Shown: positions 1-64,000, counted from the first letter of the stretch. The stretch is 64,000 bases of DNA from Spirochaetota bacterium (GCA_965205605.1 CBDBHE010000007.1:448001-512000); one strand, 5' to 3'. Made by a program: numbers and translations. Notes: generated by a model not told the origin, from the letters alone.

Positions 1-356
1 ATGATTTCCCCAAAGCCTAAAGTAATCATTGTAAAGTAATAGCCACTTAGTTTTAAAGTTGGTAGTCCTATGAAAATTGAAACCAAAGCCCCTACTACAA
101 AAGTCAAACAAAACGCATCGATAAAAGAAAACCCAAAGCGAATTTGTAAAATCGTCACCCCATAAGCCCCTATGGCAATAAAAGCCCCATGGCCTAAAGA
201 AACTAAAGCTGCCCTACCTACTAAAATAAAAAGCCCTATTAAAGCAATTGATCTTAAACCCGCAAGCGTGAGCACACTCAGATAATAATCATTAGAAATC
301 ACCAAAGGAAAAATAAAAAAAAACCCTATTAATAGATATTTTAAAAAAAATTTCAA
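1..356 (-). CDS. livM: Branched-chain amino acid ABC transporter permease (LivM-like), 3' part runs off the window
   Basis: Hand translation of the minus strand from TTG at 356 gives ...SLGHGAFIAIGAYG...IGLPTLKLSGYYFTMITLGFGEI, typical LivM motifs; follows livH. Confidence 0.85.
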   Translation of the reverse strand, partial: MKFFLKYLLIGFFFIFPLVISNDYYLSVLTLAGLRSIALIGLFILVGRAALVSLGHGAFIAIGAYGVTILQIRFGFSFIDAFCLTFVVGALVSIFIGLPTLKLSGYYFTMITLGFGEI

Positions 357-387
357 AACAATTACCCTTTCTCAGTTGCCCTTTCTT

Positions 388-1275
388 TTACGAAAATCGA
401 GCAACTTTTCCTTTAAAAATACCAGAAGGAAAGAAAAAAAGACAAAAAATTAAAATTAAAATAGATATCATATCTTTATACGAGGAATCAATTAACCCAA
501 CACTCCCCGATTCCAAAACCCCTATAAAAAGCCCTCCAAAAATAGCTCCTGGAAAACTACCAAGCCCCCCTATAATCGCTGCGGCAAACCCTTTAACACT
601 TAGCGACACTCCCATTTGATAATCTACTAGCGCCAAAGGGGCCATAAACGCTCCTATCAAAGCTGACATCATCGCTGAAATAACAAAAGCAATCACGATC
701 ATTTTATTAACTCCAATCCCCATTATTTTAGCTCCTTCTTTATTATCAAAAAGTGCCAAAAAACTTTTACCAAATAACGTTTGATGAAAAAAAACCCAAA
801 GACTACTTCCCAAAATCAATAGTAAGCCCCAAATAAAAATAAACTGCTCATTAATTCCCAGTCCTTTAATTTCAAAAAAATTCCCTTGTAAAAAATTAGG
901 TAAGGTGTAAATACCCTTGCCCCAAACTAAAATAGCAACTCCTTTAATCATAATCGAAAGACCAATTGTAAGCATTACTTTTTGAAAAACAGATGTCTCT
1001 TCTTCTCGCCTTTGCCCTCTCAAAATAAAAGTACAAACTAAAAATCCCACCAAGCCACAAACTATCATCCCTAAGAAGATGCCCCAAACTAAAGAATGCG
1101 TCCACTGATAAAAACTAATTGTTGAAAGCGCCCCTAGCATAACAAACTCTCCTTGAGCAAAGTTGATGATGCCTGTAGCGTTGTAAATAATATTAAAACT
1201 TAAGCCAACTAAGGCATAAAGAGAACCAATAGCAAGACCTGTGAGTAAGTATTGAAATAGATCAGATAAATACAA
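388..1275 (-). CDS. livH: Branched-chain amino acid ABC transporter permease LivH
   Basis: GLAIGSLYALVGL, INFAQGEFVMLG and KGFAAAIIGGLGS motifs; hydrophobic. Confidence 0.9.
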   Translation of the reverse strand: MYLSDLFQYLLTGLAIGSLYALVGLSFNIIYNATGIINFAQGEFVMLGALSTISFYQWTHSLVWGIFLGMIVCGLVGFLVCTFILRGQRREEETSVFQKVMLTIGLSIMIKGVAILVWGKGIYTLPNFLQGNFFEIKGLGINEQFIFIWGLLLILGSSLWVFFHQTLFGKSFLALFDNKEGAKIMGIGVNKMIVIAFVISAMMSALIGAFMAPLALVDYQMGVSLSVKGFAAAIIGGLGSFPGAIFGGLFIGVLESGSVGLIDSSYKDMISILILIFCLFFFPSGIFKGKVARFS

Positions 1276-1284
1276 ATATTTTTT

Positions 1285-2436
1285 CTAATGATTAATTTTA
1301 AATTGTTGATCTTTTATCACAATCATTTCAAAAGCATGTTCATTAAGACCACTGTGATCTTTTTTGGAAAAATTAAAAATACCCCCAGTGCCAATAAAAG
1401 ACTTTGTTTGTTCTAAAGTATCTCTTACTTGTTTTCGGGTAGTGGCTCCTTTTTTAAGCGCCCGAACAAATAAAGAAAAAGCATCATACGCATGTCCGCC
1501 AAAAGTAGAAACTTTTTCCCCATATTCACTTTCATACAAATCTCGATAAGATTTTAAAACCTCAAACTGAGCATGAGAAGCCCCTAAGTGATCGACAATT
1601 AAAAGACGTCCACCAGGTAATAAAATACCTTCTGCAGAAGAACCACTAGAATGAATATACTTTATATTAGCATACCCATGACTTTGATAAAGAGGAATAT
1701 CAATACCAAGAGTTTTCATATTTTTAGAAACAATTGATTGAGCGGGAACAATAGACCAATTAATAATGGTATGTGGATTAGATCTTCTAATTTTAGTGAG
1801 CTGAGCGGTCATATCAATATCGGTTGGTAAGTAGGTCTCATCAGCAACTAAATTCAACCCATATTGTTTGATTAAAGTTTTTAAATGCCGGCGACCATCT
1901 TCTCCAAAGTCGGTTTTGCCTGAGAGAATGGCAATCTTGTTATATTTTTTTTTTTGATGATCTTTTAAAATTTTTTTGGCAGCATCAATTGATTTTGGAG
2001 CAACTGTAAAAACCCACTTTTTTGTTTGACCGGTCTGTTTGTTTTTAATAATACCTTCAGCAGATGCACAAGAGATCATTGCAATTTCATTCTCTGCTGC
2101 CACAACAGACATCGCAATACTAGTCCCACTTCGAGAGCCACCAATAATGCCCAAAACATGCTCCTTGGCCACTAATTTTTTAATCGCATTAATTGCTTTG
2201 GTCGGAATCCCTTCTGAGTTTTCAATTAAAATTTTAATCCTTTTTCCTTTAATCCCCCCCTCTTCATTGATTTTCTTTTCCAACAACCGAAGTGTCTTTT
2301 TCTCTGGTGTCCCAAGCCAAGCTGCAGGACCACTTATCGATAAAACAGCTCCTAAATAAAAAATTTCTTTTTTAGCAGATTGACAAGAGATAAAAAAAAA
2401 TAAAATAAATACGTATTTTAAATAAGACAATGGCAT
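1285..2436 (-). CDS. ABC transporter substrate-binding lipoprotein (LivK/LivJ family)
   Basis: Lipobox-like FISC; LSISGPAAWLG, INEEGGIKG and AYDA motifs; upstream of livH/livM. Confidence 0.88.
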   Translation of the reverse strand: MPLSYLKYVFILFFFISCQSAKKEIFYLGAVLSISGPAAWLGTPEKKTLRLLEKKINEEGGIKGKRIKILIENSEGIPTKAINAIKKLVAKEHVLGIIGGSRSGTSIAMSVVAAENEIAMISCASAEGIIKNKQTGQTKKWVFTVAPKSIDAAKKILKDHQKKKYNKIAILSGKTDFGEDGRRHLKTLIKQYGLNLVADETYLPTDIDMTAQLTKIRRSNPHTIINWSIVPAQSIVSKNMKTLGIDIPLYQSHGYANIKYIHSSGSSAEGILLPGGRLLIVDHLGASHAQFEVLKSYRDLYESEYGEKVSTFGGHAYDAFSLFVRALKKGATTRKQVRDTLEQTKSFIGTGGIFNFSKKDHSGLNEHAFEMIVIKDQQFKINH

Positions 2437-2529
2437 AAGATTTCCTTTAAAATTCTCTTTTTATTTTTTGAAAAAATTAATTTCAACATTGTATAATGAA
2501 AATTTAAAAAATTTACCTTTTCAAATAAA

Positions 2530-3222
2530 ATGAGTTTCAATAACAATAAAAATAAAGTATTTAAATTTTTAAAAAAAAAACTTTATTATCTTATTACCCT
2601 ATTAGCAATCTTAGTTTTAGAAGGCTACCTCTTATTAGTTTTTTTTCAAGATCAAGTCACTCACTTGTCAAAATCAATTTATGTTGAAAAAAAAATTGAA
2701 AGCTATTTTAAAGAAATTAGCTCTTTTAATCATTGGAGCAATTGGTACCCTCCTTTAAAAAAAACTAAAAAAATTACTTTTTTTGAACCATCTATTATCG
2801 GACAAGGGGGTTATTGGAAGTCTCAAGAAAAAAAAGAACTTCTTAAATTTACTCGAGTTTTAAGTAACCAATATATTGAAATGTTGCACTTATTTCCAAA
2901 AATGAAAAACCAAGTTTGGGAATCACTTGCTTTCTCTAAAATTAAAGCAAATAAAATCACCTGGGAAGTCCACTACCAGCACCCTCTTTCTTCAAAATGG
3001 CTTTTACAAACGAAGCAAGAGAAAAAACAACTTGAAAAATATCTCAATAGTTCTATCAACTCTCTTTCTACGATCAAAATAAAAGAAATCCCCCCCCCTC
3101 CCCCTTTGGAATCAAAAAAAACCAAAGTGGACTCAAAAAAGCCCAAAGTAAAAATTTCACCCCCCCTTCCAAAAAAAACCAATCAAAAAAAAACCAATCA
3201 AAAACCTTTTTTATTTTTTTAA
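2530..3222 (+). CDS. Membrane-anchored protein with possible SRPBCC/START-like domain and Pro/Lys-rich tail
   Basis: N-terminal TM helix; FNHWSNWYPP resembles the SRPBCC 'W.xW.P' motif; C-terminal PPPPP and KKTNQ x2. Confidence 0.45.
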   Translation: MSFNNNKNKVFKFLKKKLYYLITLLAILVLEGYLLLVFFQDQVTHLSKSIYVEKKIESYFKEISSFNHWSNWYPPLKKTKKITFFEPSIIGQGGYWKSQEKKELLKFTRVLSNQYIEMLHLFPKMKNQVWESLAFSKIKANKITWEVHYQHPLSSKWLLQTKQEKKQLEKYLNSSINSLSTIKIKEIPPPPPLESKKTKVDSKKPKVKISPPLPKKTNQKKTNQKPFLFF

Positions 3223-3267
3223 TTTTTTTCTCCCTTTCAAAGCTTTTTTTCTCATAATAGTTTTATA

Positions 3268-4878
3268 TTGAAAGTTTTAATTGCCGAAGATAATCTTATT
3301 TCTCAAAAAATTCTCATTAGAAATTTAAAAAACCTTCAAATGAAACCCATTGTTCTCACTAATGGGATGAAAATTTATGAAAAATATAAAGAAGATAAAG
3401 AAATTAATTTTCTAATTTTAAACTGGTATATTCCTTTTTTAGAAGGGCCTTTGCTTTGTGAAAAAATTCGCAAATTAAAAACTAAAAATCGTCTAAGACC
3501 TTATATTATTATACTCACTTCTTGTAACTCAAAAAAAGAACTCATTTACGGCCTTAAATCAGGAGCCGATGACTTTATTAGCAAACCTTTTGACAAAGAA
3601 ATTTTTCTTGTCAGAGTCAATGCAGGAAAAAAAATTATCGAAGCTCAACATGATCATAAAACAGCTATAAATAAGCTTCAAGGACAATGTCAAAGACAAA
3701 TCGAAGATCTTAAATACGCTCAAATTCTTCAAAAAAATTTAAACACAATAAAACTCCCCTTACTTAAAACCATTGGAATTGAAAGCCTCTTTATGCCAAG
3801 TGATAAGCTTGCAGGTGATTTTTTTGCTATTCAAGTTAATCCTAAAGGACTTATTATTTTTATTGCTGACTATTCAGGTCATGGGATTAAAGTAGCAATG
3901 AGTGCTGCCATCTGTAAATCAGTCGCCGATCGTTATATGCATCTACTCCATCAAGGAAATATCGCTTCTTTTTTTTACGTCTTTAACAATGACCTTGTCA
4001 AATACATTAGAGATTTAGGTGAGTTTTGCACTGTGTTTACTTGTTTTATTGATTTACAAACCGACTTAATGCATTATTGCAATGCCAATCATCCTCTTCC
4101 TTTATTTTCAAGAAAAAAAAAATTATTAAAATATGAATCCACTCAAAATTTCTTTTTAGGATACGAAGAAAATACAAAATTTACGGTTAAAACCATTAAA
4201 CTAACCCAAAATGATAAAATTCTCTTTTATTCAGATGCTGCTTGTGAAATCATTAAAGAGGATGCCATTGTTTTTGATAAAAAAAAATTGGAAAAAACCT
4301 TTCTTTCTCTTATAAAAAAAAACTCTCCTAAGATATTAAAAGGACTTATAAAAAAATTAAAAAAAACAAATGGCTCTCTTCCTTTAACAGATGATTGTAC
4401 ACTTATTTTAATTCACAAAATGAACCCTTACAAAAAAACAAAAAGATACAACAAGTTTCAACAGCTTGACCCTGCCATTAAAGAATTAAAATTAGAGCTC
4501 ACCTCAAGAAATTACTCAGAAGATGAAATAGGAAAAATTATTACCTCCTATAATGAACTCTTCCTCAATGCTATCCAACACGGTAATCACTACGATCCTA
4601 ATAAAAAAATCACTATCCAATACCATATCGATTTTCAACAATGCCTCCTCATCGTTACCGATGAAGGACCAGGCTTTGATCTCAATCAAGTAAAAGATCC
4701 AACCGACCCCAAAATGATAGAAAAATTAATCCAATTAGAAGACATTGAAAATCTTTCTCGCGGTAGAGGCATCTGGATGATCAAAAAATACGCCACTTCT
4801 TTCTCCTTTAATAAAAAAGGAAATAAAGCCACCTTTCTTTTAAAAAGAAACGAAGATGAAACAAGCTTTCTATATTAA
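3268..4878 (+). CDS. REC - PP2C (SpoIIE/RsbU) phosphatase - HATPase (RsbW-like anti-sigma kinase) fusion
   Basis: REC: LIAED...ILTS...SKPF; PP2C: LAGDFF, IADYSGHG, YSD, DDCTL; HATPase: ELFLNAIQHG, DEGPGFD, GRG. Confidence 0.88.
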   Translation: MKVLIAEDNLISQKILIRNLKNLQMKPIVLTNGMKIYEKYKEDKEINFLILNWYIPFLEGPLLCEKIRKLKTKNRLRPYIIILTSCNSKKELIYGLKSGADDFISKPFDKEIFLVRVNAGKKIIEAQHDHKTAINKLQGQCQRQIEDLKYAQILQKNLNTIKLPLLKTIGIESLFMPSDKLAGDFFAIQVNPKGLIIFIADYSGHGIKVAMSAAICKSVADRYMHLLHQGNIASFFYVFNNDLVKYIRDLGEFCTVFTCFIDLQTDLMHYCNANHPLPLFSRKKKLLKYESTQNFFLGYEENTKFTVKTIKLTQNDKILFYSDAACEIIKEDAIVFDKKKLEKTFLSLIKKNSPKILKGLIKKLKKTNGSLPLTDDCTLILIHKMNPYKKTKRYNKFQQLDPAIKELKLELTSRNYSEDEIGKIITSYNELFLNAIQHGNHYDPNKKITIQYHIDFQQCLLIVTDEGPGFDLNQVKDPTDPKMIEKLIQLEDIENLSRGRGIWMIKKYATSFSFNKKGNKATFLLKRNEDETSFLY

Positions 4879-5210
4879 TTTAACTGAGTTTTAAGAAACA
4901 AGATCGCTTCTTGTAACTCTTTGGAGATTTGATTAAAATAAACCGTAATTTTTCCTTCATTTTTCTCTTTACAAAAATCTGAAAAAGCACAACATGCTTT
5001 CAATAAATCTTTTTGATCAAAGTGACCAACCAATCCTTTAAGTTTGTGAGCTTCCATACTTAAACTATCAAAGTTTTTGTTTTTAATAAATTTTTCGATT
5101 AACTTTAAAGCATGCGTTGTTTCTACAATAAAATCATTTATAAGTTCGCGTAATAATTCCTTGTCATTGTCAATGTTTTCTAACAAAAAATTCAAATTCA
5201 AGCTTTTCAT
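4875..5210 (-). CDS. Stand-alone Hpt (histidine phosphotransfer) domain protein
   Basis: AHKLKG Hpt motif, all-helical; ATG 5210 (MKSLNL) preferred over the ORF-track TTG at 5315. Confidence 0.85.
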   Translation of the reverse strand: MKSLNLNFLLENIDNDKELLRELINDFIVETTHALKLIEKFIKNKNFDSLSMEAHKLKGLVGHFDQKDLLKACCAFSDFCKEKNEGKITVYFNQISKELQEAILFLKTQLN

Positions 5211-5324
5211 TTCACTGACCAATATAATCTTATAATCCAATATTTTGAAAAAAAAAAAAAAATTAAACACTCTCACTTTTTTATCTATAATTAGTATTAA
5301 GTAAAATAAGGACAATCTTTTATT

Positions 5325-5642
5325 ATGTTTATATTAGACAAATCAACCAATGAAAAAACAATGATTTTAATTAATCAAACCTCTATTTATGGAGAAGATT
5401 CTATTAAATTTAAAGAATTTATAAAAGAAAAATTAAATCAAAAAATTGATGATATCCATTTAGACTTAGGAAAAGTTAAGTACATTGATAGCACTACAAT
5501 TGGTAGTTTGCTATACTTTATTCAAATCTTAAAAAAAAAAAAAAAAAAAATTCATATCGATAAAATTACAGATGAACTAAAAGAACTCTTAGAAGATCTA
5601 ATGTTAGGAAAATATATTCATATTAATATAAAGAAAGGCTAA
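5325..5642 (+). CDS. STAS-domain anti-sigma factor antagonist (RsbV/SpoIIAA-like)
   Basis: LDLGKVKYIDSTTIG with the phosphorylatable Ser; 105 aa. Confidence 0.85.
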   Translation: MFILDKSTNEKTMILINQTSIYGEDSIKFKEFIKEKLNQKIDDIHLDLGKVKYIDSTTIGSLLYFIQILKKKKKKIHIDKITDELKELLEDLMLGKYIHINIKKG

Positions 5643-6289
5643 GCTTTTTTTAATTGTAAAATCGTTTCTTCAAAATAAGGTTGCTTATAAAGAAAATTTC
5701 CTACAACGGCAATATCCACTCCTGCTTTTTTAATTTCATGAATATTATCCCCATTGACTCCCCCATCAATTTCTAAATCAATTTCATACCCTCCTTTGTT
5801 AATTTTTTCCCTCACCAAACAAGCTTTCTCTAAAACAGCCTCAATAAATTTTTGACCTGAAAATCCAGGATACACACTCATTAAAAGCACCTGATCTAAA
5901 AAAGGAAAATAATCCTCAATCCCCTCAATACTCGTATCAGGGTTATACACCAAACAAGCTTTCTTCCCTTCGTTTTTAATCTCTTGAAGTAATTGTTTAA
6001 TATCATCTTGTACTTCAATATGCACACTAATAATATCCGAACCTGCTTCAATAAATTTTTTTAAATACTTCCTAGGATTTGATATCATCAAATGAGTATC
6101 AAAAAATTTTTTCGTATATTTTCGAATGGATTCTACCACCAAAGGGCCAATTGTAAGATTTGAAACAAAATGACCATCCATCACATCAATATGAATCAAA
6201 TCAGCACTACTTTGATCTAAACGAATAATCTCTTCTTTTAAAATAGAAAAATCAGCACATAAAATAGAAGGAGCTATTTTTAACATCAA
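5639..6289 (-). CDS. rpe: Ribulose-phosphate 3-epimerase
   Basis: IAPSIL, HIDVMDGHFV, MSVYPGFSGQKF, IDGGV. Confidence 0.96.
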   Translation of the reverse strand: MMLKIAPSILCADFSILKEEIIRLDQSSADLIHIDVMDGHFVSNLTIGPLVVESIRKYTKKFFDTHLMISNPRKYLKKFIEAGSDIISVHIEVQDDIKQLLQEIKNEGKKACLVYNPDTSIEGIEDYFPFLDQVLLMSVYPGFSGQKFIEAVLEKACLVREKINKGGYEIDLEIDGGVNGDNIHEIKKAGVDIAVVGNFLYKQPYFEETILQLKKA

Positions 6290-6298
6290 TTAATTCTC

Positions 6299-7198
6299 TT
6301 AAACCCTAATCCCTTGATAAAAACTCTCTTCCTCTTTAGATCTTTTTTTCCATCGAGGGTGCATCCAAAAATACTGCTCTGGATATTGTTTGATGATTCC
6401 TTCAAAATAACGATGCAACAATTTTAAATCTGAAACCATCTCTCCTTTAAATTTAATTTCTTCAACAACAACACGATGATTTCCCTTACCATCTCGTAAA
6501 TCATAACAAACAAAAACAGGAGATTTCGTTTTTTGATAAAAAAAAGAAGGCCCTCTCATCGTACTTGCCTCATGTCCAAAAATAGGAATAAACACTCCCC
6601 CCACCGCAGCATTTTGATCAATCATTAATCCCAAAATTTCTTTATTTTTAAGCGCTCTAAAAGAAGGTAAGAGAGATTGCTTTCTTGCAATAAAACAAGC
6701 ATATTCCCTATTTTGATAAAACAACTTATTTAACAACAAATTGTCCAAAGGACGTATAATACAATTCGCTCTAGTAGAAAGCTTATACCCCAAAGCATAC
6801 ACCGGCCAAAACCAATTGCTGAAATGATAACTACAAACAATCGCTCCCTTTTTTTTAAGCGCTTGCTGCAAAAATTCAAATCCATAAAAAGTTGTTTTTT
6901 TAAGAAAAAAATTCGAACTAACCGACTTAAATTTAAAACTCTCAAAAAAAGTCTTCCCTGTCTCTCTAAAAGAACGTAAAACAATTTTTTTTTTCTTTGC
7001 AAAAGAAAGCTGCTCTCCATAAACAATAGAAAGGTTAATAAAACAAACCTTCCTAGCTGAAGCAATTAAATAATAAAAAATAAAACCAAAAAAAGATCCT
7101 AAAACAAGGACCCATTTATGAGAAAGCCTGTTAATAAAAAAACTAAAAAAACGAACAGGTAAATATTCTAAATAAATAATAAATTGACTTTTAGCCAC
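6299..7198 (-). CDS. Lipid A lauroyl/acyltransferase (LpxL/HtrB family)
   Basis: HFSNW, LMIDQ and YPEQYFWMHPRWK motifs. Confidence 0.88.
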   Translation of the reverse strand: MAKSQFIIYLEYLPVRFFSFFINRLSHKWVLVLGSFFGFIFYYLIASARKVCFINLSIVYGEQLSFAKKKKIVLRSFRETGKTFFESFKFKSVSSNFFLKKTTFYGFEFLQQALKKKGAIVCSYHFSNWFWPVYALGYKLSTRANCIIRPLDNLLLNKLFYQNREYACFIARKQSLLPSFRALKNKEILGLMIDQNAAVGGVFIPIFGHEASTMRGPSFFYQKTKSPVFVCYDLRDGKGNHRVVVEEIKFKGEMVSDLKLLHRYFEGIIKQYPEQYFWMHPRWKKRSKEEESFYQGIRV

Positions 7199-7222
7199 TT
7201 ATTGAGTCATAAAATGAATCAT

Positions 7223-7265
7223 AAAAAATCACTTTACACATATTTCTTCTATAAAGTGATTTTTT
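7223..7265. terminator. Inverted repeat, putative intrinsic terminator downstream of the flaA pair
   Basis: AAAAAATCACTTTA-15 nt-TAAAGTGATTTTTT with A/T tails on both sides. Confidence 0.5.
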
Positions 7266-7324
7266 TTTCTTTGATTGTTTTATAAATAAAATTGATCTAT
7301 CTTATTTAATAACGATCGATTTTC

Positions 7325-8071
7325 TTACCAATCATCAACCATATCATCGACATCTCGATTTCTTTCATCTTCAAGAAACATATCCGTTTGAGCTTCTAAT
7401 TGATCTAAGTAAAGATAATACTGACCGACTGTTTCTCTCATATCGCATTCAACATACATCGATGTCACATACAATCCTCTTCTTTTTCCTCTTTTAGAAG
7501 CAAAACGTGGATCACTTTGAACAATAGCTTCTCCAATCTGACCTGTTAATCGATTCCAGCCTGGAAAATTAAGCTTGCGACCTAATCTGATTTTATGTAA
7601 CTGACCTGTGATATCTCTAACAATCGCATACAAAACATGAGAATAATTTCTACCAGCAACCCAAACTGAAAGACTTTTAACAATTCCCGGTACATCTAGC
7701 TCCCTGGGTGGCTTAACTCCAAAAACAGCATTCCCTGTTTTAAAAAAATTAACTCTTGCTCCAAGACTATATTTATTTTTCTCAGGGTCAGCTTTTTTGA
7801 TTTCATCCGGCCCCCCTTCTCTTCTTTGAACAAAAATTAGACCCCAATCACGTGGCATTATCCCAACCCAAGAATCGGCATCTTCAAAATTATCTAACAA
7901 AATACCTCTGATACTTTCAAGACCTTTCTTACTGAGAATCGTCTCCTCCCCTTCTTTATTATTATCCCCCGTTGCTTGTTGATTATTATCTTGTGCTTTA
8001 ACAAAAACAAAAGAACAACTCAATAAGATAAAAAATAAACAAATTCGACTTATTATTTTTTTTACTTTCAC
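7325..8071 (-). CDS. flaA: Periplasmic flagellar filament sheath protein FlaA
   Basis: Signal peptide; LDNFED..W, IVKSLSVWVAGRNY, LNFPGW and YLYLDQL typical of spirochaete FlaA; AGGAGAGG SD. Confidence 0.85.
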   Translation of the reverse strand: MKVKKIISRICLFFILLSCSFVFVKAQDNNQQATGDNNKEGEETILSKKGLESIRGILLDNFEDADSWVGIMPRDWGLIFVQRREGGPDEIKKADPEKNKYSLGARVNFFKTGNAVFGVKPPRELDVPGIVKSLSVWVAGRNYSHVLYAIVRDITGQLHKIRLGRKLNFPGWNRLTGQIGEAIVQSDPRFASKRGKRRGLYVTSMYVECDMRETVGQYYLYLDQLEAQTDMFLEDERNRDVDDMVDDW

Positions 8072-8137
8072 TTTAACCTCTCCTTTAATTCTTCAAAATT
8101 AAAATACTTTTTATAATACCCTTAAAAAAAATTATTC

Positions 8138-8914
8138 TTATTTTTTCTCTTCTTCTTTTTTAAAACCACGTTCTCTATCAAAGAAAACATCCTGCATTTC
8201 AATCCCATCAAATTTACCATCATACAAATCTGTAAAAATTCTAAAATAATCTAAAAAGAAAGAAAAATAATCAACCCGTTCATCTTTTCCAGAATACACT
8301 CGAAATCTTCTAAAAAGAAGCCCCCCTTGTTCCTTAGCAATATACGTCCTTTGCAACGCAATCACCGCTGGAATCTTAACCTTAATGTGTTTCCAACCAA
8401 AGTATCTCAAATTAGAAACCTTAAAGTCATACGCATAACCAGCTTCATTTTCAAGTGTCACATAAAGATCGTAATTATAATTCGCTCCCCACGCCCACAA
8501 ATCTAAAGCCTTTAACTTTCCAGGAAACGCTTTCTTATAATTTGGACTCCCTTCTAAAGGAACAATATCAAACCAATTGTGCCCTTGTCTAGACCAAGAA
8601 GCATTCACTCCAAAAGATTTCTCTGACATTTCTCCAGGAACGTATTTTAAAGGCTTGGGTATGCCATCATAGTATCCCACTTTAAGTTCGTTTTCAAGAA
8701 AATACTTAGAGCCTTTAATTTCAAATTTTTCATTCTCTTCAAAGCTATACCAAACAATGGTTTTCTCATATTCCTTTTGCTCATTTTTCTGAGCAACCAT
8801 TTTTAAATTAATTATCGCTACAATAATTAAAAAAAATTTTATAAATTTTATAAAACAAGTAAAAATATTGTTTTTCATCATTCCCCCTACATTAAGAATT
8901 AATATTTTTTTCAT
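8138..8914 (-). CDS. flaA: Periplasmic flagellar filament sheath protein FlaA (second paralogue)
   Basis: LDLWAWGANYNYDL, LRYFGWK, FFLDYF; true start may be ATG ~8881. Confidence 0.82.
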   Translation of the reverse strand: MKKILILNVGGMMKNNIFTCFIKFIKFFLIIVAIINLKMVAQKNEQKEYEKTIVWYSFEENEKFEIKGSKYFLENELKVGYYDGIPKPLKYVPGEMSEKSFGVNASWSRQGHNWFDIVPLEGSPNYKKAFPGKLKALDLWAWGANYNYDLYVTLENEAGYAYDFKVSNLRYFGWKHIKVKIPAVIALQRTYIAKEQGGLLFRRFRVYSGKDERVDYFSFFLDYFRIFTDLYDGKFDGIEMQDVFFDRERGFKKEEEKK

Positions 8915-8971
8915 TTTTCTAAATAAAAAATCCTAAAAAACATCTCTTTTTGGAGCTTTTTTATAAGGATG

Positions 8972-9001
8972 ATTATAATCTTATTCAGCTACAAGTGTCA
9001 A
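8972..9001 (-). promoter_or_regulatory. sigma70-type promoter of the flaA pair
   Basis: Minus strand TTGACA (9001-8996), 18 bp, TATAAT (8977-8972). Confidence 0.65.
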
Positions 9002-9054
9002 ATTTACTTGAAACTTGCTTAGTTGTAAAACTTATCGGATCATTTTTAAAAAAA

Positions 9055-10632
9055 CTAAATTAATTTAAGTATTTTTTCTCCTATTTGTTTAATAAAAGAT
9101 GCTAGCTTCGGGCCATCGTTTCGATTAATAAGAATTTGATAAAAAAATTTAAAAAAAATTTTACTTTCTAAAGAATGTTTTTTAATCATTTCATAAAGAA
9201 ATTTCGAAATTTCTTTTTCATTTACTTCACCTCCTCCATTTTCTATCCATCCTCTTACCTCTTTTAAAGCTTTTATATATTCCTTTGAAGCTTTAAGTCC
9301 ACTCACCTCTCTTTTTTCTTTATTTAATTTAAAAAGAAACTCCTTAGGTGCATATTTTTCAATCCAATTTAATGCACACTCAAAACGCTCTTTTAAAAAA
9401 ACTAAATCACTTTCTTGTTTTAATTCCTTTTTATAATAATTTAAAACACTATTCCACTCTCCCTCATTAATTTGAATAATATTACATAAATGACGAAACG
9501 AAGCTCTAAAAGGAATTTTTTCTTTCCTCTCCTCTAAACAAGAAAGCTCATAAATCCTCTTAATCTTCCCATACAATTTTTCAGAAACAACTTCTTTGCC
9601 ATAATATTTTTTCTCCATTCGATCAAAATCTTCATATATTTTCAAAACATCCAAATCAAAACTAATCGCAAATTCCACATTCGCTCTATAAGAGGCAAAC
9701 AAATACCTTAAAACCTGTCCCTCATACACCTCCAAAGATTCCTCAACTGTCACCACTTCTCCCTTACTCGAAGAAATCTTCCCCCCCCTCCCTTTAATCC
9801 TCACAAAGTCATACATCAAATAAACAGGTGCTTCATACCCAAACACTTTTCTAGCAATCTCTTTGGCCGTATCATACGATCCTCCCTCAGATGAATGGTC
9901 CTTACCCCCAGACTCAAAATCAACCCCCCACCGTTTCCATCTCATCGGCCAGTCCACTCTCCAAAGTAGTTTTATCCCCTTTTGCTTCTCATTTACTCCC
10001 TTATTTGTATATCCACATTCCTTACATTTAATTTCAATCTCCCCTTCCCTTGCCCCTAATCTAATTTTCACTTCATTCCTCAAACATTTCTCACAAAAAA
10101 TACTCACCGGCACCCAATCTTTACCCAAAGGCTCTCGTCGATATTGATTCAATATCCCCGTTATTTCCTTTCGTTTTGAAAGTGCTTGCTTAATTTCTTT
10201 AACATAAAAATTATTTTTATATTTCTCATACTGATACACAAACGTCGGCTTAATATCCAGCTTTAAAATCACCTCTTCCATTTTTTTCTCATGATACCTA
10301 GCATACGACTTCTCTTCTTCAAAAACATCCGGCACTTCACAGATCGGCTTGCCCAAATGACTTTTTAATAATTCTTGCTTTGGCATGTTTAAAGGCACTT
10401 TTCGAAACACATCATAATCATCCCAAAAAAATAAAAAACGTACCTTCTCGCCCATGTCCTCTAACGCTCTTCTAACAAAGTCAACCGTTACCAATTCTCT
10501 AAAATTTCCAATATGAACCGTCCCAGATGGCGTAATCCCACTGGCTAAAACATAAACTTCTTTCTTCCCTTTTTGCTTTACAATACGCTGGGCAATCTCA
10601 TCTGCCCAATGACTCTTTTTTTGATTTTTCAT
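9055..10632 (-). CDS. lysS: Lysine--tRNA ligase, class I
   Basis: GITPSGTVHIGN (HIGH-like), WRVDWPMRW, GGKDH, KISSSKG (KMSKS-like). Confidence 0.96.
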   Translation of the reverse strand: MKNQKKSHWADEIAQRIVKQKGKKEVYVLASGITPSGTVHIGNFRELVTVDFVRRALEDMGEKVRFLFFWDDYDVFRKVPLNMPKQELLKSHLGKPICEVPDVFEEEKSYARYHEKKMEEVILKLDIKPTFVYQYEKYKNNFYVKEIKQALSKRKEITGILNQYRREPLGKDWVPVSIFCEKCLRNEVKIRLGAREGEIEIKCKECGYTNKGVNEKQKGIKLLWRVDWPMRWKRWGVDFESGGKDHSSEGGSYDTAKEIARKVFGYEAPVYLMYDFVRIKGRGGKISSSKGEVVTVEESLEVYEGQVLRYLFASYRANVEFAISFDLDVLKIYEDFDRMEKKYYGKEVVSEKLYGKIKRIYELSCLEERKEKIPFRASFRHLCNIIQINEGEWNSVLNYYKKELKQESDLVFLKERFECALNWIEKYAPKEFLFKLNKEKREVSGLKASKEYIKALKEVRGWIENGGGEVNEKEISKFLYEMIKKHSLESKIFFKFFYQILINRNDGPKLASFIKQIGEKILKLI

Positions 10633-10678
10633 TCCCCAATCTCTTTTATCGTTAATTAGTTAAAATGATACCATCACT

Positions 10679-10725
10679 TAAAATAAACAAATTTAAATAA
10701 ACATTAAATAAGCATTAAGTAAATA
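10679..10725. repeat. Degenerate 11-bp direct repeats in the AT-rich lysS-rnj intergenic region
   Basis: TAAAATAAACA (10679), TTAAATAAACA (10693), TTAAATAAGCA (10704), TTAAGTAAATA (10715). Confidence 0.5.
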
Positions 10726-10905
10726 TTTGATTACTTTTATAAAAATTTTTCATAAAAATGAAAATTATTTAAATAAAAAAAAGAGTATTATGATTAAATC
10801 ACTATTAAACACAATGATTTTTTTATTTAAATTTTATTTAACACCTAAATATTCTTATGCTGGTAAATAAAAACCATTACTTAAAAAAAAACACTTATAT
10901 TATTA

Positions 10906-12543
10906 ATGTTTAAAAATAAAAATAAAATACAAATTCTTCCTTTAGGTGGTTTAGAAGAAATTGGCAAAAACATGCTTCTTATTAATTATAAAGATGAAAT
11001 CATTCTCATCGACGCTGGATTAAAGTTTCCCGATGAAAAAGGCTATGGAATCAATTATGTTTTAAACGATCCCACTTATCTTATTGCCAACAAAAAAAAA
11101 ATAAAAGCTCTTTTGATCACCCATGGTCATCTCGATCATATTGGAGGGATTCCTTTCTTACTTTCCAAGATTAAACTACCCATTTATGCCCATGGTTTTA
11201 CAAAAGCGATGATCCGAAAGACAATTGAAAAAACTTCCCATAAAAATAATTTTAAAATAATTTCTTTTGAAACCAACCAGTCTTTTAAAATTGGTAATCA
11301 CTTCTCGATTGAAGCCATCAAAGTTGACCACAGTATCATTGATGCTGTTTCCTTTGCCATCACTACCGAAGCCGGCACAATTATTCATACAGGTGACTAC
11401 AAAATAGAAAATAACACTAATAAAACAGATTTAGATCGTTTTAAACATTATGGTAAAAAAGGAGTTCTCGCTCTTTTAATGGATTCCACCAATGCCAATG
11501 TAGAAAAACAAGAAGGAACCGAATCCGTTGTTTACAACAATTTAGAAAAAATTATTACGAGTGCCAAAGGAAAAACCCTCATTGGTACTTTTTCAACTCA
11601 AATTAGGAGAATTGAAGCCATTCTAAATATTGCCAAAAAGTTGAATAAAAAAGTTGTCCTCAGTGGTCGTTCTATTTTAGAAAACGTCGATCTTGCTTTT
11701 GGGATGAATTACCTAAGTCAATACGAAAAACAAATCATTGACTTTAAAAGCATGAACAATTACTCTAGCCAAAACATTATTATCATTCTTACAGGCACTC
11801 AAGGGGAAGAGCAAAGTGCTCTTTATAAAATTGCTTATAATTATCATAACAATATTAAACTACAAGGTAACGAAACTATTATTTTCTCTTCATCTGTAAT
11901 CCCTGGAAACGAAGCTCCAATTTATAAAATCATTAATCTTCTTCAAAAAAAAGGGGTTGACTTGATCACCAATGAAAATTTCCTCGTGCACACTTCTGGT
12001 CATGCCAGTCAAGAAGAAATGAAAATTCTCCTTTCAAAAATTAAACCCAAATACCTCATCCCCGTTCATGGAGAATATCGACATTTATGTTCTCAACAAC
12101 AATTAGCTCTAAAAAGTGGAATTAAAGAAGAAGAAATTTTCCTTCTTGAAAACGGAAAAAAAATCGAGATTAGTTATCATTCTGGTATTCGTTTAGTCGA
12201 ACAAATAAAAGCAAAAGAAATTTATATTGATAGTGATTCATTACAAGAGATTAATTTTAAAAACCTTGAAGAAAGAAAACACCTCTCAAGGGTAGGTTTT
12301 TTGTCGATTGCATTTCATCCTCATAATTTTGAAGAAACGACGATTGATTTTATGGGTTTTTATACTAGAGAAAAAAAAGAACTTCTTCTTAAAGAAATTA
12401 AATATTTTCTTAAGAAAGAAATTTCAAACCAAATATCTAAAGATAAAAACCAACTTAAGAAAAAAATTAAAAACAGTTTGAAAAATTTTTTTGATTTAAA
12501 GAAAATAAAAACACCTATTTTTTCGATTCATTTAATTTTTTAA
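10906..12543 (+). CDS. rnj: Ribonuclease J
   Basis: LGGLEEIGKNM, THGHLDHIGG, HTGDYK, DSTNA, HTSGHA, PVHGE. Confidence 0.95.
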   Translation: MFKNKNKIQILPLGGLEEIGKNMLLINYKDEIILIDAGLKFPDEKGYGINYVLNDPTYLIANKKKIKALLITHGHLDHIGGIPFLLSKIKLPIYAHGFTKAMIRKTIEKTSHKNNFKIISFETNQSFKIGNHFSIEAIKVDHSIIDAVSFAITTEAGTIIHTGDYKIENNTNKTDLDRFKHYGKKGVLALLMDSTNANVEKQEGTESVVYNNLEKIITSAKGKTLIGTFSTQIRRIEAILNIAKKLNKKVVLSGRSILENVDLAFGMNYLSQYEKQIIDFKSMNNYSSQNIIIILTGTQGEEQSALYKIAYNYHNNIKLQGNETIIFSSSVIPGNEAPIYKIINLLQKKGVDLITNENFLVHTSGHASQEEMKILLSKIKPKYLIPVHGEYRHLCSQQQLALKSGIKEEEIFLLENGKKIEISYHSGIRLVEQIKAKEIYIDSDSLQEINFKNLEERKHLSRVGFLSIAFHPHNFEETTIDFMGFYTREKKELLLKEIKYFLKKEISNQISKDKNQLKKKIKNSLKNFFDLKKIKTPIFSIHLIF

Positions 12544-12566
12544 TAAATCTTACTTAGATTTTATCG

Positions 12567-12588
12567 TAATGTTCCACGTGGAACATTA
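12567..12588. promoter_or_regulatory. parS centromere-like site (ParB binding)
   Basis: Core TGTTCCACGTGGAACA (12570-12585) matches the bacterial parS consensus, inside a perfect 22-bp palindrome; parA/parB are 12 kb away. Confidence 0.9.
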
Positions 12589-12589
12589 T

Positions 12590-13420
12590 CTAAATATTTT
12601 TTAATTTTTTAACTTCTTTACTGAGTATTTTCATTCGAATACGAGTGATGCTATTTCTTCTTTTAGATAAAATTTTAAATTGAATATTTTTATAATGAAT
12701 AACTTGATTCACTTTTGGGATATAGCCTTCTTGGCCGATAACAAATCCACCGATGGTGTCCCCATTATCTTTTTTTAAATTGAGGTTAAATTGTTTGTTA
12801 ATATCTTCTAGATTCGTTCTAGCATCGATAGAGTAAGTGTTAATAGAGAGGGTTCTTATTTCCTCTTGTTCAGAATCAAATTCGTCTTGTACATCGCCTA
12901 TAATCTCTTCTAGGATGTCTTCCATGGTGACGATTCCTGAAAAACCACCGTATTCATCAACAATGATGGCCATATGGATTTTATTTTTTTGAAGATCTTT
13001 TAGGATATCGATAATCTTTCTAGATTCAGGTGAATAAAAGGGAATGGAGAGATATTTACTGAGATCGATTTTTCGGTTATTATTGGTTGTTAAGATGATT
13101 TTAAAGATATCTTTAATATGAATAATTCCTTTAATGTTATCGATATTTTCACTGTAGATAGGAATTCGGGAAAAATTTTTAGATTTGAGATGGAGTTCGA
13201 GTTCAGATTTTCGACATTGAGTATTAAAGGCAGCGACATCGATTCGAGGGATCATAATATCTCTTGCTAGGATAGTGTTGATATTCATAATGGATTCGAT
13301 GAGGGTGTGTTCATAAGGAGAAAAAGAAGATTTTTTAATTTTTTTTAAAATTTTTTCTTTTTGTTTTTGAAGGATTTTTTCTTGATTTTGAGGAAAAAGA
13401 AATTTAGACCATTGCATCAA
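12590..13420 (-). CDS. HlyC/CorC family CBS-domain protein
   Basis: DIMIPR, FSRIPIY, IVDEYGG.SGIVTMEDILEEIIG, C-terminal CorC domain. Confidence 0.9.
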   Translation of the reverse strand: MMQWSKFLFPQNQEKILQKQKEKILKKIKKSSFSPYEHTLIESIMNINTILARDIMIPRIDVAAFNTQCRKSELELHLKSKNFSRIPIYSENIDNIKGIIHIKDIFKIILTTNNNRKIDLSKYLSIPFYSPESRKIIDILKDLQKNKIHMAIIVDEYGGFSGIVTMEDILEEIIGDVQDEFDSEQEEIRTLSINTYSIDARTNLEDINKQFNLNLKKDNGDTIGGFVIGQEGYIPKVNQVIHYKNIQFKILSKRRNSITRIRMKILSKEVKKLKNI

Positions 13421-13865
13421 ATAAGCTCCAATTTAGTTTAATTTTATTTAAAATAATTTCTTGTTGTTGATAAATTTTTTCTAGTGACTTTTTTTTATAG
13501 TCGTGTCTTAAACCGTAAAGATGTAAAATTCCGTGAAGAATTGTTTCATAAATTAAAAAAGGAATGGTTTTTTTGTAGAGAGGAGCTTGTTTTAAGACAA
13601 CGTCTAAGCAAATAGCGATATCACCTGAGGGTTGGTTATTGAGCTTGGGTTGATCTGGAAATGAGAGGACATCGGTTACGTTATTTTTTTTAGTGAATTG
13701 GTGATGGAGGGTTTGCATTGTTTTAGAAGGTAAGAAAGCGATGTTAACCCAAAGAAGTTTTGATTGATAAGTTTTATTTAAAAAAGAAATCATTTTTTTA
13801 ACTTCTTTTTTAAGTTTTTTATGAGAGAAAAGATAGTGAGTTTGATTGATAATTTTTAGAGTCAA
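13404..13865 (-). CDS. ybeY: rRNA maturation endoribonuclease YbeY
   Basis: TDVLSFP, GDIAIC, HGILHLYGLRH. Confidence 0.92.
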   Translation of the reverse strand: MTLKIINQTHYLFSHKKLKKEVKKMISFLNKTYQSKLLWVNIAFLPSKTMQTLHHQFTKKNNVTDVLSFPDQPKLNNQPSGDIAICLDVVLKQAPLYKKTIPFLIYETILHGILHLYGLRHDYKKKSLEKIYQQQEIILNKIKLNWSLFDAMV

Positions 13866-13874
13866 GGGATTATG

Positions 13875-15659
13875 TTAATTATTTTTAAATTTTGGGAAGG
13901 AGATACCGAGCTCGAGGAGTTGATTATCGGTTGGTTTGGAAGGAGTTTCACTCATTAGGCAATGACCTTTTTGGGTTTTTGGGAAAGCAATCACATCTCT
14001 AATAGAAGAGGTTTCTTGCATGATGGCGATGATTCGATCGAGGCCAAAGGCGATACCTCCGTGGGGAGGGGTGCCGTAATTGAGAGCGTTTAGAAAAAAG
14101 CCGAATTTTTCTTTAATATCTTTATCTGAGAGATTGAGTAGGGAAAAGATTTTTTTTTGGAGATTACTATCGTGGATCCGAATGCTACCCCCACCGAGTT
14201 CTATTCCATTTAAAACTAGGTCGTAAGCTTGCGATTTAACAGAAGCGGGATTGGTTTCTAAAAGGGGGATATCGTTTTCTTGTGGCATTGTAAAAGGATG
14301 ATGAAATGAGTCCCATTTTTTTTCTTTTTCGTTATAGGTTAGGAGAGGAAAATCGGTGATCCAGAGGAAATTAAGTTTTTTTGAGTTGATGAGGTCAAGT
14401 TTTTTTGCGATTTGCAGTCGTAAGTTTGCTAGGGCGTCGTAGACGATAGGGGCTTTATCAGAGATAAAAAAGAGGATATCTCCGTTTTCAGCTTTGGAGA
14501 GGGTGATGAGGGCATTTAGCATAGATGGGGTAAAAAATTTGGTGATGTTGGACTGGAGCTTATTGTCTTGGACTTTCATCCAAGCAAGTCCTTTAGCTCC
14601 GAATTTAGAAACGAATGTGGTCAAGTCATCGATATGTTTTCGAGAGAGTTTTGTACTTGCTTGTTTAACGCAAATCATTCTAACGATGCCGCTATTGCTT
14701 AAATTTGTTTTAAAGACTTTGAAGCCACATTCTTTAATAATGGGTTGTGGGTTAAGGAGATGCATTTCAAAGCGAGTGTCGGGGCGATCGGTGCCGTAGA
14801 GCTTGATAGCGGTTTGGTAAGTCATTTTTTCAATGATAAGAGAAGGAGAAATTTGATGAAGGAAGGTTTTTTGAAGAGCGTTTAGGAAGATTGTTTCGAC
14901 GAGATTTAGGATTTCATCTTGTTGCATAAAGGAGATTTCGAGATCGATTTGGGTGAATTCGGGCTGACGATCGGCTCTTAAATCTTCATCTCGGAAGCAT
15001 TTGGCGATTTGGTAATATCTTTCTAGACCACTTACCATGAGGAGTTGTTTAAAAATCTGAGGAGACTGAGGGAGGGCGTAGAAGTCTTGTGGATTGAGGC
15101 GAGAGGGGACGATAAAATCTCTAGCTCCTTCAGGGGTGGTTTTGTTTAAAATGGGGGTTTCGATTTCGATGAAAGAGTTATCGTCAAAAGCTTGTCGAAT
15201 GGCTTTTAGAAAAGCGTGTCTTTTTAAAAGGTTTTGTCTGACTTTATTTCTTCTTAAATCTAAGAATCGATATTTTAATCGAATATCTTCGTTAATTTTT
15301 TCTTCACTATCGATGGGGAAGACAGGGCTGAGGCTTTTAGATAAAATTGTAAGTTGGTGGACTTCAAGCTCGACTTCACCGGTTTTAATGGCTGTATTAA
15401 TATTTTCTTTAGTCCTTTCGATGACGTTTCCTTTGACTTTGATGACAAACTCTGATCGAAGAGATTGAGCGTCTAAGTGAGCTTTTTTAGAAACTTCAGG
15501 GCGAAAGACGACTTGGCAATTACCAGAGCGATCTCGCAAGTCGATAAAAATCACTCCTCCATGATCTCGCCTTCGGTGAACCCAACCTGAGAGAGTGATT
15601 TCTTGCTTAATTTGTTTGAGGCTAAGGTCAATATTGTTGATTGTTTTGTAGGTGCTCAA
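13875..15659 (-). CDS. aspS: Aspartate--tRNA ligase
   Basis: GWVHRRRDHGG, ALPQSPQIFKQ, CFRDEDLRADRQPEFTQ, GIAFGLDR. Confidence 0.97.
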   Translation of the reverse strand: MSTYKTINNIDLSLKQIKQEITLSGWVHRRRDHGGVIFIDLRDRSGNCQVVFRPEVSKKAHLDAQSLRSEFVIKVKGNVIERTKENINTAIKTGEVELEVHQLTILSKSLSPVFPIDSEEKINEDIRLKYRFLDLRRNKVRQNLLKRHAFLKAIRQAFDDNSFIEIETPILNKTTPEGARDFIVPSRLNPQDFYALPQSPQIFKQLLMVSGLERYYQIAKCFRDEDLRADRQPEFTQIDLEISFMQQDEILNLVETIFLNALQKTFLHQISPSLIIEKMTYQTAIKLYGTDRPDTRFEMHLLNPQPIIKECGFKVFKTNLSNSGIVRMICVKQASTKLSRKHIDDLTTFVSKFGAKGLAWMKVQDNKLQSNITKFFTPSMLNALITLSKAENGDILFFISDKAPIVYDALANLRLQIAKKLDLINSKKLNFLWITDFPLLTYNEKEKKWDSFHHPFTMPQENDIPLLETNPASVKSQAYDLVLNGIELGGGSIRIHDSNLQKKIFSLLNLSDKDIKEKFGFFLNALNYGTPPHGGIAFGLDRIIAIMQETSSIRDVIAFPKTQKGHCLMSETPSKPTDNQLLELGISFPKFKNN

Positions 15660-15763
15660 AGTAATTTCCTGTAAAAAAAATGAAAGGCTGATTATACTAT
15701 TAAATAAAAAGTCTTTTTTTCTTTTGAAAAAGAAATTTTTGAAAAGAACAAGAGGAGGTTGGG

Positions 15764-17089
15764 TTAAGTTTTAGAGAGAATATTTTGAATGGTTTTTTCT
15801 AGGGGGCCATTGCTTTTGAATTCTTTTTTAATTTTGCTGGAACCGATAGAAACAGCGGAAGGAGTTTTCCCTCCTAAGTGATTACCAATTTCTGTGATTG
15901 AGAGGTCGGTGTACTCTCTGAGTAAATACATGCTGATTTGTCTGTAGCGGGAAATGTATCTGGAGCGAACTTTAGATTTAAGTTGAGAGAGGGAAATATT
16001 GGCATAATTTGCGAGAGCGAGAATGATACGCTCTGGAGAATATTTTCTTTTTTGGTTTTTATTATATAGCTGTTTGATATTATTGAGGCAAAAGTCTTCG
16101 GTGATGTCTTCTTGATAAATGTCTTTAAAAACAGAAAGGGTGTTGATAGCACCAATAATTTTTCTAATATCGGAGGGTAAATTTTCAGCCAAAAAAGAAA
16201 GAATGTCTTCGCTTAGGAGGAGTTGATTTTCACGAGCGATAAAGCGAATAATTTTTTTTTTATCTTCTGTATCACAAAGTTTAATTTCGATAATAGCGCT
16301 ACTAGAGAGGCGACTTTTAAGTCTTTCGTCTATATTTTGAAGATCGTTGGGTTCACGGTCACTACAAAAAACCATTTGTTTTTTTGAAGAGGTGATGGTA
16401 TTGAAGATATGAAAAAACTCAAGGCAACTTTTTTCTTTTCCAATAAAAAACTGAATATCATCAATGAGTAAAACATCCAAAGATTTATATTTAACCCTAA
16501 AGTCTCGGTCAGTGCCAAGAGAAATAGCTCTTGTAAACTCGCTAACAAATTCATTGGGATTAATGTAGGAGACTTTAAGAAAAGGAAAATGGGTTTGATA
16601 ATAATTACCAATTGCTTGGATTAAGTGTGTTTTGCCAGTCCCAATAGGCCCATAAAAATAAAGTGGGTTGGTAGCTCCTATTTTTTGAATGATTTTTTGA
16701 GCAAAATCGTAAGCGATTTTATTGACTTTTGTGATGACAAAACGATCAAAGGTATGATCTTTTTTTAAAGAGGTGTTTTGAAAAGAAGAAGAAGAAAAAG
16801 ATAGAGGAGGGTTGGAAGGAGAGGAGGGCTCATTGTTTGTGACAATTTTTAAGCTTAGTTTGGGGTGATGGCTTTTGAGGTGAGCTTCTATTTGTTTTAA
16901 GTAATTTTTATTAATTTTTTCTTTTTTAAGCTCGCTATTTGTTTTTAAGAAAATTACCCATTGATCATTTTTTTCATAAGCTAAGTCATCAAACCAAGTT
17001 TTTTTTTCGTGAGAAGAAAGAGACTGTTTGAATTGATGATAAACGTTTTTAAAAATAGAGGGGATGTCTAGATGGGTCATTAAAAACAA
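15764..17089 (-). CDS. dnaA: Chromosomal replication initiator DnaA (divergent domain IV)
   Basis: TFDRFV, NPLYFYGPIGTGKTHL (Walker A), LLIDDIQF (Walker B), RLKSR, RQISMYL; divergent from rpmH. Confidence 0.93.
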   Translation of the reverse strand: MFLMTHLDIPSIFKNVYHQFKQSLSSHEKKTWFDDLAYEKNDQWVIFLKTNSELKKEKINKNYLKQIEAHLKSHHPKLSLKIVTNNEPSSPSNPPLSFSSSSFQNTSLKKDHTFDRFVITKVNKIAYDFAQKIIQKIGATNPLYFYGPIGTGKTHLIQAIGNYYQTHFPFLKVSYINPNEFVSEFTRAISLGTDRDFRVKYKSLDVLLIDDIQFFIGKEKSCLEFFHIFNTITSSKKQMVFCSDREPNDLQNIDERLKSRLSSSAIIEIKLCDTEDKKKIIRFIARENQLLLSEDILSFLAENLPSDIRKIIGAINTLSVFKDIYQEDITEDFCLNNIKQLYNKNQKRKYSPERIILALANYANISLSQLKSKVRSRYISRYRQISMYLLREYTDLSITEIGNHLGGKTPSAVSIGSSKIKKEFKSNGPLEKTIQNILSKT

Positions 17090-17124
17090 ACACTCCTTTT
17101 TGTTTTTTTATAATATAACGGTAA

Positions 17125-17138
17125 GACTTTTAAAAGTC
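17125..17138. promoter_or_regulatory. 14-bp palindrome overlapping the putative dnaA promoter
   Basis: GACTTTTAAAAGTC; minus strand reads ATGACT-17 bp-TATATT upstream of an AAGGAG SD. Confidence 0.4.
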
Positions 17139-17328
17139 ATGGGGTAAATTTTAGCACTTTTTTAATCAATAAATGAGCTAAAAGGGAAGAAATTATACTA
17201 ATGAGAAAAAAGAAAAAACAATGGAGAAAAAATAATAGTTTGAGCATTTATTTATTTGAAAATTTAGGTATTTTCTTTTAATTAAAAAAAAACCTCTAAA
17301 AGTTGTTTTTTTAGGGATTTTTTTTTAA

Positions 17329-17358
17329 TTGACATGGAAGTTTTTTAAATGCTAAAAT
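17329..17358 (+). promoter_or_regulatory. sigma70 promoter of the rpmH operon
   Basis: TTGACA (17329-17334), 18 bp, extended -10 TGcTAAAAT (17353-17358). Confidence 0.65.
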
Positions 17359-17387
17359 GAATTTTTTTAAATGGAACCCTTGTTAAA

Positions 17388-17531
17388 GTGAAGCGAACAT
17401 ATCAACCAAGTAAAATTAAAAGAAATCGGAAGTGTGGTTTTAGAAAAAGAATCAGTACTTTAGGTGGGAAAAATATTTTAAAGAGAAGACGGAAGAAAGG
17501 AAAAGAACGACTTTCTTCTTCAGATGAGTAA
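17388..17531 (+). CDS. rpmH: 50S ribosomal protein L34 (missing from the ORF track)
   Basis: GTG start; [47 protein letters not shown]. Confidence 0.95.
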
Positions 17532-17832
17532 AAAAAAATTTTCTTTAAAAGAGTATTCGCTTCTTGTTAAGGAAGGAAAACGGCTTATTAATCGAGATTT
17601 AGTGATTTTTTATAAGGAAAGTAACAAAACGATTATTAAGGTTTCAGCTAAAAAAAAAGTGGGCAAGGCTTTTAAAAGAAACTATTTTAAAAGAGTCTTA
17701 AGAGATATTTTAAATAAGATTACTTATAAGCAATCTTATTTTGTTTTAGTGATTTGTCGAAATCCCATATCGTTGGGTTATTTTGATTTTAAAAAAAAAA
17801 TACGGGTATTTGTTAGAGAGCTTCTTTATTAG
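17524..17832 (+). CDS. rnpA: Ribonuclease P protein component
   Basis: [17 protein letters not shown] (RNR motif); lies between rpmH and yidC. Confidence 0.88.
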
Positions 17833-17915
17833 GAGTAAGGTTTTTCCTTACACTTTTTTTAAGTAAATTAAAAAATAAGGAAGACTCTAAATTGTTTTAT
17901 TTTAGGGGTCTATAA

Positions 17916-19643
17916 ATGAATAGAAATGATGGTTCGCTTGAAAGATGGCGTTTCCCTTTGGCGATTTTTCTTTCTTTTTTAACAATTTTTATTTGGTCTT
18001 ATTTAAATCGTTCTTCTGAAAAAGAAGAAGAGACGGTATCTAAAAAACAGTCAATTGTTAATAAAAAAGAGCGTGCTTTACAAGAGCAGGGGACTGAGAA
18101 GAAGTTGTTGATAGTAGAAGAGCCTTCTTTTAAAGAAAACGATGCGATTAAAAAAAATTTTGAGAGAGCAAAATTTTTTCAATTAGAAAATGATCAGTTA
18201 AAAATTGTCTTTAGTAGTTATAATGGAATCATTACACAAAGTATTTTAAAAGAGAAAGGAGAGGAAGCTTTTAGCTTTGATGGCAATAGCTTGCCTTTTT
18301 ATGAGAGTGGTAATCTTAGTTTTTATTCTGTTGAGCATAAAGGAGAGGATATTTTATTTGTGTTAAAAGAGAAGACAAAAGATCGTCTTGTTTTAGAGGG
18401 ACGAGTTAAGTTGTCTAAAAATAGATTTACGGTTAGGAAAGAATATTTTTTAAAAGATTATGAGCTTGGATTAAAGGTGACGCTTATTAATGGGGGAGGG
18501 GGTAATTTTTCAGGTAGTTATTATTTATTTAACGGTTCTTTTATAGGGGAAAAAGAAGTTGGAAAAAAAGATTTATTTAATATTGGAAAGATTTCTTATA
18601 ACATAAAGACAGACTTAGAAGATATTTTTCAGAGAGGATTTTTATCGATGTTTTCACAAGAGAAAACGCATGAAAATATTTTGAGCTTGGTGGATTGGAT
18701 TTCGATTGATAATCGTTTTTATGCCAGAATATTAAAAGGGAATCCTAGAGGGCATGAGGCGGAGTTTTTTAAAATTGAGCGTCGAGATGAAATACATCAA
18801 GTAGGAGCATATAAAGTTTATTTTAAACTAAGTGCTTTTGGAGCAGAATCGCAGCAATTTTCTTACTTTTTTTTCCCAAAAAAACGTGATTTATTAGATA
18901 CGTTTTATGATCAAAAAAGAGAGTATTTTTTTAATTTATTTAGACAAATGAGCTTGATGCGCATTATATCTAGTTGGATGTATTGGTTGTTGATGGGGAT
19001 TAATAGTCAGATCAATAATTTTGGCTTTGCCATTATTTTAATGACGTTAATGATTAAGATCATAACGTTTCCTTTAACGATGAAAAGTTATAAGTCGATG
19101 CATAAAATGCAATTTTTAGCCCCTAAGATGAACCATATTAAAGCACAATATAAGAATAATAAGCAAAAAGCGAATCAAGAGGTCATGGCGCTTTATAAAA
19201 AAGAGAAGGTTAATCCGATGGGAGGATGTCTTCCGATGTTAATACCAATACCGATTTTCATAGCTTTATATTCATTGTTTCAAAATATGGTTGAGCTTAA
19301 AGGGGAATCTTTTTTGTGGATTAATGATTTAACAAAACCAGATATTATTTTTAGCTTGCCATTTTCACTTCCTTTTTTAGGACAAGGGATTCATTTTTTA
19401 CCTATTTTGATGATGGTTTCTCAGTTTGTACAATCGTTTTTGACCCCACAGCCTCAAAATCCAAGTGCTGATGCGAGTGCGATGAAACAGCAAGCTTTTT
19501 TGATGAAGTATTTTATGCCAATTTTTTTCTTTTTTATTTGCTGGCCAATGCCGAGTGCATTAATTTTATTTTGGACCGCCCAAAATATTTTTTCGATTTT
19601 TCAATCATTTTTTTTATTAAAAAAAACTAAGTTGGAGGGATAA
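17916..19643 (+). CDS. yidC: Membrane protein insertase YidC
   Basis: NFGFAIILMT, KSYKSM, NPMGGCLPMLI, FLWINDL, MPSALILFW. Confidence 0.95.
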   Translation: MNRNDGSLERWRFPLAIFLSFLTIFIWSYLNRSSEKEEETVSKKQSIVNKKERALQEQGTEKKLLIVEEPSFKENDAIKKNFERAKFFQLENDQLKIVFSSYNGIITQSILKEKGEEAFSFDGNSLPFYESGNLSFYSVEHKGEDILFVLKEKTKDRLVLEGRVKLSKNRFTVRKEYFLKDYELGLKVTLINGGGGNFSGSYYLFNGSFIGEKEVGKKDLFNIGKISYNIKTDLEDIFQRGFLSMFSQEKTHENILSLVDWISIDNRFYARILKGNPRGHEAEFFKIERRDEIHQVGAYKVYFKLSAFGAESQQFSYFFFPKKRDLLDTFYDQKREYFFNLFRQMSLMRIISSWMYWLLMGINSQINNFGFAIILMTLMIKIITFPLTMKSYKSMHKMQFLAPKMNHIKAQYKNNKQKANQEVMALYKKEKVNPMGGCLPMLIPIPIFIALYSLFQNMVELKGESFLWINDLTKPDIIFSLPFSLPFLGQGIHFLPILMMVSQFVQSFLTPQPQNPSADASAMKQQAFLMKYFMPIFFFFICWPMPSALILFWTAQNIFSIFQSFFLLKKTKLEG

Positions 19644-19648
19644 AACTT

Positions 19649-20278
19649 ATGATGTATCTTGATTATGAAGCTAACACGGAAAAAGAAGCAATTCAACTTG
19701 CTTTGGAATCGTTAGGGCTTACAGAAGAGGATGTTCGTATTGAAATTTTGTCAAAAGAAAAAAAAGGGATTTTTGGAATAGGGAAGAAAGAAAAAGCAAC
19801 AATACGTGTTTATTATAAGGAGAAAAGTGAAATTAGTGGAGCTTTTGAAACGATTAAAACTTTTATTAAAATGCTTGATTCGCAGTCTCATACAGAAATT
19901 ATTTCACTTGATAGCAATCAATATCTTTTAAAAATTGATGGGACAGATTCTTCGCAATTAATTGGAAAAAATGGAAGAAGTTTGGAAGCGATTCAAAATA
20001 TTGTCACAGCTATTCTTTTAAAACAAGGAGATAAGTATCGTGTTAGTGTGGATGTAGACAACTATAAAGCTAAGCGGTATGGGTTAATTGTTAAAAAAGC
20101 TTTGTTTATGGCAAAAAAGGTTGTCAAAACAAAAAAGCCTATTTTACTTAAACCGATGAATTCTTATGAAAGGCGATTGGTGCATATGGAAGTGAGTAAA
20201 AAAGTGAAAGGAGTTTCAACACAATCAGAAGGAGATGGTCGTATTAAAAGTGTAAAAATTGTGCCAGTGGGTTCTTAA
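19649..20278 (+). CDS. jag: Jag/KhpB (EloR) RNA-binding protein
   Basis: Jag_N (EAIQLALESLG...KKGIFGIG), KH (LIGKNGRSLEAIQ), R3H (PMNSYERRLVH). Confidence 0.92.
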   Translation: MMYLDYEANTEKEAIQLALESLGLTEEDVRIEILSKEKKGIFGIGKKEKATIRVYYKEKSEISGAFETIKTFIKMLDSQSHTEIISLDSNQYLLKIDGTDSSQLIGKNGRSLEAIQNIVTAILLKQGDKYRVSVDVDNYKAKRYGLIVKKALFMAKKVVKTKKPILLKPMNSYERRLVHMEVSKKVKGVSTQSEGDGRIKSVKIVPVGS

Positions 20279-20285
20279 ACATTGA

Positions 20286-21680
20286 ATGGATCGTTTTGAT
20301 AAAACTATTATTCAGTTATCAACTCCTTATGTTATTTCAGCGATTCATATTATTCGTGTTTCAGGAAAACAAAGTCTTGATTTTTTAAAAAATCATACGC
20401 TCTTAAAAAGTATTATTGCAAGAAAGGTTTACTACACCTCTTTTTTAATTAATGGGAAAGTAATAGACCATATTTTATGCTTTTTTTTTAAAGAGCCTGC
20501 TTCATATACAGGCGAAGATATGCTTGAGATTCATTGTCATGGATCTCTTTTAGTTGTTAATGATATTTTAAAAGTAGGTGTAAAAGAAAATCTGATTCTT
20601 GCTGAAAGAGGGGAGTTTACCAGGAGAGCTTTTGTTAATGGCAAAATGGACTTAACTCAAGCAGAAGCTCTTAATACGTTCATTCACACTAAAAGTTTTT
20701 ACTTAAAAGAAAATTCTCTTAAAATCTTAGAACGGAAGAGTTTTTTTAGTTTTAAAGAAATTAAAAAGGAGATTCTTGAAATCTTGGCTTACTTAGAATC
20801 TTCTATTGAGTTTCCAGAAGAAGGCATTGAAGAGCTTGATGAAAGTAAAGAGAGTCTTTATAAGCGTTATCAACGCTATATTGAGAGGATAACGAATTAT
20901 TTTCAAACTATTAAAACGAATTATGAAAAAGGAAAAAAATTTGAAGAAGGCTTTCATTTAGCTATTATGGGTCGACCCAATGCAGGTAAGTCGACGTTAA
21001 TGAACGCATTACTTAGAGAAGAAAGAATGTTGGTTTCTGAGATTGAGGGGACGACAAGGGATTTTGTTAAAGAGAGTATTACAGTAGAGGGGATACCGGT
21101 TGTTTTATATGATATGACGGGGATGAGGAGTACGGAAGATCTTTTAGAAAAGGAAGGCATAGAGAAGTCTTTTAAAGCCTTGAAAAGGGTGGATTGGGTT
21201 TTGTATTTACTGTTTTCAGATCGCTGTTTTGAAGAGTTTATTAAGTATCGAGAGGTGTTTTCTAACAAGCAGGTACTGTTTTATCTTAGTAAAAATGATT
21301 TGATGTCTTTAGAAGTCGTAGAAGGATTTAAGCAAAAAGCAAAAGAGATGGGAGTGGATATTATAGGAAACTTTTCTTTAAAAAAAAATCATCAAGAAGC
21401 GGTGGATTTGATAGAGAAGGATTTGAAAAAAGTTTTAGAAAGTTTTTTTGATTTTCCAGCTAATGAGATGTCTCTTTTAAATGAAAGGCAGAAGAAAGTT
21501 TGTGAATTTATTTTGGAAAGCTTAGGTCGTGTAAAAGAAATGATTGGACTAAGGGAAAGCGAAGAAATTGTAAGTGAAGAGATACGCGCCTTGAATGAAT
21601 TTTTAGAAGAGCTTGATTTACAAGTTGGCAATGAAGAAATTTATAACACGTTGTTTCAATCTTTTTGTATAGGAAAGTAG
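20286..21680 (+). CDS. mnmE: tRNA modification GTPase MnmE
   Basis: SYTGED.LEIHCHG, GEFTRRAFVNGKMDL, GRPNAGKST, GTTRD, C-terminal FCIGK. Confidence 0.95.
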   Translation: MDRFDKTIIQLSTPYVISAIHIIRVSGKQSLDFLKNHTLLKSIIARKVYYTSFLINGKVIDHILCFFFKEPASYTGEDMLEIHCHGSLLVVNDILKVGVKENLILAERGEFTRRAFVNGKMDLTQAEALNTFIHTKSFYLKENSLKILERKSFFSFKEIKKEILEILAYLESSIEFPEEGIEELDESKESLYKRYQRYIERITNYFQTIKTNYEKGKKFEEGFHLAIMGRPNAGKSTLMNALLREERMLVSEIEGTTRDFVKESITVEGIPVVLYDMTGMRSTEDLLEKEGIEKSFKALKRVDWVLYLLFSDRCFEEFIKYREVFSNKQVLFYLSKNDLMSLEVVEGFKQKAKEMGVDIIGNFSLKKNHQEAVDLIEKDLKKVLESFFDFPANEMSLLNERQKKVCEFILESLGRVKEMIGLRESEEIVSEEIRALNEFLEELDLQVGNEEIYNTLFQSFCIGK

Positions 21681-21688
21681 TCTTTTTT

Positions 21689-23539
21689 ATGGAAAGAGAA
21701 TTTGATATTGTGGTTGTTGGAGCAGGTCATGCGGGATTGGAGGCTTGTTTGGTGGGGGCGAGATTGGGCCTTAAGACAGCGATGATAACGATGAATATTG
21801 ATCATATTGTTTATATTTCTTGCAATCCGTCTATTGGAGGACTTGGGAAAAGCCATATTGTAAGGGAAATCGATGCTTTAGGGGGAGAGATGGCGAAGGT
21901 GACAGATCGATCGGCGATTCAATATAAGGTTTTAAACAAATCAAAAGGAATGGCAGTTTGGTCACTGAGGGCCCAGATTGATAAGTATTTGTATTCAGCT
22001 AATAGTAAGAAGGTGATCCAAAGAGAGAAGAATTTATTTTTATTTCAAGATGTGGTGATTGATTTACTTGTAAGGGATGGAAAAGTGGAAGGGGTGATGA
22101 CAGAAAGAGGGGGAGTTTTTAAAGCAAAAGCGGTTATTTTATGTACGGGGACTTTTTTAGGAGGGAAGATTTATATTGGTAATTATTCTAAAACGGGAGG
22201 GCGATTAGGGGAGTTGAGTTCGACAGATTTTTGTGATGCACTTATGAAGTATAATTTTAAACTTTTAACGTTTAAAACAGGCACGCCTGCTAGAGTACAT
22301 CGAGAGAGTGTTAATTTTTCTAAAATGGACGTTGAAGCAGGTGATTTGGACTCTAATCTGCGTTTTTCGTATTTAAGTGGGCTCAATAAAAATAAAAGAA
22401 TGCCTTGTTTTATTACGTATACAAATGAAAAAACGCATGAAATTATTTTAAATAATAAGAAAAAATCCCCTCTTTTTTCTGGAAAAATTAAGGGAATTGG
22501 CCCTCGATACTGCCCTTCGATTGAAGATAAAGTAGTGCGTTTTTCTGATAAAAATCGTCATCAACTTTATTTAGAGCCTGAAGGACTTGATACGGATGAA
22601 TATTATGTTAATGGACTTTCTTCAAGTATGCCAGAAGAGATTCAGTATGAGTTTATCCAAACCATCGTTGGTATGGAAGAGGTTAGGATGATTAAACCCG
22701 CTTATGCAGTGGAGTATCATTATTTAGATCCTCTTCATTTGCAACATACTTTAGAAACAAAGCGACTTTTAGGTCTTTATTTTGCAGGCCAAATTAATGG
22801 GACTTCTGGGTATGAGGAAGCGGCTGGTCAAGGACTCGTAGCGGGGATTAATGCGGCTTTAAAAATTAAAGGAGAAAGGGCTTTTATTTTAGACAGGAAA
22901 GAAAGTTATATTGGGGTGATGATTGATGATTTGGTTTTAAAGGGAACAAAAGAACCGTATCGAATGTTTACTTCTAGAGCAGAAAATCGTCTTTCAATGA
23001 GGCTCGATAATGCTGATGAAAGACTGACTGAGAGGGGAAAAAAAATAGGTCTTGTCAGTGATGAGCAGATGGTTTTTTATCAAGAAAAAAAAAAAGAAAA
23101 AAAAAAATGGTATGGAAAGCTGCATTCGTTAAAGCTTTCAAAGGAAGAATTAAAAATTAATTTTCAAGTTGAAAACATAGAAAATACGTTTTTTTTTTCT
23201 TTATTTAAACGTTCAGATTTTAATTTTATGAAGCTAATTAATTTTTTTTTTGAAAAGTATCAAATTTCGAAAGAAGTCCTCATTTCTCTTGGAGCAGATA
23301 TTAAATATGAAGGGTATGTTAAAAAGCAAAAAAGAGAAATTAAAAACCTAGATAAAAAATGGAAGCACCCTATTCCTCAAACGTTTGATTTTGAATCTTT
23401 AAAAGGGCTTAAAAAAGAAGCAAAAGAAAAATTAAATGCGATTAAACCAAAGACTTTAGAACAAGCTTCTCGTATACCCGGTATTACTTTTTCTGATCTT
23501 CAGCTTGTTTTACTTTATCTTAGCCGACTTAGAAAGTGA
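21689..23539 (+). CDS. mnmG: tRNA uridine 5-carboxymethylaminomethyl modification enzyme MnmG (GidA)
   Basis: GAGHAG, SCNPSIGG, GPRYCPSIEDK, AGQINGTSGYEEAA; ATG 21689 preferred. Confidence 0.97.
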   Translation: MEREFDIVVVGAGHAGLEACLVGARLGLKTAMITMNIDHIVYISCNPSIGGLGKSHIVREIDALGGEMAKVTDRSAIQYKVLNKSKGMAVWSLRAQIDKYLYSANSKKVIQREKNLFLFQDVVIDLLVRDGKVEGVMTERGGVFKAKAVILCTGTFLGGKIYIGNYSKTGGRLGELSSTDFCDALMKYNFKLLTFKTGTPARVHRESVNFSKMDVEAGDLDSNLRFSYLSGLNKNKRMPCFITYTNEKTHEIILNNKKKSPLFSGKIKGIGPRYCPSIEDKVVRFSDKNRHQLYLEPEGLDTDEYYVNGLSSSMPEEIQYEFIQTIVGMEEVRMIKPAYAVEYHYLDPLHLQHTLETKRLLGLYFAGQINGTSGYEEAAGQGLVAGINAALKIKGERAFILDRKESYIGVMIDDLVLKGTKEPYRMFTSRAENRLSMRLDNADERLTERGKKIGLVSDEQMVFYQEKKKEKKKWYGKLHSLKLSKEELKINFQVENIENTFFFSLFKRSDFNFMKLINFFFEKYQISKEVLISLGADIKYEGYVKKQKREIKNLDKKWKHPIPQTFDFESLKGLKKEAKEKLNAIKPKTLEQASRIPGITFSDLQLVLLYLSRLRK

Positions 23540-24156
23540 ATTCAATCGAATTTTTTTTAAAAAAACATTTAAATTTTTTAGGTGACTTTCTTTCTGAAGA
23601 GTTAATTTCAAACCTGACTATTTATGTGGGTGAATTGATTGGATATAATCGCTGGCTTAATCTCCTTGGCACGAGTGAAGAGGAAATCATTATTAAAAAA
23701 CATATTGGAGATGTTTTAGCCCCTTATTTTTTGTTTCCTAAGAAAGCAAAAATTGCTGATGTGGGTAGTGGAGCGGGGCTGCCTGGGATTCCCTTGGCTC
23801 TATTTTTAAAAGAGAGCCATTTTACCCTTATTGAATCTAAGAAAAAAAAATGTTTTTTCTTAGAGCATATAAAAAAATTATTAAAAATAAACAATGTTTC
23901 TGTTTTAAATAAAAATGTAAATGAAATTAATGATAAATTTAATATTATTACAATGCGAGCTTTTTCGGATATCCCTAAAGCTTTGAAAGTAACTAGAAAA
24001 ATGTGTTTTAAGAAAACAAGTTATTTTTTTTATAAAGGAAGACAAGAAATGATTGAAAAGGAACTTGGAGGGCTACAAGACTACAAAAAGGAATTAATTC
24101 GTTTAAAGGTTTCTTTTATTGAAGGGGAAAGGCATTTAGTAAAGCTAGTTAAATAA
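23536..24156 (+). CDS. rsmG: 16S rRNA m7G527 methyltransferase RsmG (GidB)
   Basis: DVGSGAGLPGIPLA, IESKKKKC, TMRAF. Confidence 0.93.
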   Translation: MNSIEFFLKKHLNFLGDFLSEELISNLTIYVGELIGYNRWLNLLGTSEEEIIIKKHIGDVLAPYFLFPKKAKIADVGSGAGLPGIPLALFLKESHFTLIESKKKKCFFLEHIKKLLKINNVSVLNKNVNEINDKFNIITMRAFSDIPKALKVTRKMCFKKTSYFFYKGRQEMIEKELGGLQDYKKELIRLKVSFIEGERHLVKLVK

Positions 24157-24185
24157 TATTTAATAGTTTTTTAAGTTGAGAAAAA

Positions 24186-24953
24186 ATGGGTAAAGTAATT
24201 GTGATTGCAAATCAAAAAGGAGGGGTTGGAAAAACAACGACGGTTGTTAATTTAGCAGCTTGTATTGGAAGTAAGCAAAAAAAAGTACTTGTGCTTGATA
24301 TTGATCCACAAGGAAACTCAGCGAGTGGACTGGGTGTAAGTAAAAATAAAGAAACAACGCTTTATGAGGTCATGATCGACCATGTTGATATTAAAAAATC
24401 GATTTTAAAAACAAATTTTGAGAATGTCTTTTTACTTCCTTCCAATGAAACTCTTGCTGGAGCTCAAGTAGAGCTGATTAATGTTATTTCTAGAGAGTCG
24501 GTTTTAAAAAAAGCCATTGAAAGTATTATTAGTGATTATGATTTTATTTTTATTGATACTCCTCCTTCTTTGGGGCTACTGACAATTAATGCTTTTATGG
24601 CTTCTCAGTCGGTGCTGATTCCCATTCAATGTGAGTACTATGCTTTAGAAGGGATCTCGCAGTTGCTTAAGACGATTAAACTAGTTAAAAAAAATCTTAA
24701 TTCTTCTTTGTATATTGAAGGAGTGTGCCTTACGATGTTTGATTCTAGGACGAATCTTTCTAAGGAAGTGATGGGAAATTTAATGTCTCATTTTAAAGAA
24801 AAAGTGTACAAAACTATTATTCCAAGAAATGTCAAAATTTCAGAAGCTCCCTCCCATGGTTTGCCTATTAATTTGTATTGGCCAGAGAGTATGGGTTCGA
24901 TGGCTTATGAAAATTTGACTAAGGAGTTTCTTGAAAAAAATAAAGGTGTGTGA
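24186..24953 (+). CDS. parA: Chromosome partitioning ATPase ParA/Soj
   Basis: NQKGGVGKTTT, DIDPQGN, IDTPPSLG, QCEYYALEG, IPRNVKISEAPSHG. Confidence 0.96.
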   Translation: MGKVIVIANQKGGVGKTTTVVNLAACIGSKQKKVLVLDIDPQGNSASGLGVSKNKETTLYEVMIDHVDIKKSILKTNFENVFLLPSNETLAGAQVELINVISRESVLKKAIESIISDYDFIFIDTPPSLGLLTINAFMASQSVLIPIQCEYYALEGISQLLKTIKLVKKNLNSSLYIEGVCLTMFDSRTNLSKEVMGNLMSHFKEKVYKTIIPRNVKISEAPSHGLPINLYWPESMGSMAYENLTKEFLEKNKGV

Positions 24954-25858
24954 TGAGTGAAAAAAAAAGTTTAGGAAAAGGATTATCGGCTCTTTTTGGT
25001 GATGAGCTTAATGCGGATGATTTTGGAGAAAAGAAAGAAAAAGTTTTAAAAGAGATCGAAAGTCAAATTTTAAGCATTCCTATCGCCCTTGTAAAAGCAA
25101 GTCCAACTCAAGTACGTTCTTTTTTTGATGAAGAAAAACTTGAAGAGTTGGCAACTTCTATTAAACAATTTGGGATTATGGAACCTTTGATCGTTTCAAA
25201 AGAAGCTGGAAAAGATGAGTATCAAATTATAGCTGGCGAAAGAAGGTGGCGAGCTGCTCAAAAAGCAGATTTAAAAGAAGTGCCAGCGATTGTTAGAAAC
25301 GAAAAATCAAACTCTCATCTTTTGGAAATGATGTTAGTTGAAAATATTCAACGAGAAGACCTAACCCCTATAGAAGAAGCTAGTAGTTATGAAATTATTC
25401 TTGAAAGAAAAAAAATTACTCAAGAACAACTTTCTCAAGTCATTGGAAAAAGTAGAGCTCATATTGCTAATTTGCTGCGAATTTTAAAATTACCTAAAGT
25501 TATCCAAGAAGATATTAATTTAAAAAAAATTACTTTAGGTCATGCCAAAGTCCTGCTTAGTTTGGAAAAGGGGATTAATTTAAAAGAAATTGTAGATGAG
25601 ATAATTTCAAATAAACTTTCTGTTAGAGATCTTGAAAAAAAAATAGAATCTTTAAGACAAAAAAAAGAAATGTCATTTTCAAAAAAAAAACCTCAAGATT
25701 TTAAAAACCCTCATCTTCAAGAAATAGAAAATTTACTAAGAGAAAAATTGCAAACAAAAGTAATAATAAAAAAAAACTCTATTAAAAATTTTGGAGTGAT
25801 TGAAATTGAATTTTATAATGATGAAGGGTTGGAATCCATTGTTGAGCGAATTGGATAG
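24950..25858 (+). CDS. parB: Chromosome partitioning protein ParB/Spo0J
   Basis: LGKGLSAL, IIAGERRWRAA (CTP-binding), ENIQREDL, HTH GKSRAHIANLLR. Confidence 0.96.
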   Translation: MMSEKKSLGKGLSALFGDELNADDFGEKKEKVLKEIESQILSIPIALVKASPTQVRSFFDEEKLEELATSIKQFGIMEPLIVSKEAGKDEYQIIAGERRWRAAQKADLKEVPAIVRNEKSNSHLLEMMLVENIQREDLTPIEEASSYEIILERKKITQEQLSQVIGKSRAHIANLLRILKLPKVIQEDINLKKITLGHAKVLLSLEKGINLKEIVDEIISNKLSVRDLEKKIESLRQKKEMSFSKKKPQDFKNPHLQEIENLLREKLQTKVIIKKNSIKNFGVIEIEFYNDEGLESIVERIG

Positions 25859-26250
25859 TCTTTTTTTTTTTTTGAAAGAAACCAAAAAAAACTTATTAAA
25901 ATAAAGATAAATAAATAAATAAATGAAGTAAGCCGTTTAAATAAAAAAGGTTTTTCTATTGTTTTTTTTATTTTTAAGGGAGGAATTTTTAGATAAATAA
26001 TGGTTTCATTATTTTTAATATAACGATTTTTTAAAAAATATTGTGTTTTAAGATAATCTTCCTTGCTTTTAAAAAATTCTTTTAAATAGCTATTCTCTAA
26101 AATAATAGACGTATATTTTTTTTCTAAATTGTCAAGATTTTTCTTTAATTGTTTATTTTCTTCAGATGATTTTTGATAAATATAAATAGGAATACAAAAA
26201 AGAATCGTTAAAAATATTTTTAAGCTCAAATAAGAAAATTTGATTTTCAT
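25813..26250 (-). CDS. Septum formation initiator (FtsB/DivIC)-like membrane protein
   Basis: TM helix, coiled coil, RYIKNNETIIY resembling the DivIC G(Y/L)xxxxE motif, second TM; overlaps the parB end by 46 bp. Confidence 0.5.
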   Translation of the reverse strand: MKIKFSYLSLKIFLTILFCIPIYIYQKSSEENKQLKKNLDNLEKKYTSIILENSYLKEFFKSKEDYLKTQYFLKNRYIKNNETIIYLKIPPLKIKKTIEKPFLFKRLTSFIYLFIFILISFFWFLSKKKKDYPIRSTMDSNPSSL

Positions 26251-26374
26251 TAATAAAATATTCGGGTTTTTTTTATTTTTACTTAAATAATGAATTTTTT
26301 TTAAAAAACAATTTAAAAGGTAGAGAAGATTAGCTAATAGTATTAGAATTTAAAATTAATAAAAGGAAACAAAT

Positions 26375-27058
26375 ATGGAAAAAAATTTAATTAAAAGATG
26401 TACTGCTGAGTTAATGGGTAGTTTTTTCTTAGTGTTTATTGGTTGTGGGGCGGTGATTATGCGAGAGTTAAATCCTCAAGTACTTCCTTTGTCAATGATT
26501 CCATTTGCTTTTGGGGGAACAGTTGCGATTATGGTGTATGTTTTTGGTCATATTTCAGGCACACATATTAACCCTGCGGTGACACTTGCTTTTTTTGTAG
26601 ATAAACAAATTAAATTTAAAGACATGCTCGCTTATATGGGGGTGCAGTGTTTGGGGTGTTTTTTAGCTTCTTTATTTCATTTATGGATTTTTGGGGTAGG
26701 GGGACATTCTTTTGGGGTCACTAAACCGGTTTTATTAGCTTGGCCCGCTTTTTTAGTTGAATTGGTGCTTAGTTTTTTATTAGTTTTGGTTGTTGTGGCG
26801 ACGACGAGCAAAAGAGCTTTTAACATGATGGCAGGCGCTTGTATTGGAGCAACGATTATTTTGGCAGCTGTGGTAGGAGGTAATCTTAGCGGGGCTTCGA
26901 TGAATCCGGCAAGGTCTTTTGGACCGGCTCTCATTTCGCTTGATTTTGGAAGTTTATGGCTTTACATTTCAGCTCCTTTAATGGGAGGTGTTCTAGCGGT
27001 ACTTTCTTATAACTTTGTGAGTAGCAAAAAAAATAATAAAGTTTTTTTTAAAACCTAA
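26375..27058 (+). CDS. Aquaporin / MIP family channel
   Basis: HISGTHINPAVT and SMNPARSFGP (two NPA motifs). Confidence 0.93.
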   Translation: MEKNLIKRCTAELMGSFFLVFIGCGAVIMRELNPQVLPLSMIPFAFGGTVAIMVYVFGHISGTHINPAVTLAFFVDKQIKFKDMLAYMGVQCLGCFLASLFHLWIFGVGGHSFGVTKPVLLAWPAFLVELVLSFLLVLVVVATTSKRAFNMMAGACIGATIILAAVVGGNLSGASMNPARSFGPALISLDFGSLWLYISAPLMGGVLAVLSYNFVSSKKNNKVFFKT

Positions 27059-27235
27059 TTAAATTCTTTCATAAAAAAGTTGTTTTAATTTTCTAAAAAT
27101 AAACTTTTAACAACTACCTGCCTGATGTTTCATTCATTTAAATATTTTTTTTCATTTAGGAGCTATGCTAATATAATGTAAATAAGGTATTAGTGTTTGC
27201 AATAAATATTGTTTAAGTAGAAATTGAATGCTTTA

Positions 27236-27459
27236 ATGAAATAAAATATTCTTATTTTTTCAAAATTTTTTGGTTATAATATCGGAGATGGTAAAAGAAG
27301 CCTCCTGTCAATATTTAATTGATTTAGAAGAAAAAGGTTGTTGTGTCCATGTTGTTTATTTTGAGGGGATCTTTTTTTAATAGTAAAAAACTGAAAATGC
27401 CTTTTCCGCCAACATGGAATATTTATTCCATGCATTTATTTAAAACATTTTCTAAATGA
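27236..27459 (+). pseudogene. Decayed N-terminus of a GT4-like glycosyltransferase
   Basis: Hand translation across a stop and frameshifts: MK*NILIFSKFFGYNIGDGKRSLL / QYLIDLEEKGCCVHVVYFEG, resembling GT4 'GG.E.......L...GH.V.V'. Confidence 0.45.
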
Positions 27460-27526
27460 ACGGTGGATTAAAGCTTTTATAAGATTTTTCCTAAAGACTT
27501 TACAAGTTGATTAGCTATGAGATGTT

Positions 27527-28744
27527 ATGATTATTAGAAATAACACCATTTTTTTCCATTGGCTAAGTATTTTAGACAAGAGATTTTTCATGTCTTTGAA
27601 GGCAATTATTTTAATTAAATTGGTATTAAAGCATACTTGCTTTTTTATTTTTAAAATTATTTTTTTAATTTATAAATTTACACTCAAATATAGATCACCT
27701 TCTCATTATAAAAAGATCACTCACGTTTATGTCATCTTGCCACCACCATTAGGTATTGGTGATCTCATTATGTTGTCGCCTTTGTTAGTTTACTTAAAAA
27801 AAAGCCTTGGTTTAGAAGTGACTTTGTTTACAAATTATACGCCACTTTTTTTAAAGCAAGAAATTAATTGGCTTTCATTTAAAGAGAAAGAGAGCTTTAA
27901 TAAGAAGAATTCTCTCATAATAGCCCCTTCCTTCACCATGAGAAATGTTTTTTATAGCCATAAAGCTAAATACTTTTTGGGTTATTTTTTTTTTCCGTCG
28001 GTTAGTTCCAATTTAAAATGCTTTAGGGAAAGCGTTCTTTCAAGTAAGGGTTATAATACAAAATTAGAACATTATTTTCATCGCACGAAGAGAATCATCA
28101 CTTACTTAGAAGCTATTTATAAAAAACCTTTTAAATTAACTTACCCTAAGCTTGAAGCAAGTCTTAAATTGAGTAAGTCTACTAGAAAAAAACTTTGTGT
28201 CGTTCATTCTTTTCCTAAGCCTCTGAAGCCTTATATTGTGATAGCGCCTTATTCTAATTGGATCGAAAGGCAGTACGGTGCTTATGAAGAAGTGATTCGA
28301 TCATTATTCAAAAAATATCGAGTACTTGTTATTGGGAGTGATAATTCTTTAGAAGTTCAATTTAATAAATCTTTATTAAGTCCCTTTTCACAAGAAAAAA
28401 ATTGTTACAACTTAACAGGTAAGCTCAATTTAAATGAAGTGATTTATCTTATGAATGAATGTCATTTATTTTTAGGCAATGATTCGGGACCGGCACACTT
28501 AGCATTTTTATCGGCAAAAAAAACTATCGTGATTTTTGGCTCTGTTTTGGCAAAGACAAGGTTGCCTTTACTTAAACAATACCAAAATAAGATAAATGTG
28601 TTTAGCAAAGAGAGTGAGTGTTGCTTTTATCCTTGTTATGACGGATTTCAAAAGCCAACTTGTAGACAAAAAAAACATAAGCAATTAATATGCCTTAAAG
28701 CTATTGAAGCAAAGGAAATTTTAAAAGCTTGTTTCTCTATTTAA
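27527..28744 (+). CDS. Glycosyltransferase family 9 (ADP-heptose:LPS heptosyltransferase-like)
   Basis: LGIGDLIMLSP, NLTGKLNL, FLGNDSGPAHLA; start uncertain. Confidence 0.88.
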   Translation: MIIRNNTIFFHWLSILDKRFFMSLKAIILIKLVLKHTCFFIFKIIFLIYKFTLKYRSPSHYKKITHVYVILPPPLGIGDLIMLSPLLVYLKKSLGLEVTLFTNYTPLFLKQEINWLSFKEKESFNKKNSLIIAPSFTMRNVFYSHKAKYFLGYFFFPSVSSNLKCFRESVLSSKGYNTKLEHYFHRTKRIITYLEAIYKKPFKLTYPKLEASLKLSKSTRKKLCVVHSFPKPLKPYIVIAPYSNWIERQYGAYEEVIRSLFKKYRVLVIGSDNSLEVQFNKSLLSPFSQEKNCYNLTGKLNLNEVIYLMNECHLFLGNDSGPAHLAFLSAKKTIVIFGSVLAKTRLPLLKQYQNKINVFSKESECCFYPCYDGFQKPTCRQKKHKQLICLKAIEAKEILKACFSI

Positions 28745-28937
28745 AAATAGTAGAAAATTAAGCTTTTAAGTTTAAAATTTTAAAACAGATCAGCTTATCT
28801 TAATAGAAGAGTTTTTCTTTAATAACCTTGTTGATGTTTTAAGTCTTAATCGTCTTAAGTGACGTCTTTCATCAATATTTTATCAGCAACAACAAGGCCA
28901 TTGTAAAGCCTAAGTAAATTTCAGCATCTCTGTTGAG

Positions 28938-29072
28938 TCAACGTTCTTTTTTTTGAAGGTATAGGGGAAATTTTCTTTTATTAAAGCTAATAAAACACAT
29001 AAAGGATATCGAGCAAGGCCTGTATAAATAGTAAATAGATTTTATGTGACGGGCATCGTAAATAATTTGCAT
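28938..29072 (-). pseudogene. Frameshifted remnant of a GT4 glycosyltransferase N-terminus
   Basis: Removing one copy of the TAAATAG duplication (29025-29038) restores MQIIYDARHIKSIYTGLARY, matching the GT4 'I.IDAR....TG..RY' start. Confidence 0.55.
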
Positions 29073-29838
29073 CAATGATTAGGACCTCGGAGTTTTTTTT
29101 CTTTTAATGCTGAATAAGATCGTTAAAATAAAATTAGCATCAGCGAACATCATAAAAAAAGCTGAGAATAAATAAATATGTTGAGGAATTTTATTATCAA
29201 TTTCTTTAATTTCTTGTAATTGATAAAAATATTTATCTCCTTTAAGTCTGATCACGGCTTAGTGTAAGGCATCTACAAATAATAGTAAAAAAAGCCATTA
29301 TATATAGGATTATATTATTTTCATTTTCTAATTTCTCTGAATTTTTTTTAACTTGAAAAATTAATGATGACGTGTTTTTCAAAAAAATTTCATTTAAAAA
29401 ATTTATTTTTTACTATCGATGATTTTTTTTTTAGATAATATATAAATTTTTTTCCACTCAAAAAAAAAACTTAAAAGAAATATATATTAATCTTTATGAA
29501 GAAATTGATTGAATAATATATTATTTTTTTAAAAAAATAATGAAGAAAGGAAAAAAGATTTTTCTTTTGCTTTTTTGATTAGAAAAGCAAACTAATTTTT
29601 TTGAATTTAAAGAAGTTAATTTTAAAATCAGTCGTTTGAATTTAGAAAAAAACCATTAGGCAAATTTAAAAAAAAGCTCATAGATATCAATTATTATTTT
29701 ATTAGTTGGTTACAAGAAAATAGTTTTTTTGTTGATTTTTTTTTTAAAAGATTAAATCTTTTTAAATCGTGAAAAAAGCACCAGGTTTTCTTTAAAAAAA
29801 AGAATCATCTTATTAAAACAGCCTTATAATCTTTATTT

Positions 29839-30176
29839 TGGAGATGGCGGGAGTCGAACCCGCGTCCAATAAGTGGTCCAATAATGTTCTACATGTTTAG
29901 TCTCTTATTTTAATTTAAACCCTTTGTTTGATAAGAGACAAAAAAAACAAAGAGTCGAGTTTTCTTTTTTTAAGCCCGTTGCTGAAAACAATTCAACGAA
30001 CCGATCCACACAAGAGTTATAACAAAAACATCACAACAGTGTCCTTTATAATGTTTCCGCGTAGCTATTAAATTAAGCTGCGAGCGCTAGATTTTCGTCT
30101 GCACTTATTGCGTTTTGCGTGTCGCAACGGCATGCTAATTATTTTTCCTTCTTACTGTCGAAGCCATTACATCCCC
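29839..30176 (-). ncRNA. ssrA: tmRNA (SsrA)
   Basis: 5' GGGGATGTAATGGCTTCGAC; 3' GACGCGGGTTCGACTCCCGCCATCTCCA; acceptor stem with G3.U; tag ORF 30102-30073 encodes (A)ADENLALAA*; CCA not encoded. Confidence 0.96.
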
Positions 30177-30192
30177 TTTTTTTTAAAAATAA

Positions 30193-30221
30193 ATTTTAAA
30201 TAGAAATTTGACAAATGTCAA
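30193..30221 (-). promoter_or_regulatory. ssrA promoter
   Basis: Minus strand TTGACA (30221-30216), 17 bp, TAAAAT (30198-30193). Confidence 0.7.
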
Positions 30222-30340
30222 TTTTTTTCTATAAGTATTTTACATCATTAAGCAAATTTTTATCTTTGTTTAATGATTGATAATTTATAAAAATAAAACG
30301 ATAAATACAGAACAGCAGTAAAGGCAATAGGAAAATTAGA

Positions 30341-31279
30341 ATGAGAAAAGCACAATTAAGAGAGAAGACTTTTGTTGATATTTATTTCAATGATATTTTT
30401 CAAATCCCTCTTCTTTCTAGAGAAGAAGAGATTTTTTTAGCTAAAAAATATACAGGTTATAAAATTAAAGAAAAAACTTTAAAAGAAAGGAAATCGAAGG
30501 GTGAAAATATTCTTGATTATTCTGAAAAAATAAATTATTTTGTTTTAAAACAAGAAAACTATAAAAATCAAATGATTCAAGGGAATTATCGTTTGGTTGT
30601 TAGTATTGCAAAATGTTATCGGACTCAACATTTTCATTTATCAGATTTGATTGATGAAGGTAATTTAGGGTTAATTAAAGCTGTTGAAAAATTTGACCAT
30701 CGAAAAGGGTTTCGTTTTTCTACTTTTGCTATTAGATGGATTAAGCAACATATTACCAAAGCGATTATTGATAAAGGTAGAATGATACGCATACCTGTTC
30801 ATCTTGATAAATTGATTACAAAATATAAGAAAGTTACTTCCAGATATCAAAAAATATATGGAGAATCTCCTTCTAAAGAATATCTTGAAAAAGCACTCGA
30901 TGTTCCTTATGAAAAAATTGAATCTGCTTTAGCGCTTCCGGGTAAAACCTCTTCTCTTGATGTCAAAATTTTTGAAACAGGCAAAGAAATTAGTGAACTC
31001 ATCGTTGATAAAGAAGATCGCTATAATCCTCATGAAGAAACAAGTAAGGTTATTTTGAAAGAAACTTTAGATAAGATTTTATCTTCTTTAGAGGAAAAAG
31101 AAAGAATGGTTTTAAAGATGCGTTATGGTTTTGATGGCAATGAAAGAATGACTTTAGATAAAATTGGGAAAAAACTCGGTATTACAAGAGAACGAGTAAG
31201 GCAAATTCAATCAACGGTTCTTAAAAAAATGCGTAATTTAAAAGCTTGTAGTAATTTAAAAGTTTTTCTTACTCACTAA
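30341..31279 (+). CDS. RNA polymerase sigma70-family factor, RpoD/RpoS-like, lacking region 1.1
   Basis: PLLSREEE (1.2), NYRLVVSIAK, DLIDEGNLGLIKAVEKFD, IRIPVH, TLDKIG..LGITRERVRQI (4.2). Confidence 0.92.
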   Translation: MRKAQLREKTFVDIYFNDIFQIPLLSREEEIFLAKKYTGYKIKEKTLKERKSKGENILDYSEKINYFVLKQENYKNQMIQGNYRLVVSIAKCYRTQHFHLSDLIDEGNLGLIKAVEKFDHRKGFRFSTFAIRWIKQHITKAIIDKGRMIRIPVHLDKLITKYKKVTSRYQKIYGESPSKEYLEKALDVPYEKIESALALPGKTSSLDVKIFETGKEISELIVDKEDRYNPHEETSKVILKETLDKILSSLEEKERMVLKMRYGFDGNERMTLDKIGKKLGITRERVRQIQSTVLKKMRNLKACSNLKVFLTH

Positions 31280-31312
31280 AGATGTGCTTTCATTAAGTCG
31301 ATATTTAGTAAC

Positions 31313-32563
31313 GTGGGAGTTACTCGTATTTTTAAAAAACTCGATGTTAATGTTAATTTAAAAAATATTGATATTTGTAATCCTGATAGGATTGAACTAA
31401 ATACTTCTCTTTCTATTAAAAAAAATCATTTTTTTAAAAAACCTTCTTCCAAATTAAAAACTTTTGATTTTTCAGGTTATACGGCTTATCCAGGTTTACT
31501 TAATGCTCATGATCATCTTTTAGGGACTTACTTACCTAAAGTAGGTAATGGTCCTTATCTTAATTGGAAACCTTGGGATGAAGATTTAAAAGCTTCTAGT
31601 TTATATAAAGAGCGTTCTCGAATTTCTAAAAAAGATCTTTATCTTTTAGGTTCTTATCGTCAAATTCTCTCGGGGGTTACGACGGTCAGTGATCATATTC
31701 CTCACCGTGTTCATTTAGATGTTCTTGACGAATGTCATGTACGTGTAGTAAAAGATTTTTCTTTAAGTCATGAGGCTTCTTCTTACGACTTAAATTGGGG
31801 AGATGGATTAAAAAAAGAAATTAAAAAATCTAGAAAAAAGCATCTTCCTTATATTTGTCATCTTGAAGAAGGGTATGATGGAGAAGCTAAAGAAGGCACT
31901 AATATTTTAGAAAGTTATGGAGGCTTATCGATGTTTAGTGTGTTGATTCACTGTATTTCTTGTGATCAAAAAGATATAGACTTAATGGCAAAAAGAAAGG
32001 TTAATGTTGTGTGGTGTCCTATTTCTAATATTTTTATGTTTGATGATACCGCTAATATTAAAGCTTTTTTAAAGGCAGGGGTCAATATTTGTATTGGAAC
32101 GGATTCACCTATGTCAGGGGGAATGAATTTGTTTGAAGAGCTTATAGAAGCGAAGAAGATTTATAAAAAAATGCATGGACAAGTAATTTCAGATCAAATT
32201 CTTTTTAAAATGGTGACGATCAATTCAGCCAAAGCTTTTGGGTTTAATCCTTATTTAGGCAGTATTACAGAAGGAAAATTTGCTGATTTAATTATTTTAA
32301 AAAATGATTCTCATGGGGATCGATATCGTCAACTTGTTAATGCTAAGATTACAGATTTAGAAATTGTTTTCAGATCTGGAATTCCTTTGTTTTTTAAAGA
32401 GAAATATAAAAAATTTATCAAAAAAAAAAAGTATTATCAAAAAGTGGTTATCGGTGGTCAACTTTATTATTTGATTGGCAAGCCCTTAGATCTTAAAAAA
32501 AGAATTAATAAAATAGTTGGTTTTGAAAAAAAATTATCTTTTTTTCCTATTTTCCCTGTATAA
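31313..32563 (+). CDS. Amidohydrolase-superfamily metalloenzyme (deaminase-like)
   Basis: PGLLNAHDH (HxH), HLEEG (HxxE), IHC, WCPISN, IGTDSP, GSITEGKFADL. Confidence 0.88.
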   Translation: MGVTRIFKKLDVNVNLKNIDICNPDRIELNTSLSIKKNHFFKKPSSKLKTFDFSGYTAYPGLLNAHDHLLGTYLPKVGNGPYLNWKPWDEDLKASSLYKERSRISKKDLYLLGSYRQILSGVTTVSDHIPHRVHLDVLDECHVRVVKDFSLSHEASSYDLNWGDGLKKEIKKSRKKHLPYICHLEEGYDGEAKEGTNILESYGGLSMFSVLIHCISCDQKDIDLMAKRKVNVVWCPISNIFMFDDTANIKAFLKAGVNICIGTDSPMSGGMNLFEELIEAKKIYKKMHGQVISDQILFKMVTINSAKAFGFNPYLGSITEGKFADLIILKNDSHGDRYRQLVNAKITDLEIVFRSGIPLFFKEKYKKFIKKKKYYQKVVIGGQLYYLIGKPLDLKKRINKIVGFEKKLSFFPIFPV

Positions 32564-32572
32564 TATTTAATT

Positions 32573-32649
32573 AACTGAGAGTAAACTGAGAGTAAACTGA
32601 GAGTAAACTGAGAGTAAACTGAGAGTAAACTGAGAGTAAACTGAGAGTA
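32573..32649 (+). repeat. Perfect tandem repeat (AACTGAGAGTA)x7
   Basis: Units start at 32573, 32584, 32595, 32606, 32617, 32628 and 32639; array ends 4 nt before ATG 32654. Confidence 0.97.
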
Positions 32650-32653
32650 AATC

Positions 32654-33247
32654 ATGCCATTTGCTAAAGAATTTAAAAAAAATTCAATTATTTATTTTGA
32701 TGGTGATCATAAAGATCACAATGCATTTTTATTAAAAAGTGGCATTTGTACTCGAACAAAAACGTCTTCTGAAACAGAAGAGTTGGAAGTTACTCGTTTA
32801 AATATAGGTGAGTTTTTTGGAGTGAAATCTGCTTTAGGTCGTTTTAGGCGTGATGAAACGGTGCAAATTAAAGAGAAGAGCGTGGTTTATATTTTTACTC
32901 CAGGTGAATTTGAACAAGTGATTAAAAAAAATATTAGTGTTATTTTTAAAATTTTACGTGCTTTTTCTAATGAATTAAGATCCATTCACAGAGCTATTGA
33001 AAGCACTTTAAGAGGACAAACTTTTGGAGTGTCTACTTCAGAGGATGATAAATTTAAAGAAATCGGGGATTATTATTTTTCTAAAAAATTATACATGCGT
33101 TCTTTGTATGTGTATAAACGTTGTTTGAAAATAGAGCCAAACACGCCTTATAAAGAAGAAATACTTAAAAAAATAGAAGATATTAAAGAGTTAACTTCTT
33201 CTTTAAATGAAGAAAATACTTCAACAAAAATTAATCAAGAGACTTAA
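32654..33247 (+). CDS. Cyclic nucleotide-binding domain protein with C-terminal TPR-like helix pair
   Basis: IIYFDGD, LNIGEFFG, RRDETV; EIGDYYF...VYKRCL..EP. Confidence 0.82.
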   Translation: MPFAKEFKKNSIIYFDGDHKDHNAFLLKSGICTRTKTSSETEELEVTRLNIGEFFGVKSALGRFRRDETVQIKEKSVVYIFTPGEFEQVIKKNISVIFKILRAFSNELRSIHRAIESTLRGQTFGVSTSEDDKFKEIGDYYFSKKLYMRSLYVYKRCLKIEPNTPYKEEILKKIEDIKELTSSLNEENTSTKINQET

Positions 33248-33252
33248 ATCAA

Positions 33253-33909
33253 ATGGTAGATGTATTTGAAAAGCATGCAGTTTTTAAAAAAAAGGGAGAA
33301 ATTGTTTTTTGTGAACATGAAATTGGAAACACTCTTTTTTTTATTCAAGATGGGTATGTTCGTCTTAGTAAAATAGCTTCTAATAAAGAAAAAACGCTTG
33401 CTGACTTAGGCCCTGGTGAAATTATTGGGGAAATGGCTATTTTAGAAAAAATGCCTCGATCAGCGACTTGTATTGCTTTAACAGATGTTAAGTTTTTAGA
33501 GTTAGGGAATGAAAATTTTTCTAAATTAGTTGAGTTTAAACCTGAAATAGGGGTCAAGTTACTTAAAATTCTTTCTAATCGAATTAAAGATCAAAAAAGA
33601 AAACTTAAAATCATTCGTTTACCAGATGATGAACTGAAAATCATTGATACATTTTTAATGTTAGATGAAAACTCTCATCACAATAGTGATGAACATAGCG
33701 ATGTAAAACGAGAACAAATTTTTGAAATTGATGCAGAAGATTTAGCTAGTTGGTCAGGGATGTCAGCAGCTAGTTGTGGTAATATTTTAAAAACATTAGA
33801 ACGCACAGGTAAGATTTCTTGTGAAAGTAATAAAATCAAGGTTTATAATATCAATCATTTCCGCTTAGTGATTGAATCCAGGCGAAGGCTAATGGGTAGT
33901 AGAAGTTGA
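33253..33909 (+). CDS. Crp/Fnr-family cNMP-binding transcriptional regulator
   Basis: [24 protein letters not shown] (phosphate-binding cassette), C-terminal HTH-like EDLASWSG. Confidence 0.85.
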
Positions 33910-34958
33910 TTAAACAAGCTGAAGGCTTTGTTAAACGTTATAAAACTCTTCAAAATCGTTTCGCTACGATCGATTTTAAAAATAAAGACGATAAAGACCT
34001 TTTAATCGAATTTAAAAAAATAAAACCTATTGTTGAATTATATCAACAATTGTTGTCTGTTCAAAAACAAATCGTTGATTGTAAAGAGATCTTTTGTTCT
34101 AATAAGGAATCAAACGACTATAAACAAATCGCTTTTGAAGAAAAAGAGGCCCTTGAAATTAAAGAAAAAATTCTTTTAGAAAAGCTCAATCTGTTGTTGA
34201 CTCCAGAGGATCCTTATAATAAAAAAAATGTTATTATCGAAATTAGAGCTGGCACTGGTGGAGATGAATCTTCTTTATTTGCTTATGATCTTTTTCGAGC
34301 TTATTCTTTTTATATTGATAAGAAGAAGTTTAAATTAGAGATAATGGCTTATTCGACTTCGGATACTAAAGGCTATAAAGAAGTTGTTTTTTCTGTCAGT
34401 GGCCATAATGCTTACAAGTACTTTAAACATGAAACAGGTGTCCATCGAGTCCAGCGTGTGCCCGAAACAGAATCAAGTGGTCGCATCCATACTTCAACAA
34501 TAACCGTTGCCGTTCTTTTAGAAGCAGAAGAAAATGAAATAGACATTAAAGAAAATGACCTTAGAATCGATACCTATCGAGCAAGCGGTTCAGGAGGTCA
34601 ACATGTTAATAAAACAGATTCAGCTGTTAGGCTTACTCACTTGCCAACAGGTATTGTTGTTACTTGTCAAGATGAAAAATCTCAAATAAAAAATAAAACA
34701 AAAGCCATGAAAGTCCTTAGAGCACGTATTTATGAAAAACATCTTTTAGAAGAAAAACAAAAACAAGATTCTTTAAGAAAACAACAAGTCGGTACAGGTG
34801 AGCGATCAGAAAAAATAAGGACTTACAACTTCCCTCAAGGAAGAGTTACCGATCATCGGATTAATAAAACTTTTCATAAACTAGACCTTTTTTTAGAAGG
34901 CAATATGGATGAAATGATTCAAGCTCTTTTACTAGCTTCTACTGAATTAAAAGACTAA
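33906..34958 (+). CDS. prfA: Peptide chain release factor 1
   Basis: [19 protein letters not shown] (PxT), [25 protein letters not shown]. Confidence 0.96.
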
Positions 34959-34979
34959 TTTTTTTTTTTAAAAAATTTT

Positions 34980-35819
34980 TTGTTTAAAAAAATTAATTTA
35001 TTTGCATTTCGTTTTTTTTTACTTCGTTTTTTTTCTCTTAATCAAAACGATCTCGATGTTCTTTTTTCTTTTAGGCTTAAAATCGCCCATCACTTACTTT
35101 TAATAGAAGACAAAAGTCTTTCTTTTTGGGATTGTTGTTGGCTTTTTTTTCAAAGTTTTCATTTACATCGTCATAAACCGCTTGCTTTCATTATTCAAAG
35201 TGTTTTTTTTTATGAAAATTTTTTTTTGGTTAATCGACATGTTTTAATTCCAAGACCCGAAACAGAAGAATTAGTAAACTTGGTTTTAAAAAACAAAACT
35301 TCTTTTTTTGAGAAAAGACTACTTGATTTGGGAACAGGGTGTGGGAACATTGCTATTTCTCTTAAGAAAAAAATTAATAGTTTAGATCTGTATGCACTTG
35401 ATATTTCTAGAAAAGCTTTAAAGATGGCTTCTAAAAATGCAAAAAAAATTTTAGGATTAGGTCATGGGATCAAGTGGCTTCATGTTGATTTTTATCAATC
35501 ATCATTTTTTAACTTAAGGCTTTTTGATATTATCGTTTCCAACCCCCCTTACGTTGCTACTAGAGAAAAACAAAGTTTAGATCCTTCTGTTTTAAATTAT
35601 GAGCCTCACTTGGCTTTGTTTGCTGGCATTGAAGGGCTTGATTTTTATACAAGACTTTCAAGCATCATTCCTTCACTTTTAAAAAAAGGAGGATGGCTTT
35701 ATTTAGAAATAGGAAAAGGACAGGATAAGGCGATTGTGAATTTATTTTGTTTTTTTTCTTTCCATAATATAATGACCGATATTAATGGGGTGAAAAGATT
35801 TTTTGTTGGTAAACTTTAA
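34980..35819 (+). CDS. prmC: Release factor glutamine methyltransferase PrmC/HemK
   Basis: VLIPRPETEELV, DLGTGCG, SNPPY, EPHLALF. Confidence 0.93.
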   Translation: MFKKINLFAFRFFLLRFFSLNQNDLDVLFSFRLKIAHHLLLIEDKSLSFWDCCWLFFQSFHLHRHKPLAFIIQSVFFYENFFLVNRHVLIPRPETEELVNLVLKNKTSFFEKRLLDLGTGCGNIAISLKKKINSLDLYALDISRKALKMASKNAKKILGLGHGIKWLHVDFYQSSFFNLRLFDIIVSNPPYVATREKQSLDPSVLNYEPHLALFAGIEGLDFYTRLSSIIPSLLKKGGWLYLEIGKGQDKAIVNLFCFFSFHNIMTDINGVKRFFVGKL

Positions 35820-35845
35820 ATTTAAATTAAATAGGAGTTACTATT

Positions 35846-36802
35846 TTGAATATTTTATTTTATCTAAAAAAAAAACAAATGATTATTTTAATGATTTTGT
35901 TTTCTTTATGTTTTTTACTGGGTCTTTATCGGAATCTTTTAGTTTCTAATAAACACACGATTACAAAAATCACAACTTCAAATTTTGCTCATCCTATGAA
36001 AAAAGGAATTTATGTTCTAGAAATTTTTTTTCCTATTTATTACGCAAGAAAAGCACATACAGGGGTTGCTTTTTGGGTCAAACAAATAGAAAAATGCCAA
36101 AAAGATCCTAATATTTTAGGCCTTTTACTACGTATCAATTCTCCAGGGGGATCGATTGGAGCTTCTCAAGAAATGTATGAAGCTTTAAAACGATTTAAAA
36201 AATCAGGGAAAAAATTAGTCGTTTCAATCATTGATATTTGTGCTTCGGGAGCTTATTATATTTCTCTTCCAGCTGATAAAATTGTTGCCAATCCAGGCTC
36301 TTTAATTGGTTCTATTGGAGTGATCATGACAACGCCTAATCTAAGTAAGCTTTATAAAAAATGGGGCATCGGTTTTAATGTCATTAAATCAAAAGAAGAT
36401 AAAGATATTTTTGCAAGTTATCGAGACATGAAAGATGAAGAAAGAAATTTTCTTCAAAGATTGGTAAGCGAAATGCACCAACAATTCATCACAGAAGTCG
36501 TTTATTGGAGAAGTATTAAGTCTTCAACTAACATCATTCGTAAAAGAGCCAGTGGGCTAGTGTATTCAGCAAGTCAATCAAAAAGTTATGGATTTATTGA
36601 TGAAATTGGAGATTTTGATAAAGCGAAAACCATTTTAGCTGATTTATGTGGTTTGGATAAAAAAAATCTTGTTATTAAAAATCGAAAATTTAATTATGAA
36701 AATTTTTTTTATTTACTTCCTTCTACAGATTTTTTTTCCTCTTTCTTTAAAAATCTTTTTTTTGAAAAACAACCTTCTCCTTTAGAGTATAAATTACCTT
36801 GA
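35846..36802 (+). CDS. sppA: Signal peptide peptidase SppA (short form)
   Basis: RINSPGGS, CASGAYYI, GSIGV. Confidence 0.92.
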   Translation: MNILFYLKKKQMIILMILFSLCFLLGLYRNLLVSNKHTITKITTSNFAHPMKKGIYVLEIFFPIYYARKAHTGVAFWVKQIEKCQKDPNILGLLLRINSPGGSIGASQEMYEALKRFKKSGKKLVVSIIDICASGAYYISLPADKIVANPGSLIGSIGVIMTTPNLSKLYKKWGIGFNVIKSKEDKDIFASYRDMKDEERNFLQRLVSEMHQQFITEVVYWRSIKSSTNIIRKRASGLVYSASQSKSYGFIDEIGDFDKAKTILADLCGLDKKNLVIKNRKFNYENFFYLLPSTDFFSSFFKNLFFEKQPSPLEYKLP

Positions 36803-37284
36803 TTTTTCTTTTAAAACTGATTTATCGAAACCCTCGTTTTTATTATTTTATTTTAACTTTCTCTGTCTTTCTTACTTTTTCAAAAACTCCTTTTTATCAA
36901 GGACTTTTTATCTTCAAGTATCTATTATTTGCGCTATTTCTTTTAATGCTAATTAAAACTTTTTATTTATTTTTTTGTCATAAATTATTTAAAACATTAC
37001 CCCTTTCTTCTTTTAACAAGAAAGTGGTTTATCATCTTTTTTTATCTAATTCTTTATTGTTTTTATTTTTACTCCCTTTAAGTTTTCTTTTTGAAAATCG
37101 AATGATTTCTTTTTTTCTTTTTTCTTTTAGCTTTTTTATTTACTTTTTTAGTGTTTTTAAAAAACTTTCTTTAAAATTAAGGACTTCTTTCGGGTTTCTT
37201 TTTGGGACTTTTTTTTATTCTTCTTTTTTAATGACATTTGTTAGCTGGGTTGTTTTTCTTCCTTGGTTGTTTTTATTTTTGTGA
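36799..37284 (+). CDS. Hypothetical multi-pass membrane protein
   Basis: Phe/Leu-rich ORF overlapping both neighbours in the operon; no recognisable motif. Confidence 0.5.
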   Translation: MIFLLKLIYRNPRFYYFILTFSVFLTFSKTPFYQGLFIFKYLLFALFLLMLIKTFYLFFCHKLFKTLPLSSFNKKVVYHLFLSNSLLFLFLLPLSFLFENRMISFFLFSFSFFIYFFSVFKKLSLKLRTSFGFLFGTFFYSSFLMTFVSWVVFLPWLFLFL

Positions 37285-38402
37285 TTCTTATTTATCGCTA
37301 CATTTTAAGATCTTTTTTTTTCCCTACTTGTATAGGAATTGGTTTCTTCACTTTTATTTTTATTATTAATAATATAGGGCGTTTAGTTTCTCTTTGTTTA
37401 GAAAAAGGAGTTTCTATTTTGATTGTTTTACAGCTTTTCGTTTATATGTTGCCTTTTACAGCTGCGGTGACGGTACCGATGGGGGTGTTGTTTGGGGTAT
37501 TAATGGTTTTAGGCCGTTTTTCTGAAACGTCTGAAATTATTGCCATGAGAGCAAGTGGATTTTCATTGTATTCGATTTATATTCCTACTTTTTTGTTTGG
37601 AGCGGTGATGTCGATTTTGATGTTTTGGTTTATTAACTTTGTTATGCCAGAAAGTAATTATCGTTATAAAGCCCTTTATCGTAATGTGATTTATTCTAAT
37701 CCAAGTATTTTAATTGATGAAAGAGCATTTTCTGATTTCCCAAGTTCGAATAAAGCCGATAAAAAAATATCTGCTCTTAATATAACAGACAATAAAAAAA
37801 TTTTACACTCTGTGTTTCTTTATGAATTTGATAAAAGAGATCAAAGTGTAAAAATCACTTACTCTAAAACAGGGGTGTGGTCTAATAATACAATTAATGC
37901 TCCCATTACTACTTTAAATCTTCAAGATGGGAAGACACTTAATATTAGTTATGATGATTTTAAACAAATTAGACAAGTTACTTTTGATGAAATTAAAATT
38001 AATATTAAAAAAAAAATAAGAGGAATTCAATCTGTTAAAAAAGGTCCTAAAGAACAGTCTGTTTTTGAAGTGAGTCGACGAATCAATGATTTAAAAAAAA
38101 ATAAAAAAAAAGTAAACGCTCGTCTTTGGGTAGAATATAATAAGAAATTTTCTATCCCCATGGCGTGTCTTATTTTTGTGATTGTGGCGTTTCCTCTTGG
38201 GATTAATTTTGATCGTAGTGGTCGAGGAGTTAGTTTTGGGCTTTCGATTATTGTGATTTTCGCCTATTATATTTTAATGACTTTAGGAGAAAGTTTAGGG
38301 TATAGGGGGATTATTTCTCCTATAATCAGTATGCATATCCCTAATTTTGTTCTTCTTGTAGCAGGTTTTGTTTTGTTTTACTTTAAGCTAAGGAAAAATT
38401 AA
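37281..38402 (+). CDS. LptF/LptG-family LPS export permease
   Basis: IYRYILR, SEIIAMRASG.S, KKFSIPMACL, HIPN; GTG 37281 probable start. Confidence 0.9.
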   Translation: MILIYRYILRSFFFPTCIGIGFFTFIFIINNIGRLVSLCLEKGVSILIVLQLFVYMLPFTAAVTVPMGVLFGVLMVLGRFSETSEIIAMRASGFSLYSIYIPTFLFGAVMSILMFWFINFVMPESNYRYKALYRNVIYSNPSILIDERAFSDFPSSNKADKKISALNITDNKKILHSVFLYEFDKRDQSVKITYSKTGVWSNNTINAPITTLNLQDGKTLNISYDDFKQIRQVTFDEIKINIKKKIRGIQSVKKGPKEQSVFEVSRRINDLKKNKKKVNARLWVEYNKKFSIPMACLIFVIVAFPLGINFDRSGRGVSFGLSIIVIFAYYILMTLGESLGYRGIISPIISMHIPNFVLLVAGFVLFYFKLRKN

Positions 38403-38516
38403 AATTATTTTAGAAGATAAATTTAGGGGATAAAAAGCTCATTTCTCCTATAATAAAGATGTAGATAGCTCATTTAATTTTTTTATCTTAAATAACAAGC
38501 GAGGACTAAAGTTGTT

Positions 38517-40040
38517 TTGAGTTTTAAATTTTTACTTATTTATTTCGTTTTCTTTTTTTTTATGATGACAAAAGGTTTTTCTACCTCTTTTGAAAAAAAA
38601 AGTTTTTTAGAAATCTACAATGAAATTAAAACTAATTTACTTCTCATAGAGTCTAATTATCAGCTTTCTAATTATCGAGATACTAACTTTATTGTTTCTA
38701 ATGAAGTTTTAATTAATTTTATTGATAAAAAAAAAAAGCAGTTTTATCATCAAAATAATTTAAATCAGTGGGTTGAATTTTTATCTCTTGGGGCAGAGCA
38801 TTATTTTGAACAAAAACCTTTAGTGTATGTTGGTTTAAAAAATCAAAACCCAGAAAAATATCAGATTATTTTAGAAAAAAACAATCAACAAGCTTTTAAT
38901 TATTGGCAACGTATTATTAATTTAGATCTTGAATTTCTTTTAAAATCTAAAAAAAAAGAAAATTATACTCACTATACCCCTGTTTTTAAAGCTAAAATAC
39001 TTTTTAAAGCTTTTAAAATGCATCGATATGGGTTTCAAGTAAAGCTTATTTCTGCTAAAGATTTTTATCGTATTTATGAAACTTATGAACCTTTTTTTAA
39101 AAAAAAAATGCGTTATGGGACCGATTGGCGTAAGAATCTTTTTTTGTATGCTTATCAAAATAATAAAAAAGCACTTTTTAAACAACTTAGTGATGATCAA
39201 TCTTTCGTTAAAAATGAATTTTATTATAAAACTCTTTTTAACTTAATGCGTTTTAAAGAAAGTAAAGATAAGCAACAGCAATATACTGCTTTTAAAAAAA
39301 TTATTACAGATACTAAAACAGAAGATACTTTTAATGCTTCTTTATCAGATAAATATTATAATTTAGCCAATGAAGCCGCTTATCACTTGCATGAAAATTT
39401 TAAAACGAGATCGTTTTTGCTACTTTCTGATAATGAAAATGATTTATATCAAGCCATTGATTTTTATAATAAAGCCATTGAGCTAGGAGAAAATATTCAT
39501 GAAAGCCTTTATAATAAAGGACTCATTTATATTAAACTAGGTGAATATATTAAAGGTGGTTTTTATTTAAAAGAAGCTTTAGCCAAACGAACTCATTATA
39601 AAGTGCTTTATGCTTTGGGGCTCAATTATATGAAATTTAGAAATTATAAAGAAGCTTATTTATTTTTAAAAGAAGCTTCTTACCATAAAAAAACGCCCCA
39701 ACTGTATAATAACTTAGCGATTTGTCGTCTTAAGGCTAATACTTCAGCTAATTTTTTTAGTTCGAATGATTTAACTCCTTTAGAATATATTAATTTAGCC
39801 ATTGAAATGGATCAGAGAAATTTTATTTTTTATAAAACAAAAGCACTTGTTTATAAAGCTAAAAAGGACGATAAAAAACATAGGCAATTTATGTCAAAAG
39901 CAAGGCAAGTTTTAAATTTAATTGGAAAAGATGATTATGCTTTCTTTCAAAAACAACAAATGCTAATTTCGACTAATAAAATTCCAAAAATACTTTCAAC
40001 AGAAATAAAAAAAATTAAAAACACTTTGAAAAAAAAATGA
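38517..40040 (+). CDS. Exported TPR-repeat protein
   Basis: Signal-like N-terminus; AIDFYNKAIEL, LYNKGLIYIKLG, YNNLAIC. Confidence 0.75.
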   Translation: MSFKFLLIYFVFFFFMMTKGFSTSFEKKSFLEIYNEIKTNLLLIESNYQLSNYRDTNFIVSNEVLINFIDKKKKQFYHQNNLNQWVEFLSLGAEHYFEQKPLVYVGLKNQNPEKYQIILEKNNQQAFNYWQRIINLDLEFLLKSKKKENYTHYTPVFKAKILFKAFKMHRYGFQVKLISAKDFYRIYETYEPFFKKKMRYGTDWRKNLFLYAYQNNKKALFKQLSDDQSFVKNEFYYKTLFNLMRFKESKDKQQQYTAFKKIITDTKTEDTFNASLSDKYYNLANEAAYHLHENFKTRSFLLLSDNENDLYQAIDFYNKAIELGENIHESLYNKGLIYIKLGEYIKGGFYLKEALAKRTHYKVLYALGLNYMKFRNYKEAYLFLKEASYHKKTPQLYNNLAICRLKANTSANFFSSNDLTPLEYINLAIEMDQRNFIFYKTKALVYKAKKDDKKHRQFMSKARQVLNLIGKDDYAFFQKQQMLISTNKIPKILSTEIKKIKNTLKKK

Positions 40041-40846
40041 TTTCAATAAAGATAAAATTCTTTTTAAGTTTTTTTTTAATTTTAAAATTAATAACAGCCA
40101 CTTCTTTAGAATGGTCTCTTCATTTAAGTAAGGCTCAAAATGCTTATGATCAAGGGAAGTTAGATGAGGCTCATTTAATTTGTAAAAAATTAATTGAAAA
40201 AAAAGTCTATAAGGGAGAAGCTTATTTTTTATTAGGGCGCATTCATTTTGATAAAGAGTTTTACCGTATTGCAGATATCCAGTTTGATTTAGCTGAAGAA
40301 AATGAAAGTACTTTTATACTGCCTGAAAATAAACTAAACCTTTATTTTGCTGTTGCTGCTAATAGTTATTATCTTAAAAACACCCCAAAACAAATCACTT
40401 ATTTAAATAAAATTATCACTTATTCTAAAAATCGACTTTTAAAAAGTAAAAGCCTTATTTATAAAAAATTTTTGGGAGAAGCTAGCTTTGCTTTAGGGTT
40501 ACTTTATTATTATAGAGAAGACTTTTTAGAAGCAAAACGTCATTTAACCATTGCCATTCAAAATGATTTTAATTTAAAAACAGCTTATTTACTTTTAGCT
40601 TATTATTATTGTCACTCTTCTCAAGAAGAGATTAACAAAAATGCAAAGATTTTTTATAATAATCCATCTAAAATTGAGAATAAAGAATCTTTTTTTACAT
40701 TTTACTTTAAACGCTATGAAGAATCTATCCTAAATGAATCAGAAATTGATCTTCTACAAAGTTCAAAGTATCGCTTGATGATTTCAGATGTTGAATATTA
40801 TTACTTAGCTTTAAATTCAAAAACAATCACTAATCATTCTAAGTAA
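40037..40846 (+). CDS. Exported TPR-repeat protein
   Basis: Signal peptide; EAYFLLGRIHF, ASFALGLLYY. Confidence 0.7.
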   Translation: MISIKIKFFLSFFLILKLITATSLEWSLHLSKAQNAYDQGKLDEAHLICKKLIEKKVYKGEAYFLLGRIHFDKEFYRIADIQFDLAEENESTFILPENKLNLYFAVAANSYYLKNTPKQITYLNKIITYSKNRLLKSKSLIYKKFLGEASFALGLLYYYREDFLEAKRHLTIAIQNDFNLKTAYLLLAYYYCHSSQEEINKNAKIFYNNPSKIENKESFFTFYFKRYEESILNESEIDLLQSSKYRLMISDVEYYYLALNSKTITNHSK

Positions 40847-40864
40847 AACCTCTTAAAACAAAAA

Positions 40865-43800
40865 ATGCTTTCTTTGCCCTATGATCCTAAAAAACTTCCA
40901 AGGGAACTGAAGCCTTACTACATTAGCGCTAGTGAAGAAGATTTACAAGCGATGCTTAAATCTGTGAATAAAAATGCTTTAGAAGAAGTTTTTGATCATC
41001 TTCATGAAGATGTTTTTTTTGAAAGGAGCCCTGATTTGCCCTCTCGGATGGATTATGAATCTCTCAAGCAACATTTAGAAACTATTGCTTGTAAAAATAA
41101 AAATAAACTTTCTTTTATAGGCGATGGGCTTGGTGTTTTTAAAATCCCCTCAGTTGTAAAGCAAATTTCCCAAATTAGAGAGCTGGCAACTTCATACACA
41201 GCGTATCAAGGAGAAAGAAGTCAGGGCACTCTTGCTAGTCTTTGGATTTACCAGTCTCTTTTATTTATGTTAACAGGTTTTGAAGCCATTAATTCATCGA
41301 TGTATGATCGATCGACAGCTCTTTTTGAAGCGATGCGGTGTGTTAAAAGAATGATGGATAAGGGGAATAAAATTCTTGTACTCAATTCTATTTTTCCAGA
41401 TGATTTTCAGTGTGTAAAAACATTGGCCCAAAATAGTGGCATTGAAATTGTAGGTTTAGAACTTGAAGAAGAAGGGGTGTTTTCTGTAGAAAGAATCGAT
41501 AAGGTTTTAAAAAACGAAAAGGATTTGATTGGGATTGTTTTTCCTCAAGTCAATACTTTGGGTCTTTTAGAGTCGGTTGATTTATTAACGGATTTAGCAC
41601 ACGATTATGCGATTAAGGTAATTAGCCTCATTGATCCTATCTTACTTGGAAAAGGAGGTCTTAAAAAACCGACTGATTTTGGGAAAAAAGGAGCTGATGT
41701 GGTTGTTGGAGAAGGTCAACATTTAGCGATGGCTCCTAATTTTGGGGGGCCGGGTTTGGGAATTTTGGGGGTACGATATCATCAGAAAAATAAAATAGAT
41801 ATTCGCTTTATGCCAGGAAAATATGTTGGAAAAGCTAAAGACTTACAGGGCAATGACGCTTTTACCCTTGTTCTTTCTACAAGGGAGCAACATATTAGAA
41901 GAGAAAAAGCAACTTCTAATATTTGTTCTAATCAAGCCTTTATTGCTTCTTTAGCAGGTGGGGCTATTTTAGCTCGAGGAGAAAAAGGGATGGAGCAAGC
42001 CTCTTGCTTTTCGCATCAAAACGCTCTCATGGCTTTTAAAACCCTCACTCGTTTTAAAGGCGTAAGCTCTTTTCATAGCAAATCTCCTTTTTACCATGAG
42101 TTTATTCTTAAGCTTAGTGTTAATGTGAAAGATCTTATCAAAAAAGCTACTTTAGAAAATATTTGGCTTGGCGTCGATGTCAGTGATCGTTTTCCTTTTT
42201 TAAAGGGAAATTTTTTAAAGCTTTCTTTTTCAGACTTGCATACAAAAGATGATTTGAAAACACTTTTTGATTTTTTTTTAAAACATTTTGACGATGCAAA
42301 GCAAAAAGAAAGTTTTAAAATTAACCCTATTGATCGTCATTACTTAAGGCAAGGAGAAATAGGGCTCCCTTTTGTAAAAGAAGAAGAAATTATGGCTTAT
42401 TATCAAGCCATTGGCAAACAAAATATGAGCCCTGAGCAAAGTTGTTATCCTCTTGGATCGTGTACGATGAAGTACAATCCTTACATTAATGAATACACCG
42501 CTTCTTTAAAAGATTTTCAAAACTCACACCCACAAGCTCCTTTAGAAGATATTCAAGGATCACTTGAAATCATTTATCACAATCAAGAATACTTTAAAAA
42601 AATCACAGGGTTGCCTGCGATTACGACCCAGCCGGTTGCAGGGGCTCAGGGAGAGCTTGTTGGTTTAAAACTTTTTTTAGCGTACCATCTTGATAAAGGA
42701 GAAAAAAGAGATATTTTAATTATTCCTCGTTCTGCTCATGGGACAAATCCAGCAACAGCTGCTGTGGTTGGTTTTGAAAAAACAGCTAAAGAGTCTTTTG
42801 ATCAAGGCATTGCTTTTGTTGATGTCGATTTAAATGGTGAGATCGATTTTTCTCAGCTTAAGAAAATTGTAAAAACTTATCAAAAAAAAATTTGTGGGAT
42901 GATGATCACCAATCCTAATACAATGGGCATTTTTGAAAACCGCTTTAAACAAATAGCAGATTTAATCCATCAAGTAGGTGGACTTGTGTATATGGACGGG
43001 GCGAATATGAATGCTATCGCTTGTTGGGTTGACTTGGGTAAGATAGGCGTCGATGCCGTTCATAATAATACACATAAAACTTGGTCTATTCCTCATGGAG
43101 GCGGGGGGCCTGGGGATGCTTTTGTGGCTGTGAGTCATCTCTTAGCAGATTACTTGCCTGGAAAGCAAATTGTAAAAAACAAACAAGGGTTTTATGATTT
43201 CTTTACAGCTGAAAAATCAATCGGTACCTTTCATCGTCATTTTGGTAACTTTGCTCATAAAGTAAGAGCTTATACTTATTTAAGAGCTCTTGGAACACAA
43301 GGGATTAAAAAAATGTCAGCCGTCGCTGTTTTGTCGGCTCGTTACTTGCAAAAAAAATTAAATCAAACCTATCCTTTGCTTCCTAAAGGAGCTGATCAAG
43401 TCGTGCGTATGCATGAATTTATTATTACCTTTTCAAAAAAAACTTTTGAAAACATCCTATCAGTTGGCTTTCGTAAAGCCGATATTATTGCTAGAGTCGG
43501 AAAATTGTTTTTAGATTTTGGCTTTCATGCTCCCACGGTTTCTTTCCCAGAACCTTATGGCCTTATGATTGAGCCTACAGAGTCTTACACTAAAAAAGAG
43601 CTCGATCGTTTTATCGAAGCCCTTTATGAAATCAAGTCAATTTTGCAAAATCATCCTCAAATTTTAAAAACGGTTCCTCATTTTATGCCTGTTTTTCGCA
43701 TTAACGAAATCGAAGCTAATAAACATGTCATTGTCAGTGAGCCGTTTACTTACTTTCCAAAAATTTTAAAAGAAAAACTTCCGTTGTCTTTTATAGCCAC

Positions 43801-43894
43801 TCAGCCTTTAAAAAACATCACCTCTAAAATCTTAGAAACTCACTATATTCTTAATCAGCAACCCCATATTTTAAAAAAAAATTTTTATCGATAA
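40865..43894 (+). CDS. gcvP: Glycine dehydrogenase (decarboxylating), P protein, single chain
   Basis: TSYTAYQ.E.SQG, TREQHIRREKATSNIC, PLGSCTMKYNP, SAHGTNPATA, DGANMNA, HKTWSIPHGGGGPG, MIEPTES. Confidence 0.95.
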   Translation: MLSLPYDPKKLPRELKPYYISASEEDLQAMLKSVNKNALEEVFDHLHEDVFFERSPDLPSRMDYESLKQHLETIACKNKNKLSFIGDGLGVFKIPSVVKQISQIRELATSYTAYQGERSQGTLASLWIYQSLLFMLTGFEAINSSMYDRSTALFEAMRCVKRMMDKGNKILVLNSIFPDDFQCVKTLAQNSGIEIVGLELEEEGVFSVERIDKVLKNEKDLIGIVFPQVNTLGLLESVDLLTDLAHDYAIKVISLIDPILLGKGGLKKPTDFGKKGADVVVGEGQHLAMAPNFGGPGLGILGVRYHQKNKIDIRFMPGKYVGKAKDLQGNDAFTLVLSTREQHIRREKATSNICSNQAFIASLAGGAILARGEKGMEQASCFSHQNALMAFKTLTRFKGVSSFHSKSPFYHEFILKLSVNVKDLIKKATLENIWLGVDVSDRFPFLKGNFLKLSFSDLHTKDDLKTLFDFFLKHFDDAKQKESFKINPIDRHYLRQGEIGLPFVKEEEIMAYYQAIGKQNMSPEQSCYPLGSCTMKYNPYINEYTASLKDFQNSHPQAPLEDIQGSLEIIYHNQEYFKKITGLPAITTQPVAGAQGELVGLKLFLAYHLDKGEKRDILIIPRSAHGTNPATAAVVGFEKTAKESFDQGIAFVDVDLNGEIDFSQLKKIVKTYQKKICGMMITNPNTMGIFENRFKQIADLIHQVGGLVYMDGANMNAIACWVDLGKIGVDAVHNNTHKTWSIPHGGGGPGDAFVAVSHLLADYLPGKQIVKNKQGFYDFFTAEKSIGTFHRHFGNFAHKVRAYTYLRALGTQGIKKMSAVAVLSARYLQKKLNQTYPLLPKGADQVVRMHEFIITFSKKTFENILSVGFRKADIIARVGKLFLDFGFHAPTVSFPEPYGLMIEPTESYTKKELDRFIEALYEIKSILQNHPQILKTVPHFMPVFRINEIEANKHVIVSEPFTYFPKILKEKLPLSFIATQPLKNITSKILETHYILNQQPHILKKNFYR

Positions 43895-43903
43895 AGCCCT
43901 TTC

Positions 43904-44641
43904 ATGAAAACAGCAGAAGATTTAAGAATAAGTAAAAATAAAAAAAAATTAGCTTTTTTAACTTGTTATGACTTTACGTTTGCTAAGACAATGGATACTT
44001 GTGATTTAGATGCTATTTTAGTAGGTGATTCTTTAGGGGAAGTACTTTATGGTATGGATAATACAACGTTTGTTACTTTAGAGATGATGATGCAACACAC
44101 AAAAGCAGTTAAAAAAGGCTTGTATCAAACCCATCTAATTGCAGATATGCCTTTTAACACATATGAAACTGAAGCAGAGGCTCTTAGTAATGCTAAAAAA
44201 TTAATCGCCGGGGGAGCTAATAGTGTTAAATTGGAAAACCCAAAATCAGTCGTTGTTGAAAGATTAGTTGCTAATGATATCTCCGTTTGTGGTCATATAG
44301 GCTTAACTCCCCAAACGAATCAAAATTATAAAAAACAAGGCAATAATGATGCTTCTAAAAAAAAAATTATTCAAGATGCTAAAAGGCTTGAGCAAGCAGG
44401 ATGTTATGCCATGGTTTTAGAAGCCCTTAATACACATTTAGCTCAAGAAATCACATCGACTCTTTCGATCCCAACGATTGGGATTGCTTCAGGCCCTTAT
44501 TGTGATGGACAAATTTTAGTGCATTATGACTTATTTGGTATTTCTCCAAAAACTCCTTTTAAAATTAAAACAGGGATTTTTTTTGTAAAAATGATGAAAA
44601 AAACCATTAAAAATTTTATTTTGAATATAAATTTGAAATAA
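43904..44641 (+). CDS. panB: 3-methyl-2-oxobutanoate hydroxymethyltransferase
   Basis: LTCYD, LVGDSLG, ADMPF, GHIGLTPQ, PTIGI..G..CDGQILV. Confidence 0.96.
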   Translation: MKTAEDLRISKNKKKLAFLTCYDFTFAKTMDTCDLDAILVGDSLGEVLYGMDNTTFVTLEMMMQHTKAVKKGLYQTHLIADMPFNTYETEAEALSNAKKLIAGGANSVKLENPKSVVVERLVANDISVCGHIGLTPQTNQNYKKQGNNDASKKKIIQDAKRLEQAGCYAMVLEALNTHLAQEITSTLSIPTIGIASGPYCDGQILVHYDLFGISPKTPFKIKTGIFFVKMMKKTIKNFILNINLK

Positions 44642-44733
44642 AATTGATTCGTATCTATAATTAAAAGAATTATGATCAAAACCAATGACTTTTTGTTCAT
44701 AAAATTCAATTTTTCTTTTAAAAAGAAAAAAAC

Positions 44734-45738
44734 GTGTTTTTAATGAAGAAACTTTTTATTTTTTTAACTTTAATTATTTTTACAAACGTTTACAGTCAAT
44801 TTAACACTCCTACTATTGATGCTTATAGTCGATCAATGGGGACGGCTACTTCTTCAGTTTATTCTCTTCAAAGTTCTTTTTCAGGTAACCCAGCTTTAAT
44901 TGTTTATGAAGACAAATATAGTTTTTCAGGGACTTTTCTTCCTCGATTTATTCCCGACTCACAGTTGTCTATCTTTAATATTATTGCTTCTTTTGGGGTT
45001 CCTATTTCACCTAGTGTTGGTTCGGTTGGGGCTGTTTTTAATTATTTAGGTTCGTCCATTCAAAATCAAGAAATTTATTCTGAATTAGAAGGGGGGGTAT
45101 CAATTGGCCTTAAACAATTAGGAGGCCCTTTGCTTGAGAAATTAGGGGCACCTTCTTTTGTGTCATCAATACCAATTCATTTTGGTGTTGCGATGTTTGG
45201 ACGCTTGGCCCTACCTAGTGCTGCTCTTAGTTCTGGAAATTCGGTGTTTAATTTTGATATTAACTTGGGGCTTTTGTATGAAATCAATGAGGAAATAAAA
45301 CTAGGTTTTTTTTTTGCTAATTTACTTGCTTTAGCAGTATCAGAAGCAGTAAATGATGGGGGGGTGTCTAAACCGAGAGTGATTCGACTGGGGGTAAGTC
45401 GTGAAGACACTGTTTTAATAAGCCTTGATCTTGAGTATGAACTTGAAAACAGAAGAATCAATGCATACGCAGGTGGTGAAATCTCCTTAAAACAATTATT
45501 AGAATTAGATAGTGAAAATTTCGCTAACTCTGTTAAATTGAGAGCAGGGATTGAATTTTTTAATGTCTTAGAGGAGTTCGACTATTGGTTAGAAACGGGG
45601 GATATAAGCCTTTTCTTTAATCCTTCTGCTGGATTTGGGGTTGAATTTTTTGGAGTCCGTTTTGATTATGCATTTTTTTATCCACTTTACTTAGGTGCTT
45701 TTGGCCATCATGTTATAAGTGTTTACACAAAATTTTAA
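44734..45738 (+). CDS. Outer-membrane beta-barrel protein (PorV/FadL/UPF0164-like)
   Basis: Signal peptide; RSMG.A...NPAL; amphipathic strands; RFDYAF; C-terminal Phe. Start may be ATG 44743. Confidence 0.65.
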   Translation: MFLMKKLFIFLTLIIFTNVYSQFNTPTIDAYSRSMGTATSSVYSLQSSFSGNPALIVYEDKYSFSGTFLPRFIPDSQLSIFNIIASFGVPISPSVGSVGAVFNYLGSSIQNQEIYSELEGGVSIGLKQLGGPLLEKLGAPSFVSSIPIHFGVAMFGRLALPSAALSSGNSVFNFDINLGLLYEINEEIKLGFFFANLLALAVSEAVNDGGVSKPRVIRLGVSREDTVLISLDLEYELENRRINAYAGGEISLKQLLELDSENFANSVKLRAGIEFFNVLEEFDYWLETGDISLFFNPSAGFGVEFFGVRFDYAFFYPLYLGAFGHHVISVYTKF

Positions 45739-45750
45739 TTTCAAATTCTT

Positions 45751-46917
45751 TTGAAAGCCATTCTCCAAAACCTTAAAGGTTCTTTCTCTTATAGAAGTCT
45801 TTTGTCTGTTTCAAACATTAAAGGCAAATATATCTTTTTAGAAAATAAAAAATATATTAATTTGAGCTCTAATGATTATTTAGGCTTAAGTGAAAGTGGT
45901 GTTGTTTTAAAAAAAGCTCGTTTGTATACAAAAAAATATGGGACAGGAGGAAGAGCTTCTCGACTTATTTGTGGCAATTGGGTTTTTTATGAGGTCTTAG
46001 AGGATCAGCTTGCTCTTTGGAAAGGAGCAGAGGCCAGTTTAATTTTTGGCAGTGGGTATCTTGCCAATGTTGGAGTATTACAAGCTTTAGCAACTCTAAA
46101 GCCAAATATTTTATTTGTTTTTGATAAACTCTGTCATGCGTCTCTTATTGATGGAGTTCGTTTGTCCCATGTTAAATGGTGTCGATTTGAGCATAATAAT
46201 GTTAAAGATTTAGAAAAAATTTTAAACAAATACCCTAATCATAAAAAAATTGTTATAACAGAATCTGTTTTTTCTATGGAAGGAGATAAGAGTCCTATTG
46301 AAAAAATTAATGCTCTTTGTGAAAAAACAAATAGTTTTTTATACGTGGATGAAGCTCATTCAAATGGGCTTTTTGGAGAGAAAGGAGAAGGATTTTTAAA
46401 ACAACTTTTAAGTCAAAAAAAAGAAAATTTAATTGTGATGGGTACTTTTGGGAAAGCTTTGGGAAATTATGGAGCTTATATTTGTGGGACAAAGGTTTTA
46501 AAACAGTTTTTAATTAATAAAGCAAGAAGCTTGATTTATACCACTGCACTACCTCCTAGTGTTATTGGGGGGACTCTAGCGGCTATTAATTTGATTAAAA
46601 AACAAACTTTTAGGAAAGATCATGTTATTAATTTAAGTCTTCATTTTCAAAAACTCGCAATAAAAGCAGGCATTCCTTTAATTCCAAGTCAGTCTCAAAT
46701 CGTCAGTATTCTTACCATGTCTAATCAAAAAACAATTGCTTTAGCGACTTATTTAAAAAAAGAAGGTTTTTTTGCTGTTGGCATTCGTCCTCCAACGGTT
46801 GCTAAAAATAAAGGGAGGATTCGTTTAGTCTTTAATTATTTTCTTTCTATGTCAGATATTAAGAGACTGCTTGATTGTTTGTCTTATTATTTTAATCAAG
46901 CCTTATCCAATGCCTAG
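45751..46917 (+). CDS. bioF: 8-amino-7-oxononanoate synthase
   Basis: SSNDYLGL, ASRLICG, HASLIDG, ESVFSMEGD, VDEAH, GTFGKALG, IRPPTV. Confidence 0.94.
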   Translation: MKAILQNLKGSFSYRSLLSVSNIKGKYIFLENKKYINLSSNDYLGLSESGVVLKKARLYTKKYGTGGRASRLICGNWVFYEVLEDQLALWKGAEASLIFGSGYLANVGVLQALATLKPNILFVFDKLCHASLIDGVRLSHVKWCRFEHNNVKDLEKILNKYPNHKKIVITESVFSMEGDKSPIEKINALCEKTNSFLYVDEAHSNGLFGEKGEGFLKQLLSQKKENLIVMGTFGKALGNYGAYICGTKVLKQFLINKARSLIYTTALPPSVIGGTLAAINLIKKQTFRKDHVINLSLHFQKLAIKAGIPLIPSQSQIVSILTMSNQKTIALATYLKKEGFFAVGIRPPTVAKNKGRIRLVFNYFLSMSDIKRLLDCLSYYFNQALSNA

Positions 46918-47566
46918 GTGGGTTGTGGTTTCTGGGTGGGCTTATGAAGCGGCTTTATGGCCTTCTTTTTCTTCTTTTCCTATTGATTTTTTTGATTTTG
47001 ACACTTGGATGAATCTTTTAGAAAAGCAAAAAATAGCCCTACTAACGCGTGATGAAACTATCCTAATTGGTTGGTCATTGGGTGCTTTTTTACTATATCC
47101 TTATAGTTTTTTAAAATCTGTTAAAGCAAGTATTTTGATTAGTTGTGCTCAAACATTTATTAAAAGCGTTCAAAATCCTTATGGAATTTTACCCAACGCA
47201 ATCGATCAAATGATTTTAAATTTAAAACAAAACCAACAAAACCTTTTAAAGATTTTTTATAAAAAAGCTTGTTTCCCCAATCAAAATTTTGATGGTTCTA
47301 AAAAAGAGTTTTCGCTTAAATCTCTTACTAAAGGACTTGATTTTCTAAAAGCAGTTTCTTTAGATAAACCACTTAGTAAAAAAACAATCTATGTGATTCA
47401 AGGAAAAAAAGATCGAATTGTTTTTTGGAAAGGAGCGAAAAAATTTGCTCAAAATTTTGGGTATCCATTTTTACTTTTAGAAACTTCAGGGCACTTAATC
47501 CCATGTTACGATTTTATTCTCTTAAAAAAAACCTTACAAAAATTTGAACACACTTTTTTTAGATAA
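46910..47566 (+). CDS. Pimeloyl-ACP methyl ester esterase (BioH/BioG-like alpha/beta hydrolase)
   Basis: SGW, GWSLG nucleophile elbow, G..D.IV, GH; between bioF and bioC; ATG 46910 preferred. Confidence 0.8.
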   Translation: MPRWVVVSGWAYEAALWPSFSSFPIDFFDFDTWMNLLEKQKIALLTRDETILIGWSLGAFLLYPYSFLKSVKASILISCAQTFIKSVQNPYGILPNAIDQMILNLKQNQQNLLKIFYKKACFPNQNFDGSKKEFSLKSLTKGLDFLKAVSLDKPLSKKTIYVIQGKKDRIVFWKGAKKFAQNFGYPFLLLETSGHLIPCYDFILLKKTLQKFEHTFFR

Positions 47567-48332
47567 AAAAACCATTGCAAAAAACTTTTCTTCTTCAGCT
47601 CAAAGTTATTTAAAACAAGCTTCCATTCAACAAGACGTAGGAAAAAGAATGATTCATTGGATTTTGAAAAAAAACTCCTTTCAAAAAATTTTAGATATTG
47701 GCTGTGGACCTGGTTTTTTAAGTTTTTTGCTTGCTTCTAAAATGAAGCACGGCTTTATTAAAGCCATCGATTTTTCCCCAGGAATGATTGACTATGCCAA
47801 AAAAAATTATTATCACCCTTTAATTGAATATTCCATTGAAGATATCGAATTTTTTAGTGAACCTGTTCTTTATGATCTTATTGTTTCAAATGCTTGTTTT
47901 CATTGGTTAGCAGATCTTGAAAAAACTTTTTTTGTTTTAAAAAAAAAACTTGAAAAAAATGGAAAGTTATTTTTTTCTCTTTACTTAGAAAATAGCTATC
48001 ATGAAATAAGAAATATCATTAAAAGTTATAATCCTCTTTATCAAATGATTCATTCTTTTTATTCTCATCAAACAATTCTCTTTCTCTTAAAAAAACTGGG
48101 TTTTTTAGTTGTTTTTTCTTTACAACAAGAAATTATCGAACCTTTCGCTCATTATGCTGCTTTTTCAAAAAAACAAAAACAACTGGGTTCTTATAATATT
48201 TTTAAAAAAAATCAACAAAATTCTTTTTCTTATGGAGAAAAAAAAAAATTATTTTTTTTTTTAAATCAACAGTTATCTTCTCCTTTTACCATTACTCATC
48301 ATCTAGGGCTTTATCAAGTTACTCATGCCTAA
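47544..48332 (+). CDS. bioC: Malonyl-ACP O-methyltransferase
   Basis: IAKNFSSSAQSY..A.IQ, LDIGCGPG, DLIVSNACFHW. Confidence 0.88.
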   Translation: MNTLFLDKKTIAKNFSSSAQSYLKQASIQQDVGKRMIHWILKKNSFQKILDIGCGPGFLSFLLASKMKHGFIKAIDFSPGMIDYAKKNYYHPLIEYSIEDIEFFSEPVLYDLIVSNACFHWLADLEKTFFVLKKKLEKNGKLFFSLYLENSYHEIRNIIKSYNPLYQMIHSFYSHQTILFLLKKLGFLVVFSLQQEIIEPFAHYAAFSKKQKQLGSYNIFKKNQQNSFSYGEKKKLFFFLNQQLSSPFTITHHLGLYQVTHA

Positions 48333-48939
48333 AATTTTTATTACTGGTACAGATACTGGTGTTGGTAAAACTCATTATTCTCTTTTTCTCATCAAACATT
48401 GGCTACAGCAATATGCCCCCAAAAAAATTGCTTATATCAAGCCTTTTCAAACAGGGCTTGAGCATGGTAAAAAAGATGCGGAGATGATCCTAAAAAGTGG
48501 GCTTCCAATTTCCAATATTTATACCTTAAGTCAATTTAAAATGCCTTCCTCCCCTCATTTAGCTGCTAAACAAGCTAAAACTTCTATTGATTTTGAGGGT
48601 TTGGCTGAAAAAACAAATCAACTCTTGAGAGACTATTCTCATGTGATTGTTGAGGGGGCAGGGGGACTGTTGGTGCCTTTAAATCATGAAAAAATGTTAA
48701 TTGATTTTATATTAAATCTTTCTTTAGAAGTTATTTTAGTGTCTCGTTTGTCTTTAGGAACAATTAATCATACACTTAGTAGTGTTTTTTTGTTAAACTA
48801 TTATGGGCTTAAGATTGTAAAAATTGTTCTTAACGAATACTTTAAATCAGACTTAAAAGAGATTAATTTGGATAACAAAAAAACAATCAAATCTTTTTCT
48901 GGAATAAAAACAGAGATTTTTTCAGAAATTAGATTTTAA
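48325..48939 (+). CDS. bioD: Dethiobiotin synthase
   Basis: ITGTDTGVGKT, KPFQTG, SPHLAA, VEGAGGLLVPL, LGTINHT. Confidence 0.96.
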   Translation: MPKIFITGTDTGVGKTHYSLFLIKHWLQQYAPKKIAYIKPFQTGLEHGKKDAEMILKSGLPISNIYTLSQFKMPSSPHLAAKQAKTSIDFEGLAEKTNQLLRDYSHVIVEGAGGLLVPLNHEKMLIDFILNLSLEVILVSRLSLGTINHTLSSVFLLNYYGLKIVKIVLNEYFKSDLKEINLDNKKTIKSFSGIKTEIFSEIRF

Positions 48940-48971
48940 AAAAAATATTTTTTTTAGGATAAATTGGTAGT

Positions 48972-49709
48972 ATGAAAAATAAGAAGATTGAAAATTTTTT
49001 AAATAAAACAAAGTCTTTTTTTAAAGATCATCGTTACTTCATTGTTTCTTTATTGTGCTTAATTGTTTTATTTTTTATTATTTTACCTATTTGGCTTTGG
49101 TACAAAGAGGAAAAAGAAAAAGCACTTAGTTATGAGATTAACGGGTTAATTCAGCAGATTGCTAAAATTGAGATTAGACCTAAGATGCCTCTTATTGATG
49201 AAGATGCTGTGGAAAACGTAAAAAAAAAATTGAATGAAATTTTTAAAAAAAACTCATTTTTTAAAAATGCAACTAGATCTCTTTTTATTAAAGCTCACCT
49301 AGATTATCAACAAGGATATTTAGTAGAATCAAGAAACACGTACTTGAAAATTTTTAAAAAGAAAAGAAAAAATTCACTTGCTCCTCAAGCACTCTATTAT
49401 GCTGCTGTCACCTTTATTGAAGAAGGAGAATATGAAAAAGCAAAAAGTCTTTTAGATCAATTTCAAAAATATTATAGTTCTCATTATTTCTTAGGCGAAG
49501 CCCTTATTTCTAAAGCGCTTACTTTAGAATCTTTAGGAAGATACGATCAAGCAGTTTCTGTTTATGGGGAAATTTTAAAACATCCTTCTTTAGATATTTA
49601 TAAAAATAAAGCCACCAGGTCTCTTCAAATTTTAAAAGCTACCAGGTCACTTCCTTTATTAAAAGAGTCTCCTCCTGCTCAGCAAAAATCTCCTTTTAGT
49701 TTTAATTAA
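48972..49709 (+). CDS. Membrane-anchored TPR protein (YfgM-like)
   Basis: One TM helix followed by TPRs (LAPQALYYAA, ALTLESLGRYDQA). Confidence 0.7.
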   Translation: MKNKKIENFLNKTKSFFKDHRYFIVSLLCLIVLFFIILPIWLWYKEEKEKALSYEINGLIQQIAKIEIRPKMPLIDEDAVENVKKKLNEIFKKNSFFKNATRSLFIKAHLDYQQGYLVESRNTYLKIFKKKRKNSLAPQALYYAAVTFIEEGEYEKAKSLLDQFQKYYSSHYFLGEALISKALTLESLGRYDQAVSVYGEILKHPSLDIYKNKATRSLQILKATRSLPLLKESPPAQQKSPFSFN

Positions 49710-49726
49710 AAATTAATTTTTTTCAA

Positions 49727-50377
49727 TTGAAGCCTTATCATAATTATTTTTTTGATTTAGATGGCACTTTAGTTGATACCATTGATTTAGTTGTTAAATG
49801 TTTTGAAAAATCTCTTGGTGAAAACTTTCAAATTAATAAATCTAGAGAAGAACTTTTACAATACGTAGGACTGCCTTTAAAAAATCAGTTTGAGTTTTTT
49901 TTAAAAGATATTTTAGTTCCGATTGATTATGAAGCTTTATGTCGTTTTCATATGGATTACCAGTTACAAATTTGGAAACAATTCATTCGCCTTTATCCGG
50001 GAGTTTTAGAAGCTCTTGATTTTTTAAAACAACATAATAAAAAACTGGCCATCGTTACTTCTAGAAGGCTTAAAACAACGACCTTGTATTTAAAAGAACT
50101 AGGTCTTTTTGATTTTTTTGACGTCATTATTACCCCAGAAGATACCAAACAACATAAGCCTCATCCAGAACCTCTTTTCAAAGCGTTATCTGCTTTAAAG
50201 GCAAAAGCAAACGATTCTCTTTTTATCGGGGATTCTAATTTTGATATGCTGTGTGCCAAGCAAGCGGGGGTTGATCAATATTTTGTTTTATGGGGCTTTG
50301 GAAAGGAAGCTAATCTTTCTTTAAAACCGACTTATATTAAAACCAATTTAAAACCTCTTTTTTATAAAGGCAAGTAA
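49727..50377 (+). CDS. HAD-IA hydrolase (PpaX-like)
   Basis: FDLDGTLVDT, IVTS, KPHPEP, IGDS. Confidence 0.9.
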   Translation: MKPYHNYFFDLDGTLVDTIDLVVKCFEKSLGENFQINKSREELLQYVGLPLKNQFEFFLKDILVPIDYEALCRFHMDYQLQIWKQFIRLYPGVLEALDFLKQHNKKLAIVTSRRLKTTTLYLKELGLFDFFDVIITPEDTKQHKPHPEPLFKALSALKAKANDSLFIGDSNFDMLCAKQAGVDQYFVLWGFGKEANLSLKPTYIKTNLKPLFYKGK

Positions 50378-52131
50378 ATAGAAAAAGTCGTTTGTTTTGT
50401 CTTAGATTTAAAAACTAATTGTCCTTTATGAGCTTTAATAATTTGCTCACAAATATACAGTCCTAACCCACTTCCTTTAGATTTTGTTGTGTAGTAAGGA
50501 GTAAAGATATACGGTTTTTGATTCTCTTTGATGCCGATGCCATTATCGATAATATCAATGATCCAAAAATTTTTATCATTTTCAAAATTTTTGATATAAG
50601 ATTTAATCGTGATTATTCCTTTTTTACCAGAATTTTTTTCAATACTAAAAATAGCGTTTTGGATTAAATTAGAAAACACTTGTCTTAATTTTTTTTGATC
50701 GATTTTAAGGATCATTGGGTCATTTTTTTTAATCAAAGTATATTTAATAGAAGGGTAATGTTTTAAATAACTTTCAAGATCTTTGATTATTTCTTTACTA
50801 CTGATTTTTTTAGGCTCAACATCTATTTTTTTTGAAAACTTAGAAAAATTTGAAATTAAATTTTCAATGATTTTAATCTCATCATTGATTAAATTAAAGC
50901 TTTCGTTTACCTCATTAAAGATTGCAAAATCTTTTTTAATCAGAGTATTTTGGATTTGATCCGTTGCTAATTTTAAAGGGGTGAGAGGATTTTTAATTTC
51001 GTGAGCGATTTTCATGGCGACTTCTTGCCAGGCTTTGATATGGCTTATTTTTTTAATTTGAATTTGGTTTTCTTTCAGTTTTTTTGCCATTTCTAAAAAT
51101 GATTTGATGAGCTCTTTAATTTCATCAACTCCTTTTTTTTTGATAGACACTTTATAATTTCCTTTTGAAATTTTTCTTGCAGCATCTGTTAAAAGACTAA
51201 TAGGCCCAAACACTTGATTTGAAGAATAATAAAAAATAATCACCCCAATGGAAAAAATAATGATATAAAAATAAATATAGGTAAATAAAAAAGTCTTTTT
51301 TAAAAAAGGTTTAAAAAATTCCAATTGTTTAATTTGTTGAAAAAGACTAAGAGAAATGTATACTTTTCTTTTAAAGCTATTGCCTAAATACGTGCCCCCT
51401 AAAATATATTTCACTTTTTCTCCTTGTAACGAAACAGGATATATTGCATAAACATACCCTTCTTTATAAGTGCTAAAAAAATCTTCTTTAGATTGAATCA
51501 TTGTTTTTAAAGAATAAAGAGGATACGTAAAAGAAGAAGTGCTTTTAATCACAGAAGGTTGATAGGTTTTATTGTAAACAATGAGAACGTCAAGTGAAGA
51601 GGCTTTTAAATTGTTTAGTGGTTTTTGAGCGTAAGTAAAAACTTTGTTTTCATTTTTTATTTTTTCTTTTTTGATTTGATTTTGAATCGTTTTAATATTG
51701 CTATCAAGATCTTTAATTAGATTTTTATTAAAAAATAAATTGATAGAGCTTTCTAAAAGATGATTAATGAGAATACTTGAAGTAATTAAATGAATAAAAG
51801 TAATAAAAAAAAAAAAAGAAACAATTCTAAACCGTATTTTAGTTCCTCTTTTTTTTTTGAGAAAATCAAGAATAATTTGAAGAAGAATTAATATAATAAT
51901 GTAGGTTAAAAAAAGAGGGATGAAGATGCTAAAAACAAGCAATCTTTGAGGAATGATTTTAATAATTTCAGGGGAAATAATAAGGTCTGTTAAAAGCTCA
52001 GCTCCATATAAAAAAATTGAGATGAAAAAAATTGAAATGAAAAAAATAAGATAAGAAGTAAAAGATATTTTTATTAATTTTAAATAAAAAAGTTTTCTAA
52101 TTTTAAATAAAAAAATTCTTTTTCTAGCCAA
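50362..52131 (-). CDS. Membrane sensor histidine kinase (NtrY-like; HAMP-HisKA-HATPase)
   Basis: AWQEVAMKIAHEIKNPLTPL, QVFSNLIQNA, DNGIG, FTPYYTTK..GSGLGL. Confidence 0.92.
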   Translation of the reverse strand: MARKRIFLFKIRKLFYLKLIKISFTSYLIFFISIFFISIFLYGAELLTDLIISPEIIKIIPQRLLVFSIFIPLFLTYIIILILLQIILDFLKKKRGTKIRFRIVSFFFFITFIHLITSSILINHLLESSINLFFNKNLIKDLDSNIKTIQNQIKKEKIKNENKVFTYAQKPLNNLKASSLDVLIVYNKTYQPSVIKSTSSFTYPLYSLKTMIQSKEDFFSTYKEGYVYAIYPVSLQGEKVKYILGGTYLGNSFKRKVYISLSLFQQIKQLEFFKPFLKKTFLFTYIYFYIIIFSIGVIIFYYSSNQVFGPISLLTDAARKISKGNYKVSIKKKGVDEIKELIKSFLEMAKKLKENQIQIKKISHIKAWQEVAMKIAHEIKNPLTPLKLATDQIQNTLIKKDFAIFNEVNESFNLINDEIKIIENLISNFSKFSKKIDVEPKKISSKEIIKDLESYLKHYPSIKYTLIKKNDPMILKIDQKKLRQVFSNLIQNAIFSIEKNSGKKGIITIKSYIKNFENDKNFWIIDIIDNGIGIKENQKPYIFTPYYTTKSKGSGLGLYICEQIIKAHKGQLVFKSKTKQTTFSIYLPL

Positions 52132-52132
52132 T

Positions 52133-52990
52133 TTAGATCCAACTTCCTATTTTATTTCCCATATAAATTTTTTGATTTTCGGTAATTTTTTTTTCTAATT
52201 TAAAGCTATTTTTTTCAAAAAGAAGAATAGTCGTTGATCCTAAATTAAAAACACCGGCCTCATCTCCTTTTTGGATTTTTATTTTGCTTGAGTATTGTTT
52301 TTCAAAACAGAGCTTTGGGGATTTTTTTTTAATCGATTCTTGATAAAAAGATGCATCATAAGATAGGGTAATGTTCCCGACATTTAAAGCACCTACAAGC
52401 ACTAAAGCAAAATGACTTTTATTTTTTTCATAATGAATGACCACTCGTTTGTTTTGTGTATAAACATTATCAAAATGATTAATGGAAAACTTGTTAACAG
52501 GCAACAGTCTGCCGGGATAAAAAATAGTTTTTTTAATACTTGCTTGTAAAGGATGGTGAAATCGATGGTAATCGCCAGGAGCGAGATAAGTGGTCATATA
52601 AAATCCATCGTAGTAGTGAGTGGCTGTATTTTGATTTAATAGGTTTTCTAAACGATAGGTTTTTCCTTTGGCTTGGAAAAGTTTGTTTTTGTTGATTTTA
52701 CCAAAAGAGCCAATGCACCCATCAGAAGGAGAAACAATAGATTCACTGCTTTGGTCAATCTTTCTAGCTTCTTTTTTGAGTTTTCTAGTGAAAAAACTAA
52801 GAATTGTTTCATAATCCTTAGTTTCTAAAAGTGCTTCTTTTGGATCTACTTTTAATTTTTTAATGAAGTAATGTTTAATGACGCCTCTAATAAAAAAACG
52901 AGGTTTTTTTATAGAAACTAAAAAATTAATAATAGGTGAAGCAATAGAAAAACTAAGGAAAAAAAGAATTTTTTTTTTAATAAACAACAT
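52133..52990 (-). CDS. psd: Phosphatidylserine decarboxylase proenzyme
   Basis: FFTRKLK, SPSDG, YLAPGDYHRFH, VGALNVG, FNLGST (LGST cleavage site). Confidence 0.94.
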   Translation of the reverse strand: MLFIKKKILFFLSFSIASPIINFLVSIKKPRFFIRGVIKHYFIKKLKVDPKEALLETKDYETILSFFTRKLKKEARKIDQSSESIVSPSDGCIGSFGKINKNKLFQAKGKTYRLENLLNQNTATHYYDGFYMTTYLAPGDYHRFHHPLQASIKKTIFYPGRLLPVNKFSINHFDNVYTQNKRVVIHYEKNKSHFALVLVGALNVGNITLSYDASFYQESIKKKSPKLCFEKQYSSKIKIQKGDEAGVFNLGSTTILLFEKNSFKLEKKITENQKIYMGNKIGSWI

Positions 52991-53033
52991 TAAGACTTGA
53001 TAAGGAGAGATTTACCCTTAAAACCATTAGTTT

Positions 53034-54510
53034 TTACTTTCCCAACTCTTGATTTTGATAAAGCAAATAATTTTCACTTTCTTTGATAAGTTTATAGTTT
53101 CCTTTGGCTTTCATCAAGTCTTTCATTAAATTTTGATATTCTTTTATATTTTTAAAGCTTCAATTTAGCCCTAAATAGTCTTTTTTTTGGACGATAAAGT
53201 AATCAATGGGTTGCTTTTGATAGCGTTTAATCTGCTCAGGGTATTTTGAATCAAGGTATTTTCCCCTAGCATATCCTGAAAACTCGTACCCAACAATAAA
53301 AAACGGCTGTATTGTGTGAGCGCTCATAATAGTGGCTTCTTTTTTAATGAGGCTTTTAATATTTTTTTCTAAATCCTTTCTTTTTGCCATTCCTTTTTTA
53401 TCAATTATTAATTGGTACCCTTTGATTTCTTTTAAAACCATTTTGTCATACTTGTTTATAGCTGCTAAAACAAGGATAACAAATAAAAACTTAATCGTCT
53501 CCAATATTTTTGATTAACAAAGTGCCACAAATGCTTTATTTTTTTGGAATTTTTTTTTGAAGTGATAGTGTTTTTTAAGATAGAACATTGCAGAAACTTT
53601 TTCGGCTAGCATGTTTTGAAGAAGGGGTAAAATAAATAAAAGGATTTCTTTAGGGGCAAAAAGAGGTAAAAATAAAAAACTAAAAAAGACGATTATTATT
53701 GTATTTCGTCTTCCTTTGCTTAAAAGGAGTTTTTCAAGCCATAGGGGAGGGTTTAAAATCAAATTTTTTAAAACCTCTAGTTTGCTGTTTCCAAGATAGC
53801 GATAGCGGTCAATATAAGTTTCTGTAGTGTGATCTAAGAAAGTCGCTTGCCATTTTTGAATTAATAAAAAATACCCACTCGAAGCTATAAAAAGCAGGAA
53901 CGCTAGTTTTCTTCTTTCTTTTTTAAAACAGAAGAGCCAAACGGCTACAAACGTCATAAAAAAAGGAACGTCTTCTTTGATCATACAAGCAAGAGCCCTT
54001 AAATAACAATCAAAAGATTATTTTTTAAGGTTTTTTTTTGGTGAAATACGTAAAATAACCCCAAAATAAGAGGGGTGAAAAACATCTCCATATGAAACTG
54101 ATAATTCATACGATGAATAAAGGGTGCAAAAACAAAAAGCCCCCAAGAGAAATCGCCAAGGTGTTGTTTTTTAAGATTTTTTTTGATAAATAAAAAACAA
54201 GAAAAAAAGAAATCAAAAAACCTACATGCCCTAAAATAATTAGCACAACAGGGTCGTCCCAGAGTCTAAAAAACTGTCCGATGAAAAATAAAATAGGTGA
54301 AAAGTGATCCCCTAAATAATTTTCTCCTTTAGCGTCACTATAAAAATGCCCTTTCAAAGCAGCATTCCTTGCCACAACAGCAAATATCCCAAAATCAAGC
54401 CTACAATAGTTCATTGCATAATAGGACAGTAACTGTGCCACTAAAAAAAAGAAAAAACTAAGAATGACACTTATTGGTATCCAAAAAATAATTTTTTTTC
54501 TTTTTCTTGA
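53034..54510 (-). pseudogene. Fragmented DUF2079-like membrane protein (putative GT-C fold)
   Basis: Collinear pieces: LDFGIF...LGDHFSPI (54106-54441), NYQFHME in the gap, IKED...RYRYLG (53514-53984), 53160-53504; frameshifts, in-frame stop at 53514, no in-frame start. Confidence 0.7.
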
Positions 54511-54714
54511 GCTTTTTTAAAAATTGTTAAGCTAATAATTGTAAAAAATATTGTATCGATTTTAGCATTGATTAATCCTTATTATTTTTACCTTAGTCTT
54601 TTTAAAGGCTTAAGGACATTTTTTGTATCAATAATATCAATTCATGTTATATTGAAAAATCTTTTTTTTGTAACGCTTTACTTTGAAAGAGAGACTTTTT
54701 TTAGGTTATTTTTG

Positions 54715-55047
54715 ATGAAAATAAATTTTTTTACTAAAAGGTTTATTCTATATTTAGCTTTATTTCTTTTTTTATTTTTTTTTCCGATGATTGTTTTTAA
54801 ACCAATTTCTATTGCAGAATATCACTTTGCAAAATTTCTTCGTATTCCTCCTATGTCAGGTGCGAGTCTTTATATTTTTGGATTTTGGATAGGATTTTTA
54901 ACTTCGATTCCTTTGGTGATTGAATTGACAGTTTTTTTTAGTCATCGTATTAAAGAACGAACCAAGCGTTTAGAAAAACTCAAAATATTGGCAAAACAAG
55001 AAAAAAATTTAAATAAACGTCTCAAAAAATCAAAAAAAATTTTATAA
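54715..55047 (+). CDS. Hypothetical small membrane protein
   Basis: Two hydrophobic helices and a basic tail; ATG 54715 preferred over TTG 54568. Confidence 0.55.
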   Translation: MKINFFTKRFILYLALFLFLFFFPMIVFKPISIAEYHFAKFLRIPPMSGASLYIFGFWIGFLTSIPLVIELTVFFSHRIKERTKRLEKLKILAKQEKNLNKRLKKSKKIL

Positions 55048-55083
55048 TTTTTCTTTTTTTTAAAAAATCTTTTTACATTACAG

Positions 55084-56727
55084 ATGGAATCTAACAAACG
55101 TTCTTTACTTGTTACCGCAGCACTTCCTTATGCTAATGGCGAGATTCATTTGGGACATTTAGTTGAGTATCTTCAAGCTGATTTTTGGGTTCGTTTTCAA
55201 AAAATGAGGGGCCATGAATGTCTGTATTTTTGTGCCGATGATACTCATGGGACTCCTATTATGTTAAGTGCCAAAAAACAAAACACTTCTCCCAAGGAAC
55301 TCATTGAAAGTTATCGAAAAAAACACCTTAAAGATTTTATTGATTTTGAAATCGAATTTTCTCATTATGGTTCTACCGATTCTAAAGAGAATCAAATTCT
55401 TTGTGAGAGTGTTTTTGAAAAAATTCAAATCAATCAAAAACTTTTGAAAAAGCCTATTAAACAGCTTTATAGCTTAAAAGACAAAATGTTTTTGCCTGAT
55501 CGGTTTGTCAAAGGCACGTGTCCTCGCTGTAAAGCTAGTAATCAATATGGAGATAGTTGTGATGCATGCAGTGCTACTTATGATTCAACGGAGCTCATTG
55601 ATCCTGTTTCGACGATTTCAGGGGATAAGCCTGTTGAAAAAGAAAGTGAACATCTTTTTTTTGATCTAGCATCTTTTCAATCATTTCTCTTAAAATGGGT
55701 CTCAGGGCATACTTCTAAAGAAGTTTCTAATAAAATGAATGAATGGCTTAAATCGACTCTTAAACCTTGGAACATTAGTCGGGATCAACCCTATTTTGGA
55801 TTTAAAATACCAGGTTACGAGGGAAAATATTTTTATGTTTGGCTTGATGCCCCTATTGGTTATATTGCTGCCACTAAAGAATGGTGCGATCAAAAAGGTC
55901 TTGATTTCAAAGATTATTGGAAGATAGATTCGCCTGTAGAGCTTTATCATTTTATAGGGAAAGATATTATTTATTTTCATGCGCTTTTTTGGCCTGCTTT
56001 ACTTAAAGTCAGTCACTTTAAAACCCCTAACCATCTTTTTGTCCATGGCTTTCTCACGATTAATGGAGAAAAAATGAGCAAATCAAAAGGAACGTTTATT
56101 CAAGCAAGAGATTATCTCAATCATTTAGACCCTGCTTACTTGCGCTATTATTTAGCTTGTAAAATGGATTCAACGATGAATGATATCGATCTTAATCAAA
56201 ATGACTTTGTTGATAAAGTCAATTCAGAACTTATCGGAAAAATTACAAACTTGATCTCTAGATCGGCTCAAATGCTTACTCGGTTTTTTGATGGCATGCT
56301 TGCTTCACTTTCAGATGAAGGAAAAAAATTATGTTTAGAGGCTAAAAAAAAAGCAGAAAAAATGGCTTGTTTTTATGAAAAAAGAGATTTTTTGAAAGTT
56401 CAAATAGAAATTAGATCCATTGTTGAACAAACCAATCGTTATTTTGATCAAAAAAAACCTTGGCAACTTGTTTCAAAAGAGAAACAAAAAACACAACAAA
56501 TTTTAACTGATACGATTAATCTCTTTCGTATAGCCGCTATTTGTCTTCAGCCAATTTTGCCTACTTATGGTAAAAATGTAGCTTCTCTTTTTAATGAAAA
56601 GGCTTATAAGTGGTCAGATTTAGATAATTTTTTGGAAAATAAGCAAATCAATTCTTACAAGTCTTTAATGGTTCGAATGGATAAAAAGAGTGTCAAAATT
56701 TTTTTTGAAGAAAAATTGATTTATTAA
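55084..56727 (+). CDS. metG: Methionine--tRNA ligase (no C-terminal tRNA-binding appendix)
   Basis: ALPYANG..HLGH, CPRC/CDAC knuckle, YVWLDAPIGY, GKDI, KMSKS. Confidence 0.97.
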   Translation: MESNKRSLLVTAALPYANGEIHLGHLVEYLQADFWVRFQKMRGHECLYFCADDTHGTPIMLSAKKQNTSPKELIESYRKKHLKDFIDFEIEFSHYGSTDSKENQILCESVFEKIQINQKLLKKPIKQLYSLKDKMFLPDRFVKGTCPRCKASNQYGDSCDACSATYDSTELIDPVSTISGDKPVEKESEHLFFDLASFQSFLLKWVSGHTSKEVSNKMNEWLKSTLKPWNISRDQPYFGFKIPGYEGKYFYVWLDAPIGYIAATKEWCDQKGLDFKDYWKIDSPVELYHFIGKDIIYFHALFWPALLKVSHFKTPNHLFVHGFLTINGEKMSKSKGTFIQARDYLNHLDPAYLRYYLACKMDSTMNDIDLNQNDFVDKVNSELIGKITNLISRSAQMLTRFFDGMLASLSDEGKKLCLEAKKKAEKMACFYEKRDFLKVQIEIRSIVEQTNRYFDQKKPWQLVSKEKQKTQQILTDTINLFRIAAICLQPILPTYGKNVASLFNEKAYKWSDLDNFLENKQINSYKSLMVRMDKKSVKIFFEEKLIY

Positions 56728-56787
56728 ATTTTTTTCTTTTTTTTTAAAATATAGGTTGATTGGGTTATAATTAATTGTAAATTTTTT

Positions 56788-58032
56788 ATGTTATTAAGAC
56801 CTAATAAACTTATTCGGTTCCTCGCTCATCGAGATGGAATTGTCAGAAGACGAATTGCTGATTATTTACTTCAGCATAGTGTTAAAAATAATTTGATTGT
56901 TGAGATGAGTTTTAAAGCCCTTTTTGGCTTTGGTTTAAAAAATAATTTAGCGATTCTATATCTTTTAGAAAATCAATTTTTACAAGTAGAAGATTTAAAA
57001 AAACTTCATCTTCTTTGGTTTGAAGCTAGAAAACAAAAATTGTTTCAATCTCTAGAACAAATCCAATCCATTTTTTTAGTGCAAGAAGATGCTTTTTTAA
57101 AAGAAAACAAGCATTATTTTTCGACTGATTTTATTGAAGGGCTTGACGAAATCAAGTGGAAAGAGTATCTTCAACCATTAAGTATTTTAGAAGAAGAAAC
57201 AGAAGAAGTGCTTTGGGATAAACTCCATGTCTTTATCCAAAAAAATCAAAAATCTTTAGAGCAAATTGATATTTTTGAAGGCCAACTCATTATTGATGCA
57301 TTAAAATCAAAATACACAGGTCGTTATCATCGAGATATTAAGTATTTTTTAAAAAATGCCTCTAAATCTAAATCTATTTTAAAAGCTTTTTTTTATGTTT
57401 TGCTCGTTGATAATCTTAAATTAAAAGATTTAGTTCCTTTTTTATTTAATCTTTATAAAAACGAAGCTTTTGAAGTGTTGTTTTCAGAAGTTTCTTTTAC
57501 GATTGCTTCTTTTAATGATGAAACTTTTTTAACAGATGCTTTTGGTTATTATCAAAAAGCCTCTTCTTTTTCTAAAGAAGCATTTGCTTCTATTTTTGGT
57601 TTTTTTGCCAGTGAAAAAAGTGAATCTTTTTTATTAAATCTTTATAAAGAAGAAAAAAAACTTAAAAATCAATTAAATTTGTGCCTTTCTTTAGAAGATA
57701 TTTTCTCGACTCACTTTATCCCAAAAGCGCTTGATCTTATTGAAAAAGGCTACAACCGTAGCGTGGTTGTTTTGGAAGAAGAGCTGCTTGTGTATGCAGC
57801 GGTTACAGGGGAGGTTATTAAAGATCTAGGGGAGTTTGCTGCTGAATATTTTGAAAGGAAAGATAAAAAAAAAAAAGTAGCCAAGCGTATTAATCAATTA
57901 AGCCCTAATAAAAAAGATTCTTTTCTTTTCGAGCAAGACTTACTGCATTATTCATCTAGAGTTTATACAGGTAGAAATAAACTTTGCCCTTGTGGATCAG
58001 GGAAAAAATACAAAAGCTGTTGTATGTTTTAG
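56788..58032 (+). CDS. Helical (HEAT-like) protein with C-terminal SEC-C motif
   Basis: C-terminal GRNKLCPCGSGKKYKSCC. Confidence 0.8.
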   Translation: MLLRPNKLIRFLAHRDGIVRRRIADYLLQHSVKNNLIVEMSFKALFGFGLKNNLAILYLLENQFLQVEDLKKLHLLWFEARKQKLFQSLEQIQSIFLVQEDAFLKENKHYFSTDFIEGLDEIKWKEYLQPLSILEEETEEVLWDKLHVFIQKNQKSLEQIDIFEGQLIIDALKSKYTGRYHRDIKYFLKNASKSKSILKAFFYVLLVDNLKLKDLVPFLFNLYKNEAFEVLFSEVSFTIASFNDETFLTDAFGYYQKASSFSKEAFASIFGFFASEKSESFLLNLYKEEKKLKNQLNLCLSLEDIFSTHFIPKALDLIEKGYNRSVVVLEEELLVYAAVTGEVIKDLGEFAAEYFERKDKKKKVAKRINQLSPNKKDSFLFEQDLLHYSSRVYTGRNKLCPCGSGKKYKSCCMF

Positions 58033-58108
58033 TTTTTTTAAATTACTGTTTTAAATCAAATTCACTTCTTATTTTTCCGATACTTTGTTTGTTAGATCAC
58101 AAAGTACT

Positions 58109-58693
58109 ATGAATTTTTTAAACAAAATAATTTTTCTTTTTTTTTTGTTAATGAGCGTTGGGTTTAGTCGAAAACTTGCTTATGTAGAAGAGTTTTATCG
58201 GCTTTATTATTTACCATCGTATTATAGTGAAGATGATTTACAGCGCAATGTTTTTTGGCTTCAAGTTGCACTCAAGGCACCGTTTTCACCCCCGATTCAA
58301 GCCTTGTGGGTTGCACAGACAAAAAAACAGTATGAAAAGTATTGTGTGTTGATGAAGATGCATATTCATTATTTAATGGTTAAAAATTTAGTTTATACGG
58401 CTGCTCGATTTGATAAGCATGAGCTTGCTTTTCATGATAAACCTTTTAAAAAAGAAATTTTAGAATCTTTAGCAGTAGCTCGTTATTATTATCAGTTTGG
58501 CCTTGTTTATTGGGAGCAAGTTTTAGTGTTTCAAAAAGAAGCTAGTGAAATGGGTTTAAAAACACGAGTTAATTTAGATTTTTTAAATGATCTTGCTTTT
58601 AGAGTAAGGACAAGAGAGCTTGATTATAAGCGGATTATTACAAGAAAAATTTTAGAATTAGAAAAAAAAGTTGTTTTTTATGAAAATTTATAG
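58109..58693 (+). CDS. Exported hypothetical protein
   Basis: Signal peptide after ATG 58109; well-formed ORF, no recognised function. Confidence 0.7.
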   Translation: MNFLNKIIFLFFLLMSVGFSRKLAYVEEFYRLYYLPSYYSEDDLQRNVFWLQVALKAPFSPPIQALWVAQTKKQYEKYCVLMKMHIHYLMVKNLVYTAARFDKHELAFHDKPFKKEILESLAVARYYYQFGLVYWEQVLVFQKEASEMGLKTRVNLDFLNDLAFRVRTRELDYKRIITRKILELEKKVVFYENL

Positions 58694-58752
58694 TTTTTTT
58701 GTTAAAAAATAGAAATTTAAGAGCTTTTAAAATAAAAACTCGATAAAGCTTG

Positions 58753-58828
58753 TTGACTTAAGTGATGTCTTATCTTATGATGGTTGTTGCCTTTTTTATT
58801 AATTTGAAGAAGGTTTTGATCTTTGACA
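58753..58828 (+). promoter_or_regulatory. 16S rRNA promoter and boxA-like antiterminator
   Basis: TTGACT (58753), 17 bp, TATGAT (58776); TGATCTTTGACA at 58817. Confidence 0.7.

Positions 58829-64000: not shown

Follow-up and report, generated by a model that had tools for sequence, protein, structure and literature searches.

A leading/lagging switch at the 3' end of rnj, beside the sole parS site and apart from dnaA, in a spirochaete genome and its relatives

Where does replication start in a chromosome whose composition does not switch at dnaA? The dnaA gene is the usual starting point when origins are predicted and genomes numbered. The window analysed here is a stretch of 64,000 nt within a 742,916-nt contig (C7) of a small spirochaete genome, assembled in 8 contigs and referred to below as G000. 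An earlier note, made from the sequence of the window, had claimed that the GC-skew inversion is centred on a parS site. The five 60-nt hand counts behind this claim are exact: C17/G4 at 4561-4620, C24/G4 at 9781-9840, C15/G5 at 12001-12060, G16/C4 at 13021-13080 and G26/C6 at 15061-15120.

In 1-kb windows the skew ranges from -0.09 to -0.56 between 1 and 11 kb and from +0.15 to +0.48 between 13 and 23 kb; the zero crossing falls between the windows 12001-13000 (-0.036) and 12501-13500 (+0.159). The global minimum of the cumulative GC skew over the whole of C7 is at window 12109, and not in the gaps 15660-15763 or 17090-17387 beside dnaA, which the earlier note had named beforehand as the positions contradicting its reading. 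On a larger scale, 22 of the 23 20-kb bins left of the minimum are negative, and 14 of the 15 to its right are positive. C7 is the only contig of the assembly with a V-shaped cumulative minimum, and over all contigs left-type sequence amounts to 820,655 b and right-type sequence to 808,312 b. Further, rrs (59019-60546) and rrl (from 62135), both 47-50 kb right of the switch, are co-directional with the rightward fork (59019-64000, + strand). The switch on C7 is of the origin type, not a terminus or a local quirk. It should be kept in mind that skew is an indirect sign of an origin.

The genes on the left are leading on their arm. Two flaA genes (7325-8071 and 8138-8914, - strand; Pfam FlaA, E 2e-21 and 9e-19), coding for the spirochaete flagellar sheath protein, are of the leading type for the left replichore, with a codon LLR of +14.6 and +20.9, and lysS, for a class I lysyl-tRNA synthetase (9055-10632, - strand; Pfam tRNA-synt_1f, E 3e-118), is the last clearly left-arm leading-strand gene (LLR +69). 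After a divergent gap (10633-10905) follows rnj, the gene for RNase J (10906-12543, + strand; Pfam RNase_J_b_CASP, Lactamase_B, RMMBL and RNase_J_C). Its overall LLR is -31.9, but it is not uniform: codon usage is of the lagging type for roughly 1.3 kb from the start of rnj and of the leading type for the final ~100 codons. All 11 of the 40-codon blocks in the first ~440 codons are lagging-type, and the blocks from 12226 on have an LLR of +2.5, 0.0 and +2.5.

To the right, four consecutive genes on the - strand are lagging on the right arm: a corC-like gene (12590-13420; Pfam CBS and CorC_HlyC; LLR -33.8), ybeY, for an endoribonuclease (13404-13865; Pfam YbeY; LLR -18.0), aspS (13875-15659; Pfam tRNA-synt_2, GAD and anticodon-binding OB; LLR -114) and dnaA (15764-17089; Pfam Bac_DnaA, Bac_DnaA_C and DnaA_N; LLR -51.9). 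Beyond the divergent dnaA-rpmH gap (17090-17387), which is the classical position of oriC, the genes rpmH, rnpA, yidC, jag, mnmE, mnmG, rsmG, parA and parB (17388-25858, + strand; identified by Pfam and tblastn self-hits) are leading on the right arm, with a positive LLR from rnpA through mnmG. Of the last two, parA (24186-24953, + strand) has ParA-type AAA_31/CbiA domains, and parB (24950-25858, + strand) has ParB_N, HTH_ParB and ParB_C.

The plus-strand GC3 skew is -0.80 in lysS and -0.44 in rnj, while it is +0.61 in corC, +0.59 in ybeY, +0.70 in aspS and +0.68 in dnaA. The non-coding gaps on either side of the switch match the composition of their own arm: the counts are G14/C30 for lysS-rnj, G19/C7 for aspS-dnaA and G42/C23 for dnaA-rpmH, where right-arm composition is found on both sides.

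A change point estimated from GC3 and intergenic sites is located at 12285-12291. Because the tail of rnj is rich in Lys and Glu, whose codons can contribute to GC3 only by ending in G, the leading/lagging switch was placed again with a codon-usage change-point model conditioned on the amino acid. Its maximum-likelihood position is 12287-12290, with a 2-unit support interval of 12140-12323 and a 100:1 interval of 12056-12500. Relative to this best position the log-likelihood is -6.2 at parS, -38.2 in the lysS-rnj gap, -171.5 in the aspS-dnaA gap and -223.4 in the dnaA-rpmH gap. The leading/lagging switch is real, far beyond chance, and falls within the 3' end of rnj, with some 70-510 bp between it and parS to its right. 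Taking codon and GC3 change points and the cumulative skew minimum together, the composition switch occupies 12056-12500, which would be where the forks diverge. The inversion is therefore not centred on parS, where the fit is 6.2 log units worse, but sits within rnj at 12287-12290; the wider proposal, that forks diverge near parS and 3.2 kb past the 3' end of dnaA, agrees with composition, which puts the switch a few hundred bp from parS.

The parS site itself is a perfect TGTTCCACGTGGAACA at 12570-12585, the sole match with at most 3 mismatches in the window. It is also the sole match with at most 1 mismatch to TGTTNCACGTGNAACA, which we take to be the parS consensus, in the whole 8-contig assembly. 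As the earlier note had described, the palindrome is located in a 46-bp gap (12544-12589) between convergent genes, and its 16 bp extend into a 22-bp palindrome, TAATGTTCCACGTGGAACATTA. Both parA and parB are encoded in the genome, and the site is predicted to be the ParB-loading centromere of a ParABS system; it is origin-proximal, at 70-510 bp from the composition switch.

The reading we favour, with a probability of about 70%, is a bidirectional origin at roughly 12.06-12.6 kb, where rnj ends in AT-rich sequence and the 46-bp gap follows, abutting the sole parS. At this point the leading and lagging strands would swap. The most AT-rich 150 nt beside the switch (12397-12546, 15% GC), at the 3' coding end of rnj, is a candidate unwinding element. 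DnaA would act in trans: in G000 its gene would merely happen to be a lagging-strand neighbour 3-4.5 kb to the right, because the old dnaA/rpmH...parB block adjoins the rnj-parS junction, and does so inverted relative to G002 and G004, as is the whole of corC-dnaA/rpmH-parB. The parS site would most likely have its usual role, loading ParB and, via ParB, SMC, by which newly made origins would be organised and segregated without delay. The suggestion that there is no room here for a classical oriC is right for the 46-bp gap, but not beyond it: the tail of rnj has 15-20% GC over ~250 bp, and another 1.4 kb to the left there is a gap of 273 bp with 16% GC. It speaks against the favoured reading that bacterial origins do not usually overlap the 3' coding end of a gene.

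The association between switch and rnj is conserved in the order, as is seen in the related genomes that the earlier note had wanted compared. Their skew, sampled as 20 stretches of 20 kb per genome, is weak, with a resolution of about one gene or worse, and related genomes are not independent observations, which bears on the counts across the order. The minus-to-plus switch brackets rnj in all four single-contig genomes, for which circularity is assumed: it is at 422-528k with rnj at 487k in G001, at 1536-1600k with rnj at 1548k in G005, at 2630k-60k with rnj at 14-16k in G006, and at 564-634k (noisy) with rnj at 593k in G007. The distance from the switch to dnaA, 3.2-4.5 kb in G000, is about 106 kb, 292 kb, 722 kb and 538 kb in these four genomes, respectively. 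Local cumulative minima are found inside rnj in G001 and G008 and 0.6 kb upstream of the rnj start in G005, and in G006 the minimum precedes the rnj stop by 8.5 kb. A parS or parS-like site follows rnj, no further than about 1 kb beyond its 3' end, in 7 of the 9 genomes (G000, G001, G002, G003, G004, G006 and G008). In G002, a contig with flaA-flaA-lysS-rnj-parS followed by the contig end (C48) has negative skew throughout, and a contig with parB...rpmH, dnaA, ybeY and corC (C12) has positive skew throughout, with no switch at its rpmH-dnaA gap; the two contigs are presumably adjacent. In this order the origin would travel with rnj, while dnaA and parAB are dispersed. The outgroups G019 and G015 have a classical switch at dnaA.

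Two lines of evidence from the relatives were set aside. In G004 the GC3 skew tracks the coding strand and is uninformative. The codon LLR was not used for positioning, as the leading-like rnj it gives in G001 contradicts the GC3 skew of -0.41; in the relatives it is probably confounded by expression-linked codon use under weak skew. Searches of genome and metagenome contigs for closer relatives of G000 returned only distant phyla, at 40% identity or less.

A second reading, unlikely in our judgement, is that the functional oriC is the lysS-rnj gap (10633-10905), or that the origin is bipartite and flanks rnj, with unwinding downstream near parS. The switch would then mark the unwinding half only, or be displaced by ~1.4 kb. 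Among the non-coding stretches near the switch none is larger or richer in AT than this gap (16% GC, 273 bp), it includes one of the lowest-GC 150-nt windows of the first 40 kb, and TTAAATAA is found in it 6 times. Further, a long AT-rich region is present upstream of rnj in 7 of the 7 genomes inspected, and in G004, at 63% GC, the lowest-GC 150-nt window of 40 kb falls there. The composition of rnj in the relatives points both ways: as an upstream origin would have it, G005 and G008 have a neutral or leading-like rnj and G006 an intermediate one, but in G001, G002 and G007 the gene is lagging-like. In G000, however, the gap is C-rich on the + strand (G14/C30), which is left-arm composition, the 11 blocks covering the first ~440 codons of rnj are all lagging-type, and the model fits 38.2 log units worse than its best when the change point is put there. 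No DnaA-box cluster is found in it either. The bipartite version fits the data as well as an origin at the rnj 3' end.

In B. subtilis (incAB-dnaA-incC) and H. pylori (oriC1-dnaA-oriC2) a bipartite origin flanks a gene. These origins share with the present locus an AT-rich non-coding region upstream of a gene and a presumed unwinding site downstream. The flanked gene is here rnj and not dnaA, and no DnaA boxes were found, so the likeness is positional only.

The initiator of G000 is a DnaA of 441 aa with all Pfam domains, scoring 215 bits against PDB 8btg_A over residues 14-437. Its recognition motif is GGKTPSAV, where outgroup spirochaetes have GGKDHSTV and the solved DnaA 8btg_A has GGRDHTTV. 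In the DnaA of the order, DH[S/T]TV in the recognition helix is replaced by [T/S][P/A/V][S/A/G]A[V/I].

No site with at most 1 mismatch to TTATCCACA occurs within 10018-13464 or within 13474-19314, including the dnaA-rpmH gap, and no cluster of at least 4 sites per 400 bp is found near the locus for any of four box variants. When TTATCCACA at up to 1 and up to 2 mismatches and three variants are scanned in the window, the genome and the relatives, there is no cluster at the switch or at dnaA. Sites with at most 2 mismatches occur in the window about as often as chance predicts (255, with 230 +/- 15 expected). All these scans use canonical TTATCCACA-like boxes; the DnaA motif of the order has diverged, so its own boxes may differ. 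In k-mer and shared-motif searches of rnj 3' ends and of the regions upstream of dnaA only parS, low-complexity AT and coding-like words were returned. That the switch has no recognisable DnaA-box cluster, and that no shared motif emerged de novo, counts against an origin at the rnj 3' end.

Some local candidates did not hold up. A patch in corC/ybeY has 11 sites with at most 2 mismatches at 12954-13473 and is tied for densest in the genome, but it is not conserved, and the top clusters in the relatives are tandem repeats elsewhere. The motif TTATCNAYA derived from it shows no enrichment in G000, nor any around rnj in the relatives, and we treat the patch as chance or coding bias. In the same way, TAAAGAAATT-like repeats around parS, considered because of four copies in G007, occur at 1.3 per kb in G000, and their local cluster is unexceptional.

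Tentatively, and with considerably more doubt than belief, we also consider a re-specified origin: a module of the rnj coding 3' end and the centromere, read by the remodelled-helix DnaA via a new box, which ParB-parS might help where parS is kept. If true, this bacterial origin would share DNA with a gene, be physically joined to the centromere and lack canonical DnaA boxes.

The earlier note had gone further in giving parS and ParB a part in specifying the origin, with an origin at or beside parS that ParB-parS helps to choose or fire. We regard this as improbable. It would agree with the location of the assembly's sole parS within 70-510 bp of the switch, and the relatives add to this: the consensus-like sites of G001, G002 and G006 are all at the rnj 3' end. 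The diverged DnaA motif of the order leaves room for unconventional origin recognition, and a precedent is the ParB-dependent replication control of Vibrio cholerae chromosome II, where ParB2 and ori2 are coupled (PMC3688505). In the available part of that report the centromere adjoins the origin and ParB influences initiation; that replicon is plasmid-derived with RctB as its initiator, however, and two relatives here have no parS at the switch. These are G005 and G007, in which the switch is still at rnj and no parS-like site (at most 3 mismatches) is present from 2 kb upstream to 3 kb downstream of that gene, and in G005 no site with at most 1 mismatch is present anywhere in the genome. Further, the parS sites of G008 are 1.3-1.6 kb off the cumulative minimum, a switch exactly at parS is in G000 6.2 log units worse than one inside rnj, and a full-length dnaA is found in 30 of the 31 genomes searched. 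Since bacteria generally have parS near the origin, its proximity alone does not call for a special mechanism. Origin specification coupled to parS and ParB is thus unsupported.

The linkage of rnj and parS was seen in none of 70 rnj loci of other phyla (near-full-length matches kept, of 80 fetched), none of 28 loci from other Spirochaetota families and none of 80 metagenome loci, and on these comparisons it appears specific to the order. A literature search found no paper that connects rnj, parS and an origin.

An origin in the classical dnaA-rpmH gap, with the skew of 12.6-17.1 kb left by a recent corC-dnaA inversion or translocation or by misassembly, is highly improbable and, judged by composition, close to refuted: the orientation would be ideal, with dnaA...corC leftward and rpmH...parB rightward, and the inverted block relative to G002 and G004 implies that inversions have occurred here, but placing the change point there costs 223 log units against the best position, the gap shares the G-richness of both its neighbours and holds no DnaA box at 1 mismatch or less, G002 has no switch at its own rpmH-dnaA gap, dnaA is 106-722 kb from the switch in four relatives, Logan contigs bridge both junctions, and the lagging usage of the corC-dnaA block is fully equilibrated, so that a recent inversion would imply that it was lagging beforehand too. 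Inversion leaves coding-strand composition unchanged, and the lagging-type codon usage of corC, ybeY, aspS and dnaA is as strong as any in the genome.

As for misassembly, which the earlier note had named as a possible refutation, 9000-14801 is spanned by a Logan contig of 16,845 nt and 16245-18000 by a second one, each with 0 differences; a single sample, perhaps the one that the assembly itself came from, supplied both. As these contigs bridge the junctions, misassembly is unlikely. A read-contig joint from 13816 to 16907, with one contig per run and a 21-nt side, was below the reliability threshold and was discarded. The loose ends around 13816-16907 stem from short low-depth contigs.

In many bacteria the classical origin region is rpmH-dnaA-dnaN, with parAB-parS about 10 kb away. 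Here, too, rpmH, rnpA, yidC, jag, mnmE, mnmG, rsmG, parA and parB are divergent from dnaA, and in G002 and G004 parS is just beyond parB. However, the switch is at the parS/rnj end of this block and not at its dnaA end, no dnaN follows dnaA, and there are no canonical DnaA boxes.

The origin of Borrelia is at dnaA/dnaN and has been physically mapped at the skew switch, whereas in this order the switch is unlinked from dnaA. Borrelia burgdorferi resembles G000 in being a spirochaete whose strand skew is very strong and whose oriC has nearby a parS, which, in the portion of the report at hand, ParB uses to recruit SMC (PMC9712426); there parS is in the par locus some kb away, while here it is within a few hundred bp of the switch.

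An origin unlinked from dnaA has already been published for Brachyspira. In the available part of that work the origin found by skew and Ori-Finder is not associated with dnaA and is located between rrs and rrf-rrl, with tmRNA and tRNAs there (PMC3532143), while the earlier prediction, as far as its accessible text goes, was dnaA-based (PMC2897892). The likeness, within what these sources offer, is that of a spirochaete chromosome with a skew-defined origin apart from dnaA, around which rearrangements pivot, and with origin-proximal tmRNA and rRNA genes; in G000 tmRNA is at 29.8 kb, 17 kb right of the switch, and rrs is at 59 kb. However, Brachyspira is another lineage, its origin genes vary among species, and the same text reports no conserved rnj-parS junction. 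In G000 the switch is not between rrs and rrl but at the rnj 3' end beside the sole parS, a position conserved across the order.

Numbering based on dnaA would misplace the origin by 3-5 kb in G000 and by 100-700 kb in the relatives, and would assign the wrong replication strand to the intervening genes. The order is a compact natural system in which the switch stays with rnj and abuts a centromere and the initiator has a changed recognition motif. It makes testable what a DnaA with a remodelled helix binds, and whether coding DNA beside parS can form part of a bacterial origin.

Finally, dnaA, aspS and ybeY are on the lagging strand, as had been proposed, and have full-strength lagging codon usage (LLR -52, -114 and -18), as has corC (-34). 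This is tolerated in a genome with weak gene-strand bias: the G-rich, leading strand holds 634 of the 1169 long ORFs and the lagging strand 535 (46%), and given the latter fraction the placement of genes on the lagging strand is unremarkable in G000.

The GC skew of this Spirochaetota bacterium (G000; 1.69-Mb in 8 contigs, 29% GC) inverts inside the 3' end of rnj and clearly not at dnaA. Two flaA genes and lysS lie on the minus strand, to the left of a gap of 273 bp and 16% GC (10633-10905); the two FlaA sheath genes and the class I LysRS are spirochaete marks. Then follow rnj (10906-12543, plus strand) and, inside a 46-bp gap after it, a perfect parS (12570-12585). corC, ybeY, aspS and dnaA (12590-17089, with dnaA at 15764-17089) are all on the minus strand and, beyond a gap of 298 bp, rpmH, rnpA, yidC, jag, mnmE, mnmG, rsmG, parA and parB (17388-25858) are on the plus strand.

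The five hand counts of G and C in 60-nt lines in the earlier note are exact on recount. Its claim that the plus strand is C-rich to the left and G-rich to the right irrespective of gene direction also holds: measured in 1-kb windows, the skew stays strongly negative to ~11 kb, crosses zero between 12.0 and 13.5 kb and is strongly positive thereafter. Over the whole 743-kb contig C7, of which the window is positions 448001-512000, the cumulative minimum is at window position 12109, and 20-kb bins are negative in 22 of 23 cases to its left and positive in 14 of 15 to its right. No other G000 contig has a V-shaped minimum. In total, 820,655 bases are of the left type and 808,312 of the right type; the 58-kb contig C4 is of mixed type and may hold the terminus. 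On the right arm, at most 50 kb from the switch, are the tmRNA (29836-30176, minus), the 16S rRNA (59019-60546, plus) and the first 1886 positions of the 23S rRNA (62135-64000, plus), which is cut by the window end. The plus-strand rRNA at 59-64 kb and the gene excess on the G-rich strand fit an origin rather than a terminus. This excess is weak (634 of 1169 ORFs of at least 150 aa, with 535 lagging), and it coexists with a very strong mutational skew.

Third-position and intergenic G/C place the change point at 12285-12291. Since the rnj tail is rich in Lys and Glu, whose codons can, as regards G and C, end only in G, we also used codon usage conditional on the amino acid, trained on the 1169 long ORFs outside C7:450-475k. 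The resulting profile has its maximum at 12287-12290; its 2-unit support interval is 12140-12323 and its 100:1 interval 12056-12500. The first ~440 codons of rnj are of lagging type and the last ~100 of leading type. Leading-type usage is also found in lysS, both flaA genes and rnpA to mnmG, and non-coding G/C agrees with the arms (G14/C30 left of rnj, G19/C7 and G42/C23 flanking dnaA). Placing the change point at parS costs 6.2 log units relative to the best position. The inversion that the earlier note had centred on parS is real and near it, but lies a few hundred bp to the left. Its exclusion of dnaA stands, the two dnaA-flanking gaps being 171.5 and 223.4 log units worse, as does its assignment of dnaA, aspS and ybeY to the lagging strand (log-likelihood ratios -52, -114 and -18; corC -34).

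The order was sampled through the 9 species genomes in GTDB. In the four single-contig genomes (G001, G005, G006 and G007; 20 sampled 20-kb stretches each) the minus-to-plus arm junction always brackets rnj, and dnaA lies ~106, 292, 722 and 538 kb from the switch, respectively, assuming circular chromosomes. G001 and G008 have their local cumulative minimum within rnj; in G005 it lies 0.6 kb before the start of the gene and in G006 8.5 kb upstream of its stop, and in G007 the sign changes at the rnj 3' end. At a limited resolution per gene, three relatives (G001, G002 and G007) have a lagging-like rnj, G005 and G008 a neutral one and G006 an intermediate one. In G002, contig C48 carries flaA-flaA-lysS-rnj-parS up to its end with negative skew throughout; on C12, where parB to rpmH is divergent from dnaA-x-ybeY-corC, the skew is positive throughout, without a switch in the rpmH-dnaA gap. 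G004 (63% GC) was uninformative for positioning, its GC3 skew tracking the coding strand. In the outgroups G019 and G015 the switch is at dnaA. G024, an unrelated spirochaete of another family, has dnaA in a 40-kb stretch (C1:564001-604000) where the skew is negative throughout, without a switch within +/-20 kb. Skew-defined origins away from dnaA are already published for Brachyspira (PMC3532143).

With a probability of about 70%, forks would diverge within the AT-rich tail of rnj and the gap next to it (~12.06-12.6 kb); the origin would have been kept with rnj during the evolution of the order, dnaA and parAB having moved, and the neighbouring parS would be a centromere in its usual role. 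It is improbable that the origin lies in the lysS-rnj gap or has two parts flanking rnj. The composition of G000 speaks against this gap as a single site, which is 38.2 log units worse as change point; a bipartite design is compatible with the same data. The gap contains six copies of TTAAATAA(A) (Poisson p ~1e-8 against the genome-wide frequency, local AT uncorrected).

The coupling of origin specification to parS and ParB proposed in the earlier note fares worse. In G000, G001, G002, G004 and G006 a parS (consensus or one mismatch) lies 3' of rnj at a distance of at most ~100 bp, and in G003 and G008 within ~1 kb; G000, G001, G002 and G006 have no further parS-like site anywhere in the genome (at most one mismatch). 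In G005 and G007 no such site occurs near rnj, even allowing 3 mismatches; this speaks against assistance by ParB, which is quite unlikely. No such linkage was seen at 70 rnj loci of other phyla, at 28 from other families of Spirochaetota or at 80 from metagenomes. An origin-proximal parS is the general rule; Borrelia is an example (PMC9712426).

In G004 parS is part of a GC-rich hairpin with A and T runs on its sides (local ~29800-29900), resembling a bidirectional terminator between parB and rnj, and a second parS-like site, GGTTCCACGTGGAACT, is inside parB. A T-run also follows the extended 22-bp parS palindrome of G000. Downstream of rnj in G008 (C46:110397-114881), at least two tandem duplications of the 3' end of the gene occur together with two palindromes, the parS-like TGTTTCATCTGAAACA and TTGTTCCATAAGGAACAA, and two consensus parS sites lie beyond. 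The 80-bp post-rnj gap at the G007 switch (L142:3085-3174) lacks parS and is filled by ~13-nt repeats, T(A/T)AA(A/C)GAAATTTAA, in four direct and one or two inverted copies; they may serve as a substitute centromere or as an origin iteron. In G000 this word occurs too commonly to be informative. In G002 two diverged copies of a ~90-nt unit follow parS directly (C48 locus, 14197-14568) before the contig ends, and this repeat may have caused the assembly break at the putative origin.

A classical origin at dnaA plus a recent rearrangement is hardly credible: the pattern cannot be the product of a recent inversion, because inversion keeps coding-strand composition and corC, ybeY, aspS and dnaA are fully lagging-type. 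The G002 block mirrors that of G000, which implies that the two lineages are separated by an inversion next to the rnj-parS junction; no close relative able to date the orientation of the corC-dnaA block was found among genome and metagenome contigs. Logan contigs (two runs of one sample, possibly the assembly's own source) cover 9000-14801 within one 16.8-kb piece and 16245-18000 within another, without differences.

The DnaA of G000 is canonical overall (215 bits against PDB 8btg_A); in the recognition motif (residues ~405-416) it has GGKTPSAVSIG, versus GGRDHTTVIHA in 8btg_A. The same kind of replacement is found in all eight aligned genomes of the order (relatives' loci L002-L008): GGKTPSAV in G000, GGKTAGAV in G002, GNKTAAAV in G005, GGKSPAAV in G007, GGRSVSAI in G001, GGKSPSAV in G004 and GGKTPSAI in G006 and G008. 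Four outgroups retain D/N/A-H-S/T-T and a fifth, G013, retains NHST followed by M; outgroup motifs read GGKDHSTV, GDRDHSTV or GGKAHTTV. We take E. coli residues 434-451 to map onto the DHTTV motif, and the Arg reading TTA, as we place it in the alignment, appears conserved. According to a review (PMC5742627), the TnCACA half of the box is read by helix 434-451 of E. coli DnaA, and the T435M change eliminates binding to the box.

The altered motif suggests that the boxes of the order are probably non-canonical, so that the absence of TTATCCACA-like clusters would say little. Clusters of canonical DnaA boxes were found neither at the switch nor in the lysS-rnj gap nor at dnaA, likely because DnaA itself has changed; k-mer and shared-motif searches for origin elements gave nothing. 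Literature searches found no earlier report of a switch tied to the rnj 3' end throughout the order, of a switch nearly fused with the sole parS or of a DnaA recognition motif altered along with these features. The main value of the finding is as a well-defined system in which to ask which sequences are recognised by a remodelled DnaA. In corC, a dense patch of weak box-like sites was rejected, as it is not conserved and the derived motif is not enriched. Other box-like patches in G000 are at C7:23000-23520 (11 sites with at most 2 mismatches in 520 bp) and C2:86247-86578 (4 sites with at most 1 mismatch in 330 bp).
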